Position numbers and translations under genes: made by a program | In this document: positions 1 through 64,000 of the stretch, piece by piece | Numbering within the stretch: position 1 is the first letter of the stretch | Layout of the letters: each line of letters opens with the position of its first letter | Source of the DNA: Candidatus Shapirobacteria bacterium | Lineage (GTDB): Bacteria; Patescibacteriota; Microgenomatia; UBA12405 | Assembly: GCA_041661765.1 (NCBI GenBank) | Contig: JBAZTV010000002.1 | Coordinates: 74,212-138,211, forward strand | DNA length: 64,000 nucleotides | Direction of reading: 5' to 3' | Notes under the pieces: generated by a model | The model's input: only the letters and a program-made list of their open reading frames with translations | What the model was told of the DNA's origin: nothing | Database searches by the model: none

Positions 1-1
1 C

Positions 2-394
2 GTTGACCCTATCCATCAAAAAATATATTCTACTGAAACTGGTTATCTTTCCGATTGGACCTCCGGGTGGGGAATCAAAGAATCAGCAGATTTTCTAAAA
101 CAAAGATCACAAGTTGCTAATGTAATTGTTGGCACTGAAGGTGCTTTTGGTACTCTTCCCGACGGTCTTCAAATCTATTGCAATAAAATTCCTCGATTAA
201 CGATAATTGGTGAAGGTTTAGGTTTTTCCGAATTACCAGTAAATCTAATTGATGCTAAAAATCATGGCGATGAAGTTTATTTATTAATTAATAAATCTCG
301 TCTCAAAATAAACTCAAATCAATTGAATCAATTAGAACTAATAAAATCATTTGATAAACCAAACAATGATCAGTTGCTTTTGTATAAAATTTAA
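2..394 (+). CDS. C-terminal fragment (5'-truncated at the window edge) of a membrane glycosyltransferase-like protein. Its soluble C-terminal domain resembles that of the ArnT/PMT-like paralog at 12014-13615.
   Basis: Frame 2 is open from the window edge to TAA at 392-394. The segment VIVGTEGAFGTLPDG is comparable to VLVGVCGTWGVPEGS in the 12014-13615 product. The six-frame track missed it because the start lies outside the window. Confidence 0.45.
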   Translation, partial: VDPIHQKIYSTETGYLSDWTSGWGIKESADFLKQRSQVANVIVGTEGAFGTLPDGLQIYCNKIPRLTIIGEGLGFSELPVNLIDAKNHGDEVYLLINKSRLKINSNQLNQLELIKSFDKPNNDQLLLYKI

Positions 395-416
395 AAAGCT
401 ACTGTACAATATTATT

Positions 417-1655
417 ATGGTAAAAATCAGTAAAAAAATAATGATTCCGCTCGTGATTGGTATCGTCATACGTATTTTTTTAATGGCTTTTACATATCAT
501 CCAGATCTTGCTGGTCAAAGCTTGTCTTCTTACTTTTGGGGATTTAAAAATGTAACCAATGTTTATGAACATCTTCTCTCCCTTCCGCCAGACCATCCTT
601 TAGTCAGAAACTTTGGTGTGAATGATATTTTTATTTATCCGCCATTAACTTATTTCACTCTCGGCACTTTTCAAAAAATTTTTGCTTTCACCGGATTAGG
701 TAATTTTTTAGAAACTGTTATGTCAGGCACTAACATATATAGTATACCTGGGCTCTCCTGGTATCTTTTTATTTTAAAATTTCCATATCTTTTTTTTGAT
801 TTAGCTGTTGCTTTTTTATTATATAAATATTTTAATAATCCTCGTCAAAAATATTTAGCTTTTATTCTTTGGCTTTTTAACCCAGTTACTTTGTATGCCA
901 CTTTTTGTATGGGTGTATTCGATATAATCCCTGTATTTTTTACCGTTTTATCGGCCTATTTTCTAAAAAAAGAAAAATTGTCTTTTTCTGCTCTTTCTAT
1001 CGGTTTTGGTATTGCTTTTAAAATGTACCCTCTCTTTTTGTTGCCATTTGTTATTTTTAAAGCAAATAAGTGGTCTCAGCGAATCAAATTATTAATCATT
1101 TCTTTTCTTCCTGTAATTATTACCAACCTTCCATTCATTTTTTCCTCAGCCTATCGATATATGGTTTTTAGCCCAAAGAGTCAAAAAATGCTTCATATGG
1201 AATGGATGCTTTCTGGTGCCGAAGGTTTATTTCCTTTTCTTTTAATTTTAATCATGCTTTATCTTTTATCACAAAATAAACTACTACGACCAAAATTTTA
1301 TATTTCTTACTTTTTTGTTATGTTTTTACTTCTCTTCTCGGTTACTCATTTTCATCCACAGTGGTTTATTTGGATCACGCCGTTTTTAATTATTGAATTA
1401 ATAAACTATCGCTTCAAAGAAGCTTGGATATACTTAGGATTATTATTTATTTACATTTTTATAGTTTTTACCTTCGAGAATTCTCTTTCAATTGGCTTAT
1501 TTGCACCACTCGACCCATCCCTGGCTTCTTTTGAAGGCACTCAATCGATTATTACTAAAGCCACTGATATTAATCAATTAAAAAGTTATTTTCGTAGCAT
1601 ATTCGCCGGAATATCAATTTATTTAGCCTTTACTCATCTTAAAAAAAGTGCTTAA
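417..1655 (+). CDS. Polytopic membrane protein, GT-C-like (DUF2029/GT87-like?). Family A; paralog of 14057-15238.
   Basis: ATG at 417. The track start at 351 is TTG and overlaps the upstream stop. About 10 hydrophobic helices. Shared motifs with 14057-15238: IRIFLMAFTYHPDL vs IRLLVMPFFYHPDI; FKMYPLFLLPF vs LKMYPIMFLPF; NFHPQW in both. Confidence 0.75.
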   Translation: MVKISKKIMIPLVIGIVIRIFLMAFTYHPDLAGQSLSSYFWGFKNVTNVYEHLLSLPPDHPLVRNFGVNDIFIYPPLTYFTLGTFQKIFAFTGLGNFLETVMSGTNIYSIPGLSWYLFILKFPYLFFDLAVAFLLYKYFNNPRQKYLAFILWLFNPVTLYATFCMGVFDIIPVFFTVLSAYFLKKEKLSFSALSIGFGIAFKMYPLFLLPFVIFKANKWSQRIKLLIISFLPVIITNLPFIFSSAYRYMVFSPKSQKMLHMEWMLSGAEGLFPFLLILIMLYLLSQNKLLRPKFYISYFFVMFLLLFSVTHFHPQWFIWITPFLIIELINYRFKEAWIYLGLLFIYIFIVFTFENSLSIGLFAPLDPSLASFEGTQSIITKATDINQLKSYFRSIFAGISIYLAFTHLKKSA

Positions 1656-3372
1656 AAAAAAGTTTTTATTACCGGTTTTATTATTAATTTTAACTATTCC
1701 TGCTTTTTTCTTTTTTTTAAAACCCGGATCTTTATATTGGAATATGCACGACGATATGCAAATGATTCGTCAATTAGAATTTGAGAAATGCTTAAAAGAC
1801 GGTCAAATTCCATGTCGTTGGACTCCAGATTTAGGTTTTGGTTACGGCTACCCATTATTTAATTTTTATCCTCCATTCCCAAATATCGTTGGTCAAGTTT
1901 TTAGAACTTTTTCTTTTTCCTTTACCCAAAGTATTAAATTTACCGCCGTTGTCCAATTTATTTTATCTGCATTATTTATGTATATTTTGGCTTCATCTCT
2001 CTTTGGTAAATTGGGAGGTTTTGTAGCCGCTCTTTTTTATACTTATGTTCCATATCATGCCTTAAATATTTATGTTCGAGGTGCTATGAACGAGGCCTGG
2101 GCTGCTGTTTTCTTTCCTTTAATTTTTTATTTTGCCAGAAAAATAGTTTTAAAACCTAAATCTAACGATATTATTGGTTTAGGTGTTTCTTTTGCCTTTC
2201 TTTTACTTTCTCATAATCCCATGGTTTTAACATTTACTCCTATTCTTTTTGTTTGGGTTCTGTTTTTGTTTTGGCAAACCTATGGGCTTAATTTTAAAAA
2301 AATGATACCTATTTTTATTAAACTAGGTATTTCTGGAGTTTTAAGCGCTTCATTAGCCGCCTTTTTTACTCTTCCACTTCTTTTCGAAACTAAATTTATC
2401 CAAGTTGAATCTATGTTTCAAGGATATTATTCTTTTTCTGCCCATTTTGTTAGTTTAAAACAAATGTTTTTAAGTAATTATTGGAACGATGGTGGTTCTG
2501 TGTGGGGTCCAAACGACACCATGTCTTTTATGATTGGTTTCACCCATTGGGTGTTAGCGGTTCTGATTAGTTTTTATTTTATTATCACTTCTATTAAAAA
2601 CAAAAAAATTAATAAAAAACTTTTGCTTCCAACTCTGTTAATATTAATGGCTTTTGGAACCGCCTTTATGGCTCACGAAAAATCTACTTTTATTTGGCAA
2701 ATTTTCACTCCTCTCCAAAAAATTCAATTTCCATGGAGATTTTTAAACCACACAGCTTTTTTACTTTCTTTATCAGCTGGAATTTTGCCATATATCTGCC
2801 AAAAGATTTTTCCAAAAAAATTTGCTTTAATTCCAACTATTTTGATTTTAATTATTCTTTTTGCCACTAATATCTCTCATTTTTATCCAGTCCATAGTGG
2901 TCCAGTTACCGATGCTGAAAAATTTTCTGGATCAAGTTGGGAACGTCAAATTTCTGCTAGTATTTACGATTATTTACCAAAAACAGCATCATCTGCCGCT
3001 AAATCAGTTGCCATTCCCTATATTGACAATATTAATCCTAACGAAGCATTGATTAATATGTCCGGTCAGAAAAAGGGGACAGATTGGCTATTTTTTAATT
3101 TATTTTTAAATCAAGATGCCAAGGTTACTATTTCTCAATTAGCTTTTCCTAATTTTGAAATCACTGATAAAGGTCAAAAAATAGATTATGAAATTGAACC
3201 AGAACTTGGTCGTATGGTTGTCAATTTAAAAAATGGCGATCATCAAATTTATGTAAAATTAAAAAACACCCCCATCAGGACTATTTCGAATTATATTTCT
3301 CTTTTTGCCTGGTTAGGATTAATATTTTATTTGTTTAACCCTTTATGGAAGAAATTGATCTTCAAGAAATAA
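1648..3372 (+). CDS. Large polytopic membrane protein, uncharacterised family B (GT-C-like?). N-terminal TM, then conserved DDM...GQIPCRW...GFGYGYPLF motif.
   Basis: GTG start at 1648; the first in-frame ATG is already past TM1. Paralogous to 17554-19194 and 19191-20876 (GQIP(C/P)RW, G(F/Y)G(Y/F)GYPLF, PWRFL motifs). 12+ TM segments plus a C-terminal soluble domain. Confidence 0.75.
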   Translation: MLKKKFLLPVLLLILTIPAFFFFLKPGSLYWNMHDDMQMIRQLEFEKCLKDGQIPCRWTPDLGFGYGYPLFNFYPPFPNIVGQVFRTFSFSFTQSIKFTAVVQFILSALFMYILASSLFGKLGGFVAALFYTYVPYHALNIYVRGAMNEAWAAVFFPLIFYFARKIVLKPKSNDIIGLGVSFAFLLLSHNPMVLTFTPILFVWVLFLFWQTYGLNFKKMIPIFIKLGISGVLSASLAAFFTLPLLFETKFIQVESMFQGYYSFSAHFVSLKQMFLSNYWNDGGSVWGPNDTMSFMIGFTHWVLAVLISFYFIITSIKNKKINKKLLLPTLLILMAFGTAFMAHEKSTFIWQIFTPLQKIQFPWRFLNHTAFLLSLSAGILPYICQKIFPKKFALIPTILILIILFATNISHFYPVHSGPVTDAEKFSGSSWERQISASIYDYLPKTASSAAKSVAIPYIDNINPNEALINMSGQKKGTDWLFFNLFLNQDAKVTISQLAFPNFEITDKGQKIDYEIEPELGRMVVNLKNGDHQIYVKLKNTPIRTISNYISLFAWLGLIFYLFNPLWKKLIFKK

Positions 3373-4799
3373 AAAACAAAACCACAAAAAATGTTTTATT
3401 TCTTTCATTAAGGAATATTGGTATTCAGGCAATTTCTGTAATCGGTTTTTTTCTTCTAACTATTTTATTAGGCGTTGGCGAAGTCGGCCTTTTTGCTATT
3501 GTTGCTGAATCTGTCAGTATCTTAGGTTATTTTTCCGACCTCGGTTTAGCCGCTGCTTTAATTCAAAAAAAAGATGAAGTTAAAAAAGAAGAATTGCAAA
3601 CAACTTTTACTATTCAGCAGATTTTAGTTGTCATTTCTTTAATTGTTACTTATTTTATTTTTACTAAATTTAGTCAGAATAAAGGATATGGCCCTCAAGA
3701 ATTTTGGATTTTTATTTCTCTTTGTTTTTCTTTTGTTTGTGCTTCACTCAAAACTATTCCTTCCGTTCTTCTCGAAAGAAAACTTAATTTCAAATTAATT
3801 TCCACTGTCGATATTGTTGAAAATGCTTGTTTTTATGGTTTCGCTGTTCTTTTCGCCTTTCTAGGTTTTGGTGTTTATTCTTATGCTTTTGCCACGTTTA
3901 TTCGAAGTCTTTTAGGGCTAATTATTATTTACAGATATAGTTTTTGGCCAATTGGTTTTTCCTTTCATTGGGAATCAGCCAAATCACTTTTTAAATACGG
4001 TATTCCCTTTCAGCTAAATTCTTTTATTGCTATGATTAAAGATCGTCTATCAAATTTATTAGTTGCCGGTATTATTGGTCGCACCGATTTTGGTATTCTT
4101 TCTTGGGCTCAAAAAGGTCCAAGAATTCCTTTAAGTTTTATGGATGCTATTATGAGGGTTACTTTTCCTACCTTTGCTCGCCTTCAAGACCATAAAGAAA
4201 TTTTAAAAAAATCACTTGAGAAAAGTCTTTACTTTATTGCTCTTGTTGTATTTCCCATGACTGTCGGAATTGCTCTAATTGCTCCGGACATAATTAATTT
4301 GATTCCCAATTATAAAAAATGGTCACCGGCCATTTTTCCTCTTTATTTTTATACCATTAGTGTTGTTATTGCCTCAATTACAACTCCATTAACCAATGCT
4401 TTTAATGCCATTGGTAAAATTACTCTCACCACTAAATTTATGATCATGTGGACTGTTTTAACTTTGTTTTTTTATCCCCTTTTAAGTATTAAATTTGGCT
4501 ACACTGGTACTGCTTACGCTGTTTTAATTGTTAGTCTCAGTTCTTTTATCGTTTGGTTTATGGCTCAAAAAGTTTTTGACATTCACATTATTAAAACTAT
4601 TTCTAATCCCGCCATTGCTACTATTTTAATGATTGGTCCTTGTTTAATGTTTCAATTTTTAAATTTAAGTAGTTTAACCAATATTATCGGTAAAATTTTA
4701 ATTTCAGTTTTAGTCTACGGTTTTTACACCTTTTTATTCTCCAAAGATGAAATTATTTGGTTTTGGCGCCAACTCTCATGTTTAAAAACAAAAAAATAA
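3345..4799 (+). CDS. MOP-superfamily polysaccharide/oligosaccharide flippase (Wzx-like, Polysacc_synt).
   Basis: 484 aa with about 12-14 TM. The N-terminal NVLFLSLRNIGIQAISVIGFFLLTILLG...GLFAIVAESVSILGYFSDLGLAAALIQ is typical of Wzx/RfbX flippases. Confidence 0.8.
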   Translation: MEEIDLQEIKNKTTKNVLFLSLRNIGIQAISVIGFFLLTILLGVGEVGLFAIVAESVSILGYFSDLGLAAALIQKKDEVKKEELQTTFTIQQILVVISLIVTYFIFTKFSQNKGYGPQEFWIFISLCFSFVCASLKTIPSVLLERKLNFKLISTVDIVENACFYGFAVLFAFLGFGVYSYAFATFIRSLLGLIIIYRYSFWPIGFSFHWESAKSLFKYGIPFQLNSFIAMIKDRLSNLLVAGIIGRTDFGILSWAQKGPRIPLSFMDAIMRVTFPTFARLQDHKEILKKSLEKSLYFIALVVFPMTVGIALIAPDIINLIPNYKKWSPAIFPLYFYTISVVIASITTPLTNAFNAIGKITLTTKFMIMWTVLTLFFYPLLSIKFGYTGTAYAVLIVSLSSFIVWFMAQKVFDIHIIKTISNPAIATILMIGPCLMFQFLNLSSLTNIIGKILISVLVYGFYTFLFSKDEIIWFWRQLSCLKTKK

Positions 4800-6466
4800 A
4801 AAAAATATCTGTTATTGTAATTGTCTTAAGCACAATTTTATTCTCCCTAACCATGTTTAGAAGTGGTTTAAAATATCAATTTGGGCTAGGTTTTTGGGGC
4901 CCAAATGGTCACGATGCCATTTGGCACTTAAGTTTAATTAATCAACTAAAACAACAAATTCCGCCTCAAAATCCAATATATTCTGGTTCTATTTTACAAA
5001 ATTATCATTGGGGTTTTGATTTTTTAGTCGCAGTTATTTCTAATATAACCACTATTGATTCAAGTTTTCTTTATTTTCAAATACTGCCTATTATTTTTTC
5101 TTTACTGATTGGGTTTTTATCTTTTAAACTTGCTTTTTTAATTACCAAAAATAATATTACCAGTATTTTTTTTGTTTTATTAAATTATTTTGCCGGTTCT
5201 TTTGGTTGGATTTACACTCTTCTTAAAAATCATCAAATTGAAGGGGAGTCACTTTTTTGGTCAATGCAGTCAGTATCAACTCTTCTAAATCCACCCTTCG
5301 CTTTATCTTTAATAGTAATTTTGTTTGGCTTAATTCTTTGGTTTAAATATCATTCTTCAAATTCAGTTAAAATAGCTGTTTTAATCGGTCTGGTCTTTTC
5401 TCTATTAAGCGGTATTAAGGTCTATGCCGGAATTTTAGTTGGATTAGCACTCTCCTTTTACTGGCTTTATAATGCGATTCGTTCCAAAAAAATTTTTGGT
5501 TTTAATTTTATTATTTGCCTAATTATGGGTTTAACTTCACTTTTAATTCTCCTTGGCTTAGGTGTTTTAAAAGGTGATCAATTATTAGAATTTAAACCAC
5601 TTTGGTTTACTCATTCTATGATTGAATCTCTTGATAAATTTTATTTACCCAAACTAGCCTCATTCAGATTCAATCAAACCAATATTCTAATTTCTGCAAT
5701 TTTAGAGATTGGACTGGTTTTTATTTTTTTAATTGGTAACCTTGGTACCAGGTTTTTGGGCTTTCTCTTCCTTTTTTCCAAGAAAATTAAAAAAGAAATT
5801 AATGATTTTGATAAATTAATTATTTTTATTTTTATTTTTTCCTTTTTAATTCCCCTCCTTTTTGTTCAAAAGGGGACCGCTTGGAACACTATTCAGTTTT
5901 TTTATTATTTTCTCTTTTTTACCAATTTTTATTTCGCCCAATTTCTATCAAAACTCTGGTCAAAACATAAAGCTTTAGTTTCAATTTTATTATTAATTTC
6001 TTGTCTTACCAGTTTTAGTACTTTAAAGGATTATTTTGGTAATCCACCTCCAAGTTGTCTCCCTAACTCTGAAATTGAAGCTTTAAATTTTTTGAAAAAT
6101 CAAAACGACGGTTTTGTTTTAACTTATCCTTATAATAAATATAAAAAAGATAAAATGACCACCCCTATTCCTTTGTATGCTTATGAAACTACTGCCTATG
6201 TTTCCGCCTTCAGTGGTAAACAAACATTTTTAGAAGATGAAATGAATTTAGATATTACTGGTTTTGATTGGCAACAGAGACGTGATGAAGAAGAAAAATT
6301 TTTTAAAAGTACTGACCAATTTTTCGCTCGTGGTTTTCTTATCAACAATAACATTAGTTACATTTACTTAATCAGTGATCAAAATTTTTCCTTAAGTACA
6401 TTTGATCTCCAAATTAACGAGATTTTTAATAATAGCCAAGTTAGGATTTACAAAGTCCAAAGGTGA
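4778..6466 (+). CDS. Polytopic membrane protein, divergent member of family B (GT-C-like?).
   Basis: ATG at 4778; the track start at 4757 is TTG. N-terminal TM followed by GPNGHDAIWHL...LKQQIPPQNP...YHWGF. This echoes the HDDM...GQIPCRW...GFGYGYP motif of 1648-3372. Many TM segments. Confidence 0.7.
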   Translation: MFKNKKIKKISVIVIVLSTILFSLTMFRSGLKYQFGLGFWGPNGHDAIWHLSLINQLKQQIPPQNPIYSGSILQNYHWGFDFLVAVISNITTIDSSFLYFQILPIIFSLLIGFLSFKLAFLITKNNITSIFFVLLNYFAGSFGWIYTLLKNHQIEGESLFWSMQSVSTLLNPPFALSLIVILFGLILWFKYHSSNSVKIAVLIGLVFSLLSGIKVYAGILVGLALSFYWLYNAIRSKKIFGFNFIICLIMGLTSLLILLGLGVLKGDQLLEFKPLWFTHSMIESLDKFYLPKLASFRFNQTNILISAILEIGLVFIFLIGNLGTRFLGFLFLFSKKIKKEINDFDKLIIFIFIFSFLIPLLFVQKGTAWNTIQFFYYFLFFTNFYFAQFLSKLWSKHKALVSILLLISCLTSFSTLKDYFGNPPPSCLPNSEIEALNFLKNQNDGFVLTYPYNKYKKDKMTTPIPLYAYETTAYVSAFSGKQTFLEDEMNLDITGFDWQQRRDEEEKFFKSTDQFFARGFLINNNISYIYLISDQNFSLSTFDLQINEIFNNSQVRIYKVQR

Positions 6467-6485
6467 TAAAATAAGACATTCAATT

Positions 6486-7421
6486 ATGAAAAATAAACCT
6501 AATATTTCGGTCGTCATTAATGTTCGAAATGAAGCCGAAGCTCTAAATAAATGTCTCCGTTCCATTAAAAACCTAGCCGATGAAATAATCGTTGTCGATA
6601 TGAATTCTACCGATGGCAGTCATGAAATTGCTAAAGAAGCTGGAGCTCAAGTTTTTTCCTATCGTCCAATGAAATTTGTCGAACCAGCTAGAAATTTTGC
6701 CATTTCCAAGGCTACTGGCAAATGGATCTTACTTCTTGATCCTGATGAATTTTTAAACAAAACCCTCAAAACTGAGTTACTTACTATTACCAAAAGAACC
6801 GATGTTGATTTTGTTAAAATTCCTCGCAAAAATATTATTTTTGGAAAATGGATTCGTCATTCTAACAGTTGGCCTGATTATTTAATTCGCTTTTTCAAAA
6901 AGGGCGCTGTCACTTGGAAAAAAGAAATTCACAGTCAGCCAACAACCAAAGGCAATTGTATAACTCTTTTAGATTCTGAAAAAATGGCTATCCAACACAA
7001 TAATTACACTAGCATCAGTCAATTTATCACTCGAGCCCTTCGTTATAGTGGAATTCAAGCAGATGAATTATCTGCTCAAAATTACAAAATTAAAACCAGT
7101 GATTTTATTTTGAAACCAATTCAGGAATTTAATAGCCGTTTTTTCTTTGCCGAAGGTTACAAAGATGGTTTCCACGGTTTAATTTTTTCTCTTCTTCAAG
7201 CTTTTTCTATTGTTCTAATCTATGTCAGACTTTGGGAAAAACAAGGTTGCCAAGAAAAATCCATTACCAAAGAATCTTTTGTTTCTACTAGTCAAGAAAC
7301 TACTTTCGAATATGATTTTTGGTTTAATAAATATTTCAAAAACGAATATTCTACTAATTTTTTCAAAAGATTTTTACTTAAAATTCGCCTAACTTTAAGT
7401 TATCTAACTAAAAACTTTTAG
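6486..7421 (+). CDS. Glycosyltransferase family 2 (LPS-core type, DEIIVVD class).
   Basis: ATG at 6486; the track start at 6402 overlaps the upstream gene. ISVVINVRNEAEALNKCLRSI...ADEIIVVDMNSTDGSHEIAKE...LLDPDEF. C-terminal VRLWEK motif shared with 8334-9122 and 25813-26640. Confidence 0.8.
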   Translation: MKNKPNISVVINVRNEAEALNKCLRSIKNLADEIIVVDMNSTDGSHEIAKEAGAQVFSYRPMKFVEPARNFAISKATGKWILLLDPDEFLNKTLKTELLTITKRTDVDFVKIPRKNIIFGKWIRHSNSWPDYLIRFFKKGAVTWKKEIHSQPTTKGNCITLLDSEKMAIQHNNYTSISQFITRALRYSGIQADELSAQNYKIKTSDFILKPIQEFNSRFFFAEGYKDGFHGLIFSLLQAFSIVLIYVRLWEKQGCQEKSITKESFVSTSQETTFEYDFWFNKYFKNEYSTNFFKRFLLKIRLTLSYLTKNF

Positions 7422-7425
7422 TTTT

Positions 7426-8334
7426 ATGGAAAAAATTGCCATCATTGTTTTAAACTGGAAACAACCCAAGCTTACTATAGAGACCATTAATTCCATTCTT
7501 AAGATTAAGCATAGTTCATTTGATTATGAAATAATTTTAATCGACAATGGTTCTCCAGATGATTCTATTAAAATTTTTAATCAAGAATACAAAAATAATA
7601 AATTAATAAAAATTTTAAACACCAAATCCAATCTTGGCTATACTGGTGGTAATAATTTTGGTATCAGCTATGCTCTTAAAAATAATTTTGATTTTATTGT
7701 CCTTTTAAATAACGATGTCTTAGTCGATCCAAATTTTATAGATGAATTATTAAAAGAATCGGCCAATTACGACCTCCTCGGCCCTAAAATTTATTTTGCT
7801 CCTGGTTTTGAATTTCATAAAGATCGCTATCAAAAAAAAGATTTAGGCAAAGTTATTTGGTCAATGGGTGGTCAAATGGATTGGGATAATATCTATGGTA
7901 GTAATATTAGTATTGATGAAATTGATCATGGCCAATTCAAAAAAATCATAAATAAAGTTGATTTTATTAGCGGTTGTTGTTTAATGGCCAGTCGCCAAGT
8001 TTTCCAAAAAATTGGAAAATTAGATGAGAATTATTTTATGTATCTTGAAGATGTTGATTTTTGTCAGCGTGCCAAAAATGCTGGTTTTAAAATGGCCTGT
8101 ATTCCAAGATCAATTATTTGGCATGTGAATTCCGGTTCAACTAGTGGTCCAGGAGATTTACAAAATTACTTTATAACCAGAAATAGAATTTATTTTGCCT
8201 ATAAATACGCCAAAATAAGAACAAAATTTGCCATCTTTAGAGAATCTCTAAAAATATTATTTAGTAAATCAAAATGGCAAAAACAGGCTATTATAGACAT
8301 TTATACTAATAAGATGAATAAGGGGAGCTGGTAA
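7426..8334 (+). CDS. Glycosyltransferase family 2 (rhamnosyltransferase/WbbL-like).
   Basis: IAIIVLNWKQPKLTIETINS...IILIDNGSPDDS...LLNNDVLV...YLEDVDFCQRA. Classic GT2 DXD and ED motifs. Confidence 0.85.
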   Translation: MEKIAIIVLNWKQPKLTIETINSILKIKHSSFDYEIILIDNGSPDDSIKIFNQEYKNNKLIKILNTKSNLGYTGGNNFGISYALKNNFDFIVLLNNDVLVDPNFIDELLKESANYDLLGPKIYFAPGFEFHKDRYQKKDLGKVIWSMGGQMDWDNIYGSNISIDEIDHGQFKKIINKVDFISGCCLMASRQVFQKIGKLDENYFMYLEDVDFCQRAKNAGFKMACIPRSIIWHVNSGSTSGPGDLQNYFITRNRIYFAYKYAKIRTKFAIFRESLKILFSKSKWQKQAIIDIYTNKMNKGSW

Positions 8335-9122
8335 TGACCATAAAAAATCTTTCCATTATCATTTTAGCTGGCAACGAAGAGAAAATGATTGTTAATTGTC
8401 TCAAATCTTGTAATTGGACTGATGAAATTATTCTTGTCGCTGCCAATTCCACTGATAATACTGTTAATCTTGCCAGAAAAACCATTCCCGCAATAAAAAT
8501 AATCAAAACAATTGATGAATATAATAAAAAATTTTCTAAATGGCGTAATTTAGGTTTTAATAATGCCTCTAAAGATTGGGTTATATATATCGATGCCGAC
8601 GAAAGAATTACTCCAAAACTAAAACAAGAAATCATAAAAAAAATAAATATTAAAAATAACCCGATTTCCCATTACGCCATTCCTCGAGCCAATCATTATC
8701 TAGGCCAAAGAGTCCGATATGGCGGTTCTTATCCAGATTATGTTAAACGTCTCTATTGTAAAAAATATTTTAAAGGCTACCAAGGCATTCTTCATGAAGA
8801 ACCTATCGTTGACGGCCCTCTAGGACATTTAAAATCCGACCTTTTACACTACACCCACCGTGATCTCACTTCAATGGTCAACAAAACTTTAGTTTGGACT
8901 GATATGGAAGCCCAAGCTCTTTTTCAAAATAATCATCCACCTGTCGTTTGGTGGCGTTTCATTAGAATGATGTTAACCAAAATTTGGGAAAGACTAATAG
9001 TTCAAAAAATGTGGCGGGACGGCACTGTTGGTTGGATTTCTGTTTTATTTGAAACTTTTGATACTTTTTTAATCTACGCCCGCCTTTGGGAAATTCAACA
9101 AAAACAAAACAAGCAGATTTAA
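8334..9122 (+). CDS. Glycosyltransferase family 2 (LPS-core type). Paralog of 6486-7421 and 25813-26640.
   Basis: The ATG overlaps the upstream TAA by 1 bp. LSIIILAGNEEKMIVNCLKS...TDEIILVAANSTDNT...YIDADE. C-terminal ARLWEIQ. Confidence 0.8.
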   Translation: MTIKNLSIIILAGNEEKMIVNCLKSCNWTDEIILVAANSTDNTVNLARKTIPAIKIIKTIDEYNKKFSKWRNLGFNNASKDWVIYIDADERITPKLKQEIIKKINIKNNPISHYAIPRANHYLGQRVRYGGSYPDYVKRLYCKKYFKGYQGILHEEPIVDGPLGHLKSDLLHYTHRDLTSMVNKTLVWTDMEAQALFQNNHPPVVWWRFIRMMLTKIWERLIVQKMWRDGTVGWISVLFETFDTFLIYARLWEIQQKQNKQI

Positions 9123-9138
9123 TGCTATTATAAATTTG

Positions 9139-10320
9139 ATGGTAAAAAGAGTTGCAATCTACGATCCCTATTTAGATACATTAGGTGGTGGCGAAAGATA
9201 TTGCCTAACAGTTGCTGAAATTTTATTAAAACATGGTTATAAAGTTGATTTATTTTGGTCTGGTGATCAAAAATTAATAGAAAAAGCCACCAAAAGATTT
9301 TCTTTAAAATTAGATGGTTTAAATTTAGTTAAAGATGTTTTTCAAATAAAACCAAAACAAATTGATTTTCTTGAAGAAGAACAAGACTTATCCAAATTTA
9401 TTAATAGATCTCTTAATCCTCAAAAAATCCATAAAAAATTTATTAATTTTATTAATAAATTAAAAACTACCAGCAAATACGACATTTTATTTTATTTAGG
9501 CGATGGTAGTATTCCTATTGTTTTTGCCAAACAAAACCTTCTTCACATCCAAGTTCCTTTTTCCGACAATCAAAATATTGTAAATAAGATAATTAACAAT
9601 TCAAAATTACTGTTATTTTCAAAAATAATTTGTAATTCTCAATTCACTGCCAAATTCTATCAAGACAGTCTTCCTTCCAAAATTAATATCATTTACCCGC
9701 CAGTTGATATTGATAAATTCGAACCATCAGATGATAAAAAGAATTTCATTTTATCAGTTGGTCGTTTTGATAATATTTTAAATGCCAAAAAGCAAGACAT
9801 TTTAATCGATGCTTTTAAAAAATTATTTGAAGAAGAAAAAGTAGCTAATTGGAGATTAATATTAGCCGGTGGCAGTCTTACTAATCCTGACGAAAATTCT
9901 TACTTAAAATATTTAAAAGAAAAAGCTTCCGGATTGCCAATTGAATTTATAATTAATCCAAGCTTTGATGATTTAAAAGAAATTTATTCAAAATCAAAAA
10001 TATATTGGCATGCTGCCGGATTTGATATTGACGAAACGACTCATCCAGAAAACACTGAACATTTTGGCATGACTGTTGTTGAAGCTATGGCTTCAGGTTT
10101 GGTCCCTGTTGTAATTGCTAAAGGTGGTATTCCCGAAATTATTTCCGATGGTGTCGATGGATATTTATGGACAATCATCGATGAATTAGTCTTTAAAACC
10201 AAAAGTTTAATAGAATCGCCAGACGATTTAAAAAGAATGTCAAAAAAAGCTATCGGTAAATGTCAAAAATTTTCAAAGGATAATTTTGAAAAAGATTTAC
10301 TTAATTTAATTAAAAATTAA
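9139..10320 (+). CDS. Glycosyltransferase family 4 (GT-B fold, glycos_transf_1).
   Basis: ATG at 9139; the track start at 9136 is TTG. C-terminal EHFGMTVVEAMASGLVPVVIAKGGIPEII is the GT4 E-X7-E region. Confidence 0.85.
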   Translation: MVKRVAIYDPYLDTLGGGERYCLTVAEILLKHGYKVDLFWSGDQKLIEKATKRFSLKLDGLNLVKDVFQIKPKQIDFLEEEQDLSKFINRSLNPQKIHKKFINFINKLKTTSKYDILFYLGDGSIPIVFAKQNLLHIQVPFSDNQNIVNKIINNSKLLLFSKIICNSQFTAKFYQDSLPSKINIIYPPVDIDKFEPSDDKKNFILSVGRFDNILNAKKQDILIDAFKKLFEEEKVANWRLILAGGSLTNPDENSYLKYLKEKASGLPIEFIINPSFDDLKEIYSKSKIYWHAAGFDIDETTHPENTEHFGMTVVEAMASGLVPVVIAKGGIPEIISDGVDGYLWTIIDELVFKTKSLIESPDDLKRMSKKAIGKCQKFSKDNFEKDLLNLIKN

Positions 10321-10321
10321 T

Positions 10322-11200
10322 ATGAAAATATCGGTCATTATCACTAATTGGAATGGATTAGATTTACTTAAAAAAAATTTAGAACAGGTAATTAAAATGA
10401 GCCCTGAAGCCCAAGAAATTATTGTTGCTGACGACGCTTCCTCTGATAAAAGTGTTCATTATATAAAAGAGCTTCAAAAAAAATATTCTAAACTAAAATT
10501 AATTACTCATAAAAACAACCTAGGATTCGGTAAAAATTCAAATAATGCCATCTTTAAAAGTAAAGGTGATTTTGTCGTTATGTTAAATAGCGATATTTTT
10601 CCTCATCAAGATTACATAAAAAACGCCCTCCATCATTTTTCCAATCCAAAAGTTTTTGGTGTTGGTTTTGCTGAATTAGGTAATGAAAATTGGGCTAGGA
10701 TTTTTTGGCAAAATGGCTATCTTCAGCACGAACCCGGAAAAGATATTAAAAAAACTCATATCACTGGTTGGCTTTCTGGTGGTGGTTCAATTGTCAGAAA
10801 AGATTTATTTCAAAAATTAGGTGGTTTTGATAAAGTTTACGAACCATTTTATTGCGAAGATTTAGATCTTGGTCTCAGAGCTTGGAAATCGGGATATACA
10901 CTTTTATGGGAACCAAAATGTATTGTTGAACATCGTCATGAATCGACTATGTCTAAATTTTCTAAAAGCCTTTTAAATTATGTCAAAGAAAGAAATCGCC
11001 TTTTGTCTGTTTGGAGAAATATCGACGATCCAAAATTTCTTTCAATTAATAAACTTGCCATGATCGGCCGAGTTTTATCTGGCCCCAATTATATAAAAAT
11101 TATTCGCGCCGCCAAAAAACAAATTAAAAAATCAGCACCACCGATTGTTTTTCCAAAACTAACCGATCAAGAAATTTTTAAACTTTTTTCCGATAATTAA
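10322..11200 (+). CDS. Glycosyltransferase family 2.
   Basis: ISVIITNWNGLDLLKKNL...IIVADDASSDKS...MLNSDIF...YCEDLDLGLRA. Confidence 0.85.
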   Translation: MKISVIITNWNGLDLLKKNLEQVIKMSPEAQEIIVADDASSDKSVHYIKELQKKYSKLKLITHKNNLGFGKNSNNAIFKSKGDFVVMLNSDIFPHQDYIKNALHHFSNPKVFGVGFAELGNENWARIFWQNGYLQHEPGKDIKKTHITGWLSGGGSIVRKDLFQKLGGFDKVYEPFYCEDLDLGLRAWKSGYTLLWEPKCIVEHRHESTMSKFSKSLLNYVKERNRLLSVWRNIDDPKFLSINKLAMIGRVLSGPNYIKIIRAAKKQIKKSAPPIVFPKLTDQEIFKLFSDN

Positions 11201-11201
11201 A

Positions 11202-12017
11202 ATGAAGTTATCTATTATTATAATTACTTGGAATACTGCCAAAATAACTCAAAAATGTGTTCAGACAATTAATAAATTTCTAGACAATCCGGAAATTATT
11301 ATTGTCGACAATGGCTCTAAAGATAATACAGTTGAACTTCTTTCTCGAGAAAAAAATGTCAAAATAATAAAAAATAATTCCAATTTAGGTTTTTCCAAAG
11401 CCAACAATATCGGTTTCCAATACACTTCGAATGAATATATTCTTTTTATGAATTCTGATATCGAATTAATCAATGATTCTATTAATGATTTACTAAATTA
11501 CTTTAAAGACAAAAATAATATTGGTATTATTGGTCCAAAATTTTTAAATCCAGATCTCACTGTCCAATCATCAGTTTTCCCTAAGCAATCAGCCTTAAAT
11601 GCCTTTAAAGAATTTTTTTTATTTAAAAAAAATTCTTATTCAAAATATACTCCAAAAACCAATAACCCCATCAAAGTTTGGGCTATTTCTGGTGGTTGTA
11701 TTCTTACTCGAAAATCATTTTTTGAATCCATTGGTGGCTGGAATGAAAAATATTTTTTTTATTTTGAAGATTTAGACCTTTGTCGAAAAATAAATAAAAT
11801 TGGTAAAGACGTAATCTATTTTCCCAAATGTCAAATCATTCATCGTCATGGCGCTAGCGGTGTCAAATTAGCCGATTTTTCTAATCAATGGCGTCGTTTA
11901 ATACCCGGCAGTAAAAAATACCATGGTCTTTTTAAACACTATCTAATCAACTCAATCCTTTGGTCTGGTCAGAAATGGCAAAAAATATTTTCAAAAATAA
12001 ATTCTAAAGCAAATTAA
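11202..12017 (+). CDS. Glycosyltransferase family 2.
   Basis: LSIIIITWNTAKITQKCVQTI...IIIVDNGSKDNT...FMNSDIEL...YFEDLDLCRKI. Confidence 0.85.
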   Translation: MKLSIIIITWNTAKITQKCVQTINKFLDNPEIIIVDNGSKDNTVELLSREKNVKIIKNNSNLGFSKANNIGFQYTSNEYILFMNSDIELINDSINDLLNYFKDKNNIGIIGPKFLNPDLTVQSSVFPKQSALNAFKEFFLFKKNSYSKYTPKTNNPIKVWAISGGCILTRKSFFESIGGWNEKYFFYFEDLDLCRKINKIGKDVIYFPKCQIIHRHGASGVKLADFSNQWRRLIPGSKKYHGLFKHYLINSILWSGQKWQKIFSKINSKAN

Positions 12018-13615
12018 TTTACCAATAAATTAGGAACTTCCAAAAAATAATTTTTTGTTATTCCTTTGTATCTATCAAATTGATAGATTTTTTTCACTCC
12101 CACCTCCAAAAGTTTTTCAACCGCCTTATCATCACCAGCCACAAATAAATATCTAACAGTATTGCTTTCATCTCCTATTCCAAAATCTAATCTCCAACAC
12201 AAACTATCCTTTTTAATCCACCATTTATCACATTTATTATTTTCTAATGGTTTACTAGAAAGAATCTCATTTACATTAATAATTTCTGATTTGAGTCCAG
12301 CTTCTCTTAATAAAATCGATGATCCCTCTGGTACACCCCAAGTTCCACAAACACCAACTAATACTTTCGATTTATCTTTATTGTCAAAATATTTAATTAC
12401 TTCAGGCAAACCTAAAGCCGTCAACCCTGAAGATACAAAATAAGATTGATCATCTTTGGCATATATTGCTTTTTCTGGATTAAAGACCAACAAACAACTT
12501 TGTCCTAAAACTAAAACCATCAATAAACAAACAAACATGTCAATTTTTTTGTTCTTAAATGACAACAAAAAATCAACTCCAAAAACTGCAATCGCCAACA
12601 TTATTGGATAAGTAGCATAAATATATCTAGAAGCCATAACCTTACCAGATAAACAAATAGCCGCAGTTACAAAAACCCAATAAAATAACAACCATAAAAA
12701 TTTACGATTTTCTTTCGTAAAAATTAATTTAAATGTTCCAATCAAAACAAAAATCATTAAACCAGATAAGTATGCTCCCCAATATTGAAGAAGCAAATTT
12801 GAATAATTAAAAGCTGACAGGGGATTATCTATTAATCTTTTTATTATTTCTTGAGGTGAATATATCATCAATTTTTCCTTTTCTGCGATAGAACTCCATA
12901 AAATATGACCTCCAACTCTAAAACAGCTAATTACCTCTTTATAAAAAAACATCAAAATGATTAAACCCAAAGACATTAAAAAAATATTTTTAAATTTTTT
13001 ATTTTTTAAATAACCAATTACCCAAAAAGAGGCAATCATTAAATAAGTTACAAAAAATAATCTAGTAGTTGTTTTCGTTGCATAAGCAAACCCTAAAGAA
13101 ATTCCAGAAAATAACATACAAGCAATAAATTTTATTATTTTTCTTCTATTTTTTTCATCTAATATTTTTTTAGACAACACCAAAAACATTAAAGATAAAC
13201 TAGTAAAAGCCATTAATAAACTATCAGACAGAGCCATTCTTTCAACCAAAAAACCATAAGGGGCTATTAAAAATAGAAATAAATATATAATTGATTTTCT
13301 TAAATTAAAATATTTAGAAAAAATAATCATCCAACAAACCGCCGTCACCAAACCAGCAAATAAAGAGATTAGTCTTCCAGACAGTAAATAATTATTAATA
13401 AATGGCCCAAACGCCGATATCATCCAAAAAAATAGAGGAGTTTTTCCATCTTGAAGACTCAAATAAGCAAAATCTTTTGATTGATGAATCAAATCAGCCC
13501 AAGAAATATAAATACCTTCATCTAAATATAAAGGTGATTTTAAAATAAAAGAAAATCTCAAAACTAACAGCAAAACTACCAAAAGTGGAATAAAAATTTT
13601 GTTAATATTAGTCAC
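12014..13615 (-). CDS. GT-C membrane glycosyltransferase, ArnT/PMT-like (GT39/GT83-type), with a C-terminal soluble domain.
   Basis: GTG start at 13615, with an in-frame stop immediately upstream. First-loop acidic motif YLDEGIYISWADLIHQSKDF...DGKTPLFFW, as in the D-E loop of ArnT/PMT enzymes. About 11 TM. Convergent 4-bp stop overlap with 11202-12017. Confidence 0.75.
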   Translation of the reverse strand: MTNINKIFIPLLVVLLLVLRFSFILKSPLYLDEGIYISWADLIHQSKDFAYLSLQDGKTPLFFWMISAFGPFINNYLLSGRLISLFAGLVTAVCWMIIFSKYFNLRKSIIYLFLFLIAPYGFLVERMALSDSLLMAFTSLSLMFLVLSKKILDEKNRRKIIKFIACMLFSGISLGFAYATKTTTRLFFVTYLMIASFWVIGYLKNKKFKNIFLMSLGLIILMFFYKEVISCFRVGGHILWSSIAEKEKLMIYSPQEIIKRLIDNPLSAFNYSNLLLQYWGAYLSGLMIFVLIGTFKLIFTKENRKFLWLLFYWVFVTAAICLSGKVMASRYIYATYPIMLAIAVFGVDFLLSFKNKKIDMFVCLLMVLVLGQSCLLVFNPEKAIYAKDDQSYFVSSGLTALGLPEVIKYFDNKDKSKVLVGVCGTWGVPEGSSILLREAGLKSEIINVNEILSSKPLENNKCDKWWIKKDSLCWRLDFGIGDESNTVRYLFVAGDDKAVEKLLEVGVKKIYQFDRYKGITKNYFLEVPNLLVN

Positions 13616-13637
13616 TTCAAAATGATATCATATATTA

Positions 13638-14051
13638 ATGAATCACAGAGTTGTATTCTTCTTATGTATTCTTTTAATAGTGGGTTGGGTATTTTATTTC
13701 AAATTAAAACCAAATAATTTTTCTCTGCTTTTAAATTTTAAACAACCCACACCAGTTTCTCCTGTCTATTATTTAAAAACAACCAGAGAACAAATACAAT
13801 CCTTATTCATTATGGGCAACAGAGATTCATCTGAATGGAATTTTACCTTATCTCAAAAAAGAGCCCTAGAATCCCAAATACTTTGTGACCATAAATTGTC
13901 AGATTTAGGAAATAAACAATTATCACTGGCTCAAAAATATTATAAAACTGGAACATCTTATTTAAACAATCTTATTGATAAAATTGATACCAACTATCTA
14001 TCACAAGAAAAGGAAAAAACTGAAAATTTGATAAAAAATACTTGTAAATAA
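13638..14051 (+). CDS. Hypothetical small membrane-anchored protein (one N-terminal TM).
   Basis: 137-aa ORF with a clean ATG. It fills the gap between flanking genes and has no motif I recognise. Confidence 0.5.
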   Translation: MNHRVVFFLCILLIVGWVFYFKLKPNNFSLLLNFKQPTPVSPVYYLKTTREQIQSLFIMGNRDSSEWNFTLSQKRALESQILCDHKLSDLGNKQLSLAQKYYKTGTSYLNNLIDKIDTNYLSQEKEKTENLIKNTCK

Positions 14052-14056
14052 ATAAT

Positions 14057-15238
14057 ATGAAAAAAGTTTTTTTATTAGCCATTCTAATCCGGCTTTTAGT
14101 CATGCCTTTTTTTTATCACCCCGACATAAAATCTCAACATTTTCATTTTCAATTCTTTTCCCAAGGAGTTTTCAATATTTACGATTATTTAGACCAAAAT
14201 AAATCCACTCTAGGATACAAAGATACTTTTAATTATTTACCTTTAACCTACTACACTTTTGGACTCACTCAAGCCATCTCTAGACCGTTTTTAGGTAATA
14301 ATTTTTATCAATGGATTAATGATTGGGGAATAACCCAAAATGATTATTCCAATATGGTCTTTTTTATGTTGATATTAAAAATTCCCTATTTAATTTTTGA
14401 TTTATTAATCGGTTTTCTTTTATACAAAATATATCAAAATAAAAAAGTCTTATATTTTTGGCTTTTTAATCCAATTTCTATTTATTTAATCTATACTTTA
14501 GGTAATTTTGACATCATTCCGACATTTTTAACCCTTCTGGCTTTTTATTTTATAAAAAACAATAAGCAGTTAGCCTCATATCTTAGTATTGGTATAGCCA
14601 TTGCTCTCAAAATGTACCCCATCATGTTTTTACCTTTTTTATTTTTCTACGACAAAAAAAATATGTTCAAAAATATTAAATATGCTGTTTTTTCTTTAGC
14701 TCCTTTGTTTTTAAGCATTCTTCCATTTTTAAAACAAAAAAGTTTTTATGATTCATTTTTTGGTTCCGGACTCACTCAAAAAATTCTCGAATATAAATTC
14801 GCGGGTCTATCAATTTTCCCTATGATTTTTATTTTAATATTAATTGCCTACTTTTTTTCTAAATCAAAATATAAATTTGAAATTGCCATTTTGCAAACAT
14901 TTTTAATTTTTATCGGGTTAGTTAATTTTCATCCTCAATGGATTATGTGGTTTCTTCCTTTTATAATTATTTTTTTTATAAATTCAAAAATAAAAAACAA
15001 AATCTTTTTCACAATATTTTTTGCACTTATATTCGCTTATATTATTTTGTTTAATGATAATTATCTAACTTGGGGACATTTAATACCTATTGATTCAAAT
15101 TTTATTAACTTAACTTCACCCTATCAACTAATCGACTTAAGAACCTCAATTAATCCCTCCATTGTTCAAAAAAACATTCATAATTTACTTTTACTATTCG
15201 GTATTGTTGGATCATATTACTATGGCAAAAATAAGTAA
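14057..15238 (+). CDS. Polytopic membrane protein, family A (DUF2029/GT87-like?). Paralog of 417-1655.
   Basis: See 417-1655: YHPD, KMYP...LPF and FHPQW motifs; about 10 TM. Confidence 0.75.
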   Translation: MKKVFLLAILIRLLVMPFFYHPDIKSQHFHFQFFSQGVFNIYDYLDQNKSTLGYKDTFNYLPLTYYTFGLTQAISRPFLGNNFYQWINDWGITQNDYSNMVFFMLILKIPYLIFDLLIGFLLYKIYQNKKVLYFWLFNPISIYLIYTLGNFDIIPTFLTLLAFYFIKNNKQLASYLSIGIAIALKMYPIMFLPFLFFYDKKNMFKNIKYAVFSLAPLFLSILPFLKQKSFYDSFFGSGLTQKILEYKFAGLSIFPMIFILILIAYFFSKSKYKFEIAILQTFLIFIGLVNFHPQWIMWFLPFIIIFFINSKIKNKIFFTIFFALIFAYIILFNDNYLTWGHLIPIDSNFINLTSPYQLIDLRTSINPSIVQKNIHNLLLLFGIVGSYYYGKNK

Positions 15239-15824
15239 ATTATTAATTTTAGTCATCATTGAAATATTTTTTTTAGGATTATTATTTGTAATCTTATCTA
15301 CTATTTTTATTTGGGAACGACCAGGAGTTTCCCAAACATCATTTGAAAAAAATTTACCCCTAGATGTCAATCATTCTTATACCCAATCTATTATTTCCGA
15401 CAGAAACAATTTAAATTCCGTTTCTGTTTTACTAAAGAATCCTGGCTTGCAAAGTAGAGATATCGTTTATATAGAAATCCAAAATAATAATAAAGAAACA
15501 CTCAGATCTTTTAGTATTTCTGGTCGTGGTGTAAAAGATCCTGGTTGGTTAAATTTTAAATTTCCACCACTAAATTCAAAAAAAGGTGATATTTTTCTTT
15601 TAAAAATTAGTAGTAATAGTCAAAAAGATAATCTTCTTTATGTTTATGGTGATCAAAATACTCAAAATATTAATTTCAAAACCACTTTCACCGCTGAAAA
15701 TATAAAAGAATCGTTCAAGGACAATTTAAATCAACAAATAGCTAATTTTCAATCAAGAAATATTTTTCAAACCGTTTTTTATTTATTCTTAATTTTCCTA
15801 GTCGATATTCTTATCTTAATTTAA
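15222..15824 (+). CDS. Hypothetical bitopic membrane protein (N- and C-terminal TM with a central extracytoplasmic domain).
   Basis: ATG at 15222. The track start at 15162 is TTG and overlaps the upstream gene by 77 bp in another frame. No recognisable motif. Confidence 0.5.
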   Translation: MAKISKLLILVIIEIFFLGLLFVILSTIFIWERPGVSQTSFEKNLPLDVNHSYTQSIISDRNNLNSVSVLLKNPGLQSRDIVYIEIQNNNKETLRSFSISGRGVKDPGWLNFKFPPLNSKKGDIFLLKISSNSQKDNLLYVYGDQNTQNINFKTTFTAENIKESFKDNLNQQIANFQSRNIFQTVFYLFLIFLVDILILI

Positions 15825-15847
15825 GATAAGATATTAAATATCTTAAA

Positions 15848-17590
15848 ATGAAAAATAAATCGATTATTTTTAAAATTTCCCTGGCTATTCTTCTTGTTTT
15901 CTCTTTATTTCTTTATTTATACAAAAACACCACAATTCCACCTTCTTTATATTCAGACGAAGCCGATATTAATTACCAAGCCTTTATTTTTAATAAATAT
16001 CACACCGATTATTACGGCAATAAATTTCCTATTCATTTTCATTCATATTCTGACTGGCAACCATCTTTTTTTATTTATTCAGTTGCTTTAACTCAAAAAA
16101 TAATCGGCCACACTGATTCTTCAGTCAGAATTCCAGCGGCTGTTTTTGGAACTTTAACAGTTCTGGTTTTTTGTCTAATTATCAAACTTTTATTAAACAG
16201 TAATATTTGGTCAATTATCGGCGGATTTTTGCTGACCATTTCTCCCTGGCTTTTTCACTACAGTCGTACTGGTTTTGCTGTAACTAATATGCTTTCTTTA
16301 ACCCTTTTAGGTATTTATTTTTGGATAAAATTTATTAAAAATAATCAAGTCAAAAATCTTTTTATTTCCATTATTTCTTTTTCTCTGCTAACTTATTCCT
16401 ATAGTACCGCTAAATTACATCTAATTTTTATTTTTTTAACCCTTTATTTAATTTGGTTTAAAATTATCAATAAAATTTCTCTCAAAAATAAATTAATTAC
16501 CATTTTTTTAGTAATTTTAATTTGTTTACCAGTATTTTCAGACACCCTCAAAGGTCGTGCCGGCTATCGTTTTTCCTACATTAACATTTTTAGCGATCCA
16601 ACAATTAGTAAAACTGTTGATTATTCTCGTCAAGAGGATTCTGCTATGGTTTATGGCCCTCAAATAGGTCTTAAACCTCTATTTATTTCTAAAATTTTTT
16701 ATAACAAACCAGTTCAGTGTTTAGAAATGTTTACTAAAAATTATTTTTCTTCCTTTTCAACCGATTTTCTCTTTTTAAAAGGCGACGGTAATCTACGACA
16801 AGGTATTCAAACCGTTGGTAATTTATTATTTCCTGATTTCTTTTTAATTATCATTGGAATTTCTATAGTTTTCGTCAAAAAATCATCAAATAGTAAATTT
16901 TATCTATTTTTCCTAATCAACTTAATTCTCTCTCCAATTCCATTTGCTTTAACTCGCGATTCTCTCTATCCTCATGCCACTCGTCTAATCTTGATGCTAC
17001 CGTTTTTAATTTTCTTTTCCATTCTTGGACTTAAACAAATTTTTGAAATTACTAAATCCAAATTTTTAATTGCTTTTATTCTATTTTTGTATGTAATCTG
17101 CTTCGGTCGATTTATCCACCAATATTATTTTCATTATCCAAACATTTCTGCTCGTGATTGGCATTATGGAATGAAACAAGCCATTATCAAAGTTCAAAAT
17201 AAAAATTATCAAAAAATCTATTTTATTAATTCTTATGAGCCATTTACTCCTTTCTTTTTAAATTATATTGAATATCTACCATTAAAACAAAATATTTCTC
17301 CTGCTTTATCATTAGTTTCTGAAAACAATCAATTTTTTACTGGTATGCAGGCTGATAACACATATTATCTCGGCAATATTGAATGGTCTGTTTTGTTTAA
17401 TAATCCTCCTTCAAATGCTCTTTTTATTATTCCCAATCAGGACTTAATTAGAGCTCAAAACAGTCTTAACGATTACAATAAAAATCATCAAGACAAAATT
17501 AATTTTAATCAAATAGATAAAGTCTCTAAAAAATATACTGAACAAGAAGAATTTTATTTAGTCACTTTTGATCTAGCAAAAACTAAATAG
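15848..17590 (+). CDS. GT-C membrane glycosyltransferase, ArnT/PMT-like.
   Basis: YSDEADINYQAFIFNKYHTDYYGNKFP in the first extracytoplasmic loop. About 12 TM plus a C-terminal soluble domain. Paralogous to 20910, 22570 and 24194. Confidence 0.75.
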   Translation: MKNKSIIFKISLAILLVFSLFLYLYKNTTIPPSLYSDEADINYQAFIFNKYHTDYYGNKFPIHFHSYSDWQPSFFIYSVALTQKIIGHTDSSVRIPAAVFGTLTVLVFCLIIKLLLNSNIWSIIGGFLLTISPWLFHYSRTGFAVTNMLSLTLLGIYFWIKFIKNNQVKNLFISIISFSLLTYSYSTAKLHLIFIFLTLYLIWFKIINKISLKNKLITIFLVILICLPVFSDTLKGRAGYRFSYINIFSDPTISKTVDYSRQEDSAMVYGPQIGLKPLFISKIFYNKPVQCLEMFTKNYFSSFSTDFLFLKGDGNLRQGIQTVGNLLFPDFFLIIIGISIVFVKKSSNSKFYLFFLINLILSPIPFALTRDSLYPHATRLILMLPFLIFFSILGLKQIFEITKSKFLIAFILFLYVICFGRFIHQYYFHYPNISARDWHYGMKQAIIKVQNKNYQKIYFINSYEPFTPFFLNYIEYLPLKQNISPALSLVSENNQFFTGMQADNTYYLGNIEWSVLFNNPPSNALFIIPNQDLIRAQNSLNDYNKNHQDKINFNQIDKVSKKYTEQEEFYLVTFDLAKTK

Positions 17591-19194
17591 AAACAAAAAA
17601 TTATTGTTGATAATGTTATTAAATCCAATATTTTATTTAAAATAGTTTCTTCATACTTAATTGTAATTTCATGTTTTCCATTTGGCACCAAAAATTGAAT
17701 TTGACCATAAGGTTTACTTGCTATTAAATTTAATTTTTCACCATCAATAAATCCTTTCCATCCAGGAAAATAATATTTATTATAATTTAAAACCAATTCA
17801 GACTCAGAATCTGTTATAAATTTTGTCTCCAAGCTATTAACCAAAGTTATATTTTCAATCGCTTCACTGACTGGATAAACTCGGTCATAAATCTGAGTCG
17901 GTCTAATTTCAGTAGTTTTTGGTAATCGTAAATATTCTTCTTGAAGAGTGAGATACTCCTCACTTGGAGTCGGAACTGGAATATAACGATTAATATAATA
18001 ACTATCATCTCTATTTAAAAAATCATGTGGCCTAAAACGGGGTGTGTTTATAACCATAGAAACCATAATAATTATCACCGCCAATATATTTGAGTATTTA
18101 AAGTTTTTAATTAAAATAACTAGTAACGACGAAGCAAAAACAATCATAGTTAAAAATCGCCAGGGAAATTGAAAATAAGCAATAAGCGGAATATGTTCCC
18201 AAAACCAATAAGACCTAAAGTTCATCATAAACACTGAAACTACAACCAAAAATAAACTCCAAATTGATATTTTTTTAATTTTTAAAGAAATTTTAGAAAA
18301 ACGAAAAATTATAAAAATCGTCGCTACTATTAAAACTATCAAATTAATTTCTCCAACAAAAAAAGACATTCCATCATAAGGCCCAGGCACCGACGCTCCA
18401 TATCCCCAAAAAGGAGTTATTAGTTGTTTTAATGTCGGAAAATGATCAAAAAAATTAAAAACCGTACTATATTTCATTAAATTACTTTCCAAAAGAGCTG
18501 GTAACCAAAAATATATACTCCCTATTAATCCCAAGAAAAACAAAAAGAAAAACTCTTTTATTTTTTCCTTCTTCATAACTAAAAGTGCAAATAATAAAGC
18601 AAATGGAATAAACATATAAGAAACAATATTGTGAGTCAAGATCAATGCTGTTATTGATAACCCCCCAATTCCTACCCACTTAAAATTCTCCTTTTTACTT
18701 TTTACTTCAGCTAATCTAATTAAAGAAAATATTATTAATGGTAAAAACACAAAAGCCAAAGACTCGCCCAATGCTCCTCTGTCATAAATATCAGTTGAGC
18801 GATATGGAGTATAAATATAAAGCACTGCTGCCGCCATACCCACAAATTTTCCTGATAAATGTCTTGCTAAAAAATACATTGTAATCGCGGAAATTAATAA
18901 ACTAAAGATAAAAACAGCTTTGATACTATATACAAAATTCAATCCTAATAAATGAAATATTTCACCTAAGTAATAGGGGAGTGGAAATATAAAGTTAAAT
19001 AAAGGATAACCAAACCCAAAACTCAAATCAGACACATATCTAGGTGGTATCTGTCCTTCGGTAACAGCTTGATCCATTTGCTGCAACCAAGCAATGTGCA
19101 TGTCATCAGATGCTCCAAAAAAACCAGGCCTTATTAAGGCCAACATCGCAGGAACTACTAATAAAACCAATATTAATAATTCTTTTATTTTCAT
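17554..19194 (-). CDS. Polytopic membrane protein, family B (GT-C-like?).
   Basis: ASDDMHIAWLQQMDQAVTEGQIPPRYVSDLSFGFGYPLFNF...FQFPWRFL. Paralog of 1648-3372 and 19191-20876. Its 3' end overlaps 15848-17590 convergently by 37 bp. Confidence 0.75.
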   Translation of the reverse strand: MKIKELLILVLLVVPAMLALIRPGFFGASDDMHIAWLQQMDQAVTEGQIPPRYVSDLSFGFGYPLFNFIFPLPYYLGEIFHLLGLNFVYSIKAVFIFSLLISAITMYFLARHLSGKFVGMAAAVLYIYTPYRSTDIYDRGALGESLAFVFLPLIIFSLIRLAEVKSKKENFKWVGIGGLSITALILTHNIVSYMFIPFALLFALLVMKKEKIKEFFFLFFLGLIGSIYFWLPALLESNLMKYSTVFNFFDHFPTLKQLITPFWGYGASVPGPYDGMSFFVGEINLIVLIVATIFIIFRFSKISLKIKKISIWSLFLVVVSVFMMNFRSYWFWEHIPLIAYFQFPWRFLTMIVFASSLLVILIKNFKYSNILAVIIIMVSMVINTPRFRPHDFLNRDDSYYINRYIPVPTPSEEYLTLQEEYLRLPKTTEIRPTQIYDRVYPVSEAIENITLVNSLETKFITDSESELVLNYNKYYFPGWKGFIDGEKLNLIASKPYGQIQFLVPNGKHEITIKYEETILNKILDLITLSTIIFCFYLVFARSKVTK

Positions 19195-20876
19195 AATAAA
19201 TATTTTTTCTTACTAAAAAAAATTATAATCATACTTATTAATGTTAACAAACTTAAGATATCTCCTATTTGCCTCGGAATAGTTTTTTCCAGTTTAACAA
19301 TTATTTGATGCGAACCTTTATTCAAGTTGAAACTTATTTGTCCAAAACAAAAATCTTGGTTACTGCAATCATTATGGTTAAAAGAAACTGGCAAATTATC
19401 AACAGTCACTTTCATTCCCGGAAAATCAAATATAGGTAATCTTATTTTGGTAACATCACTATCCACATTTATTTCCCCAGTCTGGTAATTACTCCCTTTT
19501 TTGTAATTTTTTACCTCTGCTTTTCCCTCAGTAATTTCCGGAACTTCAGGTGCTTTATAATTTGGCGGTAAAACAGCATTACTTGGTAAATAATCAAAAA
19601 TACTTGCGGTTTGTTGTTTTAAAAATTCTTGACCAGTTAATAATTGCTGATCATTAATCTCTATCCACTTCTGTGGTTTGAAGAAATTTCCATATAAGCA
19701 AAATAATAATAAAACTGTCACTACCATTATTATTTTTTTACCCTTACTACTAAAATAATTAATTGCATATCCAGATAATAATGATAAAAGAAAAGCATTA
19801 ACCACTAAAAATCTCCAAGGAAATTGGAACATAGCCATAAAACCAAAACTTTCCCAAATAAATGCCGATCTTTGATGAATTAGAAAAATAGTTAACAAAC
19901 TTATTCCAGCCAAAACCAAAATAATAATACTATTTTTCTTAGATTTTTTATAATTTTTTATGGCTAAAATTACTCCTATTAAAGATAGTATCCAATGTAT
20001 TTGTCCTACTGAAAGCGATAAATCATCACCTGGGCCCAATTGAGATGAACCATATCCCCAATGATTTGAAATAAATAATTGATATAAATTTACAAAATGT
20101 TGTCGATAATCAAAATAACCACCAGTCATACTATCGAGATGGATATAACCTCTTTCAAAAATTAAAGGCACTATAAAAAATGAAGCCAATCCTGCTCCAA
20201 TTAAAAAGGCCCACAAAATTTTCCATAATTTTTTAATATTTTTTTCTTGTATTAATAAAACAAGTATCCATATTCCTAATATTGGAAAAAACGCCACAGA
20301 CATTAAATTATGCGTCACAAATAAACTAAAAATTGCCAAACCAAAATATAAAACATTATTTTTACCTAAACCTTTAATAATTCGATACGAAAATAAAAAC
20401 AAAAATGGGAATATTGCTAAAGATAAAAATTCACCCAACGACCCTCTTACATAAACTTGAACTGCTCTTACTGGAGCATAAACATACAACAAAGAACCAG
20501 TAAGTGCGACTATTGAATTAGTAAATAAAGTAGACAGTAACCAAAACATTCCTATTCCAGATATTATGAAACCTAGTATAAAAAGTATTTTTACTGAGTC
20601 AATATATTGAAATCCTAAATTATGAAAAACAGTTCCTAAATAATAAGGACCAGGTGAATAATATAAAAACAACGGATACCCAAAACCATACCCCATATCA
20701 GGCACCCAACGGCAAGGTATTTGACCATCCTCAAAACATTTCTCCATTTCATAAATTCGAAAATATTGCATACTATCCTGAATATTATGAATTCCTGGTT
20801 TAAGAATTGTCACAAAAGCTGGAATCGTAAATAAAACTACAGCTAATAGCCAAATACAACGTTTCATATTAATCAT
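19191..20876 (-). CDS. Polytopic membrane protein, family B (GT-C-like?).
   Basis: IQDSMQYFRIYEMEKCFEDGQIPCRWVPDMGYGFGYPLFLYY...FQFPWRFL. The 4-bp overlap with 17554-19194 suggests translational coupling. Confidence 0.75.
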   Translation of the reverse strand: MINMKRCIWLLAVVLFTIPAFVTILKPGIHNIQDSMQYFRIYEMEKCFEDGQIPCRWVPDMGYGFGYPLFLYYSPGPYYLGTVFHNLGFQYIDSVKILFILGFIISGIGMFWLLSTLFTNSIVALTGSLLYVYAPVRAVQVYVRGSLGEFLSLAIFPFLFLFSYRIIKGLGKNNVLYFGLAIFSLFVTHNLMSVAFFPILGIWILVLLIQEKNIKKLWKILWAFLIGAGLASFFIVPLIFERGYIHLDSMTGGYFDYRQHFVNLYQLFISNHWGYGSSQLGPGDDLSLSVGQIHWILSLIGVILAIKNYKKSKKNSIIILVLAGISLLTIFLIHQRSAFIWESFGFMAMFQFPWRFLVVNAFLLSLLSGYAINYFSSKGKKIIMVVTVLLLFCLYGNFFKPQKWIEINDQQLLTGQEFLKQQTASIFDYLPSNAVLPPNYKAPEVPEITEGKAEVKNYKKGSNYQTGEINVDSDVTKIRLPIFDFPGMKVTVDNLPVSFNHNDCSNQDFCFGQISFNLNKGSHQIIVKLEKTIPRQIGDILSLLTLISMIIIFFSKKKYLL

Positions 20877-20909
20877 TATAGCTTAATTAAATGTTAACAT
20901 TATACAAAC

Positions 20910-22586
20910 ATGTCTAAGTTCTACACGATTATTTTTGGATTCATTTTAGTCATTGGATTACTAACTCGTTTTATTAATTTAGATAAATTTCCAGTTGCCC
21001 TAAATTGGGATGAAATTAGTCATGGTTACAACGCCTACAGTTTAATTAATACTGGTAAAGATCAATGGTCAACATCTTGGCCCATTTTTAACTTCCGAGC
21101 CTACGGCGATTATCCCACTATTCTCAATATGTATCTTTCCATGCCTTTTATTTATTTTTTCGGTCTCAACGAATGGACAGTTCGAATTGTTTCTGCCTTT
21201 TGTGGCTTTGGCTTAATTATTATCGCTTTTTTCTTAGGTCAAGAAATTTTTAAAAACAAGAAAAAATCTCTTTTATTAATGTTATTAGTCGTACTATCTC
21301 CTTGGACATTTTTTCCATCGCGCGGTGTTTTTCAGTCAACAGTTGCTCAATTTTTTTTCTCTCTCGGACTTTTATTTTTAATCAAAGCCATCAAAAAAAT
21401 AAAATTTCTTCCACTCGGGATTTTCTTTTTTTCTATTTCTACCTACGCCTATCACAATACTAAAATTGTCGTTCCAATTTTACTTTTAACTTACTTCCTT
21501 ATTTTCTTTAAAGAGATTAAACAAAAAATTTCAAAACATAAAAATTTTTTTACAATCAGTTTATTAGTTCTTTCCATTTTAGTAATCCCTCAATTAATCA
21601 ACACTTTTAATAAAGAAGCTCAAGCCCGAAGTCGCTGGGTTTTTATTATTAATCCAGCATCTATTAATGAAATTGAAAATAATCGTAATATTTATCAAGG
21701 CAGTCAATTAGTCGCCAAACTAAAATATAATCGAGTTACTCTTTTTAGCACTACCGTTTTCAAAAATTATTTAGATTTTGTTAATCCTAAAATTTTATTT
21801 TTCAACAGCACTCAAAACTTTCAATTTAATATCCCCAACACTGGCGTTCTTTATTCTGTTTACTTACCGTTCTTTTACATCGGCCTAATAATTTTAATTT
21901 TAAAATCCATAAAAAAAAGCTCCCCTGAAAATAAAAAATATATTTTTCTTAATTTTTGGTTTTTAATCGGTCTAATCCCCGCAGTTATCACAATCGGTGA
22001 TTTTCCTATTATTCGGGCCATGACAATTTTGCCGCTTCCTCAAATCTTTATAGTTTATGGTTTTTTTAAAACCATTTCCTTTTTAAAAAATTCCAAAACA
22101 AAAACAATTTTTACTATTTTATTTTTAATAATTCTAATTATTCAATCATTTTCATATTTCAAAAATTATTTTAACGACTATTCCCAAAATTATTCTAGTT
22201 CTTGGCAGTACGGGTATAAAGAAACTGTCAATTATATAAAAGAAAATTATAATAGTTACGATCAAATTATTTTTACTAAAAAATATGGCGAAGCCCATGA
22301 ATTTGTTTTATTTTATTGGCCATGGAACCCAAAATCTTACCAAAACGACCCAAATTTAAATTGGGATTTCCATGCCGATTGGTATTGGGTAAATGCATTT
22401 GATAAATTTAAATTTATCAATGATTGGGAAATCAAAAAAGAAACTGAAAAGTTAGATAAAAAAACCCTTTTAATCACCTCTCCAGGCAATTATAATAAAA
22501 GCAATAGCGCATTAATCAAAACCGTTTATTTTCTCAACCAAACACCGGCTTTTGATATTTTAAGCATCAATGATCAAAAACAATAA
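20910..22586 (+). CDS. GT-C membrane glycosyltransferase, ArnT/PMT-like. First of a tandem triplet.
   Basis: NWDEISHGYNAYSLINTGKDQWSTSWPIFNFRAYGDYP...RIVSAF. Confidence 0.8.
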   Translation: MSKFYTIIFGFILVIGLLTRFINLDKFPVALNWDEISHGYNAYSLINTGKDQWSTSWPIFNFRAYGDYPTILNMYLSMPFIYFFGLNEWTVRIVSAFCGFGLIIIAFFLGQEIFKNKKKSLLLMLLVVLSPWTFFPSRGVFQSTVAQFFFSLGLLFLIKAIKKIKFLPLGIFFFSISTYAYHNTKIVVPILLLTYFLIFFKEIKQKISKHKNFFTISLLVLSILVIPQLINTFNKEAQARSRWVFIINPASINEIENNRNIYQGSQLVAKLKYNRVTLFSTTVFKNYLDFVNPKILFFNSTQNFQFNIPNTGVLYSVYLPFFYIGLIILILKSIKKSSPENKKYIFLNFWFLIGLIPAVITIGDFPIIRAMTILPLPQIFIVYGFFKTISFLKNSKTKTIFTILFLIILIIQSFSYFKNYFNDYSQNYSSSWQYGYKETVNYIKENYNSYDQIIFTKKYGEAHEFVLFYWPWNPKSYQNDPNLNWDFHADWYWVNAFDKFKFINDWEIKKETEKLDKKTLLITSPGNYNKSNSALIKTVYFLNQTPAFDILSINDQKQ

Positions 22587-24210
22587 ACTTTTTCTAATAA
22601 TTATTTTTTTAATTGCCTTTTTCTTAAGGTTTTACAAGGTAGGGGAATATCCAACTTTTCTTTGGGATGAAGCTTCACTCGGTTACAATGCCTATTCAAT
22701 TATTGAAACTGGTAAAGACGAATATGGCCAAACTTTACCAATTATTTTTAAATCATTTGGCGACTATAAACCTGGTCTTTATGTTTATTTAGCCATTCCA
22801 TTTATTAAAATTTTTGGACTAACAACCACCACTACTCGTTTACCGTCAATAATTTTAGGTTCTCTTCTGCCAATTCTAATCTACTTTCTAATTAAAGAAA
22901 TCAACCCCAAAGCCCACAAGACCGCTATTTTTGCCGCTCTTATTACTGTCTTCAATCCTTATTCAATTCATTTTTCTCGTGGCGCCTGGGAAAGTAATGT
23001 CTTAACTTTTGAATTAGTATTGGCTTCTTTTCTCTTTTTTAAATACATCAACAAAAAAAATGATAAATATCTTTTTTGGTCCGCAATTATTTTTGGTTTG
23101 ACACTTTTTACTTATCAGGCCGGAAAAATGATCAGTCTTTTTTTGATCGTTATTTTATTTTTAATCAATTTCAAAATAGTCAACAAAAAAAATATCAAAA
23201 GTTTATTTTTAAATTTTATTTTACCCCTTCTGATTTTTTCAGCCCCCATAGTTTATGGCTTATTTTTCGGAAGTAATGCCAATCGCTTAAAAGTCGTCAG
23301 TCTTTTTTCTTATCCTCGCTCCGCTCAAGAGTCCAATATTATCATTAATGAAAGTAACCAATTAGATTATGAAATTTTCCATAATCACACTTCTTTTTTT
23401 GGTCGCGGATTTTTACTTCGCTATTTTAATCATTTTTCGCCCAAATTCTTAGCCTTTGAAGGTGATTGGCAAAATCCTCGACAATCAGCTCCTTATATTG
23501 GTGTAATTCTTTATCCAAGTTTAATTTTTCTAATCTTAGGTATATTTTTTGCCTTAAGTCGCCCAAAAATTGACAAAATTAATATTTTCTTCTTACTCTG
23601 GCTTTTAATTGCCCCAATTCCTGCCGCTCTTACTCGCGACACTGTTCAAGGCCTTCGTTCTATGTCTTTTTCCATTCCTTTAATTTATTTTATTTCTCTT
23701 GGTATTTATTTCATCGTCAACAAATATAAAAATATTTTTCTCTATTGCTTGATTTTTGGTGCTTATTTACTTTCTTTCATTTATTACAGTGACCTTTATT
23801 TGAATCACATGATTAAAAAAAGTCCCGATGATTTTCTTTATGGCTATCAACAATCAATGGAATATTTGGTCAAAAATCAAAATAAATTTCAAAACATTAT
23901 CATGAGTGATTATTACGGCCAAGCATATATTTTTTATCTTTTCTATTCAAAATATCCGCCACAATCTTATCAGCAACAAGCTAAACTAATCGAAAATTTA
24001 TCAGGTGACACCGGCAAAATCGAGCAAATTGATAATATTAAATTTACCACTCCTGACTATAATTCAATCAAAAATCAACCCAACACATTAGCAATTTTTA
24101 ATTACAACGAAATTTATCGCCAATTTATCGATAAATCCAATAATTTTAAAGACTTCTTACCATTAAGCCCAATCAATAATATTTCCACTTTTTATGCTTA
24201 CCAAAATTAA
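22570..24210 (+). CDS. GT-C membrane glycosyltransferase, ArnT/PMT-like. Second of the tandem triplet.
   Basis: LWDEASLGYNAYSIIETGKDEYGQTLPIIFKSFGDYKPGLYVYLAIPFIKIFGL. Overlaps neighbours by 17 bp. Confidence 0.8.
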   Translation: MIKNNKLFLIIIFLIAFFLRFYKVGEYPTFLWDEASLGYNAYSIIETGKDEYGQTLPIIFKSFGDYKPGLYVYLAIPFIKIFGLTTTTTRLPSIILGSLLPILIYFLIKEINPKAHKTAIFAALITVFNPYSIHFSRGAWESNVLTFELVLASFLFFKYINKKNDKYLFWSAIIFGLTLFTYQAGKMISLFLIVILFLINFKIVNKKNIKSLFLNFILPLLIFSAPIVYGLFFGSNANRLKVVSLFSYPRSAQESNIIINESNQLDYEIFHNHTSFFGRGFLLRYFNHFSPKFLAFEGDWQNPRQSAPYIGVILYPSLIFLILGIFFALSRPKIDKINIFFLLWLLIAPIPAALTRDTVQGLRSMSFSIPLIYFISLGIYFIVNKYKNIFLYCLIFGAYLLSFIYYSDLYLNHMIKKSPDDFLYGYQQSMEYLVKNQNKFQNIIMSDYYGQAYIFYLFYSKYPPQSYQQQAKLIENLSGDTGKIEQIDNIKFTTPDYNSIKNQPNTLAIFNYNEIYRQFIDKSNNFKDFLPLSPINNISTFYAYQN

Positions 24211-25816
24211 TAAATTACCATTAATAATTATTCTTATCGTTGCCATTTTAATTCGTTTTATTAATATTGGCTCCATGCCATCACTTAATGCCGACGAGGC
24301 TGCTCTCGGTTACAATGCCTACTCCCTTATCGAAACCGGTAAAGACGAACACGGCATCTCTTGGCCTCTTCATTTTAAATCATTTGGGGATTACAAACCG
24401 GGCGGCTATGTATATTTAGCCATACCTTTCGTCAAAATTTTTGGCCTCACACCATTGGCTGTCAGATTGCCAAATTTGATACTTTCTATATTAACTATCC
24501 TTTTTTTATACAAATTAATTTTCCTTTTATCAAAAAATAATAAACTAGCAGTTTTAACTGCTGCTGTTTTAACTTTTTCACCATGGCACATTCATTTTAG
24601 TCGCGGCGCCTGGGAATCTTCCGCAGCCCTCTCTTTTATTATAATTGGCACCTATTTTTTCTTCAAATCAATCAAAGAAAAATTTTTATTAAATTTTAAT
24701 TTGTTTGTTGTTCTTTATGTTTTATCACTTTACATTTATCATTCAGCTCGTCTAATTGCTCCACTTTTAGCATTAACTTTGATTGTTCTTTATTTCAAAA
24801 ATTTAATTAAAAAATTCCCTCAAATTTTAATTCCTCTTTTTATTGGTGTTCTTTTGGCCATACCGGTAACTTATTCCTTTTTACAAAATGGAGGAACCGC
24901 CCGTATCGGTGGTGTTGGCTTAACTGCCGATCAAGGCCCAATTTGGCGTGCTAACGAGCTTTTAAATCATCATAATAATGTCAAATTAATTAATCGCATC
25001 ATGCACAACAAAAGATTTCTTTATTTAATTTCTTGGAGTCAAAAATATACTTCTCATTTTGATTTAAATTTTTTAGCTATTAATGGCGACGAAGTCCCTC
25101 GTTCTAAAGTTCCCGAAATGGGTCAAATTTATTTAATTGAGTTGCCCTTTCTTTTTCTCGGTCTCATTTTTCTTCTCAAATCTACGATCTATGATCGACG
25201 ATCTAAAATCTTTCTTATTGCCTTTTTATTAATCGCCCCAATTGCTTCATCCTTAACCTATCAAGCACCATCCGCCCTCAGAGCCCTTTCTATGGTTGTT
25301 CCCTTATCAATTTTAATTGCTCTTGGAATTTACTCTTTCTTTTCTTTTTTTAAAAATAAAAATATTTTAAAGGTAATTTCCATCATATTCATTACTATCT
25401 ATGGATATTTTGTCACCTATTATTTTGATGCTTATTTTGTTCATTATCCTAAAAGATACCCTTATGCCTGGGAATATGGCTTTGATCAATTAGTCCCTTA
25501 TTTGGAAAGTCAAAAAAATAATTACGACAAAGTTTACGTCACCGACAAATATGACCAACCATATATTTTATTTTTATTTTTTTCTAAATATCCGCCAGAA
25601 AAAATTCAACAAGAAATAAAACTAACTTCCCCTGATCAATATGGTTTTTCTACTGTCCTAAATTTCGATAAATACATTTTTCAAAAAATTGAATGGGGTA
25701 AGATTCCTCCAAATTCACTAGTTGTAACCAGTGATGAATTAGTTCCACTTGAACCTTTTAAAATTATTAATTTCCCAAATGGACAACCAGGGTTTAAAAT
25801 CTATTCAAAACAATGA
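24194..25816 (+). CDS. GT-C membrane glycosyltransferase, ArnT/PMT-like. Third of the tandem triplet.
   Basis: NADEAALGYNAYSLIETGKDEHGISWPLHFKSFGDYKPGGYVYLAIPFVKIFGL. About 60-70% identical to 22570-24210 in this loop. Confidence 0.8.
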   Translation: MLTKINKLPLIIILIVAILIRFINIGSMPSLNADEAALGYNAYSLIETGKDEHGISWPLHFKSFGDYKPGGYVYLAIPFVKIFGLTPLAVRLPNLILSILTILFLYKLIFLLSKNNKLAVLTAAVLTFSPWHIHFSRGAWESSAALSFIIIGTYFFFKSIKEKFLLNFNLFVVLYVLSLYIYHSARLIAPLLALTLIVLYFKNLIKKFPQILIPLFIGVLLAIPVTYSFLQNGGTARIGGVGLTADQGPIWRANELLNHHNNVKLINRIMHNKRFLYLISWSQKYTSHFDLNFLAINGDEVPRSKVPEMGQIYLIELPFLFLGLIFLLKSTIYDRRSKIFLIAFLLIAPIASSLTYQAPSALRALSMVVPLSILIALGIYSFFSFFKNKNILKVISIIFITIYGYFVTYYFDAYFVHYPKRYPYAWEYGFDQLVPYLESQKNNYDKVYVTDKYDQPYILFLFFSKYPPEKIQQEIKLTSPDQYGFSTVLNFDKYIFQKIEWGKIPPNSLVVTSDELVPLEPFKIINFPNGQPGFKIYSKQ

Positions 25817-26640
25817 AAAATTCAAAAAGAACCATTTCAGTAGCTATTGCCACTTATAATGAAGAAAACAATATTGAGCGATGTTTAAACGCCGTGTCTG
25901 ACTGGGTCGACGAAATAATCATTGTCGATGGTAATTCTCAGGATAAAACCATCGAGGTTGCCTCTAAATTTAAAAAGGTCAAAATAATAAAAACCACCAA
26001 CAAACCAATTTTTCATATCAATAAAAATATTGCTATTGACGCTTGTACTAGTGATTGGATTCTTCAACTCGATGCTGATGAAATTGTCACCCCGGAGCTC
26101 AAAAAAGAAATCATTTCGTATTTAGAAAAAAATATCGATGATGTTAAACAAAATGGTTTTTGGATTCCAAGGAAAAATTATTTTCTCGGTGCTTTTTTAA
26201 AAAAAGGCGGTCAATATCCCGACCCCACCATTAGATTTTATAAAAAAGGAAAAGGACGTCTTCCGTGTGTCGATGTCCATGAACAAGCCGAAATAGAAGG
26301 GGCTGTGGGTTGGCTTAAAAATGATTTAGAACATTACGCCGACACTTCTTTTTCCAAATATCTTCTTCGCCATAATCGTTACACCACACTTTTAGCCCAA
26401 GAATTACAAGAGAAAAAAACAAAAATAAATTTTATAAATTTTATAAATTTTTACCTTTATAAACCGACCTGGTGGTTTTTAAAAACTTTTTTTCGTCACC
26501 GTGGCTATGTTGACGGCTTTCCTGGTTTTGTTTTTTCTTTCTATTCCGCCTTAAGATTCCCAATTTTTTACACTAAATATTGGGAATTGGTCAAAACCAA
26601 TCGTCAAATCGACTTAAAAAATGATTGGGATAAAAAATAA
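25813..26640 (+). CDS. Glycosyltransferase family 2 (LPS-core type). Paralog of 6486 and 8334.
   Basis: ISVAIATYNEENNIERCLNAVSDWVDEIIIVDGNSQDKT...LDADE. C-terminal YWELVK. Confidence 0.8.
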   Translation: MKNSKRTISVAIATYNEENNIERCLNAVSDWVDEIIIVDGNSQDKTIEVASKFKKVKIIKTTNKPIFHINKNIAIDACTSDWILQLDADEIVTPELKKEIISYLEKNIDDVKQNGFWIPRKNYFLGAFLKKGGQYPDPTIRFYKKGKGRLPCVDVHEQAEIEGAVGWLKNDLEHYADTSFSKYLLRHNRYTTLLAQELQEKKTKINFINFINFYLYKPTWWFLKTFFRHRGYVDGFPGFVFSFYSALRFPIFYTKYWELVKTNRQIDLKNDWDKK

Positions 26641-27720
26641 ATGGATAAAAAAATAAAAATCGCCATTGATATTTCTCCAACTCAAGATGGAAATGCTGTT
26701 CGTGGTGTTGGATACTACACATCAAATTTAGTTTCCGCCCTTCAAAAAGAAATTAAAAATAACCCAGATTATAAAAACTATCAAATTGATCTAATTAAAA
26801 ATATCAACGATCTATTGTCTACAACCTATAACCTAATTCACTATCCCTATTTCGATCCTTTTAAAACGACTTTGCCTAAAAAAACTGAAATACCCACTAT
26901 TGTCACCGTTCACGATCTTATTCCTATTCAATTCAAAAGTCATTTTCCGGTCGGCATTAAAGGCAACATTAAGTGGCTTTTACAAAAAAAACGTCTTTTA
27001 AAAGTCGATAAAATTTTAACTGTTTCTCATTACTCTAAAAACATTATTAACAGAATCACTAAATATAAATTAAACGATATTTTTGTCACCTATTTGGCCG
27101 CCGATAAAAATTTTAAAGTTTCATCCGATTCAAAAAAATTAAAAGAAATCAAAGATAAATACAAGCTTCCGTCAAAATTTATCCTATTTATTGGAGATAT
27201 TAATTGGAATAAAAATATTCCAACATTAGTCAAAACCTGTTCAAAACTAAATTATCCATTAGTAATTGTTGGCTCTGCTGCTACCAAAAAAGATGTTCCA
27301 AATCATCCTTGGACTCAAGATCTTCTTTGGCTTCAATCGCAAAAATCTTCAAATTTAATTTTCACCGGTTTTGTTCCAGATGAAGAACTTCCTTTTATTT
27401 ATAATCTAGCCACCGTCTATTGCCAACCATCTTTTGCTGAAGGTTTTGGTCTGCCATTAATTCAAGCCATGCAATCCGGTTGTCCTGTGGCATACAGTCA
27501 AGATTCTTGCCTAGATGAAATTATGGACTCCAATGGTCTTAAATTTGATCCCCATTCTCCAAAAAAATTAGAAAAAGTTTTAAAAAAATTTTGGAATAAT
27601 CAAAATATAAGACAAAAATATGCTAAACTTGGGCTAATCCGCGCCAAGAATTTTAATTGGCAAAACACTGCTCTTCAAACACTTACCCTTTATAATTTGG
27701 TGTTATCAAATGAAAAATAG
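26641..27720 (+). CDS. Glycosyltransferase family 4 (glycos_transf_1).
   Basis: FAEGFGLPLIQAMQSGCPVAYSQDSCLDEI (E-X7-E region). N-terminal acceptor domain. Confidence 0.85.
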   Translation: MDKKIKIAIDISPTQDGNAVRGVGYYTSNLVSALQKEIKNNPDYKNYQIDLIKNINDLLSTTYNLIHYPYFDPFKTTLPKKTEIPTIVTVHDLIPIQFKSHFPVGIKGNIKWLLQKKRLLKVDKILTVSHYSKNIINRITKYKLNDIFVTYLAADKNFKVSSDSKKLKEIKDKYKLPSKFILFIGDINWNKNIPTLVKTCSKLNYPLVIVGSAATKKDVPNHPWTQDLLWLQSQKSSNLIFTGFVPDEELPFIYNLATVYCQPSFAEGFGLPLIQAMQSGCPVAYSQDSCLDEIMDSNGLKFDPHSPKKLEKVLKKFWNNQNIRQKYAKLGLIRAKNFNWQNTALQTLTLYNLVLSNEK

Positions 27721-28513
27721 TAATCATTTTCTATCGGTCATAATCCCTATCTATAAACAAGAAAAAACCATTAAAAAAGATCTTCAAACCATAAACGAAA
27801 CTCTCAAACAAATTCGTTACAACTACGAAATTATCGCCGTTGTTGATGGTACTTCGATTGATAAATCACTTAAAGAAATCAAAAAATTAAAATTAAAAAA
27901 CCTAAAGGCTTTTGGTTACAAAACTAACCATGGTAAAGGCTATGCGGTTCGTTATGGCATGGCCAAAACCCAAGGCGATTACATTGCCTTTATTGATTCC
28001 GGCATGGAAATCGACCCTAATGGGATTTCTTTAGTATTAGAACACATGGAATGGTACAACGCCGATATAATAGTTGCTTCCAAGCGTCACCCAGCATCAA
28101 TGGTAAATTACCCATTAGATAGGAGAATTATTAGTTTTGGTGCCCATATTATTTCCAAATTTTTATTAGGAATTAATGTTCACGATACTCAAGCCGGATT
28201 AAAAATTTTCAAACGACCAGTTTTAATAAAAGTTCTTCCACGCCTTCTAGTCAAAAACTATGCTTTTGATCTAGAAATTTTATCGGTTGCTAATAAATTA
28301 GGATTTACTAAAATTTACGAAGCCCCAATTAAATTAAATTACGACTTTAAAAGTTTAACTCACGCCACTGGTCTTAAAACTATTTATAGTTGTCTTATGG
28401 AAGCTCTCGCTGTTTTTTATAGACTCAAAATTCTAAATTATTACGACGATAAAAATAAAAGAAAATGGGTTTACGATCCAGAATTAGAAATGAGAATTAA
28501 TACTGGAAAATAA
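27710..28513 (+). CDS. GT2 polyprenyl-phosphate glycosyltransferase (DPM1/GtrB-like, soluble form).
   Basis: FLSVIIPIYKQEKTIKKDL...IIAVVDGTSIDKS...FIDSGMEIDPNGI...HDTQAGLKIF. No C-terminal TM pair. Confidence 0.65.
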   Translation: MKNSNHFLSVIIPIYKQEKTIKKDLQTINETLKQIRYNYEIIAVVDGTSIDKSLKEIKKLKLKNLKAFGYKTNHGKGYAVRYGMAKTQGDYIAFIDSGMEIDPNGISLVLEHMEWYNADIIVASKRHPASMVNYPLDRRIISFGAHIISKFLLGINVHDTQAGLKIFKRPVLIKVLPRLLVKNYAFDLEILSVANKLGFTKIYEAPIKLNYDFKSLTHATGLKTIYSCLMEALAVFYRLKILNYYDDKNKRKWVYDPELEMRINTGK

Positions 28514-28515
28514 TT

Positions 28516-29487
28516 ATGAAAACTCCTATCTTTTCGATTATTATTCCAGTCCGACAAATCAATCCTTATCTAAAAGAAACTTTATTAAAATTAAAAAAAC
28601 AATCAGTTAAGAATTTTGAAGTATTAGTCATAACCGACGAAATTTCTGGATCAGCCAATCCTTCAGAAAAAAGAAATCTCGGCACTAAAACAGCTAAAGG
28701 GGATTATTTGGTTTTTTTTGACGACGATTCTTTTCCAAGTAAAAATTATTTTAAAAACGCTTTTAAATTAATCACCAAAAATCCCACTTTTGCCGCTTTT
28801 TGTGGTCCATGTATTACCCCACCCAAAGATAATTTATATCAAAAAGCCTCTGGTCTAGTTTGGTCTAGTTGGTTTGGTAGTGGCGGTGCTGGTGTTTATC
28901 GAAACAGTGTTCAAAAAACCCGTTTTGTTGATGATTATCCTTCTGTTAATCTCATTGTCAAAAAAAGTGATTTTAATTTAGCTGGTGGTTTTGACAGTTC
29001 TTATTGGCCCGGCGAAGATACTGTTCTTTGTTTAAAATTAGTCAAAAAACTTAATAAAAAAATTTATTATCACCCATCTTTAATTGTTTACCACCATCGT
29101 CGTTCAGTAATTATTCCCCATCTCCAACAAATTACTCGTTACGCCATCCAGCGTGGTTTTTTTGTCAAAAAATTTCCAGAAACCAGTCGAAAAATTGGTT
29201 ATTTTATTCCCAGCATATTTACTCTCTATATTATTTTAATAACAATTTTTCCATTAAATTTTTTATTTAAACTACCATTATATTTATATTTATCAATATT
29301 ATTTTTTACTTTTTTAAAATTTATTTTTCAAAAAAACAATCCCAAAGTTTCATTTTTAGCTGTAATTTCCATACCTCTTACTCATCTTTACTACGGTATA
29401 CTATTCCTACATGGCTTATTCAAAAAAGAAGTTACATTTAAACCTCACAACTTCGATCCACAAACCGGAAAATACATCGGTGGTTAA
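28516..29487 (+). CDS. Glycosyltransferase family 2 with C-terminal transmembrane segments.
   Basis: IFSIIIPVRQINPYLKETL...FFDDDSFP. Three or four C-terminal hydrophobic helices. Confidence 0.8.
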   Translation: MKTPIFSIIIPVRQINPYLKETLLKLKKQSVKNFEVLVITDEISGSANPSEKRNLGTKTAKGDYLVFFDDDSFPSKNYFKNAFKLITKNPTFAAFCGPCITPPKDNLYQKASGLVWSSWFGSGGAGVYRNSVQKTRFVDDYPSVNLIVKKSDFNLAGGFDSSYWPGEDTVLCLKLVKKLNKKIYYHPSLIVYHHRRSVIIPHLQQITRYAIQRGFFVKKFPETSRKIGYFIPSIFTLYIILITIFPLNFLFKLPLYLYLSILFFTFLKFIFQKNNPKVSFLAVISIPLTHLYYGILFLHGLFKKEVTFKPHNFDPQTGKYIGG

Positions 29488-30910
29488 ATCAGTTTCAATT
29501 TCCTATCCGCCATTAGAATCTAAAAAAGGCACTCCTTTTTTATCCCAAAATCGTCAATTTCAATGGACAAATACTGGAAATGTAATTTATCCAATTATTC
29601 CTGCCTATGCCGCCACTTTGTTAAAAAGTAAAGATTTAAAAATTTTTTGGGATGATGCCATTGCTCAAAATTTAACCTATAAAGAATGGTTTAAGCAGTT
29701 TCAAAAAAACAAACCTGATTTAATTGCTATTGAGACTAAAACCCCAGTCGTCAAAAAACATTGGCAAATTATCAATCAAATAAAAAAAGAATGTAAATGG
29801 AAACCGATTATCGTTTTAATGGGTGATCATGTCAGCGCTCTTCCAGAAGAATCAACCAAAAACTCAAAAGTCGATTTTGTTTTAATTGGTGGCGATTATG
29901 ATTTTTTATTAGATGAATTAATCGAATTAATTAATCAAGGTAAAACTCCAAAAAACAAGATTTTTAAACTTCAAAAAGGTCACGATTTAAATTCCTTGCC
30001 AATTATTGATCGACAACTAACTCAATGGCAACTTTATGCTTACAATAATACTAATTATAAATATAAGCCAGGATCATACATCATGTCAGGCCGTGACTGT
30101 TGGTGGGGAAAATGTACTTTTTGTTCTTGGACAACTCTTTTTCCAGGTAAAAACTTTCGCCATTTTTCTATCGAACACACTTTAAAAGAAATTGAAAATC
30201 TTGTTTATAATTTTGGTATCAAAGAAATTTTTGATGATTCAGGAACTCTTCCTATCGGCCCTTGGTTAAAAGAATTATGTCAGGCTTTAATTAGTCGCGG
30301 TCTAAATAAAAAAGTAAAAATCGGCTGTAATATGCGTTTTGGTGCACTTTCTTTGTCAGAATATAAATTAATGCACCAGGCCGGCTTTCGTTTCATTCTA
30401 TATGGTCTTGAATCCGCCAATCAATCAACTCTCAATTTTATAAATAAAAATGAAAAAACCTCTGATGCTCTAAAAACTCTAAAAATTGCTAAGGCTGCCA
30501 AACTCGAACCACACATCACCGTCATAATTGGGTATCCCAATGAAACTCTGGAAGACGCTCAAAAAACTTTAAATTTAGCCAGAAAAATTTTTAAAGACGG
30601 TTTAGCTGACAGTCTTCAAGCCACTATTTTAATTCCTTACCCTGGCACCCCACTTTTTAAATATTGTCAGGAAAATAATTTACTTTTAACCAATAATTGG
30701 GATGATTTTGATATGCGTCAACCGGTGATTAAAACGCCGATTTCTTCCGCTCATCAATTAAAATTAGTTCAGGGTCTATTCAAAGGCATTCTCACTCCCA
30801 AATTTATTTTAAAAAAAATAATTTCTATTCGATCTACAAAAGATATTCGACATCTTTCCAATTACGCTTTTAAATATCTTAAAAAATTAAAAGATTTTTC
30901 TAAAAAATGA
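29411..30910 (+). CDS. Cobalamin-binding (class B) radical-SAM enzyme with a non-canonical CX4CX2C cluster motif.
   Basis: N-terminal B12-binding-like Rossmann region (KPIIVLMGDHVSALPEE), then GRDCWWGKCTFCSW at 30098-30124. Homologous in layout to 36576-38090. An alternative GTG start at 29480 would cut the overlap with the upstream gene from 77 to 8 bp. Confidence 0.8.
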   Translation: MAYSKKKLHLNLTTSIHKPENTSVVKSVSISYPPLESKKGTPFLSQNRQFQWTNTGNVIYPIIPAYAATLLKSKDLKIFWDDAIAQNLTYKEWFKQFQKNKPDLIAIETKTPVVKKHWQIINQIKKECKWKPIIVLMGDHVSALPEESTKNSKVDFVLIGGDYDFLLDELIELINQGKTPKNKIFKLQKGHDLNSLPIIDRQLTQWQLYAYNNTNYKYKPGSYIMSGRDCWWGKCTFCSWTTLFPGKNFRHFSIEHTLKEIENLVYNFGIKEIFDDSGTLPIGPWLKELCQALISRGLNKKVKIGCNMRFGALSLSEYKLMHQAGFRFILYGLESANQSTLNFINKNEKTSDALKTLKIAKAAKLEPHITVIIGYPNETLEDAQKTLNLARKIFKDGLADSLQATILIPYPGTPLFKYCQENNLLLTNNWDDFDMRQPVIKTPISSAHQLKLVQGLFKGILTPKFILKKIISIRSTKDIRHLSNYAFKYLKKLKDFSKK

Positions 30911-31509
30911 AAAATTACGATTGGTTCCATTTAATGGAAACATATAAAAACATAGTAAGACCAAATTTTATAGTTCTAGAAATTGGAGCCTCTACTATCG
31001 ATAGAACTAATGAAATAGCAAAATATTGCCAAAAATTAATTGGAGTTGAATATTTAAATGAAAGACTACTTAAAAACCACAATAATATTCACTACCAATT
31101 AGGTGATTGGCAAAAATTAACTAAAGTAATTCCCCAAAACAGTATTGATTTAGCAATTAGTAGTCATACTATAGAACATATACCAAACGATATTAAAGCA
31201 CTAAACAAACTCTATTCGGTCTTAAAACCAAACAGTTATGCAATTTTAAACACCCCAAACAGAAAAAGATTGGTTAGACAGATAATTGAACTATTTACTA
31301 ACGAAAGACAGTTTCCGTATTGGGAACATATTCGTGAATATACTGAAGACGATTTAATTAAATTAATTAAAAAAACTAAATTTAAAGAATATAAAATAAC
31401 TCCAGTTTGTTTTGGTATTCATGGAGGTAATATTAAGTTTTACCTTAAAAAAGTGCCAAAACATTTTAGAAAATTTTCTAATTTTTGGGAAATAGTTTTA
31501 AAAAAATAA
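30907..31509 (+). CDS. Class I SAM-dependent methyltransferase.
   Basis: FIVLEIGASTIDRT (motif I), LAISSHTIEHIPND, LKPNSYAIL. 4-bp overlap with the upstream gene. Confidence 0.7.
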   Translation: MKNYDWFHLMETYKNIVRPNFIVLEIGASTIDRTNEIAKYCQKLIGVEYLNERLLKNHNNIHYQLGDWQKLTKVIPQNSIDLAISSHTIEHIPNDIKALNKLYSVLKPNSYAILNTPNRKRLVRQIIELFTNERQFPYWEHIREYTEDDLIKLIKKTKFKEYKITPVCFGIHGGNIKFYLKKVPKHFRKFSNFWEIVLKK

Positions 31510-31510
31510 T

Positions 31511-32521
31511 ATGACTCAAGTTTCTTTTATTATTCCTACTCTTAACGCTGCTTCTGTTTTAGAAACCAGTCTTAAATCTATTAAAAAACAAAACCTAAAA
31601 AATTACGAAATTATCATAATCGATGGAGGTTCCACTGACAATACTATAAAAATAGCCAAAAAATATCACGCCAAAATTTTAAAAAATCCTCTCAAAACAG
31701 CCGAAGCTGGTAAAGCAGTTGGTGTTCAAAAAGCCATTGGTAAATACATCGCCTTAATTGACTCAGACAATATTCTTCCCACTAAAAATTGGCTCCAAAC
31801 AAATATTGATATTTTAGAAAAAAATTCCCAATTAATTGGTACTGAGCCAATTCGTTTTACTTATCGCCTCAAGGCTGGTTTTATTGAAAGATATTCTGCT
31901 CTTATTGGTGTAAATGATCCTTATGCTTTTGTTTCTGGTGTTTATGATCGTCAAAATTACATCAATTTTAAATGGACAGGCCTTAAAATAGATCAAATCG
32001 ATAAAAATCAATATATTAAAATTACCTTAAAACCAGATTCTCCAATTCCTACTATTGGCGCCAACGGCACTATTTTTAGAACTGATTTTTTAAAAAACAA
32101 TCTAAAATCAGATTATCTTTTTGATATCGATATTCTTGCCGACTATTTAAATAAAAATAAAAAACCAATTTACTTTGCCAAAGTAAAACAGGGGATTATT
32201 CATACTTTTTGTGAATCATCAATTAAAAAATTTATCCGCAAACAAAATCGCCGAATAACCGATTATTTTTATTATAAAAACTACCGTCAATTTAATTGGA
32301 GCCAAACAAATAAATCAGGAACTTTAAAATTTACTTTTTATACAATTTTAATTATTCCCGTTCTTTTGGATACTTTTCGGGGTTTCATACACAAACCAGA
32401 CATCGCCTGGTTTTTCCATCCATTAGCTTGTTTTATGACTTTATATTTATATAGTATAAACACCATTAAAAATAAATTTGGTTTATTAAAACAAATTGAT
32501 AGATCCCAATGGCATCAATAA
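31511..32521 (+). CDS. Glycosyltransferase family 2.
   Basis: VSFIIPTLNAASVLETSLKSIKKQ...YEIIIIDGGSTDNT...LIDSDN. Confidence 0.8.
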   Translation: MTQVSFIIPTLNAASVLETSLKSIKKQNLKNYEIIIIDGGSTDNTIKIAKKYHAKILKNPLKTAEAGKAVGVQKAIGKYIALIDSDNILPTKNWLQTNIDILEKNSQLIGTEPIRFTYRLKAGFIERYSALIGVNDPYAFVSGVYDRQNYINFKWTGLKIDQIDKNQYIKITLKPDSPIPTIGANGTIFRTDFLKNNLKSDYLFDIDILADYLNKNKKPIYFAKVKQGIIHTFCESSIKKFIRKQNRRITDYFYYKNYRQFNWSQTNKSGTLKFTFYTILIIPVLLDTFRGFIHKPDIAWFFHPLACFMTLYLYSINTIKNKFGLLKQIDRSQWHQ

Positions 32522-32522
32522 A

Positions 32523-33518
32523 ATGAAAAAATACTCCTTTACTATTTTCATACCAGTTTATAACGGCGCCAAAACCATCAAAAAAACTCTTTTAAGTGTG
32601 TTCAGTCAAGATTATTCTAATTTTAAAGTTATTATTCAAGACAACAATTCTACCGACAATACTATAGATGTGGTTAAATCTTTTAACCATTCTAAAATTA
32701 AAATTTTTAAAAATAAAACTAGTTTAGGGTATAATGGCAATCTTAACGCTGGTATTAAAAATTGTCATGACGATATTGTTTTGCTTTTAGCTGCTGACGA
32801 TATTTTATCCAAAAATGCATTATCTCTTTATAATAAAGCCTTTAATTTATCAAAAAATATCGGCGCTGTCACTAGACCATATTTTTGGTTCGAGAAAGAT
32901 ATTGATATACCAGTTAGGACTAAAAAACAGTTAAATTCCAAAAAAGACACAATAGTCAAAATTACAGACAATCCCAAAAAAGTAATTCGCGTTTTTGAAA
33001 CTCTCGATCAACTTTCTGGTTTAGCCATGAAATTAAAATATATAGATATATTGTTTGGAAAAGAAGACTGGATAAGTCATGCTTATCCTTTTGTCTCAAT
33101 TTTTACTAAACATCCCATTGTTTATTTAAAAGATTACACAACAGCTGTATATATTGGTTCTAGTGCCACCAGATCTAATATATATCAAAAATCACCAATA
33201 TCTTGCTGGATTAATATGTTAAATTTGACTATTACTAGATCAAATCAACAAATAATTAAGAAAAAAATAATTAAAGATTTTATTGCCACTAACTATATTG
33301 GAATTCTTCAAATAAAAAATTATGGCAGCTGTTTATCTTTATATCGTGAAATATACTTTTTATTAAAATATAGACCAATAAACATTCTTAATTTTAAATT
33401 TTGGTTATTTACACTATTTACTGTTTTTACTCCAAAATTTATATCTAAAAATTTAACTGATTGGATAAAAGAAAAAATAAATTCAAAATTGATAAACCAA
33501 ATTTCTTTTCCTAAATAA
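32523..33518 (+). CDS. Glycosyltransferase family 2.
   Basis: ATG at 32523; the track start at 32496 is TTG. FTIFIPVYNGAKTIKKTLLSVFSQ...KVIIQDNNSTDNT...LLAADD. Confidence 0.8.
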   Translation: MKKYSFTIFIPVYNGAKTIKKTLLSVFSQDYSNFKVIIQDNNSTDNTIDVVKSFNHSKIKIFKNKTSLGYNGNLNAGIKNCHDDIVLLLAADDILSKNALSLYNKAFNLSKNIGAVTRPYFWFEKDIDIPVRTKKQLNSKKDTIVKITDNPKKVIRVFETLDQLSGLAMKLKYIDILFGKEDWISHAYPFVSIFTKHPIVYLKDYTTAVYIGSSATRSNIYQKSPISCWINMLNLTITRSNQQIIKKKIIKDFIATNYIGILQIKNYGSCLSLYREIYFLLKYRPINILNFKFWLFTLFTVFTPKFISKNLTDWIKEKINSKLINQISFPK

Positions 33519-33521
33519 TGT

Positions 33522-34445
33522 CTATTTTTTAGCTACCGCTAGACCCATCGGCCAAAACTGTTTAAAATTAACTGCTATCCATCTAAATATTGGTCTTATC
33601 TTTTTTGGTAAAAAATCAAGCATTATTGGGCATTCTAATCTTTTAATAAAAACACTTTTAAAACCAGCTTTCAAGTGCATTTTTTCTAATTTTTTTACTG
33701 GAAACGACATTTCGTAACCAAAAACCATATATTTCTCTTTAAGAAATTTAATATGAACAAATTCTGCAACTTGTTTTAAAATCGGAAAATCTGGAATATT
33801 ACCCCATATCTGTCGATATGTTAAAGAACCAATATTTAATATTGGAACAGCGTTAATTACTACCCCTTTTTTTGAAGTTACTCTAAATAATTCTCGAAGA
33901 CATTCTTCTGTTTTTTGAAAATGTTCTATCACTCCACCACCATAAATCAAATTCACAGACTTATTTTTTAAAGGAATTTTAAAAACATCACCATGAATTA
34001 AAATAAAATTTTTAATTCCTTGGTCTTTTAGCATTTGTCTCGCTATCTTTAATCCTTTTAGTGAAAAATCAATACCTATCACTAACTTACATTTTTTGGC
34101 TAATATTTGACCAAGAAAAAATGATCCACACCCAATTTCTAAATAAATCGTCTCTTTGTTTAATTTAGACTCCCTTTCTATTTGTCCGCCCCCGTTTATT
34201 AAATAATTTTTTCTTACATCTTCATATTCTTTTAAATAACTTTTTTTTTCTTGCCATTTTTTATAAAAATACTCCCATTTTTTATGACTTAATATTTTTT
34301 CCTCACTTAATTTTGGCAACGTTCTCAATATTTCATCACGATAATCGTATTTTAAACCACATTTTAAACAAATTAACATATCTTTTTTTTGTACCAATTC
34401 ACCTCCACAGTTACTGCATTCAAGAATATCTATAAACTCTTTCAT
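33522..34445 (-). CDS. Class I SAM-dependent methyltransferase with an N-terminal Trm112-like zinc ribbon.
   Basis: CSNCGGELVQKKDMLICLKCGLKY (Cys4), then YLEIGCGSFFLG...LVIGIDFS. It is the only minus-strand gene in a 20-kb run of plus-strand genes. Confidence 0.75.
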   Translation of the reverse strand: MKEFIDILECSNCGGELVQKKDMLICLKCGLKYDYRDEILRTLPKLSEEKILSHKKWEYFYKKWQEKKSYLKEYEDVRKNYLINGGGQIERESKLNKETIYLEIGCGSFFLGQILAKKCKLVIGIDFSLKGLKIARQMLKDQGIKNFILIHGDVFKIPLKNKSVNLIYGGGVIEHFQKTEECLRELFRVTSKKGVVINAVPILNIGSLTYRQIWGNIPDFPILKQVAEFVHIKFLKEKYMVFGYEMSFPVKKLEKMHLKAGFKSVFIKRLECPIMLDFLPKKIRPIFRWIAVNFKQFWPMGLAVAKK

Positions 34446-34478
34446 CCTTTATAATATAACAATAATCTTTTAATTTAT

Positions 34479-35378
34479 ATGGGATTAACAGCACCGTCAC
34501 TAAAATTCATTTTACTTTTAAATAAAAAATATAAATTTAAAGGTCCACTTTTAACATACGGTAATCAAGATATATATGCCGACCTCAAAACAATTAAAAA
34601 ATGGACAAAAGAATATAAATTACCTAATATTTCCTCCAAAAAATATTATAAAAGCAGTAGTTTGGATTTGAAACAAATTAATCCAGAATCGAAAAATTTT
34701 GTTCATGCTAAAACATTTTTTAAACAAATTGGAATCAAGGAAAGTAATTATTACGATGTTGATAAATTTGATTTTGATAAACCTAAAATTATTCACGATT
34801 TAGAAAAACCCTTTGATAAAAAATACAATAATTTTTTTAATCTTATCATTGATTCTGGTACCATGGAACATATTTTTGATATTAAATCGGTAATGGTAAA
34901 CACTGTTAAAATAACTAAACTAGGTGGCTATGTTTTATATATGATTCCGGCCAATAATTTTTTAAATCATGGTTTTTATCAAATATCACCTACTTTTTTT
35001 TATGATTTTTATACCGCTAATGGATTTAAAATTATTGAGTCCTACATCACTGAAGCAAAACCAACTTGTATCCGTTTTCACAAATATAATCAAAAATTAA
35101 CAAATGAAACATTTTTTAATCCTTTTTCTCGTCTTGGATCAGTATTCTTAGTTAAAAAAATAAAAAATATTAAAAATATCAAAAGTCCAACCCAATTTGC
35201 TTATTCAAACGTTATTGACTCTATACAAAAGAAAAAACAAATAAAACATTTTGATAAGTTTACAAATAAATTAAGAAGAATGGTGCCTTTTAAATATCAT
35301 GGTTTATTTTATATTCCTTGGATAATTTATAAAATTATTTCCACTAAAAAAAATTATTTTGATTTAAGTTTTAAATGA
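34479..35378 (+). CDS. Methyltransferase-like protein (class I MTase fold probable).
   Basis: LIIDSGTMEHIFDIKSVMVNTVKITKLGGYVLYMIP resembles the motif II/III region of class I MTases. I did not see the glycine-rich motif I. Confidence 0.5.
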   Translation: MGLTAPSLKFILLLNKKYKFKGPLLTYGNQDIYADLKTIKKWTKEYKLPNISSKKYYKSSSLDLKQINPESKNFVHAKTFFKQIGIKESNYYDVDKFDFDKPKIIHDLEKPFDKKYNNFFNLIIDSGTMEHIFDIKSVMVNTVKITKLGGYVLYMIPANNFLNHGFYQISPTFFYDFYTANGFKIIESYITEAKPTCIRFHKYNQKLTNETFFNPFSRLGSVFLVKKIKNIKNIKSPTQFAYSNVIDSIQKKKQIKHFDKFTNKLRRMVPFKYHGLFYIPWIIYKIISTKKNYFDLSFK

Positions 35379-36592
35379 AAGATAAAATTCTCTTTATTTC
35401 ATTCTATAATTTTGGTTACGGTGGTTTGAGTGGTGGTGACAGAATATTTATAGAATTAATCAATGGATGGAAAGAAAAAATATCAGTGGGGATAATGGGC
35501 ACAAAAGAATGTTTGAAAACTTTTCAAAAATATCACAATACAAAAAACATTGAAACCTTCATACTTAATTCAAAATTGTCTTTTTCTAAAAAAATAAATA
35601 ATATCCATTATTTACTACACTCAATAAATTGTACATTTTTAAGTATAAAATCTATTTTTAGATATAAAAAATCTATTTCAAAATATAAATATATTTATTC
35701 CGCATCAGATTTTTACCCAGATACTATCCCTGCGTTTTTAATAAAACTATTTTTTAAAGACAAAATATGGATAGCATCATTTTATCTTTTCGCTCCAAAA
35801 CCCTGGCAAAAAAATAATCCATATAAAACATCTTTTTCTAGATTTATTACAGGAACCCTTTATTGGCTTACTCAGAAATTAACTTTTTTTATCGTTTATT
35901 ATTTTGCTGACTATGTTTTTGTTACTTCTAAACCAGATGTGGCAAAATTTATCTCTTCTAAAAGAAATAAGAATAAAATAATAATTATTAAAGGCGGAGT
36001 AGATACTGCTCCATCCAAAAATTTTATTCAAAAAACAAATAATTTTAAATATTTAGCAGTTTTTATTGGTCGTCTTCATCATCAAAAAGGAGTTCTCGAA
36101 CTTATAGACATTTGGAAAAATGTATACCAACTTCTACCATCGGCCAAATTAGCCATAATAGGTAATGGTCAGTTAATTAAAGACGTTAAATATAAAATAT
36201 TAAAAAATAAATTAAAAAATAATATTGAATTGTTTGGGTTTCTAGATGGTAAAGAAAAATTTAATATTTTTAAAACATCAAGGATTGTTGTTCATCCAGC
36301 AATCTATGATAGTGGTGGAATGGCGGCCGCAGAAGCAATGGCATGGGGACTACCAGGTGTTTCTTTTGATCTAAAAGCATTAAAAACATATTACCCTAAA
36401 GGTATGGTAAAAACCAAATGTTTTGATCTTCAAGAATTTGCTAAAAATATAATTAAACTTTCTCAAAATCAAACCTATTATAAAAAAATGTCTGAAGAGG
36501 CAAAAAATCTAATTGAAACAAAATGGTCTTGGAAAATAAGGTGTCAAGAAATTTATAATCAAGTATTTATATTAAATGAAAAAAAAATTTGA
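35375..36592 (+). CDS. Glycosyltransferase family 4 (glycos_transf_1).
   Basis: C-terminal GGMAAAEAMAWGLPGVSFD (E-X7-E region) and LAVFIGRLHHQKG. Confidence 0.75.
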   Translation: MKDKILFISFYNFGYGGLSGGDRIFIELINGWKEKISVGIMGTKECLKTFQKYHNTKNIETFILNSKLSFSKKINNIHYLLHSINCTFLSIKSIFRYKKSISKYKYIYSASDFYPDTIPAFLIKLFFKDKIWIASFYLFAPKPWQKNNPYKTSFSRFITGTLYWLTQKLTFFIVYYFADYVFVTSKPDVAKFISSKRNKNKIIIIKGGVDTAPSKNFIQKTNNFKYLAVFIGRLHHQKGVLELIDIWKNVYQLLPSAKLAIIGNGQLIKDVKYKILKNKLKNNIELFGFLDGKEKFNIFKTSRIVVHPAIYDSGGMAAAEAMAWGLPGVSFDLKALKTYYPKGMVKTKCFDLQEFAKNIIKLSQNQTYYKKMSEEAKNLIETKWSWKIRCQEIYNQVFILNEKKI

Positions 36593-38090
36593 CATAGTTC
36601 TTTTATCTCCACCATCCCGAAGTTTTAATCACTATCGTCCTCCTATGGCTTTAATTTATTTAGCTGGATATCTTAAACATAATAATTTATCATGCAAAAT
36701 TATTGATGTTACTGAAAAGACAGTTATTCGTAATAAAAAATTTTTTGATCAAATTAATAAACACCGCCAATCCATAGAAGACGAAATAATAAAACAAATT
36801 AAAAATAATCCGACCAATATATATGGCATAACTTGTTATACGCCAGAATATTTTGAAGTTCTTGATTTAGCTAAAAAAATAAAAGAGATTAACCCAAAAG
36901 CTACCATTATAGTTGGCGGGATTCATCCAACTCTATATCCAAATGAATTATTTGAAGAAAAGAATACCCCTGTAGATTTTGAAGTAATAGGGGAAGGGGA
37001 AGAAACACTTTTTGAATTATTAACTGCAATTAAAAACAAAATAAATGATTTTTCTAAAATTAAAGGAATAGCATATTTAAATAAAGATAAAATTGTGAAC
37101 AATCCACTTCGTCCTCTCCAAGAAAATCTCGATTGTATATCTTTCGCTGATTACGATCAAATAGATATGGAGTATTATTCAAATGCTTCACCTTATTCTA
37201 TTCGTGGTTGTTTCCTTAGATCAGCCTACCTCCTCGCTACAAGAGGTTGTCCATCCGCTTGTACTTTTTGTGTTGCCAAGAAACTTCGTAATTATAATGG
37301 TGGCGGTAAATATACTCGAGTTCGATCAGCTAAAAACCTAATTAAAGAAATTAAGCATTTATATAAAAAATACCAAATTGATAGTTTTTATTTTATTGAT
37401 GATCTTTTTACTATTAACCAAAATAATGTTGAAGAATTTTGTCACCTTCTCAAAAAAGAAAAACTCCATTTGCTTTGGGGTTGTTCATCTAAGGTTTCTA
37501 CTCTTAATGAAAATTTACTAAAAAAAATGTCTCAATCTGGTTGTATTCAAATTGACTTTGGTATCGAACGTGGCTCTAATAAAGCATTAAATGATATTAA
37601 AAAAGGTATTTCAATAGAAATGATCTCTAAAGTTTTTAATCTCTGTCATAAATTTCATATTAGAACATTTGCTAATTTTTTAGTCAATCTTCCTAATGAA
37701 ACAAAAAAAGATTTAAATGATATTACTAATTTTGCCAAAAAAATAAAACCTGATATCGTTAGTATTAATGTTTTTACTCCATATCCTGGTACTGAAATTT
37801 ATGACCAAAGTTCTTATAAATTTACTAAAGATGAGTACCAAACATTAACCTATGCTTCCATTCTAATTAAGAAATCACCAGAAAAATTTCGTTTTTCAAA
37901 ACATAAAATTGACATTCTATCCTGGGCCAATTCAAAAAACAATGAATTCAACCGCCTTTTACCTAATATTATTTTTCATCTAAGTCCTCGATATTTATCA
38001 ATTATTATTAAATCAAAAAGAAAATTAAATTATTTTAGTCAATTTAAATTTTTAATCCAAGAATTAATTAATCAAAAATATTCAAATTAA
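36576..38090 (+). CDS. Cobalamin-binding (class B) radical-SAM enzyme.
   Basis: N-terminal B12-binding-like domain (ATIIVGGIHPT), canonical RGCPSACTFCV (CX3CX2C), GG motif (YNGGGK). Confidence 0.85.
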   Translation: MKKKFDIVLLSPPSRSFNHYRPPMALIYLAGYLKHNNLSCKIIDVTEKTVIRNKKFFDQINKHRQSIEDEIIKQIKNNPTNIYGITCYTPEYFEVLDLAKKIKEINPKATIIVGGIHPTLYPNELFEEKNTPVDFEVIGEGEETLFELLTAIKNKINDFSKIKGIAYLNKDKIVNNPLRPLQENLDCISFADYDQIDMEYYSNASPYSIRGCFLRSAYLLATRGCPSACTFCVAKKLRNYNGGGKYTRVRSAKNLIKEIKHLYKKYQIDSFYFIDDLFTINQNNVEEFCHLLKKEKLHLLWGCSSKVSTLNENLLKKMSQSGCIQIDFGIERGSNKALNDIKKGISIEMISKVFNLCHKFHIRTFANFLVNLPNETKKDLNDITNFAKKIKPDIVSINVFTPYPGTEIYDQSSYKFTKDEYQTLTYASILIKKSPEKFRFSKHKIDILSWANSKNNEFNRLLPNIIFHLSPRYLSIIIKSKRKLNYFSQFKFLIQELINQKYSN

Positions 38091-38091
38091 A

Positions 38092-38970
38092 ATGAAATAT
38101 TGCCGACTTTGTAATAGTAAAAATATTATCAAATCTTTTTTGTCACCAGACACACATGGTCGACACTTAAATAATAATAATTGTTACCAAATGTATTATT
38201 GCAATTCATGTACCGCTTTTTTTCTCGGCAAAGAAGAAACAAAATCAAATTATTTTTCACTATCTTATCCACCAAATTACTATTCAACCAGCTCATTTTT
38301 TTCTAAATTCATAATGTCAATTTTTGGATTATTTAGTCAAAAAAAACATTTGATTATTTCACGTCATTTTTCCAAAAAAACAAAAATTAAAATTCTTGAT
38401 ATAGGATGTTGCCGAGGCGAATTTTTAAATGGTTTACCATCAAATCGTTTTAAAAAATTTGGCGTAGAAATTAATCCTCAAGTCGCCAAAATTGCCTCTT
38501 TATCAGGACTTAATATAATCACTGGTGACATTAATCAAATTGACTTTAAAACTAAAAAATTTGATTGTATTACTATGTGGCATGTTTTTGAACATTTACC
38601 CAATCCTTCAAAAACTATTCAACAAATATCAAAAATTTTAAAACCAAATGGTTTATTAATTTTTACTGTTCCAAATTCTAACTCAATTGGTTTTAAATAT
38701 GGTCATAAAAATTTTTTTCATCTAGATTCTCCTCGACACTTATTCATTCCAAATGAAAAATCTCTTGAAAAACTTCTTCAACAATCAGATCTTACAAAAA
38801 TTACATTTAAAAATCCATTTCTCGAATATCCGTTAGATCTTTTTTGGTCTATCCGTAAATCAAATATAAAATATATTATATACCCATTTTATCTCATTTT
38901 TAAAATATTCAGTCCTGAATTACTCCAAGTCACCGCAACAAAACCTGCTAAATTAAATAAAACAAAATAA
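38092..38970 (+). CDS. Class I SAM-dependent methyltransferase with an N-terminal zinc ribbon.
   Basis: CRLCNS...CNSCTAFF (Cys4), then ILDIGCCRGEFL, WHVFEHLPNP, LKPNGLLIFTVPN. Confidence 0.8.
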   Translation: MKYCRLCNSKNIIKSFLSPDTHGRHLNNNNCYQMYYCNSCTAFFLGKEETKSNYFSLSYPPNYYSTSSFFSKFIMSIFGLFSQKKHLIISRHFSKKTKIKILDIGCCRGEFLNGLPSNRFKKFGVEINPQVAKIASLSGLNIITGDINQIDFKTKKFDCITMWHVFEHLPNPSKTIQQISKILKPNGLLIFTVPNSNSIGFKYGHKNFFHLDSPRHLFIPNEKSLEKLLQQSDLTKITFKNPFLEYPLDLFWSIRKSNIKYIIYPFYLIFKIFSPELLQVTATKPAKLNKTK

Positions 38971-39004
38971 TCTTTAACCACCTGAAATTTCAAACTGCTT
39001 TCAT

Positions 39005-40783
39005 TTATTTCTTAACAGTAGTTTGATTTGTTTTTAATTGAGTTAAAAGATCAATAGCCTGAGTCCAACCTGGATTAACCTTAATCAACTGTTCTAAAAT
39101 AGAAACTGCCTGTTCCGTCTGACCCATATTAACATAAACCACAGCTGCAGCGTAATAAACTTGCGGATCATTGGGTCTAATTGTATTTAGTTTATTTAAA
39201 TGATTTATTGCTGAATTGAAATTTTTTTCAGTTAAATCAATTTGCAATAAACTATAATAACTTTGATACAAATTAGGTCCATAAGACAAAGCCGTTTCAT
39301 AACTATCTCTAGCTAAATCATATCTTCCAATTTTATAAAAAATATTAGCCCGATTATGATATGCGTCAGCATAATTTGACTTTACTGTTACTGATTGAGT
39401 AAAACCTCTTATTGAAAATAAATACTGTTTTATCTTCTCTTCATCAGTAGTTTCTAATTGTGCTAATTTATCATAATCATCTCCAATATTATTCCAAGCG
39501 TTGTGACTATTTGGTGACACCTGACAAGTATTAACCCATAAATTATGATTAGTCTGCCAATCAACGTTTCTTAAAAATGTTCTTATACTATAAAAAGACA
39601 TTAAAAAAGCAAGTAAAATTATCGCAATATAAACATTCTTTTTATAAATTTTTTCAAAAATTATTGCCAAAAATAAACAAAAACCTAAGCTTCCTAAAAA
39701 TACATATCTTTCTGCAACCAACCAACTAACCTTTACTGGAGCCATAGACGGAGCAGTTGCCGCAAAAATAAAAGCTAATGCAAAAAAAATTTTTTTATCT
39801 TTAAAATAAAAATAAATTACAGCTATCAAATAAGACAAGGTTATTAACCAATTTAACCAAGTAGGTAGAACATACATCGTATGATATAAAGTTAAATCAA
39901 CTGGAATAAACACTAATTGAAGATACTTAGCTATTGATGTTGGATACTGAAAAAACGGATCATAAAAAATTCCACCATAGCCGTTATAACCAGAATTAAC
40001 ACTATTAATTCTAGATACTATATTAGGCCAAATCAGACAAGCCAAAGCTAATAAAACAATTATCATTATTGGCCAATATCTGAATACTTTTATTTTTTTA
40101 ATACTTATATTCTTTAAAATTAAATATATAGGTATTATCAAAAACAATAAAAAAGGTCTGGGTTTATCGTTTAAAAAACTCAAAATAAAAGGAATTATTA
40201 CCCCTAATAAATACCAATTTTTATTTGTTTCTACATACTTTATAAAAAAAATCATTGATACTAATAAATAAAAAGCAATAAATAAATACCCCTTACCAGA
40301 TATCCACGACACCGCTTCAACGTGTACCGGTAAAACAGCGAATATTAATAAAGCTACAATACTTATTCTTTTGTCAAATAAAGAATACAAAAACAAAAAA
40401 GCCAGCCAACACACTGAAATATATAATAAAAGACTAAAAAAATGATATGCCAAAGGTGTTACACCAAAAACATTAGCTATTAATGAATTAATAAAATAAG
40501 TTGAAGAAAAACCATTTAAAGCATATTTTGAAGTTGTCAATTCAGAGTTATTTAATATCGTTGCATAGTCGTCCGATACAAAATCACCATGCAAAGAATT
40601 AAAATACAAAACAAATATTCCCAAAGACAAAAACAATAAAAATTTCCAATTCTCTTTTAATATTTGCCTTATTCCTTTTACATGTTCAATATCAGTTGTT
40701 TCCATCAAAGTTACTGTTTCGATTCTCCTTAATTTTTTAGCTTTTTTCTGCGACATATCTAATATTTTAACAAGTCCCCTCAT
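39005..40783 (-). CDS. Polytopic membrane protein with a C-terminal TPR-repeat domain (TMTC / PMT_2-TPR-like putative glycosyltransferase).
   Basis: About 12 TM followed by TPR-like repeats (AWNNIGDDYDKL..., YADAYHNRANIFYKIGRYDLARDSYETAL, NDPQVYYAAAVVYVNMGQTEQAVSILEQLIKVNP). The start may instead be the ATG at 40756 (MSQKK). Confidence 0.75.
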   Translation of the reverse strand: MRGLVKILDMSQKKAKKLRRIETVTLMETTDIEHVKGIRQILKENWKFLLFLSLGIFVLYFNSLHGDFVSDDYATILNNSELTTSKYALNGFSSTYFINSLIANVFGVTPLAYHFFSLLLYISVCWLAFLFLYSLFDKRISIVALLIFAVLPVHVEAVSWISGKGYLFIAFYLLVSMIFFIKYVETNKNWYLLGVIIPFILSFLNDKPRPFLLFLIIPIYLILKNISIKKIKVFRYWPIMIIVLLALACLIWPNIVSRINSVNSGYNGYGGIFYDPFFQYPTSIAKYLQLVFIPVDLTLYHTMYVLPTWLNWLITLSYLIAVIYFYFKDKKIFFALAFIFAATAPSMAPVKVSWLVAERYVFLGSLGFCLFLAIIFEKIYKKNVYIAIILLAFLMSFYSIRTFLRNVDWQTNHNLWVNTCQVSPNSHNAWNNIGDDYDKLAQLETTDEEKIKQYLFSIRGFTQSVTVKSNYADAYHNRANIFYKIGRYDLARDSYETALSYGPNLYQSYYSLLQIDLTEKNFNSAINHLNKLNTIRPNDPQVYYAAAVVYVNMGQTEQAVSILEQLIKVNPGWTQAIDLLTQLKTNQTTVKK

Positions 40784-40803
40784 TTCCTCAAGGGAGGGGA
40801 TTT
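40772..40803 (-). other. 10-bp-stem hairpin (AAGTCCCCTC / GAGGGGATTT, one G-U pair). Lies between the YvcK-like gene and the TM-TPR gene and spans the annotated ATG (40783) of the latter.
   Basis: Directly visible. No clear U-tract follows on the minus strand. It is either a weak terminator for 40814-41800, or a structure sequestering the first ATG; the true start could be the ATG at 40756. Confidence 0.35.
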
Positions 40804-40813
40804 AAGGGTAGGT

Positions 40814-41800
40814 TTAAATCTCTAAAGTCTTAAACAATTCTCCTAATTTCTCCTCACTGTGTCTCAATCTCATATTTTTTTCTTCAATTTTAGCCAAATC
40901 AACTGCAATTGTTTTAATCTCACTACTTTCAGCCATTTTTACTAAATTAGCATGTTCCAATTCATAAAAATAAAAAATTTTTTCTAACATTTTTTTATCC
41001 AAATTAGTAAGGTCAACCATCACTACTAAGTCAAAAGGGGATTCATTTTTTAAATATTTTTTAAATATTTCAACATAATCTAATTGTGTTGCTTCTTTTG
41101 CCTCGTTTGCCATTGAAAAAATATTGACAAAAAATATTTTTTTAGCGTTACTGTCATTAAAAGCTTTCGCCATACCTTCTGGTAAAAAATTTGGCAAAGA
41201 TGAACCATAAGTTGTCCCAGGAGCAACCATGATTAAATCTGCTTTTTTAACAGCTTCTATTGCCTTTTCATTAGCCTCAACTACTGGATTAAGCCAAATC
41301 TCATCTATTTTATCTGATGACATTTTTAAATCATCAATAAAATTTTCACCCTCATACTCTTTTCCAGAAATCGTTCTAAAACAAACATTAGATGGTTTTA
41401 AAGACACTGGAATCACTTCACCGGCCAATTTTGCTCCAGTCAATTTACAAAATAAATCATCTATTTCTCCTAAACCGCCTTCTTTCTCCGATAAGAATTG
41501 AAAAAAAGTATTACCAAAATTTCGACCCCGACCATCACGATATCTCAACATTTCCTCCCAACTTTCTTTTTGCTCTCCATCAACCCATAAAGAAATTAAT
41601 GATCGCCAATAATCAGAAAAAGCTAGTATTTTTCCTCTCTCGTCAGTTTTGATTCTTCCAGTATCACCACCACTATCAAAAGTTGTCACAATCGATTTAA
41701 TATTTTCAAATCCAGACCCAACTAAAGCCTTATTTACAATCGGCATCCCAGATCCACCACCAATTGTACAAATCTTCAGATTTTTATTCATAAACATCAT
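40814..41800 (-). CDS. YvcK/CofD-family protein (UPF0052; gluconeogenesis-factor / 2-phospho-L-lactate-transferase-like).
   Basis: ICTIGGGSGMPIVNKAL...TTFDSGGDTGRI matches the GGGxG...DSGG signature of this family. Confidence 0.8.
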   Translation of the reverse strand: MMFMNKNLKICTIGGGSGMPIVNKALVGSGFENIKSIVTTFDSGGDTGRIKTDERGKILAFSDYWRSLISLWVDGEQKESWEEMLRYRDGRGRNFGNTFFQFLSEKEGGLGEIDDLFCKLTGAKLAGEVIPVSLKPSNVCFRTISGKEYEGENFIDDLKMSSDKIDEIWLNPVVEANEKAIEAVKKADLIMVAPGTTYGSSLPNFLPEGMAKAFNDSNAKKIFFVNIFSMANEAKEATQLDYVEIFKKYLKNESPFDLVVMVDLTNLDKKMLEKIFYFYELEHANLVKMAESSEIKTIAVDLAKIEEKNMRLRHSEEKLGELFKTLEI

Positions 41801-41834
41801 TATACTTTAAAAAAAGTATAAAATTGATAAACTG

Positions 41835-42905
41835 ATGCACATGGGTCTAATAAGACTTTTACTCGCCATTTCAGTTATAACAGCTCACTCCAATCCTATT
41901 TTTGGTTTTAATTTTATTGGTGGTCAAATAGCTGTTGAAATTTTCTTCATGATTTCCGGCTTCTACATGGCCTTAATTTTAACCGAAAAATACAACAAAA
42001 AATCAGATTATAGATTATTCATTAGTAATCGTTTTTTAAAAATTTATCCAACCTACTGGCTTATTTTAATTTTGTGTTTTATCTATCGATTGGTTTTGTC
42101 TCATTTTAACCCAAATTCTCCTGATATTTTTGCTTTTTTTAATTCAAATTATCATTTAAATCCTTTTAGTTTCCTATTTTTATTAATCCCCAATTTCACT
42201 ATTTTTGGATTAGATTTAGGTTTGTTTCTTGGTCTTAATTTAACCACTGGAGCACTCTTTTTTACTTCAAATTTTCATCAATTTTTTCCACCACTTTATG
42301 ATTTCAACTTAATTGTTCAAGCTTGGACTCTTAGTTTAGAGTTAATGTTTTATCTCTTGGCTCCATTCCTAAATCTTCTCAAAAATAAATATTTACTATT
42401 AATAATGTCATTAAGTTTTGGACTAAGACTATTTCTTTATAACCTAGGTTTAAATCATGATCCTTGGACTTATCGCTTTTTCCCCACTGAATTAATTTTC
42501 TTTTTATCAGGAATAATTATGTACCGATTTTACCGATATATAAAAACTAAAGATTTCAAAAAAATATCTATCTTCTGTTTCTTTTTTTATTTTTCATTTT
42601 TATTTTACTATCACTTTTTACCCCACGAACGAACCAAACAATTAATTATTTTTCTTTTTAGTTTTATTTTTATTCCTTTTATTTTTAATTTATTTAAAAA
42701 TAATAAAATCGACCGATTTGTCGGAGAACTTTCCTTTCCTGTCTATTTATTGCATTTTTTAATAATTGATATTTTTACCCACTTTACCAACTTACCACAT
42801 CAATTTTTAAGTTTAATTACTACTATCGTTTCTATTATTTTTTCTATTTTTATTTTAAAACTTATTATTAATCCTATAAATAATTTCCGCCAATCACGAA
42901 TTTAA
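41835..42905 (+). CDS. Acyltransferase family 3 (OafA/WecH-like membrane O-acyltransferase).
   Basis: IRLLLAISVITAHS...GGQIAVEIFFMISGFYMA. About 10 TM. Confidence 0.8.
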   Translation: MHMGLIRLLLAISVITAHSNPIFGFNFIGGQIAVEIFFMISGFYMALILTEKYNKKSDYRLFISNRFLKIYPTYWLILILCFIYRLVLSHFNPNSPDIFAFFNSNYHLNPFSFLFLLIPNFTIFGLDLGLFLGLNLTTGALFFTSNFHQFFPPLYDFNLIVQAWTLSLELMFYLLAPFLNLLKNKYLLLIMSLSFGLRLFLYNLGLNHDPWTYRFFPTELIFFLSGIIMYRFYRYIKTKDFKKISIFCFFFYFSFLFYYHFLPHERTKQLIIFLFSFIFIPFIFNLFKNNKIDRFVGELSFPVYLLHFLIIDIFTHFTNLPHQFLSLITTIVSIIFSIFILKLIINPINNFRQSRI

Positions 42906-42922
42906 TTTGATAAACTATTCTT

Positions 42923-43723
42923 ATGTTTCAACTCGTTTCTGAAATAAAAGCAATTTATAAATGGCGCGAATTACTTTGGCAAATGGTTAGCCGTGAAGTT
43001 AAAGCTCGTTATAAACAATCAATTTTGGGCTATTTTTGGGTAATTCTAAATCCGTTGGCTCAAATGTTAGTTATGTCTTTTGCTTTTTCAATCATCATGC
43101 GTATTCCAACTAATTCTACAGAAAATATTCCTTACTCCATTTTTCTTTTTGTAGCTTTATTACCCTGGACTCTTTTTGCCAATTCCCTCGGATCAGCCGC
43201 AGCCACATTAGTCAGCGCTGGCAGTTTAATAACTAAAATTTATTTTCCTCGCACAATCCTAGTATTAGCCACCATCATTGCTAAAATAATCGATTTTCTT
43301 TTTTCTACCTCAATATTAATTATTTATATGATTATTTATCACATTCCCGTAAATATAAATATTTTATGGATAATTCCAATTTTCTTTATCCAACAAATAT
43401 TCACACTTGGACTTTCTCTATTCTTTGCCGCAGCCAATTTGCTTTATCGCGACATTCAATATCTCTTAAGCTTAATTCTAACTCTTTGGATGTATTTAAC
43501 CCCGATTATTTATCCAGCCGATATTATTCCTGACAAATTTAGATTTTTGTTTCAACTCAATCCAATGTCTGTAATTGTAAACGCTTATCGTCAAGTTCTC
43601 TTAGGGGGAGGAGTCCCTAAATATTCCAGTCTAATTATTGCTTTTATAGTTTCTTTTATCATTCTATTAGTTGGTCTTTCTTATTTTAAATCACGCGAAA
43701 AAATATTCGCCGATAATATTTAA
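42923..43723 (+). CDS. ABC-2 type exporter permease (Wzm/TagG/KpsM-like).
   Basis: YKWRELLWQMVSREVKARYKQSILGYFWVILNPLAQMLVMSFAF. Six TM. Confidence 0.85.
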   Translation: MFQLVSEIKAIYKWRELLWQMVSREVKARYKQSILGYFWVILNPLAQMLVMSFAFSIIMRIPTNSTENIPYSIFLFVALLPWTLFANSLGSAAATLVSAGSLITKIYFPRTILVLATIIAKIIDFLFSTSILIIYMIIYHIPVNINILWIIPIFFIQQIFTLGLSLFFAAANLLYRDIQYLLSLILTLWMYLTPIIYPADIIPDKFRFLFQLNPMSVIVNAYRQVLLGGGVPKYSSLIIAFIVSFIILLVGLSYFKSREKIFADNI

Positions 43724-43727
43724 ATCT

Positions 43728-44165
43728 ATGATTAAATATAAATTTTGGTCAAACTATAAACATTCTTCTTCCGATATTGAATCTATAAATTATCTTTTAA
43801 CTCTTCTCACTCAAAATCCAAATAAAATAACTGCCACACAATTAAACGAAATTTCTAAAAACTCTCATATTCTTTTGGCTCTCGATAAAAACAATAAAAT
43901 TATAGGCATGGCCACTTTGGCTCTAATCAATATTACTGTCGGCAAATCTGGCCGAATTGAAGATGTTGTCGTTGATGATAAATTTAGAGGGCAGGGGATT
44001 GGAACCACTTTAATTAAAAAATTGATTACTAAAGCCAAAAAACTTCATCTTAAAAAGATAGATTTAACCAGTAATCCTAAAAGGATTGAAGCCAATAAAT
44101 TATATCTAAATCTAAATTTCTTCAAATACGAAACTAACGTTTATCGAATGAAATTTGAAAAATAA
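43728..44165 (+). CDS. GNAT-family N-acetyltransferase.
   Basis: ATG at 43728; the track start at 43671 overlaps the upstream gene. VDDKFRGQGIGTTLIKKLI is GNAT motif A. Confidence 0.75.
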   Translation: MIKYKFWSNYKHSSSDIESINYLLTLLTQNPNKITATQLNEISKNSHILLALDKNNKIIGMATLALINITVGKSGRIEDVVVDDKFRGQGIGTTLIKKLITKAKKLHLKKIDLTSNPKRIEANKLYLNLNFFKYETNVYRMKFEK

Positions 44166-44247
44166 CGGTAATATTGATAAAATCGCACTGTTCAAGGTAA
44201 ATAGCCCTTTAAAAAATTGAAGGAAATAACGAAAGGTGTGTGTTTGA

Positions 44248-44871
44248 ATGAAAAAGTTTTTAGCTGGTGTTTTATTTGCAGTAATATTTTGCAGTACTGG
44301 TTTTTTTATAGGAATTCCAAAAGTAATCAACAATAACCCAATATTTAAAATCATTGAGAAAATGATTACCCCAGATCCAGTCAAAGTTGTACCCGACACA
44401 ACAGTTTTAGCTGCAGAAATTCAACAATTAGCAAAAATAGAAACTGCTTCCTTTGTTCTCAAAAACAAAAAATTCTATAGTACTAGAGATAACGACAGAT
44501 TTTGGGGAATTCTTGGTGAAAATTTAGAATTAATCGCTAGTTGCAAAGTTACTGCTGGTATTGATCTTAGCAATATCACTGATGATAATTTTGAAATTCT
44601 TAAAAATCAAACAATAAAAATCAGACTGCCTAAAGCAAAAATTTTCGATGTCATAATCACTGCTTCTAGTGTTCCCAGTAGAACCAAAGGCCTTTTAGCC
44701 ACAGTTGATAAAGATATGGAAAGTAACACTAAAGATTATGCTCAAAATTATTTTTTAGAACAAGCCTTAAATTCAGATTTATTAGATCAAGCCAATCAAA
44801 ACGCCCAAAATAGAATCCAAAATTTAGCCAAAAAACTCAAATTTACGACTGTTGTTTTCACCCAAATATAA
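44248..44871 (+). CDS. Membrane-anchored/exported protein of unknown function (DUF4230-like?).
   Basis: N-terminal TM (FLAGVLFAVIFCSTGFFIG). Preceded by AAAGG 8 nt upstream. The family assignment is tentative. Confidence 0.55.
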   Translation: MKKFLAGVLFAVIFCSTGFFIGIPKVINNNPIFKIIEKMITPDPVKVVPDTTVLAAEIQQLAKIETASFVLKNKKFYSTRDNDRFWGILGENLELIASCKVTAGIDLSNITDDNFEILKNQTIKIRLPKAKIFDVIITASSVPSRTKGLLATVDKDMESNTKDYAQNYFLEQALNSDLLDQANQNAQNRIQNLAKKLKFTTVVFTQI

Positions 44872-44902
44872 AGAACCTTCAATTAATACTTATTTACCAA
44901 CG

Positions 44903-44943
44903 GCATGGAGTTAATTAAGAATTTATTCTTATTACCTCCATGC
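44903..44943 (+). terminator. Nested stem-loop in the largest intergenic gap. 8-bp outer stem GCATGGAG/CTCCATGC enclosing an inner 7-bp stem TAAGAAT/ATTCTTA.
   Basis: Directly visible palindromes, 31 nt downstream of the 44248-44871 stop. There is no U-tract after it, so it could equally be a processing or regulatory structure. Confidence 0.35.
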
Positions 44944-44959
44944 ATACTCATACTCTAAC

Positions 44960-44988
44960 TAGCCATAAACCCCATCTCAATATATAAT
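44960..44988 (+). promoter_or_regulatory. Putative sigma70-like promoter for the NYN-domain gene (TAGCCA - 17 nt - TATATAAT).
   Basis: Extended -10 TATATAAT at 44981-44988 and a weak -35 TAGCCA at 44960-44965. The ATG at 44999 implies a very short leader. Confidence 0.3.
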
Positions 44989-44998
44989 CAATTAATAA

Positions 44999-45544
44999 AT
45001 GAAATCCGGTAATAAAAAGCTTCAAAATTTTAATTCTCAAATTTACGCTTTTATCGATAGTCAAAATCTTAACTTAGGAACTCAATTGAATGGTTGGAAA
45101 CTGGATTTTGGTAAATTTAGAATGTATTTACTTACTAAATTTAAAGTAAAAAAAACATATCTTTTTATTGGTTATATTGAAGGAAATTCAAATTTATATA
45201 GATATTTACAAGAAGTTGGTTATATTTTAATTTTTAAACACGTTTTAGAAATTAAAAAAGATAACAAAACTACAGTTAAGGGTAATGTCGATGCCGAATT
45301 AGTACTACACACTATGATTCAATATCCAAACTATAACCAAGCAATAATTGTTTCAGGAGATGGTGATTTTTATTGTCTTGTAGAATATTTAGAAAAAAAT
45401 AATAAATTAGCAAAAATTATCGTTCCAAATCAAAAGTACTCATCATTATTAAGAAAATATGCAAAATATATTTTCCCATTAAAACCTGCCAAAGAAAAAT
45501 TAGAAATTAAAAAAGAAAAAGAGAGGCATTCCCGCGGGAAATAA
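44999..45544 (+). CDS. NYN-domain protein (LabA-like PIN-fold putative RNase).
   Basis: IYAFIDSQNL...GNVDAELVLHTM...IVSGDGDF matches NYN/LabA catalytic-Asp signatures. Confidence 0.75.
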   Translation: MKSGNKKLQNFNSQIYAFIDSQNLNLGTQLNGWKLDFGKFRMYLLTKFKVKKTYLFIGYIEGNSNLYRYLQEVGYILIFKHVLEIKKDNKTTVKGNVDAELVLHTMIQYPNYNQAIIVSGDGDFYCLVEYLEKNNKLAKIIVPNQKYSSLLRKYAKYIFPLKPAKEKLEIKKEKERHSRGK

Positions 45545-45599
45545 GATTGCCCTTTGGTAGTCCTCTCATCGTGATAAGCTATTATACCAATAATAAACT

Positions 45600-46355
45600 A
45601 TGAATAGTCAATCAAAATTTCCAGATCAAATCGTCATTAAATTTGATCACGTCACTAAAAAATTTAGCCAATTAAGCCAAAAAACCTTTAAAGAATTTAT
45701 TCCCGCCTTAATCCGCGGCGAACAAACTACTGAAAGTTTTACTGCCTTAAACAATATAAGTTTCGAAATTGAAAGAGGAGAGACAGTTGGAATTATCGGT
45801 CCCAATGGTAGTGGTAAATCAACCATATTAAAGCTCATTGCCGGTGTTATGTCGCCAAATTCAGGAACGATTACAGTTAAAGGTAAAATTTCTCCCTTAA
45901 TCGAACTTGGTGCTGGTTTCCACCCAGAATTAACCGGAAGTGAAAATATTTATCTCAACGGTGCCATTCTTGGATTAAAACGTAAAGAAATTGATAAAAA
46001 TTTTCAATCGATTGTTGATTTTGCTGAATTACAAGAATTTATAAATCAACCAATTAAACATTATTCTTCCGGCATGTACATGCGTCTCGCCTTTGCAGTT
46101 GCTATTCATGTCCATCCGGAAATTTTAATTGTTGACGAAATTCTCTCTGTCGGCGATCAAGCTTTTCAAGAAAAATGTTTCGCCAAAATGGAAGAATTCA
46201 AAAAATCAAAAGATGTCACCATTATTTTTGTCTCACACAGCCTTGATCAAGTAGAAAAATTTTGCACTCGTGCTTTATATTTAAACGAACACCAAATTCA
46301 ATTCGACGGTAAAGTTAAAAAAGCAATTGAAAAATATGAAAAAACCTCTAATTAG
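45600..46355 (+). CDS. ABC exporter ATP-binding protein (Wzt/TagH/KpsT-like, short form without a C-terminal carbohydrate-binding domain).
   Basis: Walker A GIIGPNGSGKST, signature YSSGMYMRLAFAVA, Walker B ILIVDE, H-loop FVSHS. Confidence 0.9.
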   Translation: MNSQSKFPDQIVIKFDHVTKKFSQLSQKTFKEFIPALIRGEQTTESFTALNNISFEIERGETVGIIGPNGSGKSTILKLIAGVMSPNSGTITVKGKISPLIELGAGFHPELTGSENIYLNGAILGLKRKEIDKNFQSIVDFAELQEFINQPIKHYSSGMYMRLAFAVAIHVHPEILIVDEILSVGDQAFQEKCFAKMEEFKKSKDVTIIFVSHSLDQVEKFCTRALYLNEHQIQFDGKVKKAIEKYEKTSN

Positions 46356-47547
46356 TATTATTTTAATAAGCTACAAAAACTATCGCTATATTTATGAAGC
46401 GTTAGATTCCATTTTGTGCCAAGATTATCTCAACATAGAAATAATTATTAGCAACGACGGTTCAGATGATTTTGATCAAAAAAGTGTTAATCAATATCTA
46501 ACAAAAAACAAAAAACAAAACATAAAAAATTTTATTATTAATAATAATAAAAAAAATATCGGAACGGTCAAAAACGTTAACAAGGCCATAAAATTATCAA
46601 AAGGTAAATATATAACTATATTTGCCGCAGATGACACTCTTTATAATAGTCAGGTTGTCACTAAGTTTATAAACTCGTTCAACACTTTACCAAAAAATGA
46701 ATTAATTGTAACCTCACAAGTCGACATGTACGATGTAAGACTCAAAAAAATTATACAGCCATTTATTTCTGAAACAAATAAAGAAAAAATTAGAAAATTA
46801 ACACCAAAAAAATTATTTGCAGAAATGTCAACACAATGTATTCTCCCTGGTTCTGGCACTTGTTACAAAAGAGAGATTTTTAAAAAATACGGTTATTTCG
46901 ACGAAAAATATGTTTTAGTAGAAGACTATTCTTCTGCATTAAGACTATCCAGGTTAGGTGTTAAGTATAATTATTTTGATTTTATTTCAATTAAACACCG
47001 TGACGGAGGAATTAGTCATGGAAACATTATTGGAGACACTTCAGCTATAAGTAAATATGATTTAGATATTTTTAATATATTCAAATTTGAGGTTTTACCA
47101 TATTTAAATTTATTAAATGAAAGACAAAAAAAAGAATTCATAAAAAAATATAAAGATATTGAATGGAAATATTCATATAACTATAAATATAAAAATGGGA
47201 CAAAGATACAACGAAGAAAGTTCGTTATAGAAAATTTTAATATCATCTCGTATAGTTTTTTCAAAAACATTTTTAATGATATCTCTGATCAAGTCAAAGG
47301 AAAAAAATTTATGTTATTTCTCATTGGATTAATTCTTTTAACTATTTATAGTTTTAATGTTGATTTTGGCTCAAGTTTTTTCTCCATTTTTAGTATAGAA
47401 AAAAACCCAGACTGGTCTAATTCTATAAATAAAACAATAGGTTTCTTAGGCTTATTTATAGTAACTTTAAGTATAACTATGACTATTTTTTTATTTTCTA
47501 AAAAATATGCAATTCAAATATATAAATTTATTAAATTTATATTCTAA
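46336..47547 (+). CDS. Glycosyltransferase family 2 with a C-terminal membrane region.
   Basis: ATG at 46336; the track start at 46327 is TTG. ISIILISYKNYRYIYEALDSILCQ...IEIIISNDGSDD...FAADD. Two or three C-terminal TM. Confidence 0.8.
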   Translation: MKKPLISIILISYKNYRYIYEALDSILCQDYLNIEIIISNDGSDDFDQKSVNQYLTKNKKQNIKNFIINNNKKNIGTVKNVNKAIKLSKGKYITIFAADDTLYNSQVVTKFINSFNTLPKNELIVTSQVDMYDVRLKKIIQPFISETNKEKIRKLTPKKLFAEMSTQCILPGSGTCYKREIFKKYGYFDEKYVLVEDYSSALRLSRLGVKYNYFDFISIKHRDGGISHGNIIGDTSAISKYDLDIFNIFKFEVLPYLNLLNERQKKEFIKKYKDIEWKYSYNYKYKNGTKIQRRKFVIENFNIISYSFFKNIFNDISDQVKGKKFMLFLIGLILLTIYSFNVDFGSSFFSIFSIEKNPDWSNSINKTIGFLGLFIVTLSITMTIFLFSKKYAIQIYKFIKFIF

Positions 47548-47551
47548 TTTA

Positions 47552-49015
47552 ATGATTCTAAAACGAGCAGTTAATAATTTGGTAAAAAAAATTCCTCCAA
47601 TAAAAAAACTCATTATTGAGAAAAACACATTAATTGAAGAAAAGAATAATTTAATTGAAGAAAAGAATAATTTAATTGAAGAAAAGAATAATTTAATTGA
47701 AGAAAAGAATAATTTAATTGAAGAAAAGAATAATTTAAATAATATTAATATTAAATTAATAGAAGAAAAAGAAACATTAAAACACGAACTATTTGAACTT
47801 AATCAAATTAGATATCAAATAGTAATACAAAAACTTCAAAAGAAAATTAAACAAAAACAAAAAATAAATGTCATATTTATAGTTATTCACAGTTCAGTTT
47901 GGCAATATGATGATTTATATAAAAAATACAGTAATGATAAAAAATACAACCCAATAATAATTGTTGCACCATACATTCTTTGTAAAAAGGATGAAATGAT
48001 AGAAGAAATGAATAAAAGTTATTCTTATTTTAAGAATAAAAATTACAGCGTGTTAAAAACGTATAATAAAACAAATCTTTTTTCAGACATAAAAACAGAA
48101 TTACAACCCGATATAATATTTTTTACAAACCCACATAAAATTACAAATGACAAATATTATATTAATAATTTTTACAAAGACACTCTAACTTGTTATGTAC
48201 CTTACGGAATCATGTCTGCCAATATAGAAAAAAACCAATATAACCAAGAATTTCACAATCTAACATGGAAAAACTTTTATGAAACGGAAATACATAAAAA
48301 AATAGCAGAAAAATATGCTGATAACAAAGGAGTGAATGTTTTAGTTACAGGTTACCCAAAATGCGATATTTTTTTAAACAGAAAATATAAAGCAAAAAAT
48401 GTTTGGAAAAAAACTGACAAAAATTTAAAAAAAATAATTTGGGCACCCCATCACACTATTGAAAATAATGAAAAAGAATTAGGATATTCAAATTTTTTAG
48501 AATATCATCAAATAATGTTAGATATCGCCAAAAAATATCAAAATAAAATCCAAATAGCCTTTAAACCACATCCAATTTTATTGACTAAACTCAAAACACA
48601 TCCTGATTGGGGAGAGAGAAAAATCCATGATTATTGCGAAAAATGGAAAAATGAAAAAAACACTCAATTAGAACTTGATGAATACACTGATTTGTTTTTA
48701 TCATCAGACGGTATGATTCTCGATAGTGTTTCATTTATTGCAGAATATATGTTTATAAACAAACCAGCTTTGTTTATGATCAAAGACAATACTATTAACA
48801 ATAAATTTAACATTTTTGGCTCAATTGCTTATAACCTTTTATACAAATCACAAAACAAAAATGATTTAATTAATTTTATTGAAACAGTAATTTTAAAAGA
48901 AAAAGATGAAAGAAAAGAACAACGAGAAAAATTTCTTAATCAATATTTAATACCACCAAATAATCATAATGCTACAGATAATATTTATTCATTTATAAAC
49001 AATTATTTAAAATGA
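47552..49015 (+). CDS. TagB/TagF-like CDP-alcohol phosphotransferase (Glyphos_transf) with an N-terminal coiled coil containing (IEEKNNL)x5.
   Basis: ATG at 47552, clean after the upstream stop at 47547. C-terminal VLVTGYPKCDIFL (cf. GYPRND) and FLSSDGMILDSVSFIAEYMFINKPALF. Confidence 0.7.
   Translation: MILKRAVNNLVKKIPPIKKLIIEKNTLIEEKNNLIEEKNNLIEEKNNLIEEKNNLIEEKNNLNNINIKLIEEKETLKHELFELNQIRYQIVIQKLQKKIKQKQKINVIFIVIHSSVWQYDDLYKKYSNDKKYNPIIIVAPYILCKKDEMIEEMNKSYSYFKNKNYSVLKTYNKTNLFSDIKTELQPDIIFFTNPHKITNDKYYINNFYKDTLTCYVPYGIMSANIEKNQYNQEFHNLTWKNFYETEIHKKIAEKYADNKGVNVLVTGYPKCDIFLNRKYKAKNVWKKTDKNLKKIIWAPHHTIENNEKELGYSNFLEYHQIMLDIAKKYQNKIQIAFKPHPILLTKLKTHPDWGERKIHDYCEKWKNEKNTQLELDEYTDLFLSSDGMILDSVSFIAEYMFINKPALFMIKDNTINNKFNIFGSIAYNLLYKSQNKNDLINFIETVILKEKDERKEQREKFLNQYLIPPNNHNATDNIYSFINNYLK
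47612..47737 (+). repeat. In-frame perfect tandem repeat, 21-bp unit attgaagaaaagaataattta x5 plus a degenerate leading copy. Encodes (IEEKNNL)n.
   Basis: Directly visible. Units at 47633-47653, 47654-47674, 47675-47695, 47696-47716 and 47717-47737 are identical. Confidence 0.95.
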
Positions 49016-49611
49016 CAAAATTCATCTTCGATTTAGACGGAACAGTAACATCACAAGAAACATTACCTTTAATATCAAAGCATTTCAATATATCAAAAGA
49101 AATAAATAAAATAACAAAAGAAACTATCCAAGGTAATATTCCTTTCGTTGAAAGCTTCATAAAACGAGTCCATATTTTAGGGAAACTACCAGTTGATGAA
49201 ATTTGTGAATTACTTGAAAAAACTGAATTGTACCCTCAAATAATTTGTTTTATAAAAAAAAATAAAAAGAATTGTGTAATAGCCACAGGAAATTTAGATT
49301 GTTGGGTTGAAAAACTTGTTAAAAAAATTGGATGCCTTTCATACACTTCCAATGCCAACGTAGAGAATAATCACGTTACTAAAATAACACAAATTATTAA
49401 AAAAGAAGATATTGTTAAACAATATAAAAATTTAGGAGAAAAAGTTGTATTTATTGGCGACGGAAACAATGACATGGAGGCCATGAGACTCGCAGATGTT
49501 TCAATTGCTTGTGGTTTAACTCATAAACCAGCCAAAAGTATACTTACTATAACCGATTATTTAGTTTTTAATGAGGAGGCACTATGTCGACAACTAAATC
49601 AGTTATTATAA
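49012..49611 (+). CDS. HAD-superfamily phosphatase, phosphoserine-phosphatase (SerB)-like.
   Basis: FIFDLDGTVTSQE (motif I DxDGT), IGDGNNDMEAM (motif IV). Confidence 0.75.
   Translation: MTKFIFDLDGTVTSQETLPLISKHFNISKEINKITKETIQGNIPFVESFIKRVHILGKLPVDEICELLEKTELYPQIICFIKKNKKNCVIATGNLDCWVEKLVKKIGCLSYTSNANVENNHVTKITQIIKKEDIVKQYKNLGEKVVFIGDGNNDMEAMRLADVSIACGLTHKPAKSILTITDYLVFNEEALCRQLNQLL
49573..49579 (+). promoter_or_regulatory. Strong Shine-Dalgarno sequence GAGGAGG, 5 nt upstream of the ATG at 49584.
   Basis: aatGAGGAGGcactATG. This is the strongest RBS in the window; it lies inside the 3' end of the HAD gene. Confidence 0.5.
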
Positions 49612-50225
49612 GTTGTGCCGGAATAGGTTCAAGGCTCGGCTTAGGTCAAACTAAAGCTTTAATCGATATTGCTGGAAAATCTCTAATTCGTTGGCAATTA
49701 GAACTATTGGATAGTATAAAAGATATAAGAATTGTTGTTGGATATCAATCTAATGATGTTATTAAAGAAGTTTTAAAAATCAGAAAAGATGCAATTTTTA
49801 TCTACAATCATAATTATTTTGAAACAAAAACAGGTGCTAGTTTTTATTTAGGATCAAAAGACGCAAATGAATATGTTATAGAATGGGATGGTGATTTACT
49901 TGTGCATCCTGAAGATGTTAAAAAATGTTTACAAATGGATCAGGAATATATTGGTTACAGTGACAAAGTTTCTGATGAATCTGTTTATGTTAAAACAAAC
50001 AATGAAGGGGATGTTTTAAGTTTTTCAAGAGAAAACGGTGATTACGAATGGACAGGTCCAGCATGTATTAGAAAGAATAAAGTTAAATATACATCTGGTA
50101 ATGTTTTCAATCAACTTGAAGAATATTTACCAATGAAAGGATTAAAAATACGAGCACAAGATATTGATACTTACGATGACTACAAAAAAGCGATAGAATT
50201 TATTAAAAGTTGGCAAAAAAAATAA
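49584..50225 (+). CDS. LicC-like nucleotidyltransferase (CTP:phospho-alcohol / sugar-phosphate cytidylyltransferase).
   Basis: VIISCAGIGSRLGLGQTKALIDIAGKSLIRWQLELL...RIVVGY parallels LicC AAGLGTRL...PKAL...PLIEYQIEFL...IVGY. Confidence 0.7.
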   Translation: MSTTKSVIISCAGIGSRLGLGQTKALIDIAGKSLIRWQLELLDSIKDIRIVVGYQSNDVIKEVLKIRKDAIFIYNHNYFETKTGASFYLGSKDANEYVIEWDGDLLVHPEDVKKCLQMDQEYIGYSDKVSDESVYVKTNNEGDVLSFSRENGDYEWTGPACIRKNKVKYTSGNVFNQLEEYLPMKGLKIRAQDIDTYDDYKKAIEFIKSWQKK

Positions 50226-50227
50226 TA

Positions 50228-50944
50228 ATGAATGTACTTTTTTTAGATCAATTTAAAAAAAAATATTTCAATTTAATATTGAAATACCCCTTCATTGTAA
50301 ATTATATCGCAAATAAACAATCACAAAACTACTGGATAAACCAAAAAAATTGGCGTGTAAAAGACATTTTTTATAAAAGAGCAATCAAACAAGAACAATT
50401 TCTTAAAAAAAACTTCATTCCCCTCCTTAATAAAAATTCTATTATTTGTGATCTTGCTTGTGCTTGTGGCGATTTTGCTTTTATTGTGGCTCCATTTGTT
50501 AAAAAAATTGAAGGATTCGATTTATCTTCTAAAATGGTTAAATTAGCAAATAAAACGGCAAGAGATAAAAAAATCAACAATACTCATTTTTATGAAGCTA
50601 ATATCAATAACTATTTCTTTAAAAGAAAATATGACCACTTTATGTGTTTAGGTCTTTTTACATATATCTTTAACAATAAAGATGCTAATAATATTATTAA
50701 AAAAATTTCAGATTCTATTAAAATAAACGGTTATTTAGTCATAAAAGACACCTTAACAACAGAAAAAAATAACATAATCCATCTCGTATTTAATGATCCA
50801 TATTCAGCAAATTACAGATCCAAAAAAGAATATCTTAAACTATTTAAAGAAAAAAACTTTTCTTTTATTAAAGAAACAAAACTATCAAAAGGAAACGATG
50901 ATCGTTTTTTTAGTTATTGTGCAATTTTTCAAAAAACAAAATGA
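50228..50944 (+). CDS. Class I SAM-dependent methyltransferase.
   Basis: ATG at 50228; the track start at 50210 is TTG. ICDLACACGDFAFIV (motif I), EGFDLSSKMV, INGYLVIKD. Confidence 0.65.
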   Translation: MNVLFLDQFKKKYFNLILKYPFIVNYIANKQSQNYWINQKNWRVKDIFYKRAIKQEQFLKKNFIPLLNKNSIICDLACACGDFAFIVAPFVKKIEGFDLSSKMVKLANKTARDKKINNTHFYEANINNYFFKRKYDHFMCLGLFTYIFNNKDANNIIKKISDSIKINGYLVIKDTLTTEKNNIIHLVFNDPYSANYRSKKEYLKLFKEKNFSFIKETKLSKGNDDRFFSYCAIFQKTK

Positions 50945-51657
50945 AAAAAAATGAAGTTATAGGAATAATTGGTGGAGCAGGTGTTGCAGCCACTAATAAA
51001 TTAAATGAACTTATTGAAAATATTTTTACTCTAAATGGCGCCTTTAGAGACATGCATCATCCTGAAATTATTATTTATCAAGCCACAAAAGCACCTTCAA
51101 GAAGTATGTATCTTGAAGGCAAAGGGGAATCATTTATTAGTGATTACATTAAAATTGGTAAAAAACTTAAAAGTGCGGGTGCTACAACTCTTTGTATGAG
51201 TTGCAACACAGCTCATTATGCTATAGACGAAATTCAAAATGAAGTTGGTTTGCCTTTTATCAATCTAATTGAAGAGGTTGTTTCCGAAATTAAAAACACA
51301 AATCAAAAAAAAATTGGACTAATTGCTTCAGATGGATGTTTAATGGGTAAGGTTTACGAAAAATATTTTGATAAAATTTATCCTGAAGCTAAAATCATTT
51401 ACCCAGACAAAATTTTTCAGCAAGAAGTAACTAGGGGAATTTGCAATATTAAAAATATCAACAGGTTTAAAGAAGACTCCAGTCTAGACAGACCAAAAAA
51501 TATTTTTACCAATGTGAGTAAACATCTAATTAAAAAAAATGCCGACATAATTTTAATCGGATGTACTGATATAAGAGTAGATTATTTTAATCAAAACTCT
51601 GTTGATTCATTAGAAGTTTTAGCAAAAAAAATTTATCAAAAAACATATGAAAAATAA
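50941..51657 (+). CDS. Asp/Glu/hydantoin-racemase-family enzyme (aspartate-racemase-like).
   Basis: VIGIIGGAGVAAT, GKGE, MSCNTAHYAIDEIQ and IILIGCTDI match the two catalytic-Cys motifs (CNTAH / GCTE) of aspartate racemases. Confidence 0.75.
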   Translation: MKKNEVIGIIGGAGVAATNKLNELIENIFTLNGAFRDMHHPEIIIYQATKAPSRSMYLEGKGESFISDYIKIGKKLKSAGATTLCMSCNTAHYAIDEIQNEVGLPFINLIEEVVSEIKNTNQKKIGLIASDGCLMGKVYEKYFDKIYPEAKIIYPDKIFQQEVTRGICNIKNINRFKEDSSLDRPKNIFTNVSKHLIKKNADIILIGCTDIRVDYFNQNSVDSLEVLAKKIYQKTYEK

Positions 51658-52285
51658 CGATGCTTTAATTTTTTTTAAAAATATGTCAAAAAACAAATCG
51701 CTTAACCCCAATTCACTTAAATTGGCAAAAAATAGTGATTTTTCTACAATCGATGCTAAATTTATTTTAAGTCACACAAATAAAAATACAAAAATTCTCG
51801 ATCTAGGAAGTGGAAGTGGTCTTGTTATTAATAAAATTAATGACAAAGTAAAACATATTTTAGCTGTTGAACCTTTTGTTGAATTTACAAAATATATAAA
51901 CACAAACACTAATATTACTATTATAAATAAAGATATCTTAAATTTTAAAACGAACGAACTTTTTGACTTGGTTACAATGTTCGCTGTTGTTCAATATTTT
52001 AATCAAGACGAAATCGTAAAAATTTACACCAAATACAAAAATAATTTAAAAACCAATGGCAAATTAATAATAAAAGGCCAATTTGGAGTAGAGGATGATG
52101 TCATAATTTCTGGTTATTCAGATGAACTAAAAACTAATTATTATTCACAATATCGTCACTTAAATAAAGAAATCGATATTTTAAGAAAAATAGGATATAA
52201 AAATATCGAAGTAGTAGATATATATCCACCAGAGTGCAATCGTTGGAAGAATACCCATTTCTATGCAATAATTGCAGAAAAATAG
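51647..52285 (+). CDS. Class I SAM-dependent methyltransferase.
   Basis: ILDLGSGSGLVINKI (motif I), ILAVEPF, GKLIIKG. Confidence 0.7.
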   Translation: MKNNDALIFFKNMSKNKSLNPNSLKLAKNSDFSTIDAKFILSHTNKNTKILDLGSGSGLVINKINDKVKHILAVEPFVEFTKYINTNTNITIINKDILNFKTNELFDLVTMFAVVQYFNQDEIVKIYTKYKNNLKTNGKLIIKGQFGVEDDVIISGYSDELKTNYYSQYRHLNKEIDILRKIGYKNIEVVDIYPPECNRWKNTHFYAIIAEK

Positions 52286-52304
52286 TGATAAAATTCATTA
52301 AGAT

Positions 52305-53402
52305 ATGATCAAATTTCTAGATCTTTATAAAATAAACCAACAATACAGAAAAGAAATAAATAAAGCCATTAATCAAGTTTTAGACTCCGGCTATTATATT
52401 TTAGGTCAAGAAGTTAAAAACTTTGAAACAAATTTTGCTAATTGTATTGGAACAAAATATTGTATTGGCACCGCCAATGGACTAGAAGCGCTCACATTAA
52501 TTTTAATGGCCTATAAGGAATTAAATATCCTAAAAGATAATGATGAAATAATTGTTCCAGCCAATACTTTTATAGCCTCAATTTTAGCTATCTCTCAAAA
52601 TAATCTAACTCCAGTTTTGGTCGAACCAGATATAAATACATACAATATTAATCCTGATCTTATTGAAGAAAAAATAACCAAAAAAACAAAAGCTATTATG
52701 ATAGTCCACTTATATGGCCAAACTGTAGAAATGGACAAAATTTGGAAATTAGCCAAAAAATATAATTTAAAAATTATAGAAGATTCGGCACAAGCTCATG
52801 GATCAAAATATAAAAATAAAATGGTCGGAAACCTTGGTGATGCTTCTGGTTTTAGTTTCTATCCGGGAAAAAATTTAGGAGCCATTGGAGATGCTGGCGC
52901 AATTACAACCAATGATAAAAAATTAGCCGACACAATTAGGGCAATTGCTAATTATGGTTCTTCTGAAAAATATGTGAACATTTATAAAGGAATAAACAGT
53001 CGACTCGACGAAATTCAAGCTGCAATTCTTAATATAAAACTTAAATATTTGGATTCCGATAATAATAAAAGACGCATTGTTGCTAAATATTATTTGGACA
53101 ATATTAAAAATCAGAAAATAACTTTACCAAATATAACCGATTTCAATGAGCATAATTTTTACGTCTTTGTAATCAGAACAAAAAATAGAAATCAATTGCA
53201 AAAATATTTAGAAAATAATGGAATTGGATCCTTAATTCATTATCCAATTCCACCCCATAAACAACAAGCATATAAAGAATGGAATAAATTAAATTTACCA
53301 ATTACAGAGCAAATTCACAATGAAATTCTAAGCATCCCCATTAGTCCAGTTTTGACCCAAAATGAAGTGAAAAAAATCGTAAAAGTCTTAAACAATTTTT
53401 AA
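52305..53402 (+). CDS. DegT/DnrJ/EryC1/StrS-family PLP-dependent sugar aminotransferase (FdtB/QdtB-like).
   Basis: [62 protein letters not shown]...[10 protein letters not shown]. Confidence 0.85.
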
Positions 53403-53405
53403 AAT

Positions 53406-53858
53406 TTATTTTTGTTTTGCAGGATTACCAACAACTATCAAACCAGGTAAAACATCTACAACAACTACACTTCCAGCTCCTACCATAGAACCTTCACCGA
53501 TAGTTACTCCAGGTAAAATAGTAGCATTTGCACCAATTGAAGCACCCTTTTTAATTAAAATCCTTTCTTTTTTCCAATTTTTGTTTCCAGACTTTGGATA
53601 TCTATCATTACAAAAAGTCACATTTGGTCCAACAAAAACATCATCTTCAATTGTAATCCCATCCCAAATTTGAACCCCAGATTTAATAGTTACATTATTC
53701 CCAATTACAACTTCATTCTCAATAAAACAATGCGAACAAATATTACAATCATTACCTATTTTTGCATCAGGTAATACAACACAAAATTGCCAAATTCTTG
53801 TACGCTCACCAATTTTTTTACTATCAACAATTGCAGTAGGGTGAATATAAATATCCAT
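53406..53858 (-). CDS. Left-handed beta-helix (hexapeptide-repeat) sugar N-acetyltransferase (FdtC/QdtC/WxcM-N-like).
   Basis: Repeating [LIV]G-x4 hexapeptides: [67 protein letters not shown]. Confidence 0.8.
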
Positions 53859-53860
53859 AA

Positions 53861-54265
53861 TTATTTTATTAATTCTTCAAAAAATGTATCATCGGGAGAC
53901 CATTCAGTGTCAGTATAATTTAATAGTGAAGCTTTTTTACTTAAATTTCTAAAAGAATGAGCTATATTTGGACCAATCTCCAATCTTGTATATTTATCTG
54001 ATTTACTATCTATAATAATTCTAACTATTTCACCAGTTTTCATATCTTTCAAAACTACTTCTACTTTTCCAGTTACCAATCCAAACCATTCTCTCCATTT
54101 TTTATGATAATGATTACCTCTAACGACATTGGACTTACCAAAAGTAACAAAATATATCTGCCCAAATTCCTTAAATTCTTTTTTTAAATCTGAATCTCTT
54201 AAAAAGACTACTAAATGACCTCTTTTGTCATCATGTTTTTCAATAAAATCAATTTTATAATCCAT
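53861..54265 (-). CDS. FdtA/WxcM-C-like cupin: dTDP-4-keto-6-deoxyhexose 3,4-ketoisomerase.
   Basis: ATG at 54265 (MDYKIDF); the track start at 54331 is further upstream and probably non-[13 protein letters not shown]...[28 protein letters not shown] matches the FdtA RG..H.HKK pattern. Confidence 0.75.
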
Positions 54266-54314
54266 AACACTTCCATTATAGCAATAATGATAAAATTCAT
54301 AAACAAATAGACAT

Positions 54315-55880
54315 ATGAAAAAGAAAATCATCTCTTTCCTAAATAAATACTGGATTTTACTGTCATTTTTATCAATTTTTACAATCTACATACTACCGGT
54401 TTGTTTTCAAAACAACAATAATTTAAACCTAGTTTCCGCTGAACATATTGATAGTGGTTCTATCCTCGGCAGTATCATGCAAATGAATAGCAAAAATACA
54501 CCAAACTCTTTTTATAATCAAAATATTCCATACCACACCGGCTTTTATGGCTACCCCTACAATAGTATTGTATTTTGGAGCTTCAAATTCGAAAAAATAT
54601 TTTTCAGATCATATGCCAACATTAATTTTTATATTTTTCCATTAATTGCAAAATTATTAAATTTTATTTTTGCTTCATTTTCAATAATATATCTGTATCA
54701 ACTATCAAGAAAAATCCTAAAATATAATCTATCAAGAATTTTATTACTTTCGCTTTTCATAATTTTCCCCGAATATCTTCATTACGTTTTTCATATTAAG
54801 CCAGATATTTTAGGTTTATTATTTTCAATAATATCCCTAAATTACTTATATGATTATTTACAAAATTCTAAAAATAATAAAAATATAATTAAAGCCAATG
54901 TTTTTGGCGGACTATCTATTTTGTGCAAACAACCACACATATTTATAATTTTCCCTTTATTAATAGGGTTCGTTTCTTCTTTAAAAGGTAACCTAAAAGA
55001 AAAACTTTCCATTTTTTTTAAAACATATTTATACTCTGGAATAATTTTTCTATTTTTATTTTTTATTATTCACCCCTATGCCTTCCTGGAACTAAAAGCA
55101 TTTTTAGCAAGACAAATATTGATGACAAGTATGACATCCGCCAGTTATATCGATAATATTAACTTTTGGTTGCCAACATTTATCGGGGATCCATTACTCT
55201 TTATCTTTGTATTCACTCCATTTATTTTTATATTATTAAATTTATTTAAAAAGTTTCGCAATAAAACAACACTATTTTTGTTATTAATTTCAACATATAT
55301 TATTAGTTATCTTTTATGGTTAACCCTAAAAGTTGGCCCAATGCGATTTATTCATTACTTAATTCCGGTTTTTCCTTTTTCAATTTTAATTTTTTCTTAC
55401 ATTTTTGACTTTTTTTTCAATAAAACATTTTGCTCAAAATCTAAAATCAACCAAATATTTTATCTAACTATTTTTATAACGGTTTTTTTATTATCAGTAA
55501 AAACCATCAACTATACAATTATTAAAACCAAAAATATTATACAATCGCCCTATGATTTTCAAAAAACAGAAACATACAAAGCCACCAAAAAGTTTGAAAA
55601 AGAATTCAGTAATGAGCAATTAAATAAAAAAACAATAATTTACTCGATATCCTTACCAGTAAACGATACCCTATATGAAAATTCTATCAACACTTGGCAG
55701 GTTAATGAAAAAGTTGTTAATGAATTAAAACCGGAATATCTTTTCATTGATTTCACTGTTTATTGGGAAAAACCATATGAATATTGGGAAAAAATTGCTA
55801 AACAAAACGAATTGAACAAAGAAATGTTGTTTATAGACAATTTTGATAAAGAAAAAAATATAGTTCTTTTCTACAAATAA
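54315..55880 (+). CDS. Polytopic membrane protein, possibly a distant family B member (GFYGYPYN motif).
   Basis: 521 aa with 12+ TM. AEHIDSGSILGSIMQMN...NIPYHTGFYGYPYN echoes HDDM...GQIP...GFGYGYPLF. Divergent from 53861-54265, with only 49 bp between them. Confidence 0.6.
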   Translation: MKKKIISFLNKYWILLSFLSIFTIYILPVCFQNNNNLNLVSAEHIDSGSILGSIMQMNSKNTPNSFYNQNIPYHTGFYGYPYNSIVFWSFKFEKIFFRSYANINFYIFPLIAKLLNFIFASFSIIYLYQLSRKILKYNLSRILLLSLFIIFPEYLHYVFHIKPDILGLLFSIISLNYLYDYLQNSKNNKNIIKANVFGGLSILCKQPHIFIIFPLLIGFVSSLKGNLKEKLSIFFKTYLYSGIIFLFLFFIIHPYAFLELKAFLARQILMTSMTSASYIDNINFWLPTFIGDPLLFIFVFTPFIFILLNLFKKFRNKTTLFLLLISTYIISYLLWLTLKVGPMRFIHYLIPVFPFSILIFSYIFDFFFNKTFCSKSKINQIFYLTIFITVFLLSVKTINYTIIKTKNIIQSPYDFQKTETYKATKKFEKEFSNEQLNKKTIIYSISLPVNDTLYENSINTWQVNEKVVNELKPEYLFIDFTVYWEKPYEYWEKIAKQNELNKEMLFIDNFDKEKNIVLFYK

Positions 55881-55920
55881 CTGATTTTAATAAAAATAAA
55901 ATTAATCCAATAAATAAAAT

Positions 55921-57189
55921 TTATATTTTAGGATTTATCGTTATATTTTTTAAAAAACCATTTAAAACTCTTTTTATATAATCCATCCTTTCTTTATTAA
56001 TTCCTGGCCAAACACCCAACCAAAAAGCATTATTCATAATAATATCCGACTCTTTCATTTCTCCAACGATCCTAAAATTATCTCTAATTTTTATATAAGC
56101 TGGATGACGAAGCAAATTTCCTGCAAAAACATTTCTTGTTCCTATTTTATTTTTTTCTAAATATTCAGTTAATTCATTCCTTGTAAATGGAGCATCTTTT
56201 TTTACTACTAATGGAAACCCAAAAGGGGACAAGTCCACTTTTTCATCCTCTCTCATCAGGGTAAAATATTTTTCATATTTATTAAAAAAATTATATAAAA
56301 TCTTATAGTTCTCTTGTCTTTTCTTAATAAATTTTGGCAATTTTTTTAATTGAGCCAATCCAATTGCTGCCTGAAAATCAGTTAATTTTAAATTATATCC
56401 TACCTCAGAATAAATATATTTATGGTCGTAACCATAAGGTAATTCTCCTAACTGCCATTTAAATCGATTTTTACAAGAATCATCTTTGCCAGTTCCACAC
56501 CAACAATCTCTACCCCAATCCCTAAAACGTCTAATTGATTTATTAATTAATGGATCGTTGGTAATAATCGCTCCACCTTCACCCATGGTAATATGATGAG
56601 CTGGATAAAAACTAAAAGTTGCAATATGACCAAAAGTACCTAAAATTTTACCATCATACTTTGACCCTAAAGCGTCACAACAGTCTTCAATTAACCACAA
56701 ATCATATTTTTTAACCAACTTCATAATTTCTGTAAGATCAAAAGGTTTTCCTAAAGTATGAGCAATCATTATTAATTTAGTTTTATTGGTTATTGCCGCT
56801 TCAATTTTCTTTGGGTCAATATTAAGAGTGTCTGCCTCGGCATCAATAAACACCGGTTTCAAACCATGCTGAATTCCCGGATTTACAGTTGTTGGAAAAG
56901 ATACAGGAGTAGTTATAAATTCATCTCCTACTTTAAGCCTCTTCTCACCAAAAATATCTGATGTCAGCGCCGCTAATGCTACTAAATTTGCCGAAGATCC
57001 AGAATTAACTAATGATACAAATTTAATTCCTAAATATTTTTTAAACTCTTCTTCAAATTTTAAAGCGAATTCTCCCTCTGTCCACCAACCATCTTTCGCT
57101 ACTTTTATAGCATTATTAATTTCTTCCTTATCAAAAACTTTACCAGAAACTGGTATATAACTTTCACCTGGTGTAAATTTTTTATTCAT
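55921..57189 (-). CDS. RfbH/DdhC(E1)/ColD-like PLP/PMP-dependent NDP-4-keto-6-deoxyhexose 3-dehydrase.
   Basis: GKVFDKEEINNAIKVAKDGWWTEGEFALKFEEEFKKYLGIKFVSLVNSGSSANLVALAAL matches the RfbH N-terminal region closely. 422 aa. Confidence 0.8.
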   Translation of the reverse strand: MNKKFTPGESYIPVSGKVFDKEEINNAIKVAKDGWWTEGEFALKFEEEFKKYLGIKFVSLVNSGSSANLVALAALTSDIFGEKRLKVGDEFITTPVSFPTTVNPGIQHGLKPVFIDAEADTLNIDPKKIEAAITNKTKLIMIAHTLGKPFDLTEIMKLVKKYDLWLIEDCCDALGSKYDGKILGTFGHIATFSFYPAHHITMGEGGAIITNDPLINKSIRRFRDWGRDCWCGTGKDDSCKNRFKWQLGELPYGYDHKYIYSEVGYNLKLTDFQAAIGLAQLKKLPKFIKKRQENYKILYNFFNKYEKYFTLMREDEKVDLSPFGFPLVVKKDAPFTRNELTEYLEKNKIGTRNVFAGNLLRHPAYIKIRDNFRIVGEMKESDIIMNNAFWLGVWPGINKERMDYIKRVLNGFLKNITINPKI

Positions 57190-57199
57190 AAAATTAATT

Positions 57200-58141
57200 T
57201 TAAAAATTTAATTTTTCATCAACAATATAAACAGGTCTATTTTTTGTTTCTTCAACTATTACCTGAACATATTTACCTATTATACTCAATGCCATTAAAT
57301 TTAATCCACCAAAAAACACCACCGCTAACATAATTGGAATTGATGCATTAATTGGATTGCCAAAAACAAATACTGTAAATAAATACCCAATAATAAACAA
57401 AAATGAAAGTATTGTTAAAATAAAACCAAAATAAACAATCAAATCTAAAGGAAGATAAGAAAAGCCAAAAATTCCTCTTTCTGAATGTTTTAAATAATCA
57501 AAAAAACCACCATAAGAGCTTTTGCCATTTTTTCTATCGCACCTTTGGTAGGAAACGAAAGTTTTTTTAAAACCAACCCAAATACTTAACCCTCTACCAA
57601 ACCGAAATTTTTCTGGAAGAGATCTTATAGCAGTAACTATTTTTTTATCATATAATCCAAAACCAGAAACATTAACAGGTATATCGATATTAGATATTCT
57701 TCTAAATAATCCATAAAATGACTTTCTCATTAAAGTCATAAAATAAGAATTATCACTTGCCTTCTCGTATTGAGCCAACACTAGATCGTATTTATTTTCC
57801 CATTGTTTTATTAATTTTGGTATTAATTCAGGTGGATCTTGCAAATCACAAGGTAACATTATCAAAGCATCTAATTCTTCATTCGCAAAATCCATAACTG
57901 CCTGGCTAGAAGCTTCTGGCCCAAAATTTCTGGATAAAAAAACTCCTCTTACTTTTTTATCTCTCTTTATAAGAGTACTTATTTTTTCTCTAGTCTTATC
58001 AATACTTCCATTATCAACAAACAAAAAACTAAATTCGTAATTTTTAATTTTACTAATTATTTCTATAGTCTTTTCATACATTTCCAAAACATTTTTTTCT
58101 TCATTAAAACATGGAATACCAATAACTATTTTTTTATTCAT
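57200..58141 (-). CDS. GT2 polyprenyl-phosphate glycosyltransferase (GtrB/ArnC/DPM1-like) with two C-terminal TM helices.
   Basis: IVIGIPCFNEEKNVLEMY...FLFVDNGSIDKT...DLQDPPELIP, plus a C-terminal TM pair. Confidence 0.85.
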   Translation of the reverse strand: MNKKIVIGIPCFNEEKNVLEMYEKTIEIISKIKNYEFSFLFVDNGSIDKTREKISTLIKRDKKVRGVFLSRNFGPEASSQAVMDFANEELDALIMLPCDLQDPPELIPKLIKQWENKYDLVLAQYEKASDNSYFMTLMRKSFYGLFRRISNIDIPVNVSGFGLYDKKIVTAIRSLPEKFRFGRGLSIWVGFKKTFVSYQRCDRKNGKSSYGGFFDYLKHSERGIFGFSYLPLDLIVYFGFILTILSFLFIIGYLFTVFVFGNPINASIPIMLAVVFFGGLNLMALSIIGKYVQVIVEETKNRPVYIVDEKLNF

Positions 58142-59024
58142 TCTTGATTAATAAATTAGGATTAATAATTGATTTATTAGATAAATAATATCTATATAAA
58201 TCTTTTATAGCTACTTCTATTTTTGTCAATTTTAAATTTTTAATTTCTTTTTTAAGAAGATCATTATTTGAAGTATATTCTTTATTTAGACCATTTTGTT
58301 TTACAATTATTGGTAAAGAATAATTATCCAATTTATTAATTTCTTTTGCTAATTCAAGCAAACTATATTTATTACCACTTCCAACATTAAAAAATTTTTC
58401 TTTTAGATCATTCTTAATAAAATATTCTATTATTTTCATAAAATCATCAATGTAAACATAATCAAATTTACAATCCCGAATCAAAGTTAAAGGCATTTTA
58501 TAGATATATTTGCAAAGTAAATTAGAAATAAATTTAATTGTAAAATCTTCATATTTTCCAAAAACTCCAAAAATTCTCAAACAATAAATATTAGTTGAAT
58601 TTTCAATATACTTTGAACAAACATATTTATAAAAACCATAATCATCACTAGGAATATTCAAACCAAAATCTGATTCTTTTACATTTATAATATCTTTCGA
58701 TTTACCATATTCAGCCCCAGAACCAAAATGAATCATTTTTTTAAAATAGTTTTTGTTTTTTACAATATTAAAAAACATTTTTAAATTATTTTTAATCGAA
58801 TCATTCAAAACCATACTATTTCTCAATCCACCAATATTGGCTGTATGAATTACTACGTCTATCTTATTTTTTTTAAAAAAATTATCAACTGCCACTGTAT
58901 CCAAAAGATCCAACTCTTTATGCGAAGGACTTAAAATTTTATACTTATCCTTAAAACATTCAACAAAATTTCTCCCAATAAATCCCGTTCCACCAGTTAA
59001 AAAAATTGTTTCAATTTTATTCAT
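58134..59024 (-). CDS. NAD(P)-dependent sugar epimerase/dehydratase/reductase (extended SDR).
   Basis: IFLTGGTGFIGRNFVE (GxxGxxG), catalytic YGFYKYVCSK (YxxxK). Confidence 0.8.
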   Translation of the reverse strand: MNKIETIFLTGGTGFIGRNFVECFKDKYKILSPSHKELDLLDTVAVDNFFKKNKIDVVIHTANIGGLRNSMVLNDSIKNNLKMFFNIVKNKNYFKKMIHFGSGAEYGKSKDIINVKESDFGLNIPSDDYGFYKYVCSKYIENSTNIYCLRIFGVFGKYEDFTIKFISNLLCKYIYKMPLTLIRDCKFDYVYIDDFMKIIEYFIKNDLKEKFFNVGSGNKYSLLELAKEINKLDNYSLPIIVKQNGLNKEYTSNNDLLKKEIKNLKLTKIEVAIKDLYRYYLSNKSIINPNLLIKNE

Positions 59025-59071
59025 CTACTGAGTATATCAAAATAAAATATCTTGTTATAATAATCCTACCA

Positions 59072-59962
59072 ATGTCAAAAGAAAAAAGTATTAAAAAAAC
59101 AAATATTGCCATAATTGGATCAGGAAACATCGGATGTGACCTTTTAATTAAAATTAATAGATCGAAAGTTTTAAAATGTAATAGATTTATCGGGCAAAAT
59201 AAAGATTCAGATGGTTTACAAATGGCAAAATCATTGGGAATAAACACTTCGTTTGATTCAATTAATGAAATAATTAAAAATCCCGATTGCTGCGATATTG
59301 TATTTGATGCTACATCTGCAGATGCTCATAAAATTCACGCCCCAATACTTAAAAAACTCAATAAATTTACTATAGATATGACTCCATCAAGAATAGGAAA
59401 AATGTGTGTGCCATATTTAAATTTAGATGAATGTTTAAAAGAAAAAAACGTAAATATGATCACTTGTGGAGGACAAGCAACCACACCAATAATATCAACA
59501 ATAATGAAAGTTCATCCTGAAACAAAATATGTAGAAATTGTATCCAGTATTTCATCAAAATCTGCCGGAATTGGAACCAGAAATAACATTGATGAATACA
59601 CCCAAACAACTAGCGATGCAATAAAAATTTTAGGAGGAGCACCAAAATCAAAAGCCATAATTATTCTAAACCCTGCTGAACCTCCAATATTAATGCACAA
59701 TACTATTTTTGCCCAAATAGAAAACCCTAATATTGCAAAATTAGAAAAAGAAATTAATTTAACAGTTAATGAAATTCAAAAATATATACCAGGGTATAAA
59801 TTAACACTAGGCCCAGTTTTTGAAAATAATCGATTAACAGTAATGATAGAAGTTACTGGGCAAGGAGATTTTTTGCCTATTTATGCTGGTAATTTAGATA
59901 TTATAAATTGTGCCGCAATCACGGTAGCTGAAAACTATGCAAAAAAATATCTTAATAATTGA
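59072..59962 (+). CDS. Acetaldehyde dehydrogenase (acylating), DmpF/MhpF-like.
   Basis: ATG at 59072; the track start at 59006 is TTG. IAIIGSGNIGCDLLIKINRS...SDGLQMAKSLGI...VFDATSADAHKIHAP...IDMTPSRIGKMCVPYLNLDE tracks DmpF nearly motif for motif. Confidence 0.8.
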   Translation: MSKEKSIKKTNIAIIGSGNIGCDLLIKINRSKVLKCNRFIGQNKDSDGLQMAKSLGINTSFDSINEIIKNPDCCDIVFDATSADAHKIHAPILKKLNKFTIDMTPSRIGKMCVPYLNLDECLKEKNVNMITCGGQATTPIISTIMKVHPETKYVEIVSSISSKSAGIGTRNNIDEYTQTTSDAIKILGGAPKSKAIIILNPAEPPILMHNTIFAQIENPNIAKLEKEINLTVNEIQKYIPGYKLTLGPVFENNRLTVMIEVTGQGDFLPIYAGNLDIINCAAITVAENYAKKYLNN

Positions 59963-60983
59963 TTCAACACTAAGAGATGGCTCTCACGCTATGAGTCATC
60001 AATTTACAGCTCAAAATATTTCTGATTATGCCAAAGGTGCAGAATTAGCGGGAACAAAAATTTTAGTAGTTGGTCATGGAAATGGATTAGGAGCTTCGTC
60101 ATTACAACTAGGACAATCACTTTTAAGTGATAAAAAAATGCTCACCACTGCAAAAAAAGAATTAACAAAAACAAAATTAGCTGTACTCCTTATACCTGGA
60201 TACGGAACAATAAAAGAAAATATTGAACCCGCAATTTCCTATGGCATTGATGTTTTAATAGTCGCTTCACATTGTACTGAAGCTAATATCACCAAACAAC
60301 ACATCCAATATGGATTAAATAAAGGATTAGAAGTATATGGTGTTTTAATGATGTCTCACATGATTTCAGCTGATTTATTACTCAAACAAGCCTTACTCAT
60401 GCAGGAATATGGAGTAAAAGGAGTAATATTGATGGATTCCGCTGGTGCTTATCTTCCAGAAGATGTAACTAAAAAAATATCATCTTTAGTAAAAGGTTTA
60501 AAAATAGAAGTCGGATTTCACGCTCATAATAATTTAGGGTTAGCCATAGCTAATTCTTTAACTGCTATAAAAGCAGGGGCCACAATTTTAGACGTCACGT
60601 CTCGAGGACTTGGAGCAGGCGCAGGAAATTGTCAATTAGAAGTATTGGCTGCCATTCTTCAAAAAATGGATATAAAGACCAATTTAGACTTATACAAATT
60701 AATGGACAACAGTGAAAATATTATTGCCAAATTAATGAAACATCCACAAGTAATAAATAATGTTACTCTCACTAGCGGATTAGCTGGAGTATTTTCCGGA
60801 TTTGCTCCTCATGTAATAAAAGCTGCTAATAGATTTAATGTCGATGCTAGAGATATTCTGATAGAATTAGGAAAAAAGAAAGTAGTTGGTGGGCAAGAAG
60901 ATATAATTATTGACGTAGCTACCTTTTTGAAACAAAAAAAAGATTTAAAAGAAAATAATTGTAATATTGAATCATTACAATAA
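59937..60983 (+). CDS. 4-hydroxy-2-oxovalerate aldolase-like (DmpG/MhpE; HMGL-like TIM barrel).
   Basis: ILIIDSTLRDGSHAMSHQFTAQNISDYAKGAELAGTKILVVGHGNGLGASSLQLG compared with DmpG LYISDVTLRDGSHAIRHQYS...VAHGDGLQGSS. Overlaps the dehydrogenase gene by 26 bp, the same order as dmpFG. Confidence 0.8.
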   Translation: MQKNILIIDSTLRDGSHAMSHQFTAQNISDYAKGAELAGTKILVVGHGNGLGASSLQLGQSLLSDKKMLTTAKKELTKTKLAVLLIPGYGTIKENIEPAISYGIDVLIVASHCTEANITKQHIQYGLNKGLEVYGVLMMSHMISADLLLKQALLMQEYGVKGVILMDSAGAYLPEDVTKKISSLVKGLKIEVGFHAHNNLGLAIANSLTAIKAGATILDVTSRGLGAGAGNCQLEVLAAILQKMDIKTNLDLYKLMDNSENIIAKLMKHPQVINNVTLTSGLAGVFSGFAPHVIKAANRFNVDARDILIELGKKKVVGGQEDIIIDVATFLKQKKDLKENNCNIESLQ

Positions 60984-61004
60984 TTAATAATTTAATAAAA
61001 ATTT

Positions 61005-62780
61005 ATGACTGTCAGTGAATATATAATGGATTTTTTAGTTAGTAAAGGCGCTAATACTATTTTTATGGTAACCGGAGGCCAAGCCATGTGGCTTGACGAT
61101 GCAGTCTGTAAAAATAAAAAAATAAAATATATTTGCACCCACCATGAGCAATCAGCCGGAATGGCTGCCGAGGCTTATGGAAGAATTACAGGTAAAATGG
61201 GGGTTGCTTTAGTTACTGCGGGACCAGCAGCCATAAATGTATTAAATGGAGTCGTCGGAGCATGGACAGATTCATCACCAATGATGGTTATTTCCGGACA
61301 AGCACCTTTAACACATGTTCAATATCAACAAAAAACCAAAATTCGTCAATACGGTATTCAAGGAATAAATATTAAACCATTAGCAGAAAAAGTTGTGAAG
61401 TTTTTTATCACAGTAGATGATCCATCACTGATTAAATATTATTTACAAAAAGCATATTATTTAGCCACTTCAGGAAGAGTAGGACCTGTTTGGATTGATG
61501 TTCCACTTGATATCCAAAATACCACCGTTCCAGAGAAATTTCTAAAAGAATTTATTCCTGAAAAAGAAAACATTAACAATAATGATTTAAAATCCAAAGT
61601 TGCTGAAACTTTAAAACTAATCAAAAATGCTAAGCGCCCAATTATTTTAGCTGGTCAAGGAGTAAGAAATGGAAAAGCTGTCGATAAATTCTACAAACTA
61701 ATCGACGAAATACCCATGCCAGTTTTAACATCAAGATTAGGTATAGATTTAATTAATAGCGATCACAAACTTTATATAGGTAGACCTGGAAATTACGGGG
61801 AAAGATCAGCCCATTTTGCTATTCAAAATTCCGATCTAATTATTGTTTTAGGAAGTCGTTTAGCCACTGCACTGGTTGGCCATAACCCTAAAGATTTTGG
61901 GCGAAATGCTAAAAAAATTGTAGTAGATATCGACGAAGAAGAATTAAATAAACCAGGTGTAGATTTACATCTTAAAATAAACTCTGATATAAAAATTTTC
62001 TTAAACGAATTATTAAGCCAAGCCAAATCAGTTGAATTGCCAAATTTTAAAAATTGGATAGATAAATGCAATGAGTGGAAAATAAAATATCCAGTCGTTT
62101 TGCCTGAATATAAAAAAGAAAAACCAATTAATTCATACTATTTTACTCAAAAATTATCAGAACTAGCCTCTCCAAAAGACATGATTATGGTTGATACTGG
62201 ATCTTGTTTTCATATAGTTTGTCAAACTTGGAAAATTAAAAAAGGACAAAGATTTTTAACAACTGGAGGAATTTCCTCAATGGGTTATTGGGTAGCTGGT
62301 TTAGGTGCATGTGCGGCCAATAATTATAAAAATACTATTGTTATTACTGGAGACGGAAGTTTACAAATGAATATTCAAGAATTTGCCACAATAAAACACA
62401 ATAAATTTCCAATTAAAACCTTTATATTTAACAACAATGGATATTTATTAATTCGACAAACTCAAAAAAACTTTATGGAAGGCAGATTGATGGGTGAAAG
62501 TCCAGAAACAGGAGTTTGGTGTCCAGATTCAATAAAAATTGCCAAAGCTTATGGAATAAAGGCTGTAAAAATAAGTTCTATTGATAATATGGAAAAAAAG
62601 ATAAAAGAAGTATTGGACTATCCAGGGCCAGTCGTTTGTGAAGTCATAACACCACCTTGGCAATTAATAATTCCAAGAACTGCTTCTACTAAAAATGAAG
62701 AAGGGAAATTGATTTCTAAACCATATGAAGATATGTTTCCATTTTTAAGCAAAGAAGAACTTGATTCAAATATTTTATAA
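61005..62780 (+). CDS. Thiamine-diphosphate-dependent enzyme of the acetolactate-synthase/YerE-like family.
   Basis: 591 aa. The N-terminal Pyr domain (MVTGGQAMWLDD...HHEQSAGMAAEAYGRITGKMGVALVTAGPAAINVLNGVVGAWTDSSPMMVISGQ) and the C-terminal PP domain (ITGDGSLQMNIQE) are both present. Confidence 0.85.
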   Translation: MTVSEYIMDFLVSKGANTIFMVTGGQAMWLDDAVCKNKKIKYICTHHEQSAGMAAEAYGRITGKMGVALVTAGPAAINVLNGVVGAWTDSSPMMVISGQAPLTHVQYQQKTKIRQYGIQGINIKPLAEKVVKFFITVDDPSLIKYYLQKAYYLATSGRVGPVWIDVPLDIQNTTVPEKFLKEFIPEKENINNNDLKSKVAETLKLIKNAKRPIILAGQGVRNGKAVDKFYKLIDEIPMPVLTSRLGIDLINSDHKLYIGRPGNYGERSAHFAIQNSDLIIVLGSRLATALVGHNPKDFGRNAKKIVVDIDEEELNKPGVDLHLKINSDIKIFLNELLSQAKSVELPNFKNWIDKCNEWKIKYPVVLPEYKKEKPINSYYFTQKLSELASPKDMIMVDTGSCFHIVCQTWKIKKGQRFLTTGGISSMGYWVAGLGACAANNYKNTIVITGDGSLQMNIQEFATIKHNKFPIKTFIFNNNGYLLIRQTQKNFMEGRLMGESPETGVWCPDSIKIAKAYGIKAVKISSIDNMEKKIKEVLDYPGPVVCEVITPPWQLIIPRTASTKNEEGKLISKPYEDMFPFLSKEELDSNIL

Positions 62781-62845
62781 GTGAAGATCTAAAAGATTAG
62801 AGTTTAGAAGAAAAAATCAAAAATGAATTAAAATAAATTATTTAT

Positions 62846-64000
62846 ATGAATAAAAACATTAAAAATTTAAATGATGAAATTTTTACTTTAAATGCAGAAT
62901 TTAGTGCTGATACAAGAGTAGACAAAATTAATGGAGGAATAGGAATATACCTTGACAACATAGGACAACCTTTTGTTATTCCTATTGTAAAAAAAATCGC
63001 CTCCTCGCTAGATTTTTCAAACTTTAATTACTTACCAATAAGTGGTGATCCAGTCTTTTTAGAAGAATCGTCTAAACTTGTTTTAGGAAATAGTTTATAT
63101 AAAGAATATAAAAACAAAATTATTAAACAGGGAACAGATGGAGGAACAAATGGACTTTTTATTTGGGCAAGTTTAATAAAATTTACAAATCCAAATCCTA
63201 CAATAATAGTTAGTAATCCTACATGGGAAAACCACAAAAAAATCTTCAAACACTGTGGTTTTAATGTTGTTGAATATAATCATATTAATAAATTAGGATT
63301 TTTTGATTTTGAATCTTTCCAAAAAACTATTTCTAAATATCCAGATTCTTTTATTCTTTTTCATGGAGGATCAACTCATAATCCCACAGGTGTAAATCCC
63401 TCAACTGAAGAATGGAAAAAAATATCTCAAATAACCAAAAAAAATAATAATTATGTTTTATTTGATTTTGCTTATTTAGGCTTGGGAGAAAATATAGAAA
63501 AAGACTCTTTTCCAATAAGACATTTTCTTGAAAAGAAAAATAAAATAGCTGTTGTGATTTCATATTCAAAAAATATGACTTTATATCAACATCGGGTCGG
63601 AGTTTTACTTATACCAACACTTAAAATAAAAGCAAAAGAAAACAATGAAACAATCATTAAATATTTATTTAGATTGGTCAATCAAACTCCAACCGCTTTT
63701 GGTGAAATCATAGTAAAAAATGTATTGAGTAACCAAGAATATAAAAAAGAATGGATAAAATCATTATCTGAAATGAATAAAAACATTCAAAAAAGACGTG
63801 AATTATTTAATCAATATACCAACAACCTGTTTTCTGAAGTTGTACACCAAAAAGGCTTGTATAGTTTACTAAAAATCACTCCAAAACAAACAAAAATATT
63901 AAAAAACAAACACGGCATCTATCTTCTTTCCACCGGACGTATTAACTTTGGAGGATTGGCTATTAATAAAATTCCAAAATTAACCGAAGCTATAAATTCT
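62846..64000 (+). CDS. Class I aspartate/aromatic aminotransferase (AspC/TyrB-like), 3'-truncated at the window edge.
   Basis: ATG at 62846, open through 64000. Absent from the ORF track because no stop falls in the window. GIGIYLD, HNPTGVNPSTEEW, FDFAYLGLGE, SYSKNMTLYQHRVG and RINFGGL match AAT family I signatures. Confidence 0.8.
   Translation, partial: MNKNIKNLNDEIFTLNAEFSADTRVDKINGGIGIYLDNIGQPFVIPIVKKIASSLDFSNFNYLPISGDPVFLEESSKLVLGNSLYKEYKNKIIKQGTDGGTNGLFIWASLIKFTNPNPTIIVSNPTWENHKKIFKHCGFNVVEYNHINKLGFFDFESFQKTISKYPDSFILFHGGSTHNPTGVNPSTEEWKKISQITKKNNNYVLFDFAYLGLGENIEKDSFPIRHFLEKKNKIAVVISYSKNMTLYQHRVGVLLIPTLKIKAKENNETIIKYLFRLVNQTPTAFGEIIVKNVLSNQEYKKEWIKSLSEMNKNIQKRRELFNQYTNNLFSEVVHQKGLYSLLKITPKQTKILKNKHGIYLLSTGRINFGGLAINKIPKLTEAINS

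Follow-up and report, generated by a model that had tools for sequence, protein, structure and literature searches.

What do a 3-dehydrase, an SDR, and a polyprenyl-phosphate glycosyltransferase make when they are encoded side by side, and where does their product go? This question is raised by a 64-kb stretch of DNA (64,000 nucleotides, hereafter the window) from a MAG of Candidatus Shapirobacteria, a member of the Patescibacteria within the candidate phyla radiation. The window is a glycosylation island that encodes at least 12 glycosyltransferases besides the one considered here. Our comparison of the locus with known pathways leads us to favor, with reasonable rather than strong confidence, a module that makes an erwiniose-type C10 branched sugar and hands this sugar to a lipid carrier. 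The core chemistry has been known since 2022 from the erwiniose cluster of Pectobacterium atrosepticum SCRI1043, in which ErwE, ErwF, ErwI, and ErwJ are encoded together with genes for CDP-3,6-dideoxy-4-ketoglucose (Steitz et al. 2022, PMC9306805); the link to the carrier and an extra aminotransferase lie outside that scheme.

Gene organization

Three tightly packed minus-strand genes occupy positions 55921–59024, and the open reading frame listing confirms their exact limits: a dehydrase gene (55921–57189, 422 aa), a GT2 gene (57200–58141, 313 aa), and an SDR gene (58134–59024, 296 aa). There is an 8-nt overlap between the SDR and GT2 genes and a 10-nt gap between the GT2 and dehydrase genes, and the family matches of all three proteins are strong, with scores far above chance. 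An initial annotation of this DNA had these genes right; however, it ended at 59024, and therefore the divergent DmpF, DmpG, and ThDP genes that match the published erwiniose module were overlooked. Those genes belong to a plus-strand operon (59072–64012) in which genes for an acetaldehyde dehydrogenase and a 4-hydroxy-2-oxovalerate aldolase are followed by those for a YerE-like ThDP enzyme and a class-I aminotransferase. The two operons are separated by 47 bp of AT-rich DNA (59025–59071), in which the promoters are presumed to lie.

The start of the DmpF-like gene is taken as 59072, as called on contig L081, which is 100% identical to the window across the common stretch and continues past the window end. 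There, directly past the aminotransferase gene, L081 carries minus-strand genes for DdhB (equivalent to 64021–65028) and DdhA (equivalent to 64989–65768); these lie 21 bp to 1.8 kb from the window end and hence are not absent from the locus. The module as a whole comprises about ten genes transcribed in both directions, and the three genes make up one half of it.

The 3-dehydrase and the search for an E3 partner

The dehydrase (55921–57189, minus strand) is, as judged from its sequence, a true E1/RfbH/DdhC-type PMP- and [2Fe-2S]-dependent CDP-4-keto-6-deoxyglucose 3-dehydrase, in line with the initial annotation. It matches PF01041, as anticipated (E=1e-96), and scores 628.9 bits against the NCBIfam RfbH equivalog NF011936 (cut-off 423) and 482 bits against Yersinia E1 (PDB 3BCX) over residues 3–408. 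In this alignment, H198 pairs with E1 H220, the active-site position marked by the H220K mutant structure 3BB8, where His replaces the aminotransferase Schiff-base Lys; the active-site segment, FYPAHHITMGEGG, has the same letters in E1. C171, C229, C231, and C239 correspond to C193, C251, C253, and C261 of E1 with the exact spacing CX57CX1CX7C. The four cluster-ligand cysteines of E1 and their C-X57-C-X1-C-X7-C motif were reportedly described by Agnihotri et al. in 2004.

With its catalytic His and four [2Fe-2S] cysteines, the enzyme is therefore neither ColD-like, an alternative raised in the initial annotation, nor an ordinary Lys aminotransferase. The presence of the His had been offered as a way to tell ColD from E1; however, both enzymes have His for Lys, and it is the Fe-S cysteines that separate them. 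In the same alignment, no Cys of ColD falls at a cluster position, whereas the dehydrase has all four and scores 202 bits to ColD vs 482 to E1; in place of the GDP-sugar context expected of a ColD-type enzyme, CDP-glucose genes are found. An ordinary DegT/DnrJ/EryC1 aminotransferase, with a conserved Schiff-base Lys and no dehydrase-specific residues, is likewise at odds with the His and cluster cysteines seen here. The other DegT protein of the window (52305–53402) appears to be an ordinary aminotransferase by its NCBIfam scores.

How is this enzyme supplied with electrons? A dedicated E3 (Fer2-FNR type, DdhD/RfbI) was found neither in the window, nor in the 8.8 kb beyond it, nor in 80 related loci, which bears out the earlier remark that no E3 partner is present. 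The search was validated with Salmonella RfbI and covered 95 related and comparison loci: by tblastn, RfbI found its own locus (L094, the Salmonella control) and nothing at E<0.1 in the window, in L081, or in the other loci, and scans for E3 motifs were also negative. E1 without E3 is the rule among the related loci examined; the E3 partner is a trait of the classical system and not of the protein family. SpnQ of the spinosyn forosamine pathway offers a precedent, as an E1 homologue that has a [2Fe-2S] cluster and no dedicated E3 and that uses general ferredoxin/ferredoxin-reductase or flavodoxin/flavodoxin-reductase pairs. SpnQ differs in acting on a dTDP-2,6-dideoxy substrate in actinomycete secondary metabolism, whereas the dehydrase resembles the CDP-specific Yersinia E1 far more closely and has CDP-glucose genes nearby.

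Genes for a probable branched sugar

The divergent operon begins with an acylating acetaldehyde dehydrogenase (DmpF/BphJ/ErwJ-like; 59072–59962, plus strand) that scores 392.8 bits against TIGR03215 (cut-off 282) and 254 bits against DmpF (1NVM_B) and has a conserved catalytic-Cys motif, ITCGGQAT. It is followed by a 4-hydroxy-2-oxovalerate (pyruvate) aldolase (DmpG/BphI/ErwI-like; 59937–60983, plus strand) with conserved RDGxH and HAHxN motifs and scores of 392.3 bits against TIGR03217 (cut-off 286) and 263 bits against DmpG (1NVM_A). The presence of these two enzymes suggests a C4 donor. In the yersiniose A pathway of Yersinia pseudotuberculosis (DdhA-D, YerE, YerF), pyruvate gives a C2 branch and a dedicated E3 (DdhD) is present, unlike in the module; what is shared is an E1 with the same catalytic and cluster residues (482 bits, as above) and the logic of ThDP-dependent branching at C4 followed by side-chain reduction.

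The third gene of the operon (61005–62780, plus strand) encodes a protein with all three ThDP domains (PF02776, PF00205, and PF02775) and the motif ITGDGS...NNNGY (GDG...NN), which falls under the cut-off of every acetolactate-synthase NCBIfam model. Its best PDB match and closest solved relative is the YerE-like enzyme JanthE (8RPH, 374 bits; runner-up 255), which is promiscuous, and a rough neighbour-joining tree places the window protein with the ThDP enzymes of L002, L004, L033, and L074, loci that carry the aldolase. The gene is 3.8 kb from the E1 gene, and on L081, DdhA and DdhB are encoded within 3 kb of it. The protein is thus best described, on these homologies, as a YerE/ErwE-like carboligase clustered with NDP-4-keto-3,6-dideoxyhexose genes. 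ErwE accepts 4-hydroxy-2-oxopentanoate and rejects pyruvate (PMC9306805).

Last in the operon is an AspC/TyrB-type class-I aminotransferase (62846–64000, plus strand), which runs off the window and is 388 aa long on L081. It matches PF00155 and PRK09257 (301 bits), with the Lys and both Arg residues (equivalents of AspC R292 and R386) conserved. Its clade is so far seen only in candidate-phyla-radiation genomes, and in L087, L088, L091, L092, and L093, its gene adjoins that of the ThDP enzyme or the aldolase.

On the minus strand, the extended SDR (58134–59024) matches PF01370 (E=2e-27), and TGGTGFIG and YxxxK motifs are visible in its translation; matches to RmlD and Fcl are weak. Members of its family were found in eight related loci, all ThDP-carrying, and in 0 of the 41 loci without ThDP, and the SDR gene adjoins the ThDP gene in L002, L005, L021, L089, and L091. 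Since C4 would be a tertiary alcohol after ThDP ligation, the side-chain ketone is the most likely target, and we infer that the SDR probably reduces this ketone, in a YerF/ErwF-like role, rather than C4.

How widespread is this gene set? Of 80 related loci, 39 have a ThDP gene along with that for E1, and DmpF and DmpG occur in 6 of these 39 and in none of the 41 others; these and the other co-occurrence counts treat loci as phylogenetically independent, and Acidobacteriota account for many of the loci. The carriers of DmpF and DmpG are Gammaproteobacteria, Roizmanbacteria, Elusimicrobia, Methanoregula, Bryobacteraceae, and Fibrobacteres, such that DmpF, DmpG, and ThDP genes accompany E1 in at least six phylum-level lineages, with collinear arrangements in L092, L033, and L074. 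For example, L092 has a single collinear string, DdhA-DdhB-DmpF-DmpG-ThDP-AAT-SDR-GT2-GT2-YfhO-E1-AftD-like GT-C, and 9 of these 12 proteins share 41–70% identity with the corresponding proteins of the window and of L081 beyond it; L075, L033, L088, and L089 have gene strings similar to that of L092.

The erwiniose cluster and the module have five functions in common, namely those of a dehydrase of the E1 type, a ThDP enzyme resembling YerE, an NAD(P)H reductase, a pyruvate aldolase (BphI/DmpG type), and an acetaldehyde dehydrogenase (BphJ/DmpF type); in both, CDP-glucose genes are adjacent. This likeness to ErwE, ErwF, ErwI, and ErwJ (WP_011093010-13) is one of gene set and described functions, not of measured identity. 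Unlike the erwiniose cluster, the module has no E3 nearby, it has a GtrB-like polyprenyl-phosphate transferase and GT-C enzymes embedded in it, and its conserved AspC/TyrB-type aminotransferase falls outside the published scheme. Moreover, as the host belongs to the candidate phyla radiation, it cannot be taken for granted that it has an LPS O-antigen or EPS of the Pectobacterium type.

Proposed transfer to a lipid carrier

The GT2 protein (57200–58141, minus strand) matches PF00535 (E=3e-22), and its residues 5–309 align to residues 28–328 of Synechocystis GtrB (5EKP; 206 bits, E=9e-60), with lower scores against ArnC (77 bits) and DPMS (57 bits). Hydropathy reveals hydrophobic segments at approximately 223–261 and 264–288. 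The full-length alignment and these C-terminal segments uphold the earlier assignment to the GtrB/ArnC class of polyprenyl-phosphate transferases with a membrane tail. The best NCBIfam match is PgfS at 208 bits (cut-off 500), and ArnC gives 97.5 (cut-off 529), both far below their cut-offs. The DXD motif, DAD in GtrB, reads PCD, with only the second Asp kept, and the first Asp is likewise lost in most pathway-linked GT2 homologues; this loss, in contrast to GtrB, hints at a different sugar donor. We know of no characterized GtrB-class enzyme that uses a CDP-sugar; characterized members take UDP- or GDP-sugars. The GT2 family is present in 20 of the 39 loci with a ThDP gene vs 3 of the 41 without (Fisher p=1.5e-5, with loci counted as independent), a 13-fold enrichment, and it adjoins a module gene in 9 of 24 carrier loci, the window counted. 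Among the 39 loci with ThDP, 19 have no member of the family within 10 kb, and in L086 the SDR and E1 genes occur unaccompanied by a GT2.

Which enzyme might then use the lipid-linked sugar? Convergent with the dehydrase gene is a plus-strand gene (54315–55880) for a divergent membrane protein that has no match in a Pfam search, although PMT_2 matches 8 of its 19 homologues. Its AlphaFold model (pLDDT 88, pTM 0.89) was compared with the PDB using Foldseek, and the top 21 hits are all GT-C enzymes (STT3, ALG9, DPY19, ArnT, PglB, Emb, and Pmt4 among them), at TM scores of about 0.5; Asp46, in the first extracytoplasmic loop, is invariant. On the strength of this model, the protein is a predicted GT-C fold glycosyltransferase, the kind of enzyme that the initial annotation had expected to use the lipid-linked product, and it is the prime candidate for attaching the sugar. 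The window also encodes two other GT2 proteins whose C-termini have hydrophobic segments, and it contains about nine GT-C-like genes; the pairing of this protein with the GT2 of the module is therefore suggested by adjacency alone.

An anchored GT2 with an adjoining GT-C fold partner is also the arrangement of GtrA/GtrB/GtrC, CsbB/YfhO, ArnC/ArnT, and PgfS/PgfM, and L092, with YfhO and AftD-like GT-C genes in the same operon, resembles such three-component extracytoplasmic systems. Those systems transfer Glc, GlcNAc, Ara4N, or Man from UDP or GDP donors, whereas the module shows genomic coupling to a CDP-linked acyl-branched dideoxy sugar; its GT2 also differs from theirs in the PCD motif and the low PgfS and ArnC scores.

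A proposed pathway and its alternatives

From the observed gene identities, catalytic motifs, synteny, and co-occurrence, we infer the following specificities and order of reactions. DdhA and DdhB would provide CDP-4-keto-6-deoxyglucose, from which the E1-type dehydrase would remove the 3-OH via PMP and its [2Fe-2S] cluster, with electrons that may come from a general reductase rather than a dedicated E3, to give CDP-3,6-dideoxy-4-ketoglucose. In parallel, the DmpF-like enzyme would convert acetyl-CoA to acetaldehyde, which the DmpG-like aldolase would join with pyruvate to form 4-hydroxy-2-oxopentanoate. The YerE/ErwE-like ThDP enzyme would decarboxylate this acid and attach the resulting C4 unit to the C4 ketone of the sugar, and the SDR would reduce the new side-chain ketone. 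Because the gene set matches the erwiniose scheme, the likely product is a CDP-linked 4-C-(1,3-dihydroxybutyl)-3,6-dideoxyhexose, with 10 carbons, and not a plain dideoxyhexose. The GtrB-like GT2 would then move the branched sugar onto polyprenyl phosphate, and after flipping, a GT-C enzyme would attach it to a surface polymer or protein.

Could the product nevertheless be a plain 3,6-dideoxyhexose, as the initial annotation had it? In that model, E1 and an SDR that reduces C4 make a paratose- or abequose-like sugar, the GT2 loads it onto polyprenyl phosphate, and the DmpF/DmpG/ThDP operon belongs to unrelated metabolism. In the classical layout, an SDR gene does follow that for E1, as in Salmonella L094 with rfbH and then CDP-paratose synthase, and the SDR is close in size to that synthase (296 vs 279 aa); however, it scores a mere 27 bits against it, its family is restricted to ThDP-carrying loci, often directly beside the ThDP gene, and the recurrence of DmpF, DmpG, and ThDP genes with E1 across phyla, as in the published erwiniose module, makes a C4-acyl-branched product the most likely and this model unlikely. 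We regard as very unlikely a dehydrase that, lacking E3, carries out no reductive 3-deoxygenation and works instead as a ColD-like enzyme (hydrolytic, with glutamate regenerating PMP) or an SpnQ-like sugar aminotransferase. It is true that, among the loci searched, E3 was found only in the Salmonella control, that SpnQ acts as an aminotransferase if it is given no reductase, and that the class-I aminotransferase, conserved in the module of candidate-phyla-radiation genomes, might link to amino-group cycling; yet the four [2Fe-2S] ligands and catalytic His are strictly conserved, E1 shows no transaminase activity under SpnQ conditions, E3-less E1 homologues are the norm in related loci, mostly without the aminotransferase, and known YerE-type products are all 3,6-dideoxy sugars.

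A challenge of a different kind concerns the last steps of the favored pathway. The branched CDP-sugar might well be made while the GT2 is a generic GtrB/CsbB-type enzyme that charges a common sugar (such as Glc or GlcNAc) from a UDP donor, with the branched sugar transferred directly from CDP by one of the island's numerous soluble GT2 or GT4 enzymes. We consider this arrangement doubtful, and still the most serious of the alternatives: the donor preferences of characterized relatives, the best matches to PgfS and GtrB, the abundance of other glycosyltransferases in the island (two of the GT2s membrane-tailed), and the ThDP-carrying loci without a GT2 all agree with it, and the erwiniose scheme as published relies on an ordinary glycosyltransferase (PMC9306805). 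Against it, the GT2 gene is closely flanked by those for the SDR and E1, its family is enriched in ThDP-carrying loci and stands within the collinear strings of L075, L088, L089, and L092, and most pathway-linked members have lost the first DXD Asp that GtrB keeps.

Implications

Taken as a whole, the picture would be of an ultra-small candidate-phyla-radiation bacterium that makes a C10 erwiniose-like sugar, passes it to a CDP-sugar-accepting GtrB-like enzyme, uses it for GT-C surface decoration, and supplies its E1 with electrons from a source other than E3, with a conserved AspC-type aminotransferase that provides either oxaloacetate, from which decarboxylation would yield the pyruvate enolate used by the aldolase, or another 2-oxo acid as donor for the ThDP enzyme. 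That every one of these elements holds together is a tentative idea. If true, the GT2 of this module would be, to our knowledge, the first known CDP-dependent polyprenyl-phosphate glycosyltransferase, and loss of the first DXD Asp may be its mark.

A 3-dehydrase gene in a glycosylation island

The window is AT-rich (GC content ~28%) and forms a glycosylation island, in which ~9 GT-C-like genes and at least 12 other glycosyltransferases are accompanied by radical-SAM/B12 enzymes, methyltransferases, an ABC-2 exporter and a flippase. Three of its proteins described below (the GT-C-fold protein at 54315-55880, the SDR and the aminotransferase) match NCBI entries of a Candidatus Shapirobacteria MAG (Patescibacteria, Microgenomates group) with 100% identity. 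The initial annotation had placed three genes at 55921-59024, and minus-strand ORFs were found at exactly these limits, with matching Pfam and NCBIfam families: an extended SDR (58134-59024, 296 aa, PF01370), a GT2 enzyme (57200-58141, 313 aa, PF00535) and a DegT-family dehydrase (55921-57189, 422 aa) that scores 628.9 bits against the RfbH equivalog (NCBIfam cut-off 423). As called, the SDR and GT2 ORFs share 8 nt, and 10 nt separate the GT2 ORF from that of the dehydrase. An Rfam scan of the window returned no RNA families, and a promoter/terminator scan was uninformative in such AT-rich DNA, with 34 promoter-like sites versus 24 expected.

Several other parts of the island deserve mention. 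Eight polytopic membrane proteins with 7-11 predicted TM segments each, matching PMT_2, PMT, GT87 or PTPS_related, form an array at 12014-25816; so many GT-C-like paralogues are striking in a reduced genome. A paralogous radical-SAM pair (29411-30910 and 36576-38090, the second with a B12-binding domain) lies among methyltransferases and glycosyltransferases and may carry out C-methylation or another radical modification of sugars. Within 42923-46355, the ABC-2 permease (42923-43723) is separated from its ATPase (45600-46355) by genes for a GNAT acetyltransferase, a DUF4230 protein and an NYN-domain protein (a putative RNase), which is unusual in a polysaccharide exporter pair. The region 47507-52285 is an uncharacterised activation and modification module; it begins with a 502-aa protein that matches no Pfam family and repeats the heptad 'NLIEEKN' in tandem at its N-terminus, and after this protein come a HAD hydrolase, a MobA/IspD-like nucleotidyltransferase, two methyltransferases and an Asp/Glu racemase-family protein. 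Finally, a DegT aminotransferase (plus strand), an LbH N-acetyltransferase and an FdtA/WxcM-like cupin (both minus strand) at 52305-54331 look like an NDP-3-acetamido-3,6-dideoxyhexose (Fuc3NAc/Qui3NAc-type) module. RmlA and RmlB are absent from the window and from the 8.8 kb beyond it, and since the sole nearby 4,6-dehydratase is a CDP-glucose one, this branch might start from a CDP-sugar too.

What type of 3-dehydrase does the island encode? A His replaces the Lys in E1, SpnQ and ColD, and a [2Fe-2S] cluster is present in E1 and SpnQ only (PMC8987622). The dehydrase aligns with Yersinia pseudotuberculosis E1 (PDB 3BCX) at 482 bits and with ColD at 202 bits, and its segment FYPAHHITMGEGG is identical to that of E1. 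Its H198 aligns with E1 H220, which is the residue exchanged in the H220K mutant entry 3BB8, and four of its five cysteines (C171, C229, C231 and C239, spacing CX57CX1CX7C) align with C193, C251, C253 and C261 of E1, whereas ColD has no Cys at any of the four positions in the same alignment. The combination of this His with four aligned Cys, missing in ColD, marks the dehydrase by its sequence as E1-type, neither ColD-like nor a Lys aminotransferase. The RfbH/DdhC-like assignment of the initial annotation stands, and the ColD-like mechanism that it had entertained is not supported; the dehydrase carries His198 where an ordinary aminotransferase has its Schiff-base Lys, along with the E1 cysteines. 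An exact-sequence look-up of the dehydrase gave no match.

A divergent operon points to a branched sugar

An operon on the opposite strand begins 47 bp upstream of the SDR gene. It encodes an acylating acetaldehyde dehydrogenase (DmpF-like; 59072-59962, plus strand; TIGR03215, 393 bits, cut-off 282), a 4-hydroxy-2-oxovalerate aldolase (DmpG-like; 59937-60983, plus strand; TIGR03217, 392 bits, cut-off 286) and a three-domain ThDP enzyme (61005-62780, plus strand) that falls below every acetolactate-synthase cut-off. The catalytic motifs are intact (RDGxH and HAHxN in the DmpG-like protein, ITCGGQAT in the DmpF-like protein), and the best solved relative of the ThDP enzyme, at 374 bits versus 255 for the runner-up, is 8RPH, which is JanthE, a characterised ketone-accepting YerE-like carboligase. 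The same gene set has been described for erwiniose of Pectobacterium atrosepticum (Steitz et al. 2022, PMC9306805). In that scheme, ErwJ provides acetaldehyde, ErwI forms 4-hydroxy-2-oxopentanoate, ErwE adds this compound to CDP-3,6-dideoxy-4-ketoglucose without accepting pyruvate, and ErwF reduces the side chain (PMC9306805). The match to this scheme indicates that the window encodes the E1 step and an ErwJ/ErwI/ErwE-like trio, with the SDR placed where ErwF would be expected. We consider the assignment of the module to a branched sugar very probable, and we lean, less strongly, toward a C4 donor as the predicted substrate of the ThDP enzyme. A search of a plasmid collection for annotated YerE-like clusters returned only ilvB at ~30% identity.

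A tblastn search of the window with 80 homologues found neither DdhA nor DdhB, which would supply the CDP-sugar. When the ThDP enzyme and the GT2 were looked up by exact sequence, both led to a contig, L081, that is 100% identical to window 56363-64000 and continues 8.8 kb past the window end. A class-I aminotransferase gene (AAT; 388 aa, plus strand) crosses this end (62846-64000, on L081 to 7650), and past it lie, on the minus strand, a CDP-glucose 4,6-dehydratase-like SDR (DdhB; best model TIGR02622, 201 bits) and a glucose-1-phosphate cytidylyltransferase (DdhA; TIGR02623, 279 bits, cut-off 300). The genes of the CDP route thus occupy the equivalent of positions 64021-65768.

The initial annotation had the SDR reduce C4. 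After ThDP ligation, C4 would be a tertiary alcohol, leaving the side-chain ketone as the only one to be reduced, and the SDR family occurs in eight loci that all carry a ThDP gene versus 0/41 without (p=0.002, shared ancestry ignored), which together argue for a YerF/ErwF-like role. The SDR has its NAD motif and YxxxK and matches RmlD and Fcl weakly; an orthologue of CDP-paratose synthase is ruled out by a score of 27 bits. A YerF/ErwF-like side-chain ketoreductase would be the best reading.

Comparative genomics of the module

A related-locus search with the E1 protein gave 80 loci at 50-74% identity from many phyla, whose ORFs were clustered. DdhA is found in 52 and DdhB-like SDRs in 67 of the 80, and a YerE-like ThDP gene in 39. 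DmpF and DmpG occur together in six (L002, L004, L011, L033, L048 and L074), each with a ThDP gene, from Gammaproteobacteria, Roizmanbacteria, Elusimicrobia, Methanoregula, Bryobacteraceae and Fibrobacteres. The window ThDP enzyme clusters, in a neighbour-joining tree, with its counterparts from L002, L004, L033 and L074, all of them aldolase-linked. The GT2 family is present in 20/39 loci with a ThDP gene versus 3/41 without (p=1.5e-5, shared ancestry ignored), and it lies directly beside a module gene in 9 of the 24 loci that have it, the window counted. The co-occurrence pattern recurs across about ten phylum-level groups, although the statistics ignore shared ancestry.

Closer relatives were reached through homologues of the SDR and aminotransferase. 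Loci L087 and L088 mirror the window: DdhA-DdhB is followed by AAT, ThDP, DmpG and DmpF genes, which face SDR, GT2 and E1 genes and two polytopic membrane proteins. Locus L092 is one collinear string (DdhA-DdhB-DmpF-DmpG-ThDP-AAT-SDR-GT2-GT2-YfhO-E1-AftD-like GT-C), nine of whose proteins are 41-70% identical to their window or L081 counterparts, the exceptions being GT2a, YfhO and the AftD-like GT-C. In L089 and L090 an Ldh_2 enzyme takes the place of the aldolase pair, and L091 has an HpcH/HpaI aldolase with PfkB and a DHQS-like gene; these swaps suggest different 2-oxo-acid donors on the same chassis.

The collected loci hold further variations. The E1/RfbH orthologue of L088 (8797-11475, 892 aa) is split by an intein that carries a LAGLIDADG homing-endonuclease domain (Pfam Intein_splicing, LAGLIDADG_3). 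The DmpG-like aldolase is 582 aa long in L086 (2040-3788), L087 (7351-9099) and L088 (4338-6086), with a C-terminal MptE-like (PF01973) fusion; the 348-aa window protein has no such domain. Two YerE-like ThDP genes of different clades and two GtrB-like GT2 genes are present in each of L002 and L004, which suggests that two different branched sugars are made there and that a separate lipid-carrier transferase serves each. Eight E1 loci (L006, L008, L009, L015, L042, L061, L071 and L078) encode a transketolase split into N- and C-terminal subunits and, except for L006, no YerE-like enzyme; two-carbon branching may depend on this alternative ThDP system there.

The aminotransferase has no place in the erwiniose scheme of Steitz et al. 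Found in 0/80 E1 loci, it could be taken for a housekeeping gene or for the island boundary, a view overturned by its conservation in candidate-phyla-radiation modules. It is linked to ThDP or aldolase genes in L087, L088, L091, L092 and L093, and it has ~70 homologues at 47% identity or more, the named ones all from candidate-phyla-radiation genomes, below which identity falls to 30-36% (housekeeping enzymes). The AAT is a conserved module member in these genomes. What might it do? The protein is AspC/TyrB-like and keeps the Lys as well as the two substrate-binding Arg (R292 and R386 equivalents). It could convert aspartate to oxaloacetate, which the aldolase would decarboxylate to pyruvate enolate; class II pyruvate aldolases have oxaloacetate-decarboxylating activity (PMC5065237). 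Alternatively, it could make another 2-oxo-acid donor, a route to such donors that Steitz et al. mention (PMC9306805). In L091, an archaeal-type PEP carboxylase (PEPcase_2; 9159-10661) lies directly beside the AAT; both enzymes are able to make oxaloacetate.

E1 without E3

No E3, the Fer2-FNR-type reductase partner of E1 (DdhD/RfbI), had been seen near the dehydrase in the initial annotation, and this absence recurs in the loci examined. A plant-type [2Fe-2S] motif scan found nothing credible in the window and the 80 related loci, for 45 of which the full 10 kb on both sides was available; the same regex picks up RfbI from the Salmonella rfb locus, our positive control. In tblastn against the 1.69 Mb of sequence collected (which comprised the window, L001-L093 and the Azospirillum rfbFGH locus), Salmonella RfbI found its own locus only, and a motif scan detected no small ferredoxin-like ORFs in the window or L081. 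With no E3 gene beside any of the ~90 E1 homologues examined, E1 without E3 is the rule in this locus set. The annotated rfbF-rfbG-rfbH genes on plasmid p1 of Azospirillum sp. TSH100 (L095, 7945-13240), a cultured alphaproteobacterium, also have no E3 within 10 kb, so E3-less E1 loci are not confined to metagenome bins. SpnQ works with general Fd/FdR or Fld/FldR pairs (PMC8987622), a precedent by which a dedicated E3 is not obligatory.

A proposed lipid-carrier route

Residues 5-309 of the GT2 align with Synechocystis GtrB (5EKP) at 206 bits (ArnC 77, DPMS 57), and hydrophobic helices lie at its C-terminus; it scores far below the PgfS and ArnC equivalog cut-offs of NCBIfam. An analogy to ArnB/ArnC/ArnA/ArnT was dropped because of this low ArnC score and because the PLP enzyme is a dehydrase, not an aminotransferase. 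Where GtrB has the DXD motif DAD, the GT2 (residues ~95-100) reads PCD. The first Asp is missing in most GT2 homologues tied to E1 and ThDP genes (AAD, MAD, MSD, VAD etc.; L002-L092), and L016 and L042, without ThDP genes, keep the motif as DAD or DGD; this loss may mark enzymes whose nucleotide donor differs.

Convergent with the dehydrase gene, the plus-strand gene at 54315-55880 encodes a membrane protein with no Pfam match and no local homologues, the PMT_2 proteins of the window included. PMT_2 is found in 8/19 of its remote homologues, and the top 21 PDB fold matches to its AlphaFold model (pLDDT 88, pTM 0.89) are all GT-C enzymes. The GtrB-like GT2, this GT-C-fold neighbour and the YfhO and AftD-like genes of L092 support the earlier idea that a GT-C enzyme draws on a polyprenyl-phosphate intermediate. 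Gene order and co-occurrence point to a CDP-branched sugar as the cargo of the GT2, and for CDP-sugar loading onto polyprenyl phosphate we see the chances as evenly balanced. Characterised GtrB-class enzymes are known to use UDP or GDP donors. The literature accessible to us yielded no mention of a lipid-carrier route for acyl-branched sugars.

The observations would be best explained by an erwiniose-type pathway to an acyl-branched 3,6-dideoxyhexose, with an E3-less E1 and a GtrB/GT-C handoff. The E1 enzyme and carrier idea of the three-gene reading are retained; its plain dideoxyhexose is improbable, the operon from 59072 having been overlooked.

Outlook

The core pathway belongs to a family described in 2022; what sets the module apart is its carrier coupling, its aminotransferase, its host lineage and the consistent lack of E3. 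This lack sharpens the question of what reduces E1 in most organisms, and the recurrent GtrB-like and GT-C coupling predicts that these sugars take a lipid-carrier route and that a GtrB-class enzyme accepts a CDP-sugar. Yersiniose, erwiniose, caryophyllose and other acyl-branched sugars are known from the LPS, EPS or lipooligosaccharides of a few cultured bacteria. A full gene set is now found in candidate-phyla-radiation bacteria, with relatives in at least ten phylum-level lineages, including methanogens, and this chemistry may be a widespread surface decoration. The devotion of more than 64 kb of a reduced genome to glycosylation suggests that surface glycans are central to the episymbiotic life of such bacteria.

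Follow-up and report, generated by a model that had tools for sequence, protein, structure and literature searches.

A likely erwiniose-type cassette for an acyl-branched 3,6-dideoxyhexose in a surface-glycan locus of Candidatus Shapirobacteria

Toward the end of a 64-kb stretch of Candidatus Shapirobacteria DNA (the window), an acylating acetaldehyde dehydrogenase, a class II pyruvate aldolase and a ThDP enzyme are encoded one after the other (Table 1). An earlier note had placed these three proteins here, with an RfbH-like 3-dehydrase and an SDR before them on the minus strand, and all were found as described, together with a GT2 glycosyltransferase on the same strand. Its description of the dehydrogenase and aldolase as "fused" into an operon did not survive, as the members of the trio are separate genes: the dehydrogenase and aldolase genes share 26 nt, the aldolase and ThDP genes are 21 nt apart, and 65 nt separate the ThDP gene from the aminotransferase gene that follows. 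The source contig's gene call starts the dehydrogenase at an ATG at 59072, and there is an alternative TTG upstream at 59006.

Table 1. Genes of the cassette and its surroundings, in window coordinates
Feature	Position	Strand	Length	Family matches and remarks
Polytopic membrane protein	54315..55880	+	521 aa	No Pfam or NCBIfam match; included by position
RfbH/DdhC (E1), CDP-4-keto-6-deoxyglucose 3-dehydrase	55921..57189	-		NF011936
GT2 polyprenyl-phosphate glycosyltransferase (GtrB/ArnC/PgfS-like)	57200..58141	-		PF00535
SDR, extended epimerase/reductase type; candidate ErwF/YerF-like branch-ketone reductase	58134..59024	-		PF01370 (E 2e-27)
Acylating acetaldehyde dehydrogenase (DmpF/BphJ/ErwJ-like)	59072..59962	+	296 aa	TIGR03215, PF09290
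Class II pyruvate aldolase (DmpG/BphI/ErwI-like), with communication domain	59937..60983	+	348 aa	TIGR03217, PF00682, PF07836
YerE/ErwE-like ThDP carboligase	61005..62780	+	591 aa	PF02776, PF00205, PF02775
AspC/TyrB-like class I aminotransferase	62846..64000	+	388 aa in full	PF00155; last 12 nt lie beyond the window

The families of the trio, and of the minus-strand genes beside it, were recognized with E-values far beyond chance. For the first pair, three of the profiles proposed in the earlier note for DmpF and DmpG (PF09290; PF07836 and PF00682) matched, and the curated cutoffs of the more specific models were passed. The dehydrogenase scored 393 bits against TIGR03215, acetaldehyde dehydrogenase (acetylating), which has a cutoff of 282 (PF09290, E 8e-52). 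In the PDB it matched 7z3s (304 bits) and DmpF (1nvm_B, 254 bits); its catalytic cysteine motif, ITCGGQAT, is conserved and aligns with that of DmpF. The aldolase scored 392 bits against TIGR03217, 4-hydroxy-2-oxovalerate aldolase (cutoff 286), contains both the PF00682 domain and the DmpG communication domain (PF07836), and in its match to DmpG (1nvm_A, 263 bits) keeps the equivalents of Arg17, Asp18, His21, His200 and His202.

The third protein has all three ThDP domains (N, middle and C), the middle one being PF00205, and Glu48, GDG449-451 and NNN476-478 are invariant. Its closest PDB entry is the YerE-like carboligase JanthE of Janthinobacterium sp. HH01 (8rph; 374 bits, E 8e-111), against ~240 bits for AHAS structures and 110-139 bits for catabolic ALS, and by these comparisons it groups with JanthE, not with AHAS or ALS. 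JanthE takes ketone acceptors and 4-hydroxy-2-oxovalerate, and pyruvate is among its wide range of donors. The resemblance has its limits, i.e., the two proteins share only 33% identity, and JanthE has a CDG motif in place of the canonical GDG seen here.

A more mundane reading would have the ThDP enzyme as an acetolactate synthase of valine or acetoin metabolism, the DmpFG-like pair as fermentative or catabolic and the aminotransferase as a general one, all of them simply abutting a glycan island. Protein databases do label homologues of the ThDP enzyme "acetolactate synthase large subunit", and its top NCBIfam match by score is the biosynthetic acetolactate synthase TIGR00118. That match, however, at 362 bits falls short of the 538-bit cutoff, every other AHAS or ALS model in NCBIfam likewise scores the protein below its curated cutoff, and identity to annotated ilvB is ~30%. 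Pfam scans of the 64-kb window found no ACT-domain small subunit, the partner that the earlier note had suggested looking for, and no other ilv gene (ilvC/D included); nor does the window have an alsD-like acetolactate decarboxylase gene. A biosynthetic AHAS (IlvB) was rejected on the sub-cutoff score and the missing small subunit, and a catabolic ALS (AlsS/BudB) on the low structural scores and the missing alsD-like gene.

The surroundings speak against this reading as well. The trio and aminotransferase genes sit between RfbH on one side and, on the other, RfbG-like and RfbF-like genes that follow the window immediately on the source contig (L001). RfbH/DdhC (E1) is a PMP- and [2Fe-2S]-dependent enzyme that makes the 3,6-dideoxy-4-keto acceptor. 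The protein here scores 629 bits against NF011936 (cutoff 423) and 482 bits against the E1 structure 3bcx, and keeps the equivalents of E1 His220 and Cys251/253/261 (C229-x-C231-x7-C239). With the RfbF-like cytidylyltransferase (279 bits, cutoff 300) and the RfbG-like 4,6-dehydratase (201 bits, cutoff 278), both just under their equivalog cutoffs, the gene set for CDP-4-keto-3,6-dideoxy-D-glucose is present. No Pfam assignment in the 64-kb window fits an E3 (DdhD/AscD) reductase, and a search for the plant-type ferredoxin motif found none in the window or source contig and only two small ORFs across 80 related loci; if the acceptor is made in this way, E1 has to draw its electrons from an unlinked donor, as no linked E3 was found.

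How general the arrangement is was apparent from a genome scan with the ThDP enzyme, in which the best 80 loci had 59-73% identity and did not include Pectobacterium (identities among the protein-database matches listed were 65-90%). Of the 65 loci with enough upstream DNA, 64 had the dehydrogenase, aldolase and ThDP genes adjacent and co-oriented, the dehydrogenase immediately preceding the aldolase; by record titles the loci come from about a dozen phyla. Carriers belong to the Patescibacteria, Clostridia, Elusimicrobiota, Omnitrophota, Desulfobacterota, Planctomycetota, Lentisphaerota, Verrucomicrobiota, Melainabacteria and Fibrobacter, and include Clostridium gasigenes DSM 12272 and Lachnotalea glycerini DSM 28816 (loci L048 and L070). 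Dideoxyhexose genes are linked to the trio repeatedly and in different phyla: of the 40 loci with long flanks, 35 have RfbH, 30 RfbF and 30 RfbG. The earlier note had allowed that the trio, along with the AspC-like gene, could be no more than a neighbour of the island, a view that this linkage and the gene contexts of aminotransferase homologues (below) do not support. Housekeeping metabolism is largely refuted, and we regard it as very improbable indeed.

A published precedent exists for such a set of genes. The erw cluster of the plant pathogen Pectobacterium atrosepticum SCRI1043 encodes ErwE (ThDP), ErwF (reductase), ErwJ (acetaldehyde dehydrogenase), ErwI (a BphI-like aldolase) and dideoxyhexose genes (PMC9306805). 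Steitz et al. proposed in 2022 that ErwJ converts acetyl-CoA to acetaldehyde, from which ErwI, with pyruvate, makes 4-hydroxy-2-oxopentanoate, and that ErwE decarboxylates this acid and transfers the C4 acyl unit onto CDP-4-keto-3,6-dideoxyglucose, with reduction by an SDR to follow (PMC9306805). The branching enzyme was the only one of the erwiniose pathway tested in that study, and with model acceptors it accepted 4-hydroxy-2-oxopentanoate (4-hydroxy-2-oxo acids) and did not accept pyruvate (PMC9306805). By gene content and published description, the same set of parts is present here within a surface-glycan locus. There are also differences: the genes run E-F-J-I in Pectobacterium (by accession order) and J-I-E in this locus, whose SDR gene diverges from them, the host is one of the Patescibacteria with ~28% GC, an AspC-like aminotransferase is added, no E3 is linked, and a polyprenyl-phosphate GT2 is.

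The earlier note had compared the locus with yersiniose A, in which YerE and YerF of Yersinia pseudotuberculosis add an acyl anion equivalent to CDP-4-keto-3,6-dideoxy-D-glucose in a ThDP-dependent step and then reduce the product (PMC9306805). The donor of YerE is pyruvate, and the resulting branch is C2. Its proposal of YerE-type sugar branching stands, given the match to JanthE and the linkage to RfbH and the CDP-glucose genes; its two-carbon, pyruvate-derived branch does not agree with the published C4 model and the rejection of pyruvate by ErwE. Likewise, its suggestion that the pair supplies or recycles C2/C3 units gives way to synthesis of a C4 donor, the role published for the same gene set (PMC9306805). 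Were the branch nonetheless an acetyl group taken directly from pyruvate, the pair would serve to balance the pools of pyruvate, acetaldehyde and acetyl-CoA. The ThDP, E1 and SDR classes would suit a YerE/YerF system, and JanthE, the closest solved relative, does accept pyruvate besides longer acids. YerE, however, needs no aldolase/dehydrogenase pair, and a supply role leaves unexplained why, over many phyla, 64 of 65 loci keep the pair adjacent to, and co-oriented with, the ThDP gene; the rejection of pyruvate by ErwE, whose cluster is the only one of this gene content to have been characterised, also tells against it. With the aldolase substitutions discussed next added, we consider a C2 branch quite unlikely. 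A further parallel, the caryophyllose cluster of Mycobacterium marinum (aldolase MMAR_2331, ThDP enzyme MMAR_2332), shares the logic of an aldolase followed by a ThDP carboligase and the long acyl branches, but has an HpcH/HpaI/citrate-lyase-type aldolase and a C6 branch. That architecture is not in this window; it was found in related Patescibacteria loci (L083 and L088), whose paralogous ThDP enzymes are 41-43% identical to the one here.

The relationship of the pair to DmpFG and BphIJ of aromatic meta-cleavage extends to fold, catalytic residues, the communication (channelling) domain and equivalog scores above cutoff, and differs in the synthetic direction proposed here and in two residues of stereocontrol. 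In BphI, Tyr290 enforces 4S stereochemistry, and the engineered L87W/Y290F variant is 4R-specific (PMC3962088). Phenylalanine occupies the Tyr290 position in 71/71 members of the aldolase family, and 69 of the 71 have Phe or Tyr at the Leu87 position. These substitutions suggest selection on the aldol product and not on cleavage, and the 4-hydroxy-2-oxopentanoate made here would probably be the 4R enantiomer; ErwE prefers the R acid as donor (PMC9306805). The pocket of the window's own aldolase is unusual ("PGYG"), with a leucine at position 87 that is private to this genome. As Leu87 is retained, the enantiomer that this enzyme makes and the aldehydes that it takes are harder to predict than for the rest of the family. 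No hydratase, hydrolase or dioxygenase gene was found in Pfam scans of the whole 64-kb window, and a meta-cleavage remnant was rejected on that context and the invariant phenylalanine.

The minus-strand genes could provide the remaining steps. The SDR, 47 nt upstream of the dehydrogenase gene and divergently transcribed, has homologues (32-54% identity) in 27 related loci, mostly directly after the ThDP gene, and is a candidate for reduction of the branch ketone in the manner of ErwF or YerF. The GT2 scored 208 bits against NF047588 (PgfS) and 97 bits against ArnC, both under cutoff; its counterparts in the closest loci share 56-61% identity with it, and in other loci GtrA-like genes accompany the GT2 gene. 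We propose for it a role in loading the sugar onto a lipid carrier. The polytopic membrane protein is not conserved in related loci; from its position it might be a transferase of lipid-linked sugar that uses the GT2 product, though it is a weak candidate.

The AspC-like aminotransferase has no place in the published erwiniose scheme. It scored 301 bits against NF006719 (cutoff 377) and keeps the AspC residues Lys258, Arg266, Arg292, Arg386, Asn194, Asp222 and Tyr225, among them both carboxylate-binding arginines. Homologues at 41-55% identity lay inside ThDP-branching cassettes, with either DmpFG-type or HpcH/HpaI-type aldolases, in all five of the contexts looked up in other organisms; the single context looked up for a homologue at 40% identity lay outside one. 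In Patescibacteria it is a conserved member of the cassette, specific to the lineage; all 80 loci of the genome scan, those of other Patescibacteria included, lack it, and so the core chemistry can do without it. Its position between the ThDP and CDP-glucose genes raises the possibility that the same logic yields another product, i.e., that the aminotransferase and the unusual aldolase pocket alter the donor acid and the branch is not the 1,3-dihydroxybutyl of erwiniose. The input might then be pyruvate enolate from aspartate via oxaloacetate, a 2-oxo acid from some other amino acid, or an aldehyde longer than acetaldehyde. The cassette contexts of the homologues, the retained arginines and the private Leu87 are consistent with this, as are a 4-nt overlap of the adjacent aminotransferase and ThDP genes in one locus (L089) and a PEP carboxylase gene adjoining the aminotransferase in one related locus, and transamination was mentioned by Steitz et al. 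as another way of obtaining donor 2-oxo acids (PMC9306805). Against it, the dehydrogenase/aldolase pair is intact and family-typical, leaving acetaldehyde and pyruvate as the simplest input, and the gene is missing from the scanned loci. An altered branch is, to us, unlikely, if less so than the acetyl branch.

We therefore consider it likely that the locus is an erwiniose-type cassette for an acyl-branched CDP-3,6-dideoxyhexose within a large surface-glycan locus, in which the products of the three genes most likely cooperate to make a C4 side chain and link it to a sugar of the cell surface. Observed directly were the identities of the genes, their catalytic residues and the conserved linkage; the substrates of each protein of the window are our inference. 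RfbF, RfbG and RfbH would convert glucose-1-phosphate to CDP-4-keto-3,6-dideoxy-D-glucose, with electrons for E1 from the unlinked donor. The dehydrogenase would reduce acetyl-CoA to acetaldehyde, and the aldolase, working in the synthetic direction, would join it to pyruvate to give 4-hydroxy-2-oxopentanoate, probably 4R. The ThDP enzyme would decarboxylate this acid and place the resulting 3-hydroxybutanoyl unit on the C4 ketone of the sugar, and reduction of the branch ketone by the divergent SDR would yield a 4-C-(1,3-dihydroxybutyl) sugar. The GT2 would then attach this sugar to polyprenyl phosphate, from which one of the locus's many GT-C enzymes would transfer it. A pathway of the erwiniose type, proposed in 2022 in a plant pathogen, would thus now be met in a candidate-phylum bacterium with a tiny genome.

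At the right end of the large glycan locus that makes up most of the window (GC about 24-33%), the acylating acetaldehyde dehydrogenase, aldolase and ThDP enzyme reported at 59072-62780 in the earlier note were found as it had described them, and both members of the DmpFG-type pair scored above the cutoffs of their family models. The dehydrogenase and aldolase genes share 26 nt, the ThDP gene begins 21 nt after the aldolase gene, and a 47-nt spacer separates this trio from the divergent genes for an SDR, a GT2 glycosyltransferase and RfbH (E1, the CDP-4-keto-6-deoxyglucose 3-dehydrase). Just past the window, the source contig (L001) carries CDP-glucose 4,6-dehydratase-like and glucose-1-phosphate cytidylyltransferase-like genes, both convergent with an AspC-like aminotransferase gene; the best matches of these two CDP-glucose genes, TIGR02622 (201 bits) and TIGR02623 (279 bits), respectively, were slightly under cutoff. 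With dideoxyhexose genes thus on either side of it, the trio lies inside the island and not at its edge. The trio is real and no product of chance. Its DNA had no blastn match in any complete E. coli genome. A scan for promoters and terminators is uninformative in the AT-rich DNA of the window, i.e., there were fewer promoter-like sites (30) than the 40 expected from shuffled sequence, and terminators were at chance level.

Features of the glycan locus and its branching cassette, in window coordinates unless another contig is named
Feature	Position	Strand	Family model or detail
Six PMT_2/PMT-type GT-C membrane proteins	12014-25816		Two PTPS-related membrane proteins among them
Radical-SAM enzyme and B12-binding radical-SAM enzyme	29411-30910 and 36576-38090		Among glycosyltransferases and methyltransferases
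Seventh PMT_2 protein	39005-40783		Fused to TPR repeats
CofD-like 2-phospho-L-lactate transferase homologue	40814-41800
SerB-like HAD phosphatase, small nucleotidyltransferase, two methyltransferases, Asp/cysteate-racemase-like protein	49012-52285		In a row
DegT aminotransferase, hexapeptide acetyltransferase, FdtA/WxcM-like cupin	52305-54331		Together
RfbH	55921-57189	-	NF011936, 629 bits (cutoff 423)
GT2 glycosyltransferase	57200-58141	-	GtrB/ArnC/PgfS kind
SDR	58134-59024	-
Acylating acetaldehyde dehydrogenase	59072-59962	+	TIGR03215, 393 bits (cutoff 282)
4-Hydroxy-2-oxovalerate aldolase	59937-60983	+	TIGR03217, 392 bits (cutoff 286); DmpG communication domain
ThDP enzyme	61005-62780	+	591 aa; N-terminal, middle and C-terminal domains
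AspC/TyrB-like aminotransferase	62846-64000; full gene L001:6484-7650		388 aa

The ThDP enzyme fell under the curated cutoff of every model for acetohydroxyacid synthase (AHAS), acetolactate synthase (ALS), glyoxylate carboligase and sulfoacetaldehyde acetyltransferase, and its best match among solved structures was 8rph (E 8e-111, 374 bits), i.e., JanthE, a YerE-like carboligase known from the literature to accept ketones. Ranked after it were PpYerE (5ahk, 255 bits), plant and bacterial AHAS (~240 bits) and catabolic ALS (110-139 bits only), so that the firm grouping with catabolic ALS that the earlier note had held would count against sugar branching was not found. A tblastn search of plasmids, useful solely as a negative control, matched ordinary ilvB at ~30% identity and nothing else. 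The sub-cutoff models, JanthE as top structure and the low ilvB identity together rule out an acetolactate synthase. Neither the catalytic Glu48 nor the GDG...NN ThDP motif varies, and relatives among the protein-database matches listed, at 65-90% identity and with source names that include Patescibacteria, Elusimicrobiota, Pseudomonadota, Desulfotomaculaceae, Clostridium and Omnitrophota, point to a tight orthologous group.

The linkage of the trio is itself conserved. A genome scan with each species represented once gave, as its best, 80 loci (59-73% identity), none of them from Pectobacterium or Yersinia. Upstream DNA was long enough in 65, and in 64 of these the dehydrogenase and aldolase genes lay directly upstream of the ThDP gene, with order and orientation kept; the single exception has an SDR inserted between these genes. 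Loci carrying the trio belong to groups from roughly a dozen phyla, cultured Clostridia included, and the commonest operon order is RfbF-RfbG-RfbH-dehydrogenase-aldolase-ThDP-reductase-GT2, and among 40 loci that had long flanking sequence RfbH occurs in 35, RfbF in 30 and RfbG in 30. Clostridium gasigenes DSM 12272 (L048) and Lachnotalea glycerini DSM 28816 (L070) are two strains with the cassette. Five loci (L021, L028, L029, L040 and L044) also have a transketolase split into two proteins (about 280 aa and 310 aa) near the cassette, which may represent a further ThDP-dependent step in related sugar pathways.

The precedent for such a gene set is the erwiniose cluster of Pectobacterium atrosepticum (PMC9306805), which encodes the ThDP enzyme ErwE, the reductase ErwF, the acetaldehyde dehydrogenase ErwJ and the BphI-like aldolase ErwI, together with genes for CDP-4-keto-3,6-dideoxyglucose. 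In the route deduced there, ErwJ converts acetyl-CoA to acetaldehyde, ErwI adds this to pyruvate in an aldol reaction, ErwE carries out the ThDP-dependent branching and ErwF the reduction that yields erwiniose; ErwE was shown to join 4-hydroxy-2-oxopentanoate, with the R form preferred, to a model ketone standing in for the sugar, and to refuse pyruvate (PMC9306805). The cassette in the window matches this cluster part for part, and by that analogy we infer an erwiniose-type system with the same mechanism. The DmpF-like dehydrogenase would form acetaldehyde from acetyl-CoA, the DmpG-like aldolase would join it to pyruvate to give 4-hydroxy-2-oxopentanoate, and the ThDP enzyme would branch the sugar with this acid, with reduction to follow. 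The sugar-branching idea of the earlier note was therefore right in kind, the enzyme being YerE-type and not ALS, but not in detail, as the predicted branch is C4 instead of C2; likewise, the aldolase pair, for which a role in supplying C2/C3 units had been suggested, would on the published ErwJ/ErwI/ErwE route make the donor itself. Beyond that paper by Steitz and colleagues and follow-up reviews, we found no literature that connects the aldolase/dehydrogenase pair with O-antigen loci.

Tyr290 of BphI keeps out the 4R enantiomer; stereocontrol is lost in Y290F, and the double variants L87W/Y290F and L87N/Y290F are 4R-specific (PMC3962088). When the window aldolase and 70 from related loci were aligned on DmpG, the Tyr290 position was Phe in all 71 and the Leu87 position Phe or Tyr in 69 of them. 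Only the window protein keeps Leu at position 87, and it has 'PGYG' versus 'PGFG' in most of the family; in L089, its closest relative, the aldolase has Phe there. With Phe at 290 and, in nearly all, an aromatic residue at 87, the glycan-linked aldolases resemble the engineered 4R-specific BphI, as if they were its natural equivalents, in keeping with the R preference of ErwE.

The window RfbH scored 482 bits against the E1 structure 3bcx and has equivalents of His220 and Cys251/253/261; the His and the C-x-C-x7-C motif are present in most RfbH neighbours of the related loci. Every ORF of the window was scanned against Pfam and a ferredoxin motif was searched for, but no gene for E3, the reductase partner of E1, was detected in the window, the source contig or the 80 loci. 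With the [2Fe-2S] ligands and His220 retained and no E3 linked, the electron donor must be encoded elsewhere. In size and family the GT2 is like the polyprenyl-phosphate sugar transferases, and GtrA-like genes accompany it in other loci; along with the many GT-C enzymes, this makes it probable that the branched sugar travels on a lipid carrier and is attached beyond the membrane.

Two to four YerE-like ThDP paralogues occur in one glycan region in eight loci (L003, L004, L005, L008, L047, L054, L085 and L088), mostly from Patescibacteria, at 40-45% identity to the DmpFG-linked clade, a sign that more than one kind of branched sugar may be made by these organisms. One paralogue subclade is tied to HpaI-type aldolases. 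In the annotated loci L083, L085 and L088, paralogues lie beside HpcH/HpaI-type or unassigned aldolase-sized genes, and their neighbours also include DHQ-synthase-like and PfkB genes (L083, L085) or aspartate kinase, asd and hom (L088).

The AspC-like gene had been proposed, as one alternative, to be a housekeeping gene that merely abuts the island. It was absent from all 80 genome-scan loci, and homologues at 41-100% identity had source names from Patescibacteria only, the identical protein being named from Candidatus Shapirobacteria. Those at 41-55% identity were inside ThDP-branching cassettes in all five contexts examined in other organisms, three with a DmpFG-type pair (L084, L085, L086) and two with an HpcH/HpaI aldolase that resembles the caryophyllose design (L083, L088); a homologue at 40% identity was not linked to a cassette. 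On this synteny the housekeeping explanation was rejected, and the gene is a conserved member of Patescibacteria ThDP branching cassettes with either aldolase type. In the closest relative (L089), the ThDP gene and an adjoining class I/II aminotransferase gene share 4 nt. The AspC-like protein of the window keeps the residues with which AspC holds PLP and both substrate carboxylates (Lys258, Arg266, Arg292, Arg386, Asn194, Asp222 and Tyr225), and since these include both carboxylate-binding arginines, an amino-acid/2-oxo-acid transaminase is favoured and a sugar aminotransferase acting on the branch ketone was down-weighted. The enzyme might supply oxaloacetate, pyruvate or another donor acid, or salvage the hydroxy-oxo acid. 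It may thereby draw on amino acids to supply the aldolase or carboligase, with aspartate-derived oxaloacetate, as a decarboxylating pyruvate-enolate donor, or another amino-acid-derived 2-oxo acid as candidate feeds; either, if true, would give a modified pathway and possibly an undescribed branched sugar. Separately, in L020, L021, L027, L031, L038, L041, L055 and L060 the genes directly after the ThDP gene encode a GNAT acetyltransferase and another, distinct class I aminotransferase, and in L089 the two are fused (588 aa) upstream of the dehydrogenase gene, which hints at an amino-acetylated pathway variant.

The rest of the locus encodes many GT2 and GT1 glycosyltransferases, B12/radical-SAM enzymes, methyltransferases, an ABC-2 exporter and a Wzx-like flippase. 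The two tabulated radical-SAM enzymes could be C-methylases or other sugar-modifying enzymes. The DegT/acetyltransferase/cupin set is typical of 3-acetamido-3,6-dideoxyhexose synthesis, and so may constitute a second unusual sugar pathway beside the branching cassette. The row with the SerB-like phosphatase may provide the glycan with an amino-acid or phospho-substituent; its racemase-like protein scored 137 bits against the CuyB model, under the 190 cutoff.

Nothing here overturns the mechanism proposed, and partly demonstrated, in 2022; it is the lineage that is new and unexpected for an erwiniose-type cassette, and its two local peculiarities are that an AspC-like gene is embedded in it and that no E3 is linked. 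The published gene signature of a C4-branched 3,6-dideoxyhexose is now seen in a candidate-phyla-radiation bacterium, providing a concrete prediction of surface chemistry for organisms that cannot be grown, and the occurrence of the trio in cultured Clostridia offers organisms open to direct analysis. Of interest for biocatalysis, the family also comprises naturally occurring ketone-accepting ThDP carboligases and class II pyruvate aldolases that are probably 4R-selective. Chemical identification of acyl-branched sugars has been achieved for a few organisms only, and the structures are difficult to solve. We consider it possible, though doubtful, that Patescibacteria recruited a dedicated AspC/TyrB-type aminotransferase to an erwiniose-type cassette that works without a linked E3, with a possible amino-acid feed, and that, given the conservation of the trio across phyla, acyl-branched dideoxyhexoses are widespread. 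If so, 4-C-acyl-branched dideoxyhexoses would be common, yet chemically unseen, on the surfaces of uncultured and anaerobic bacteria.
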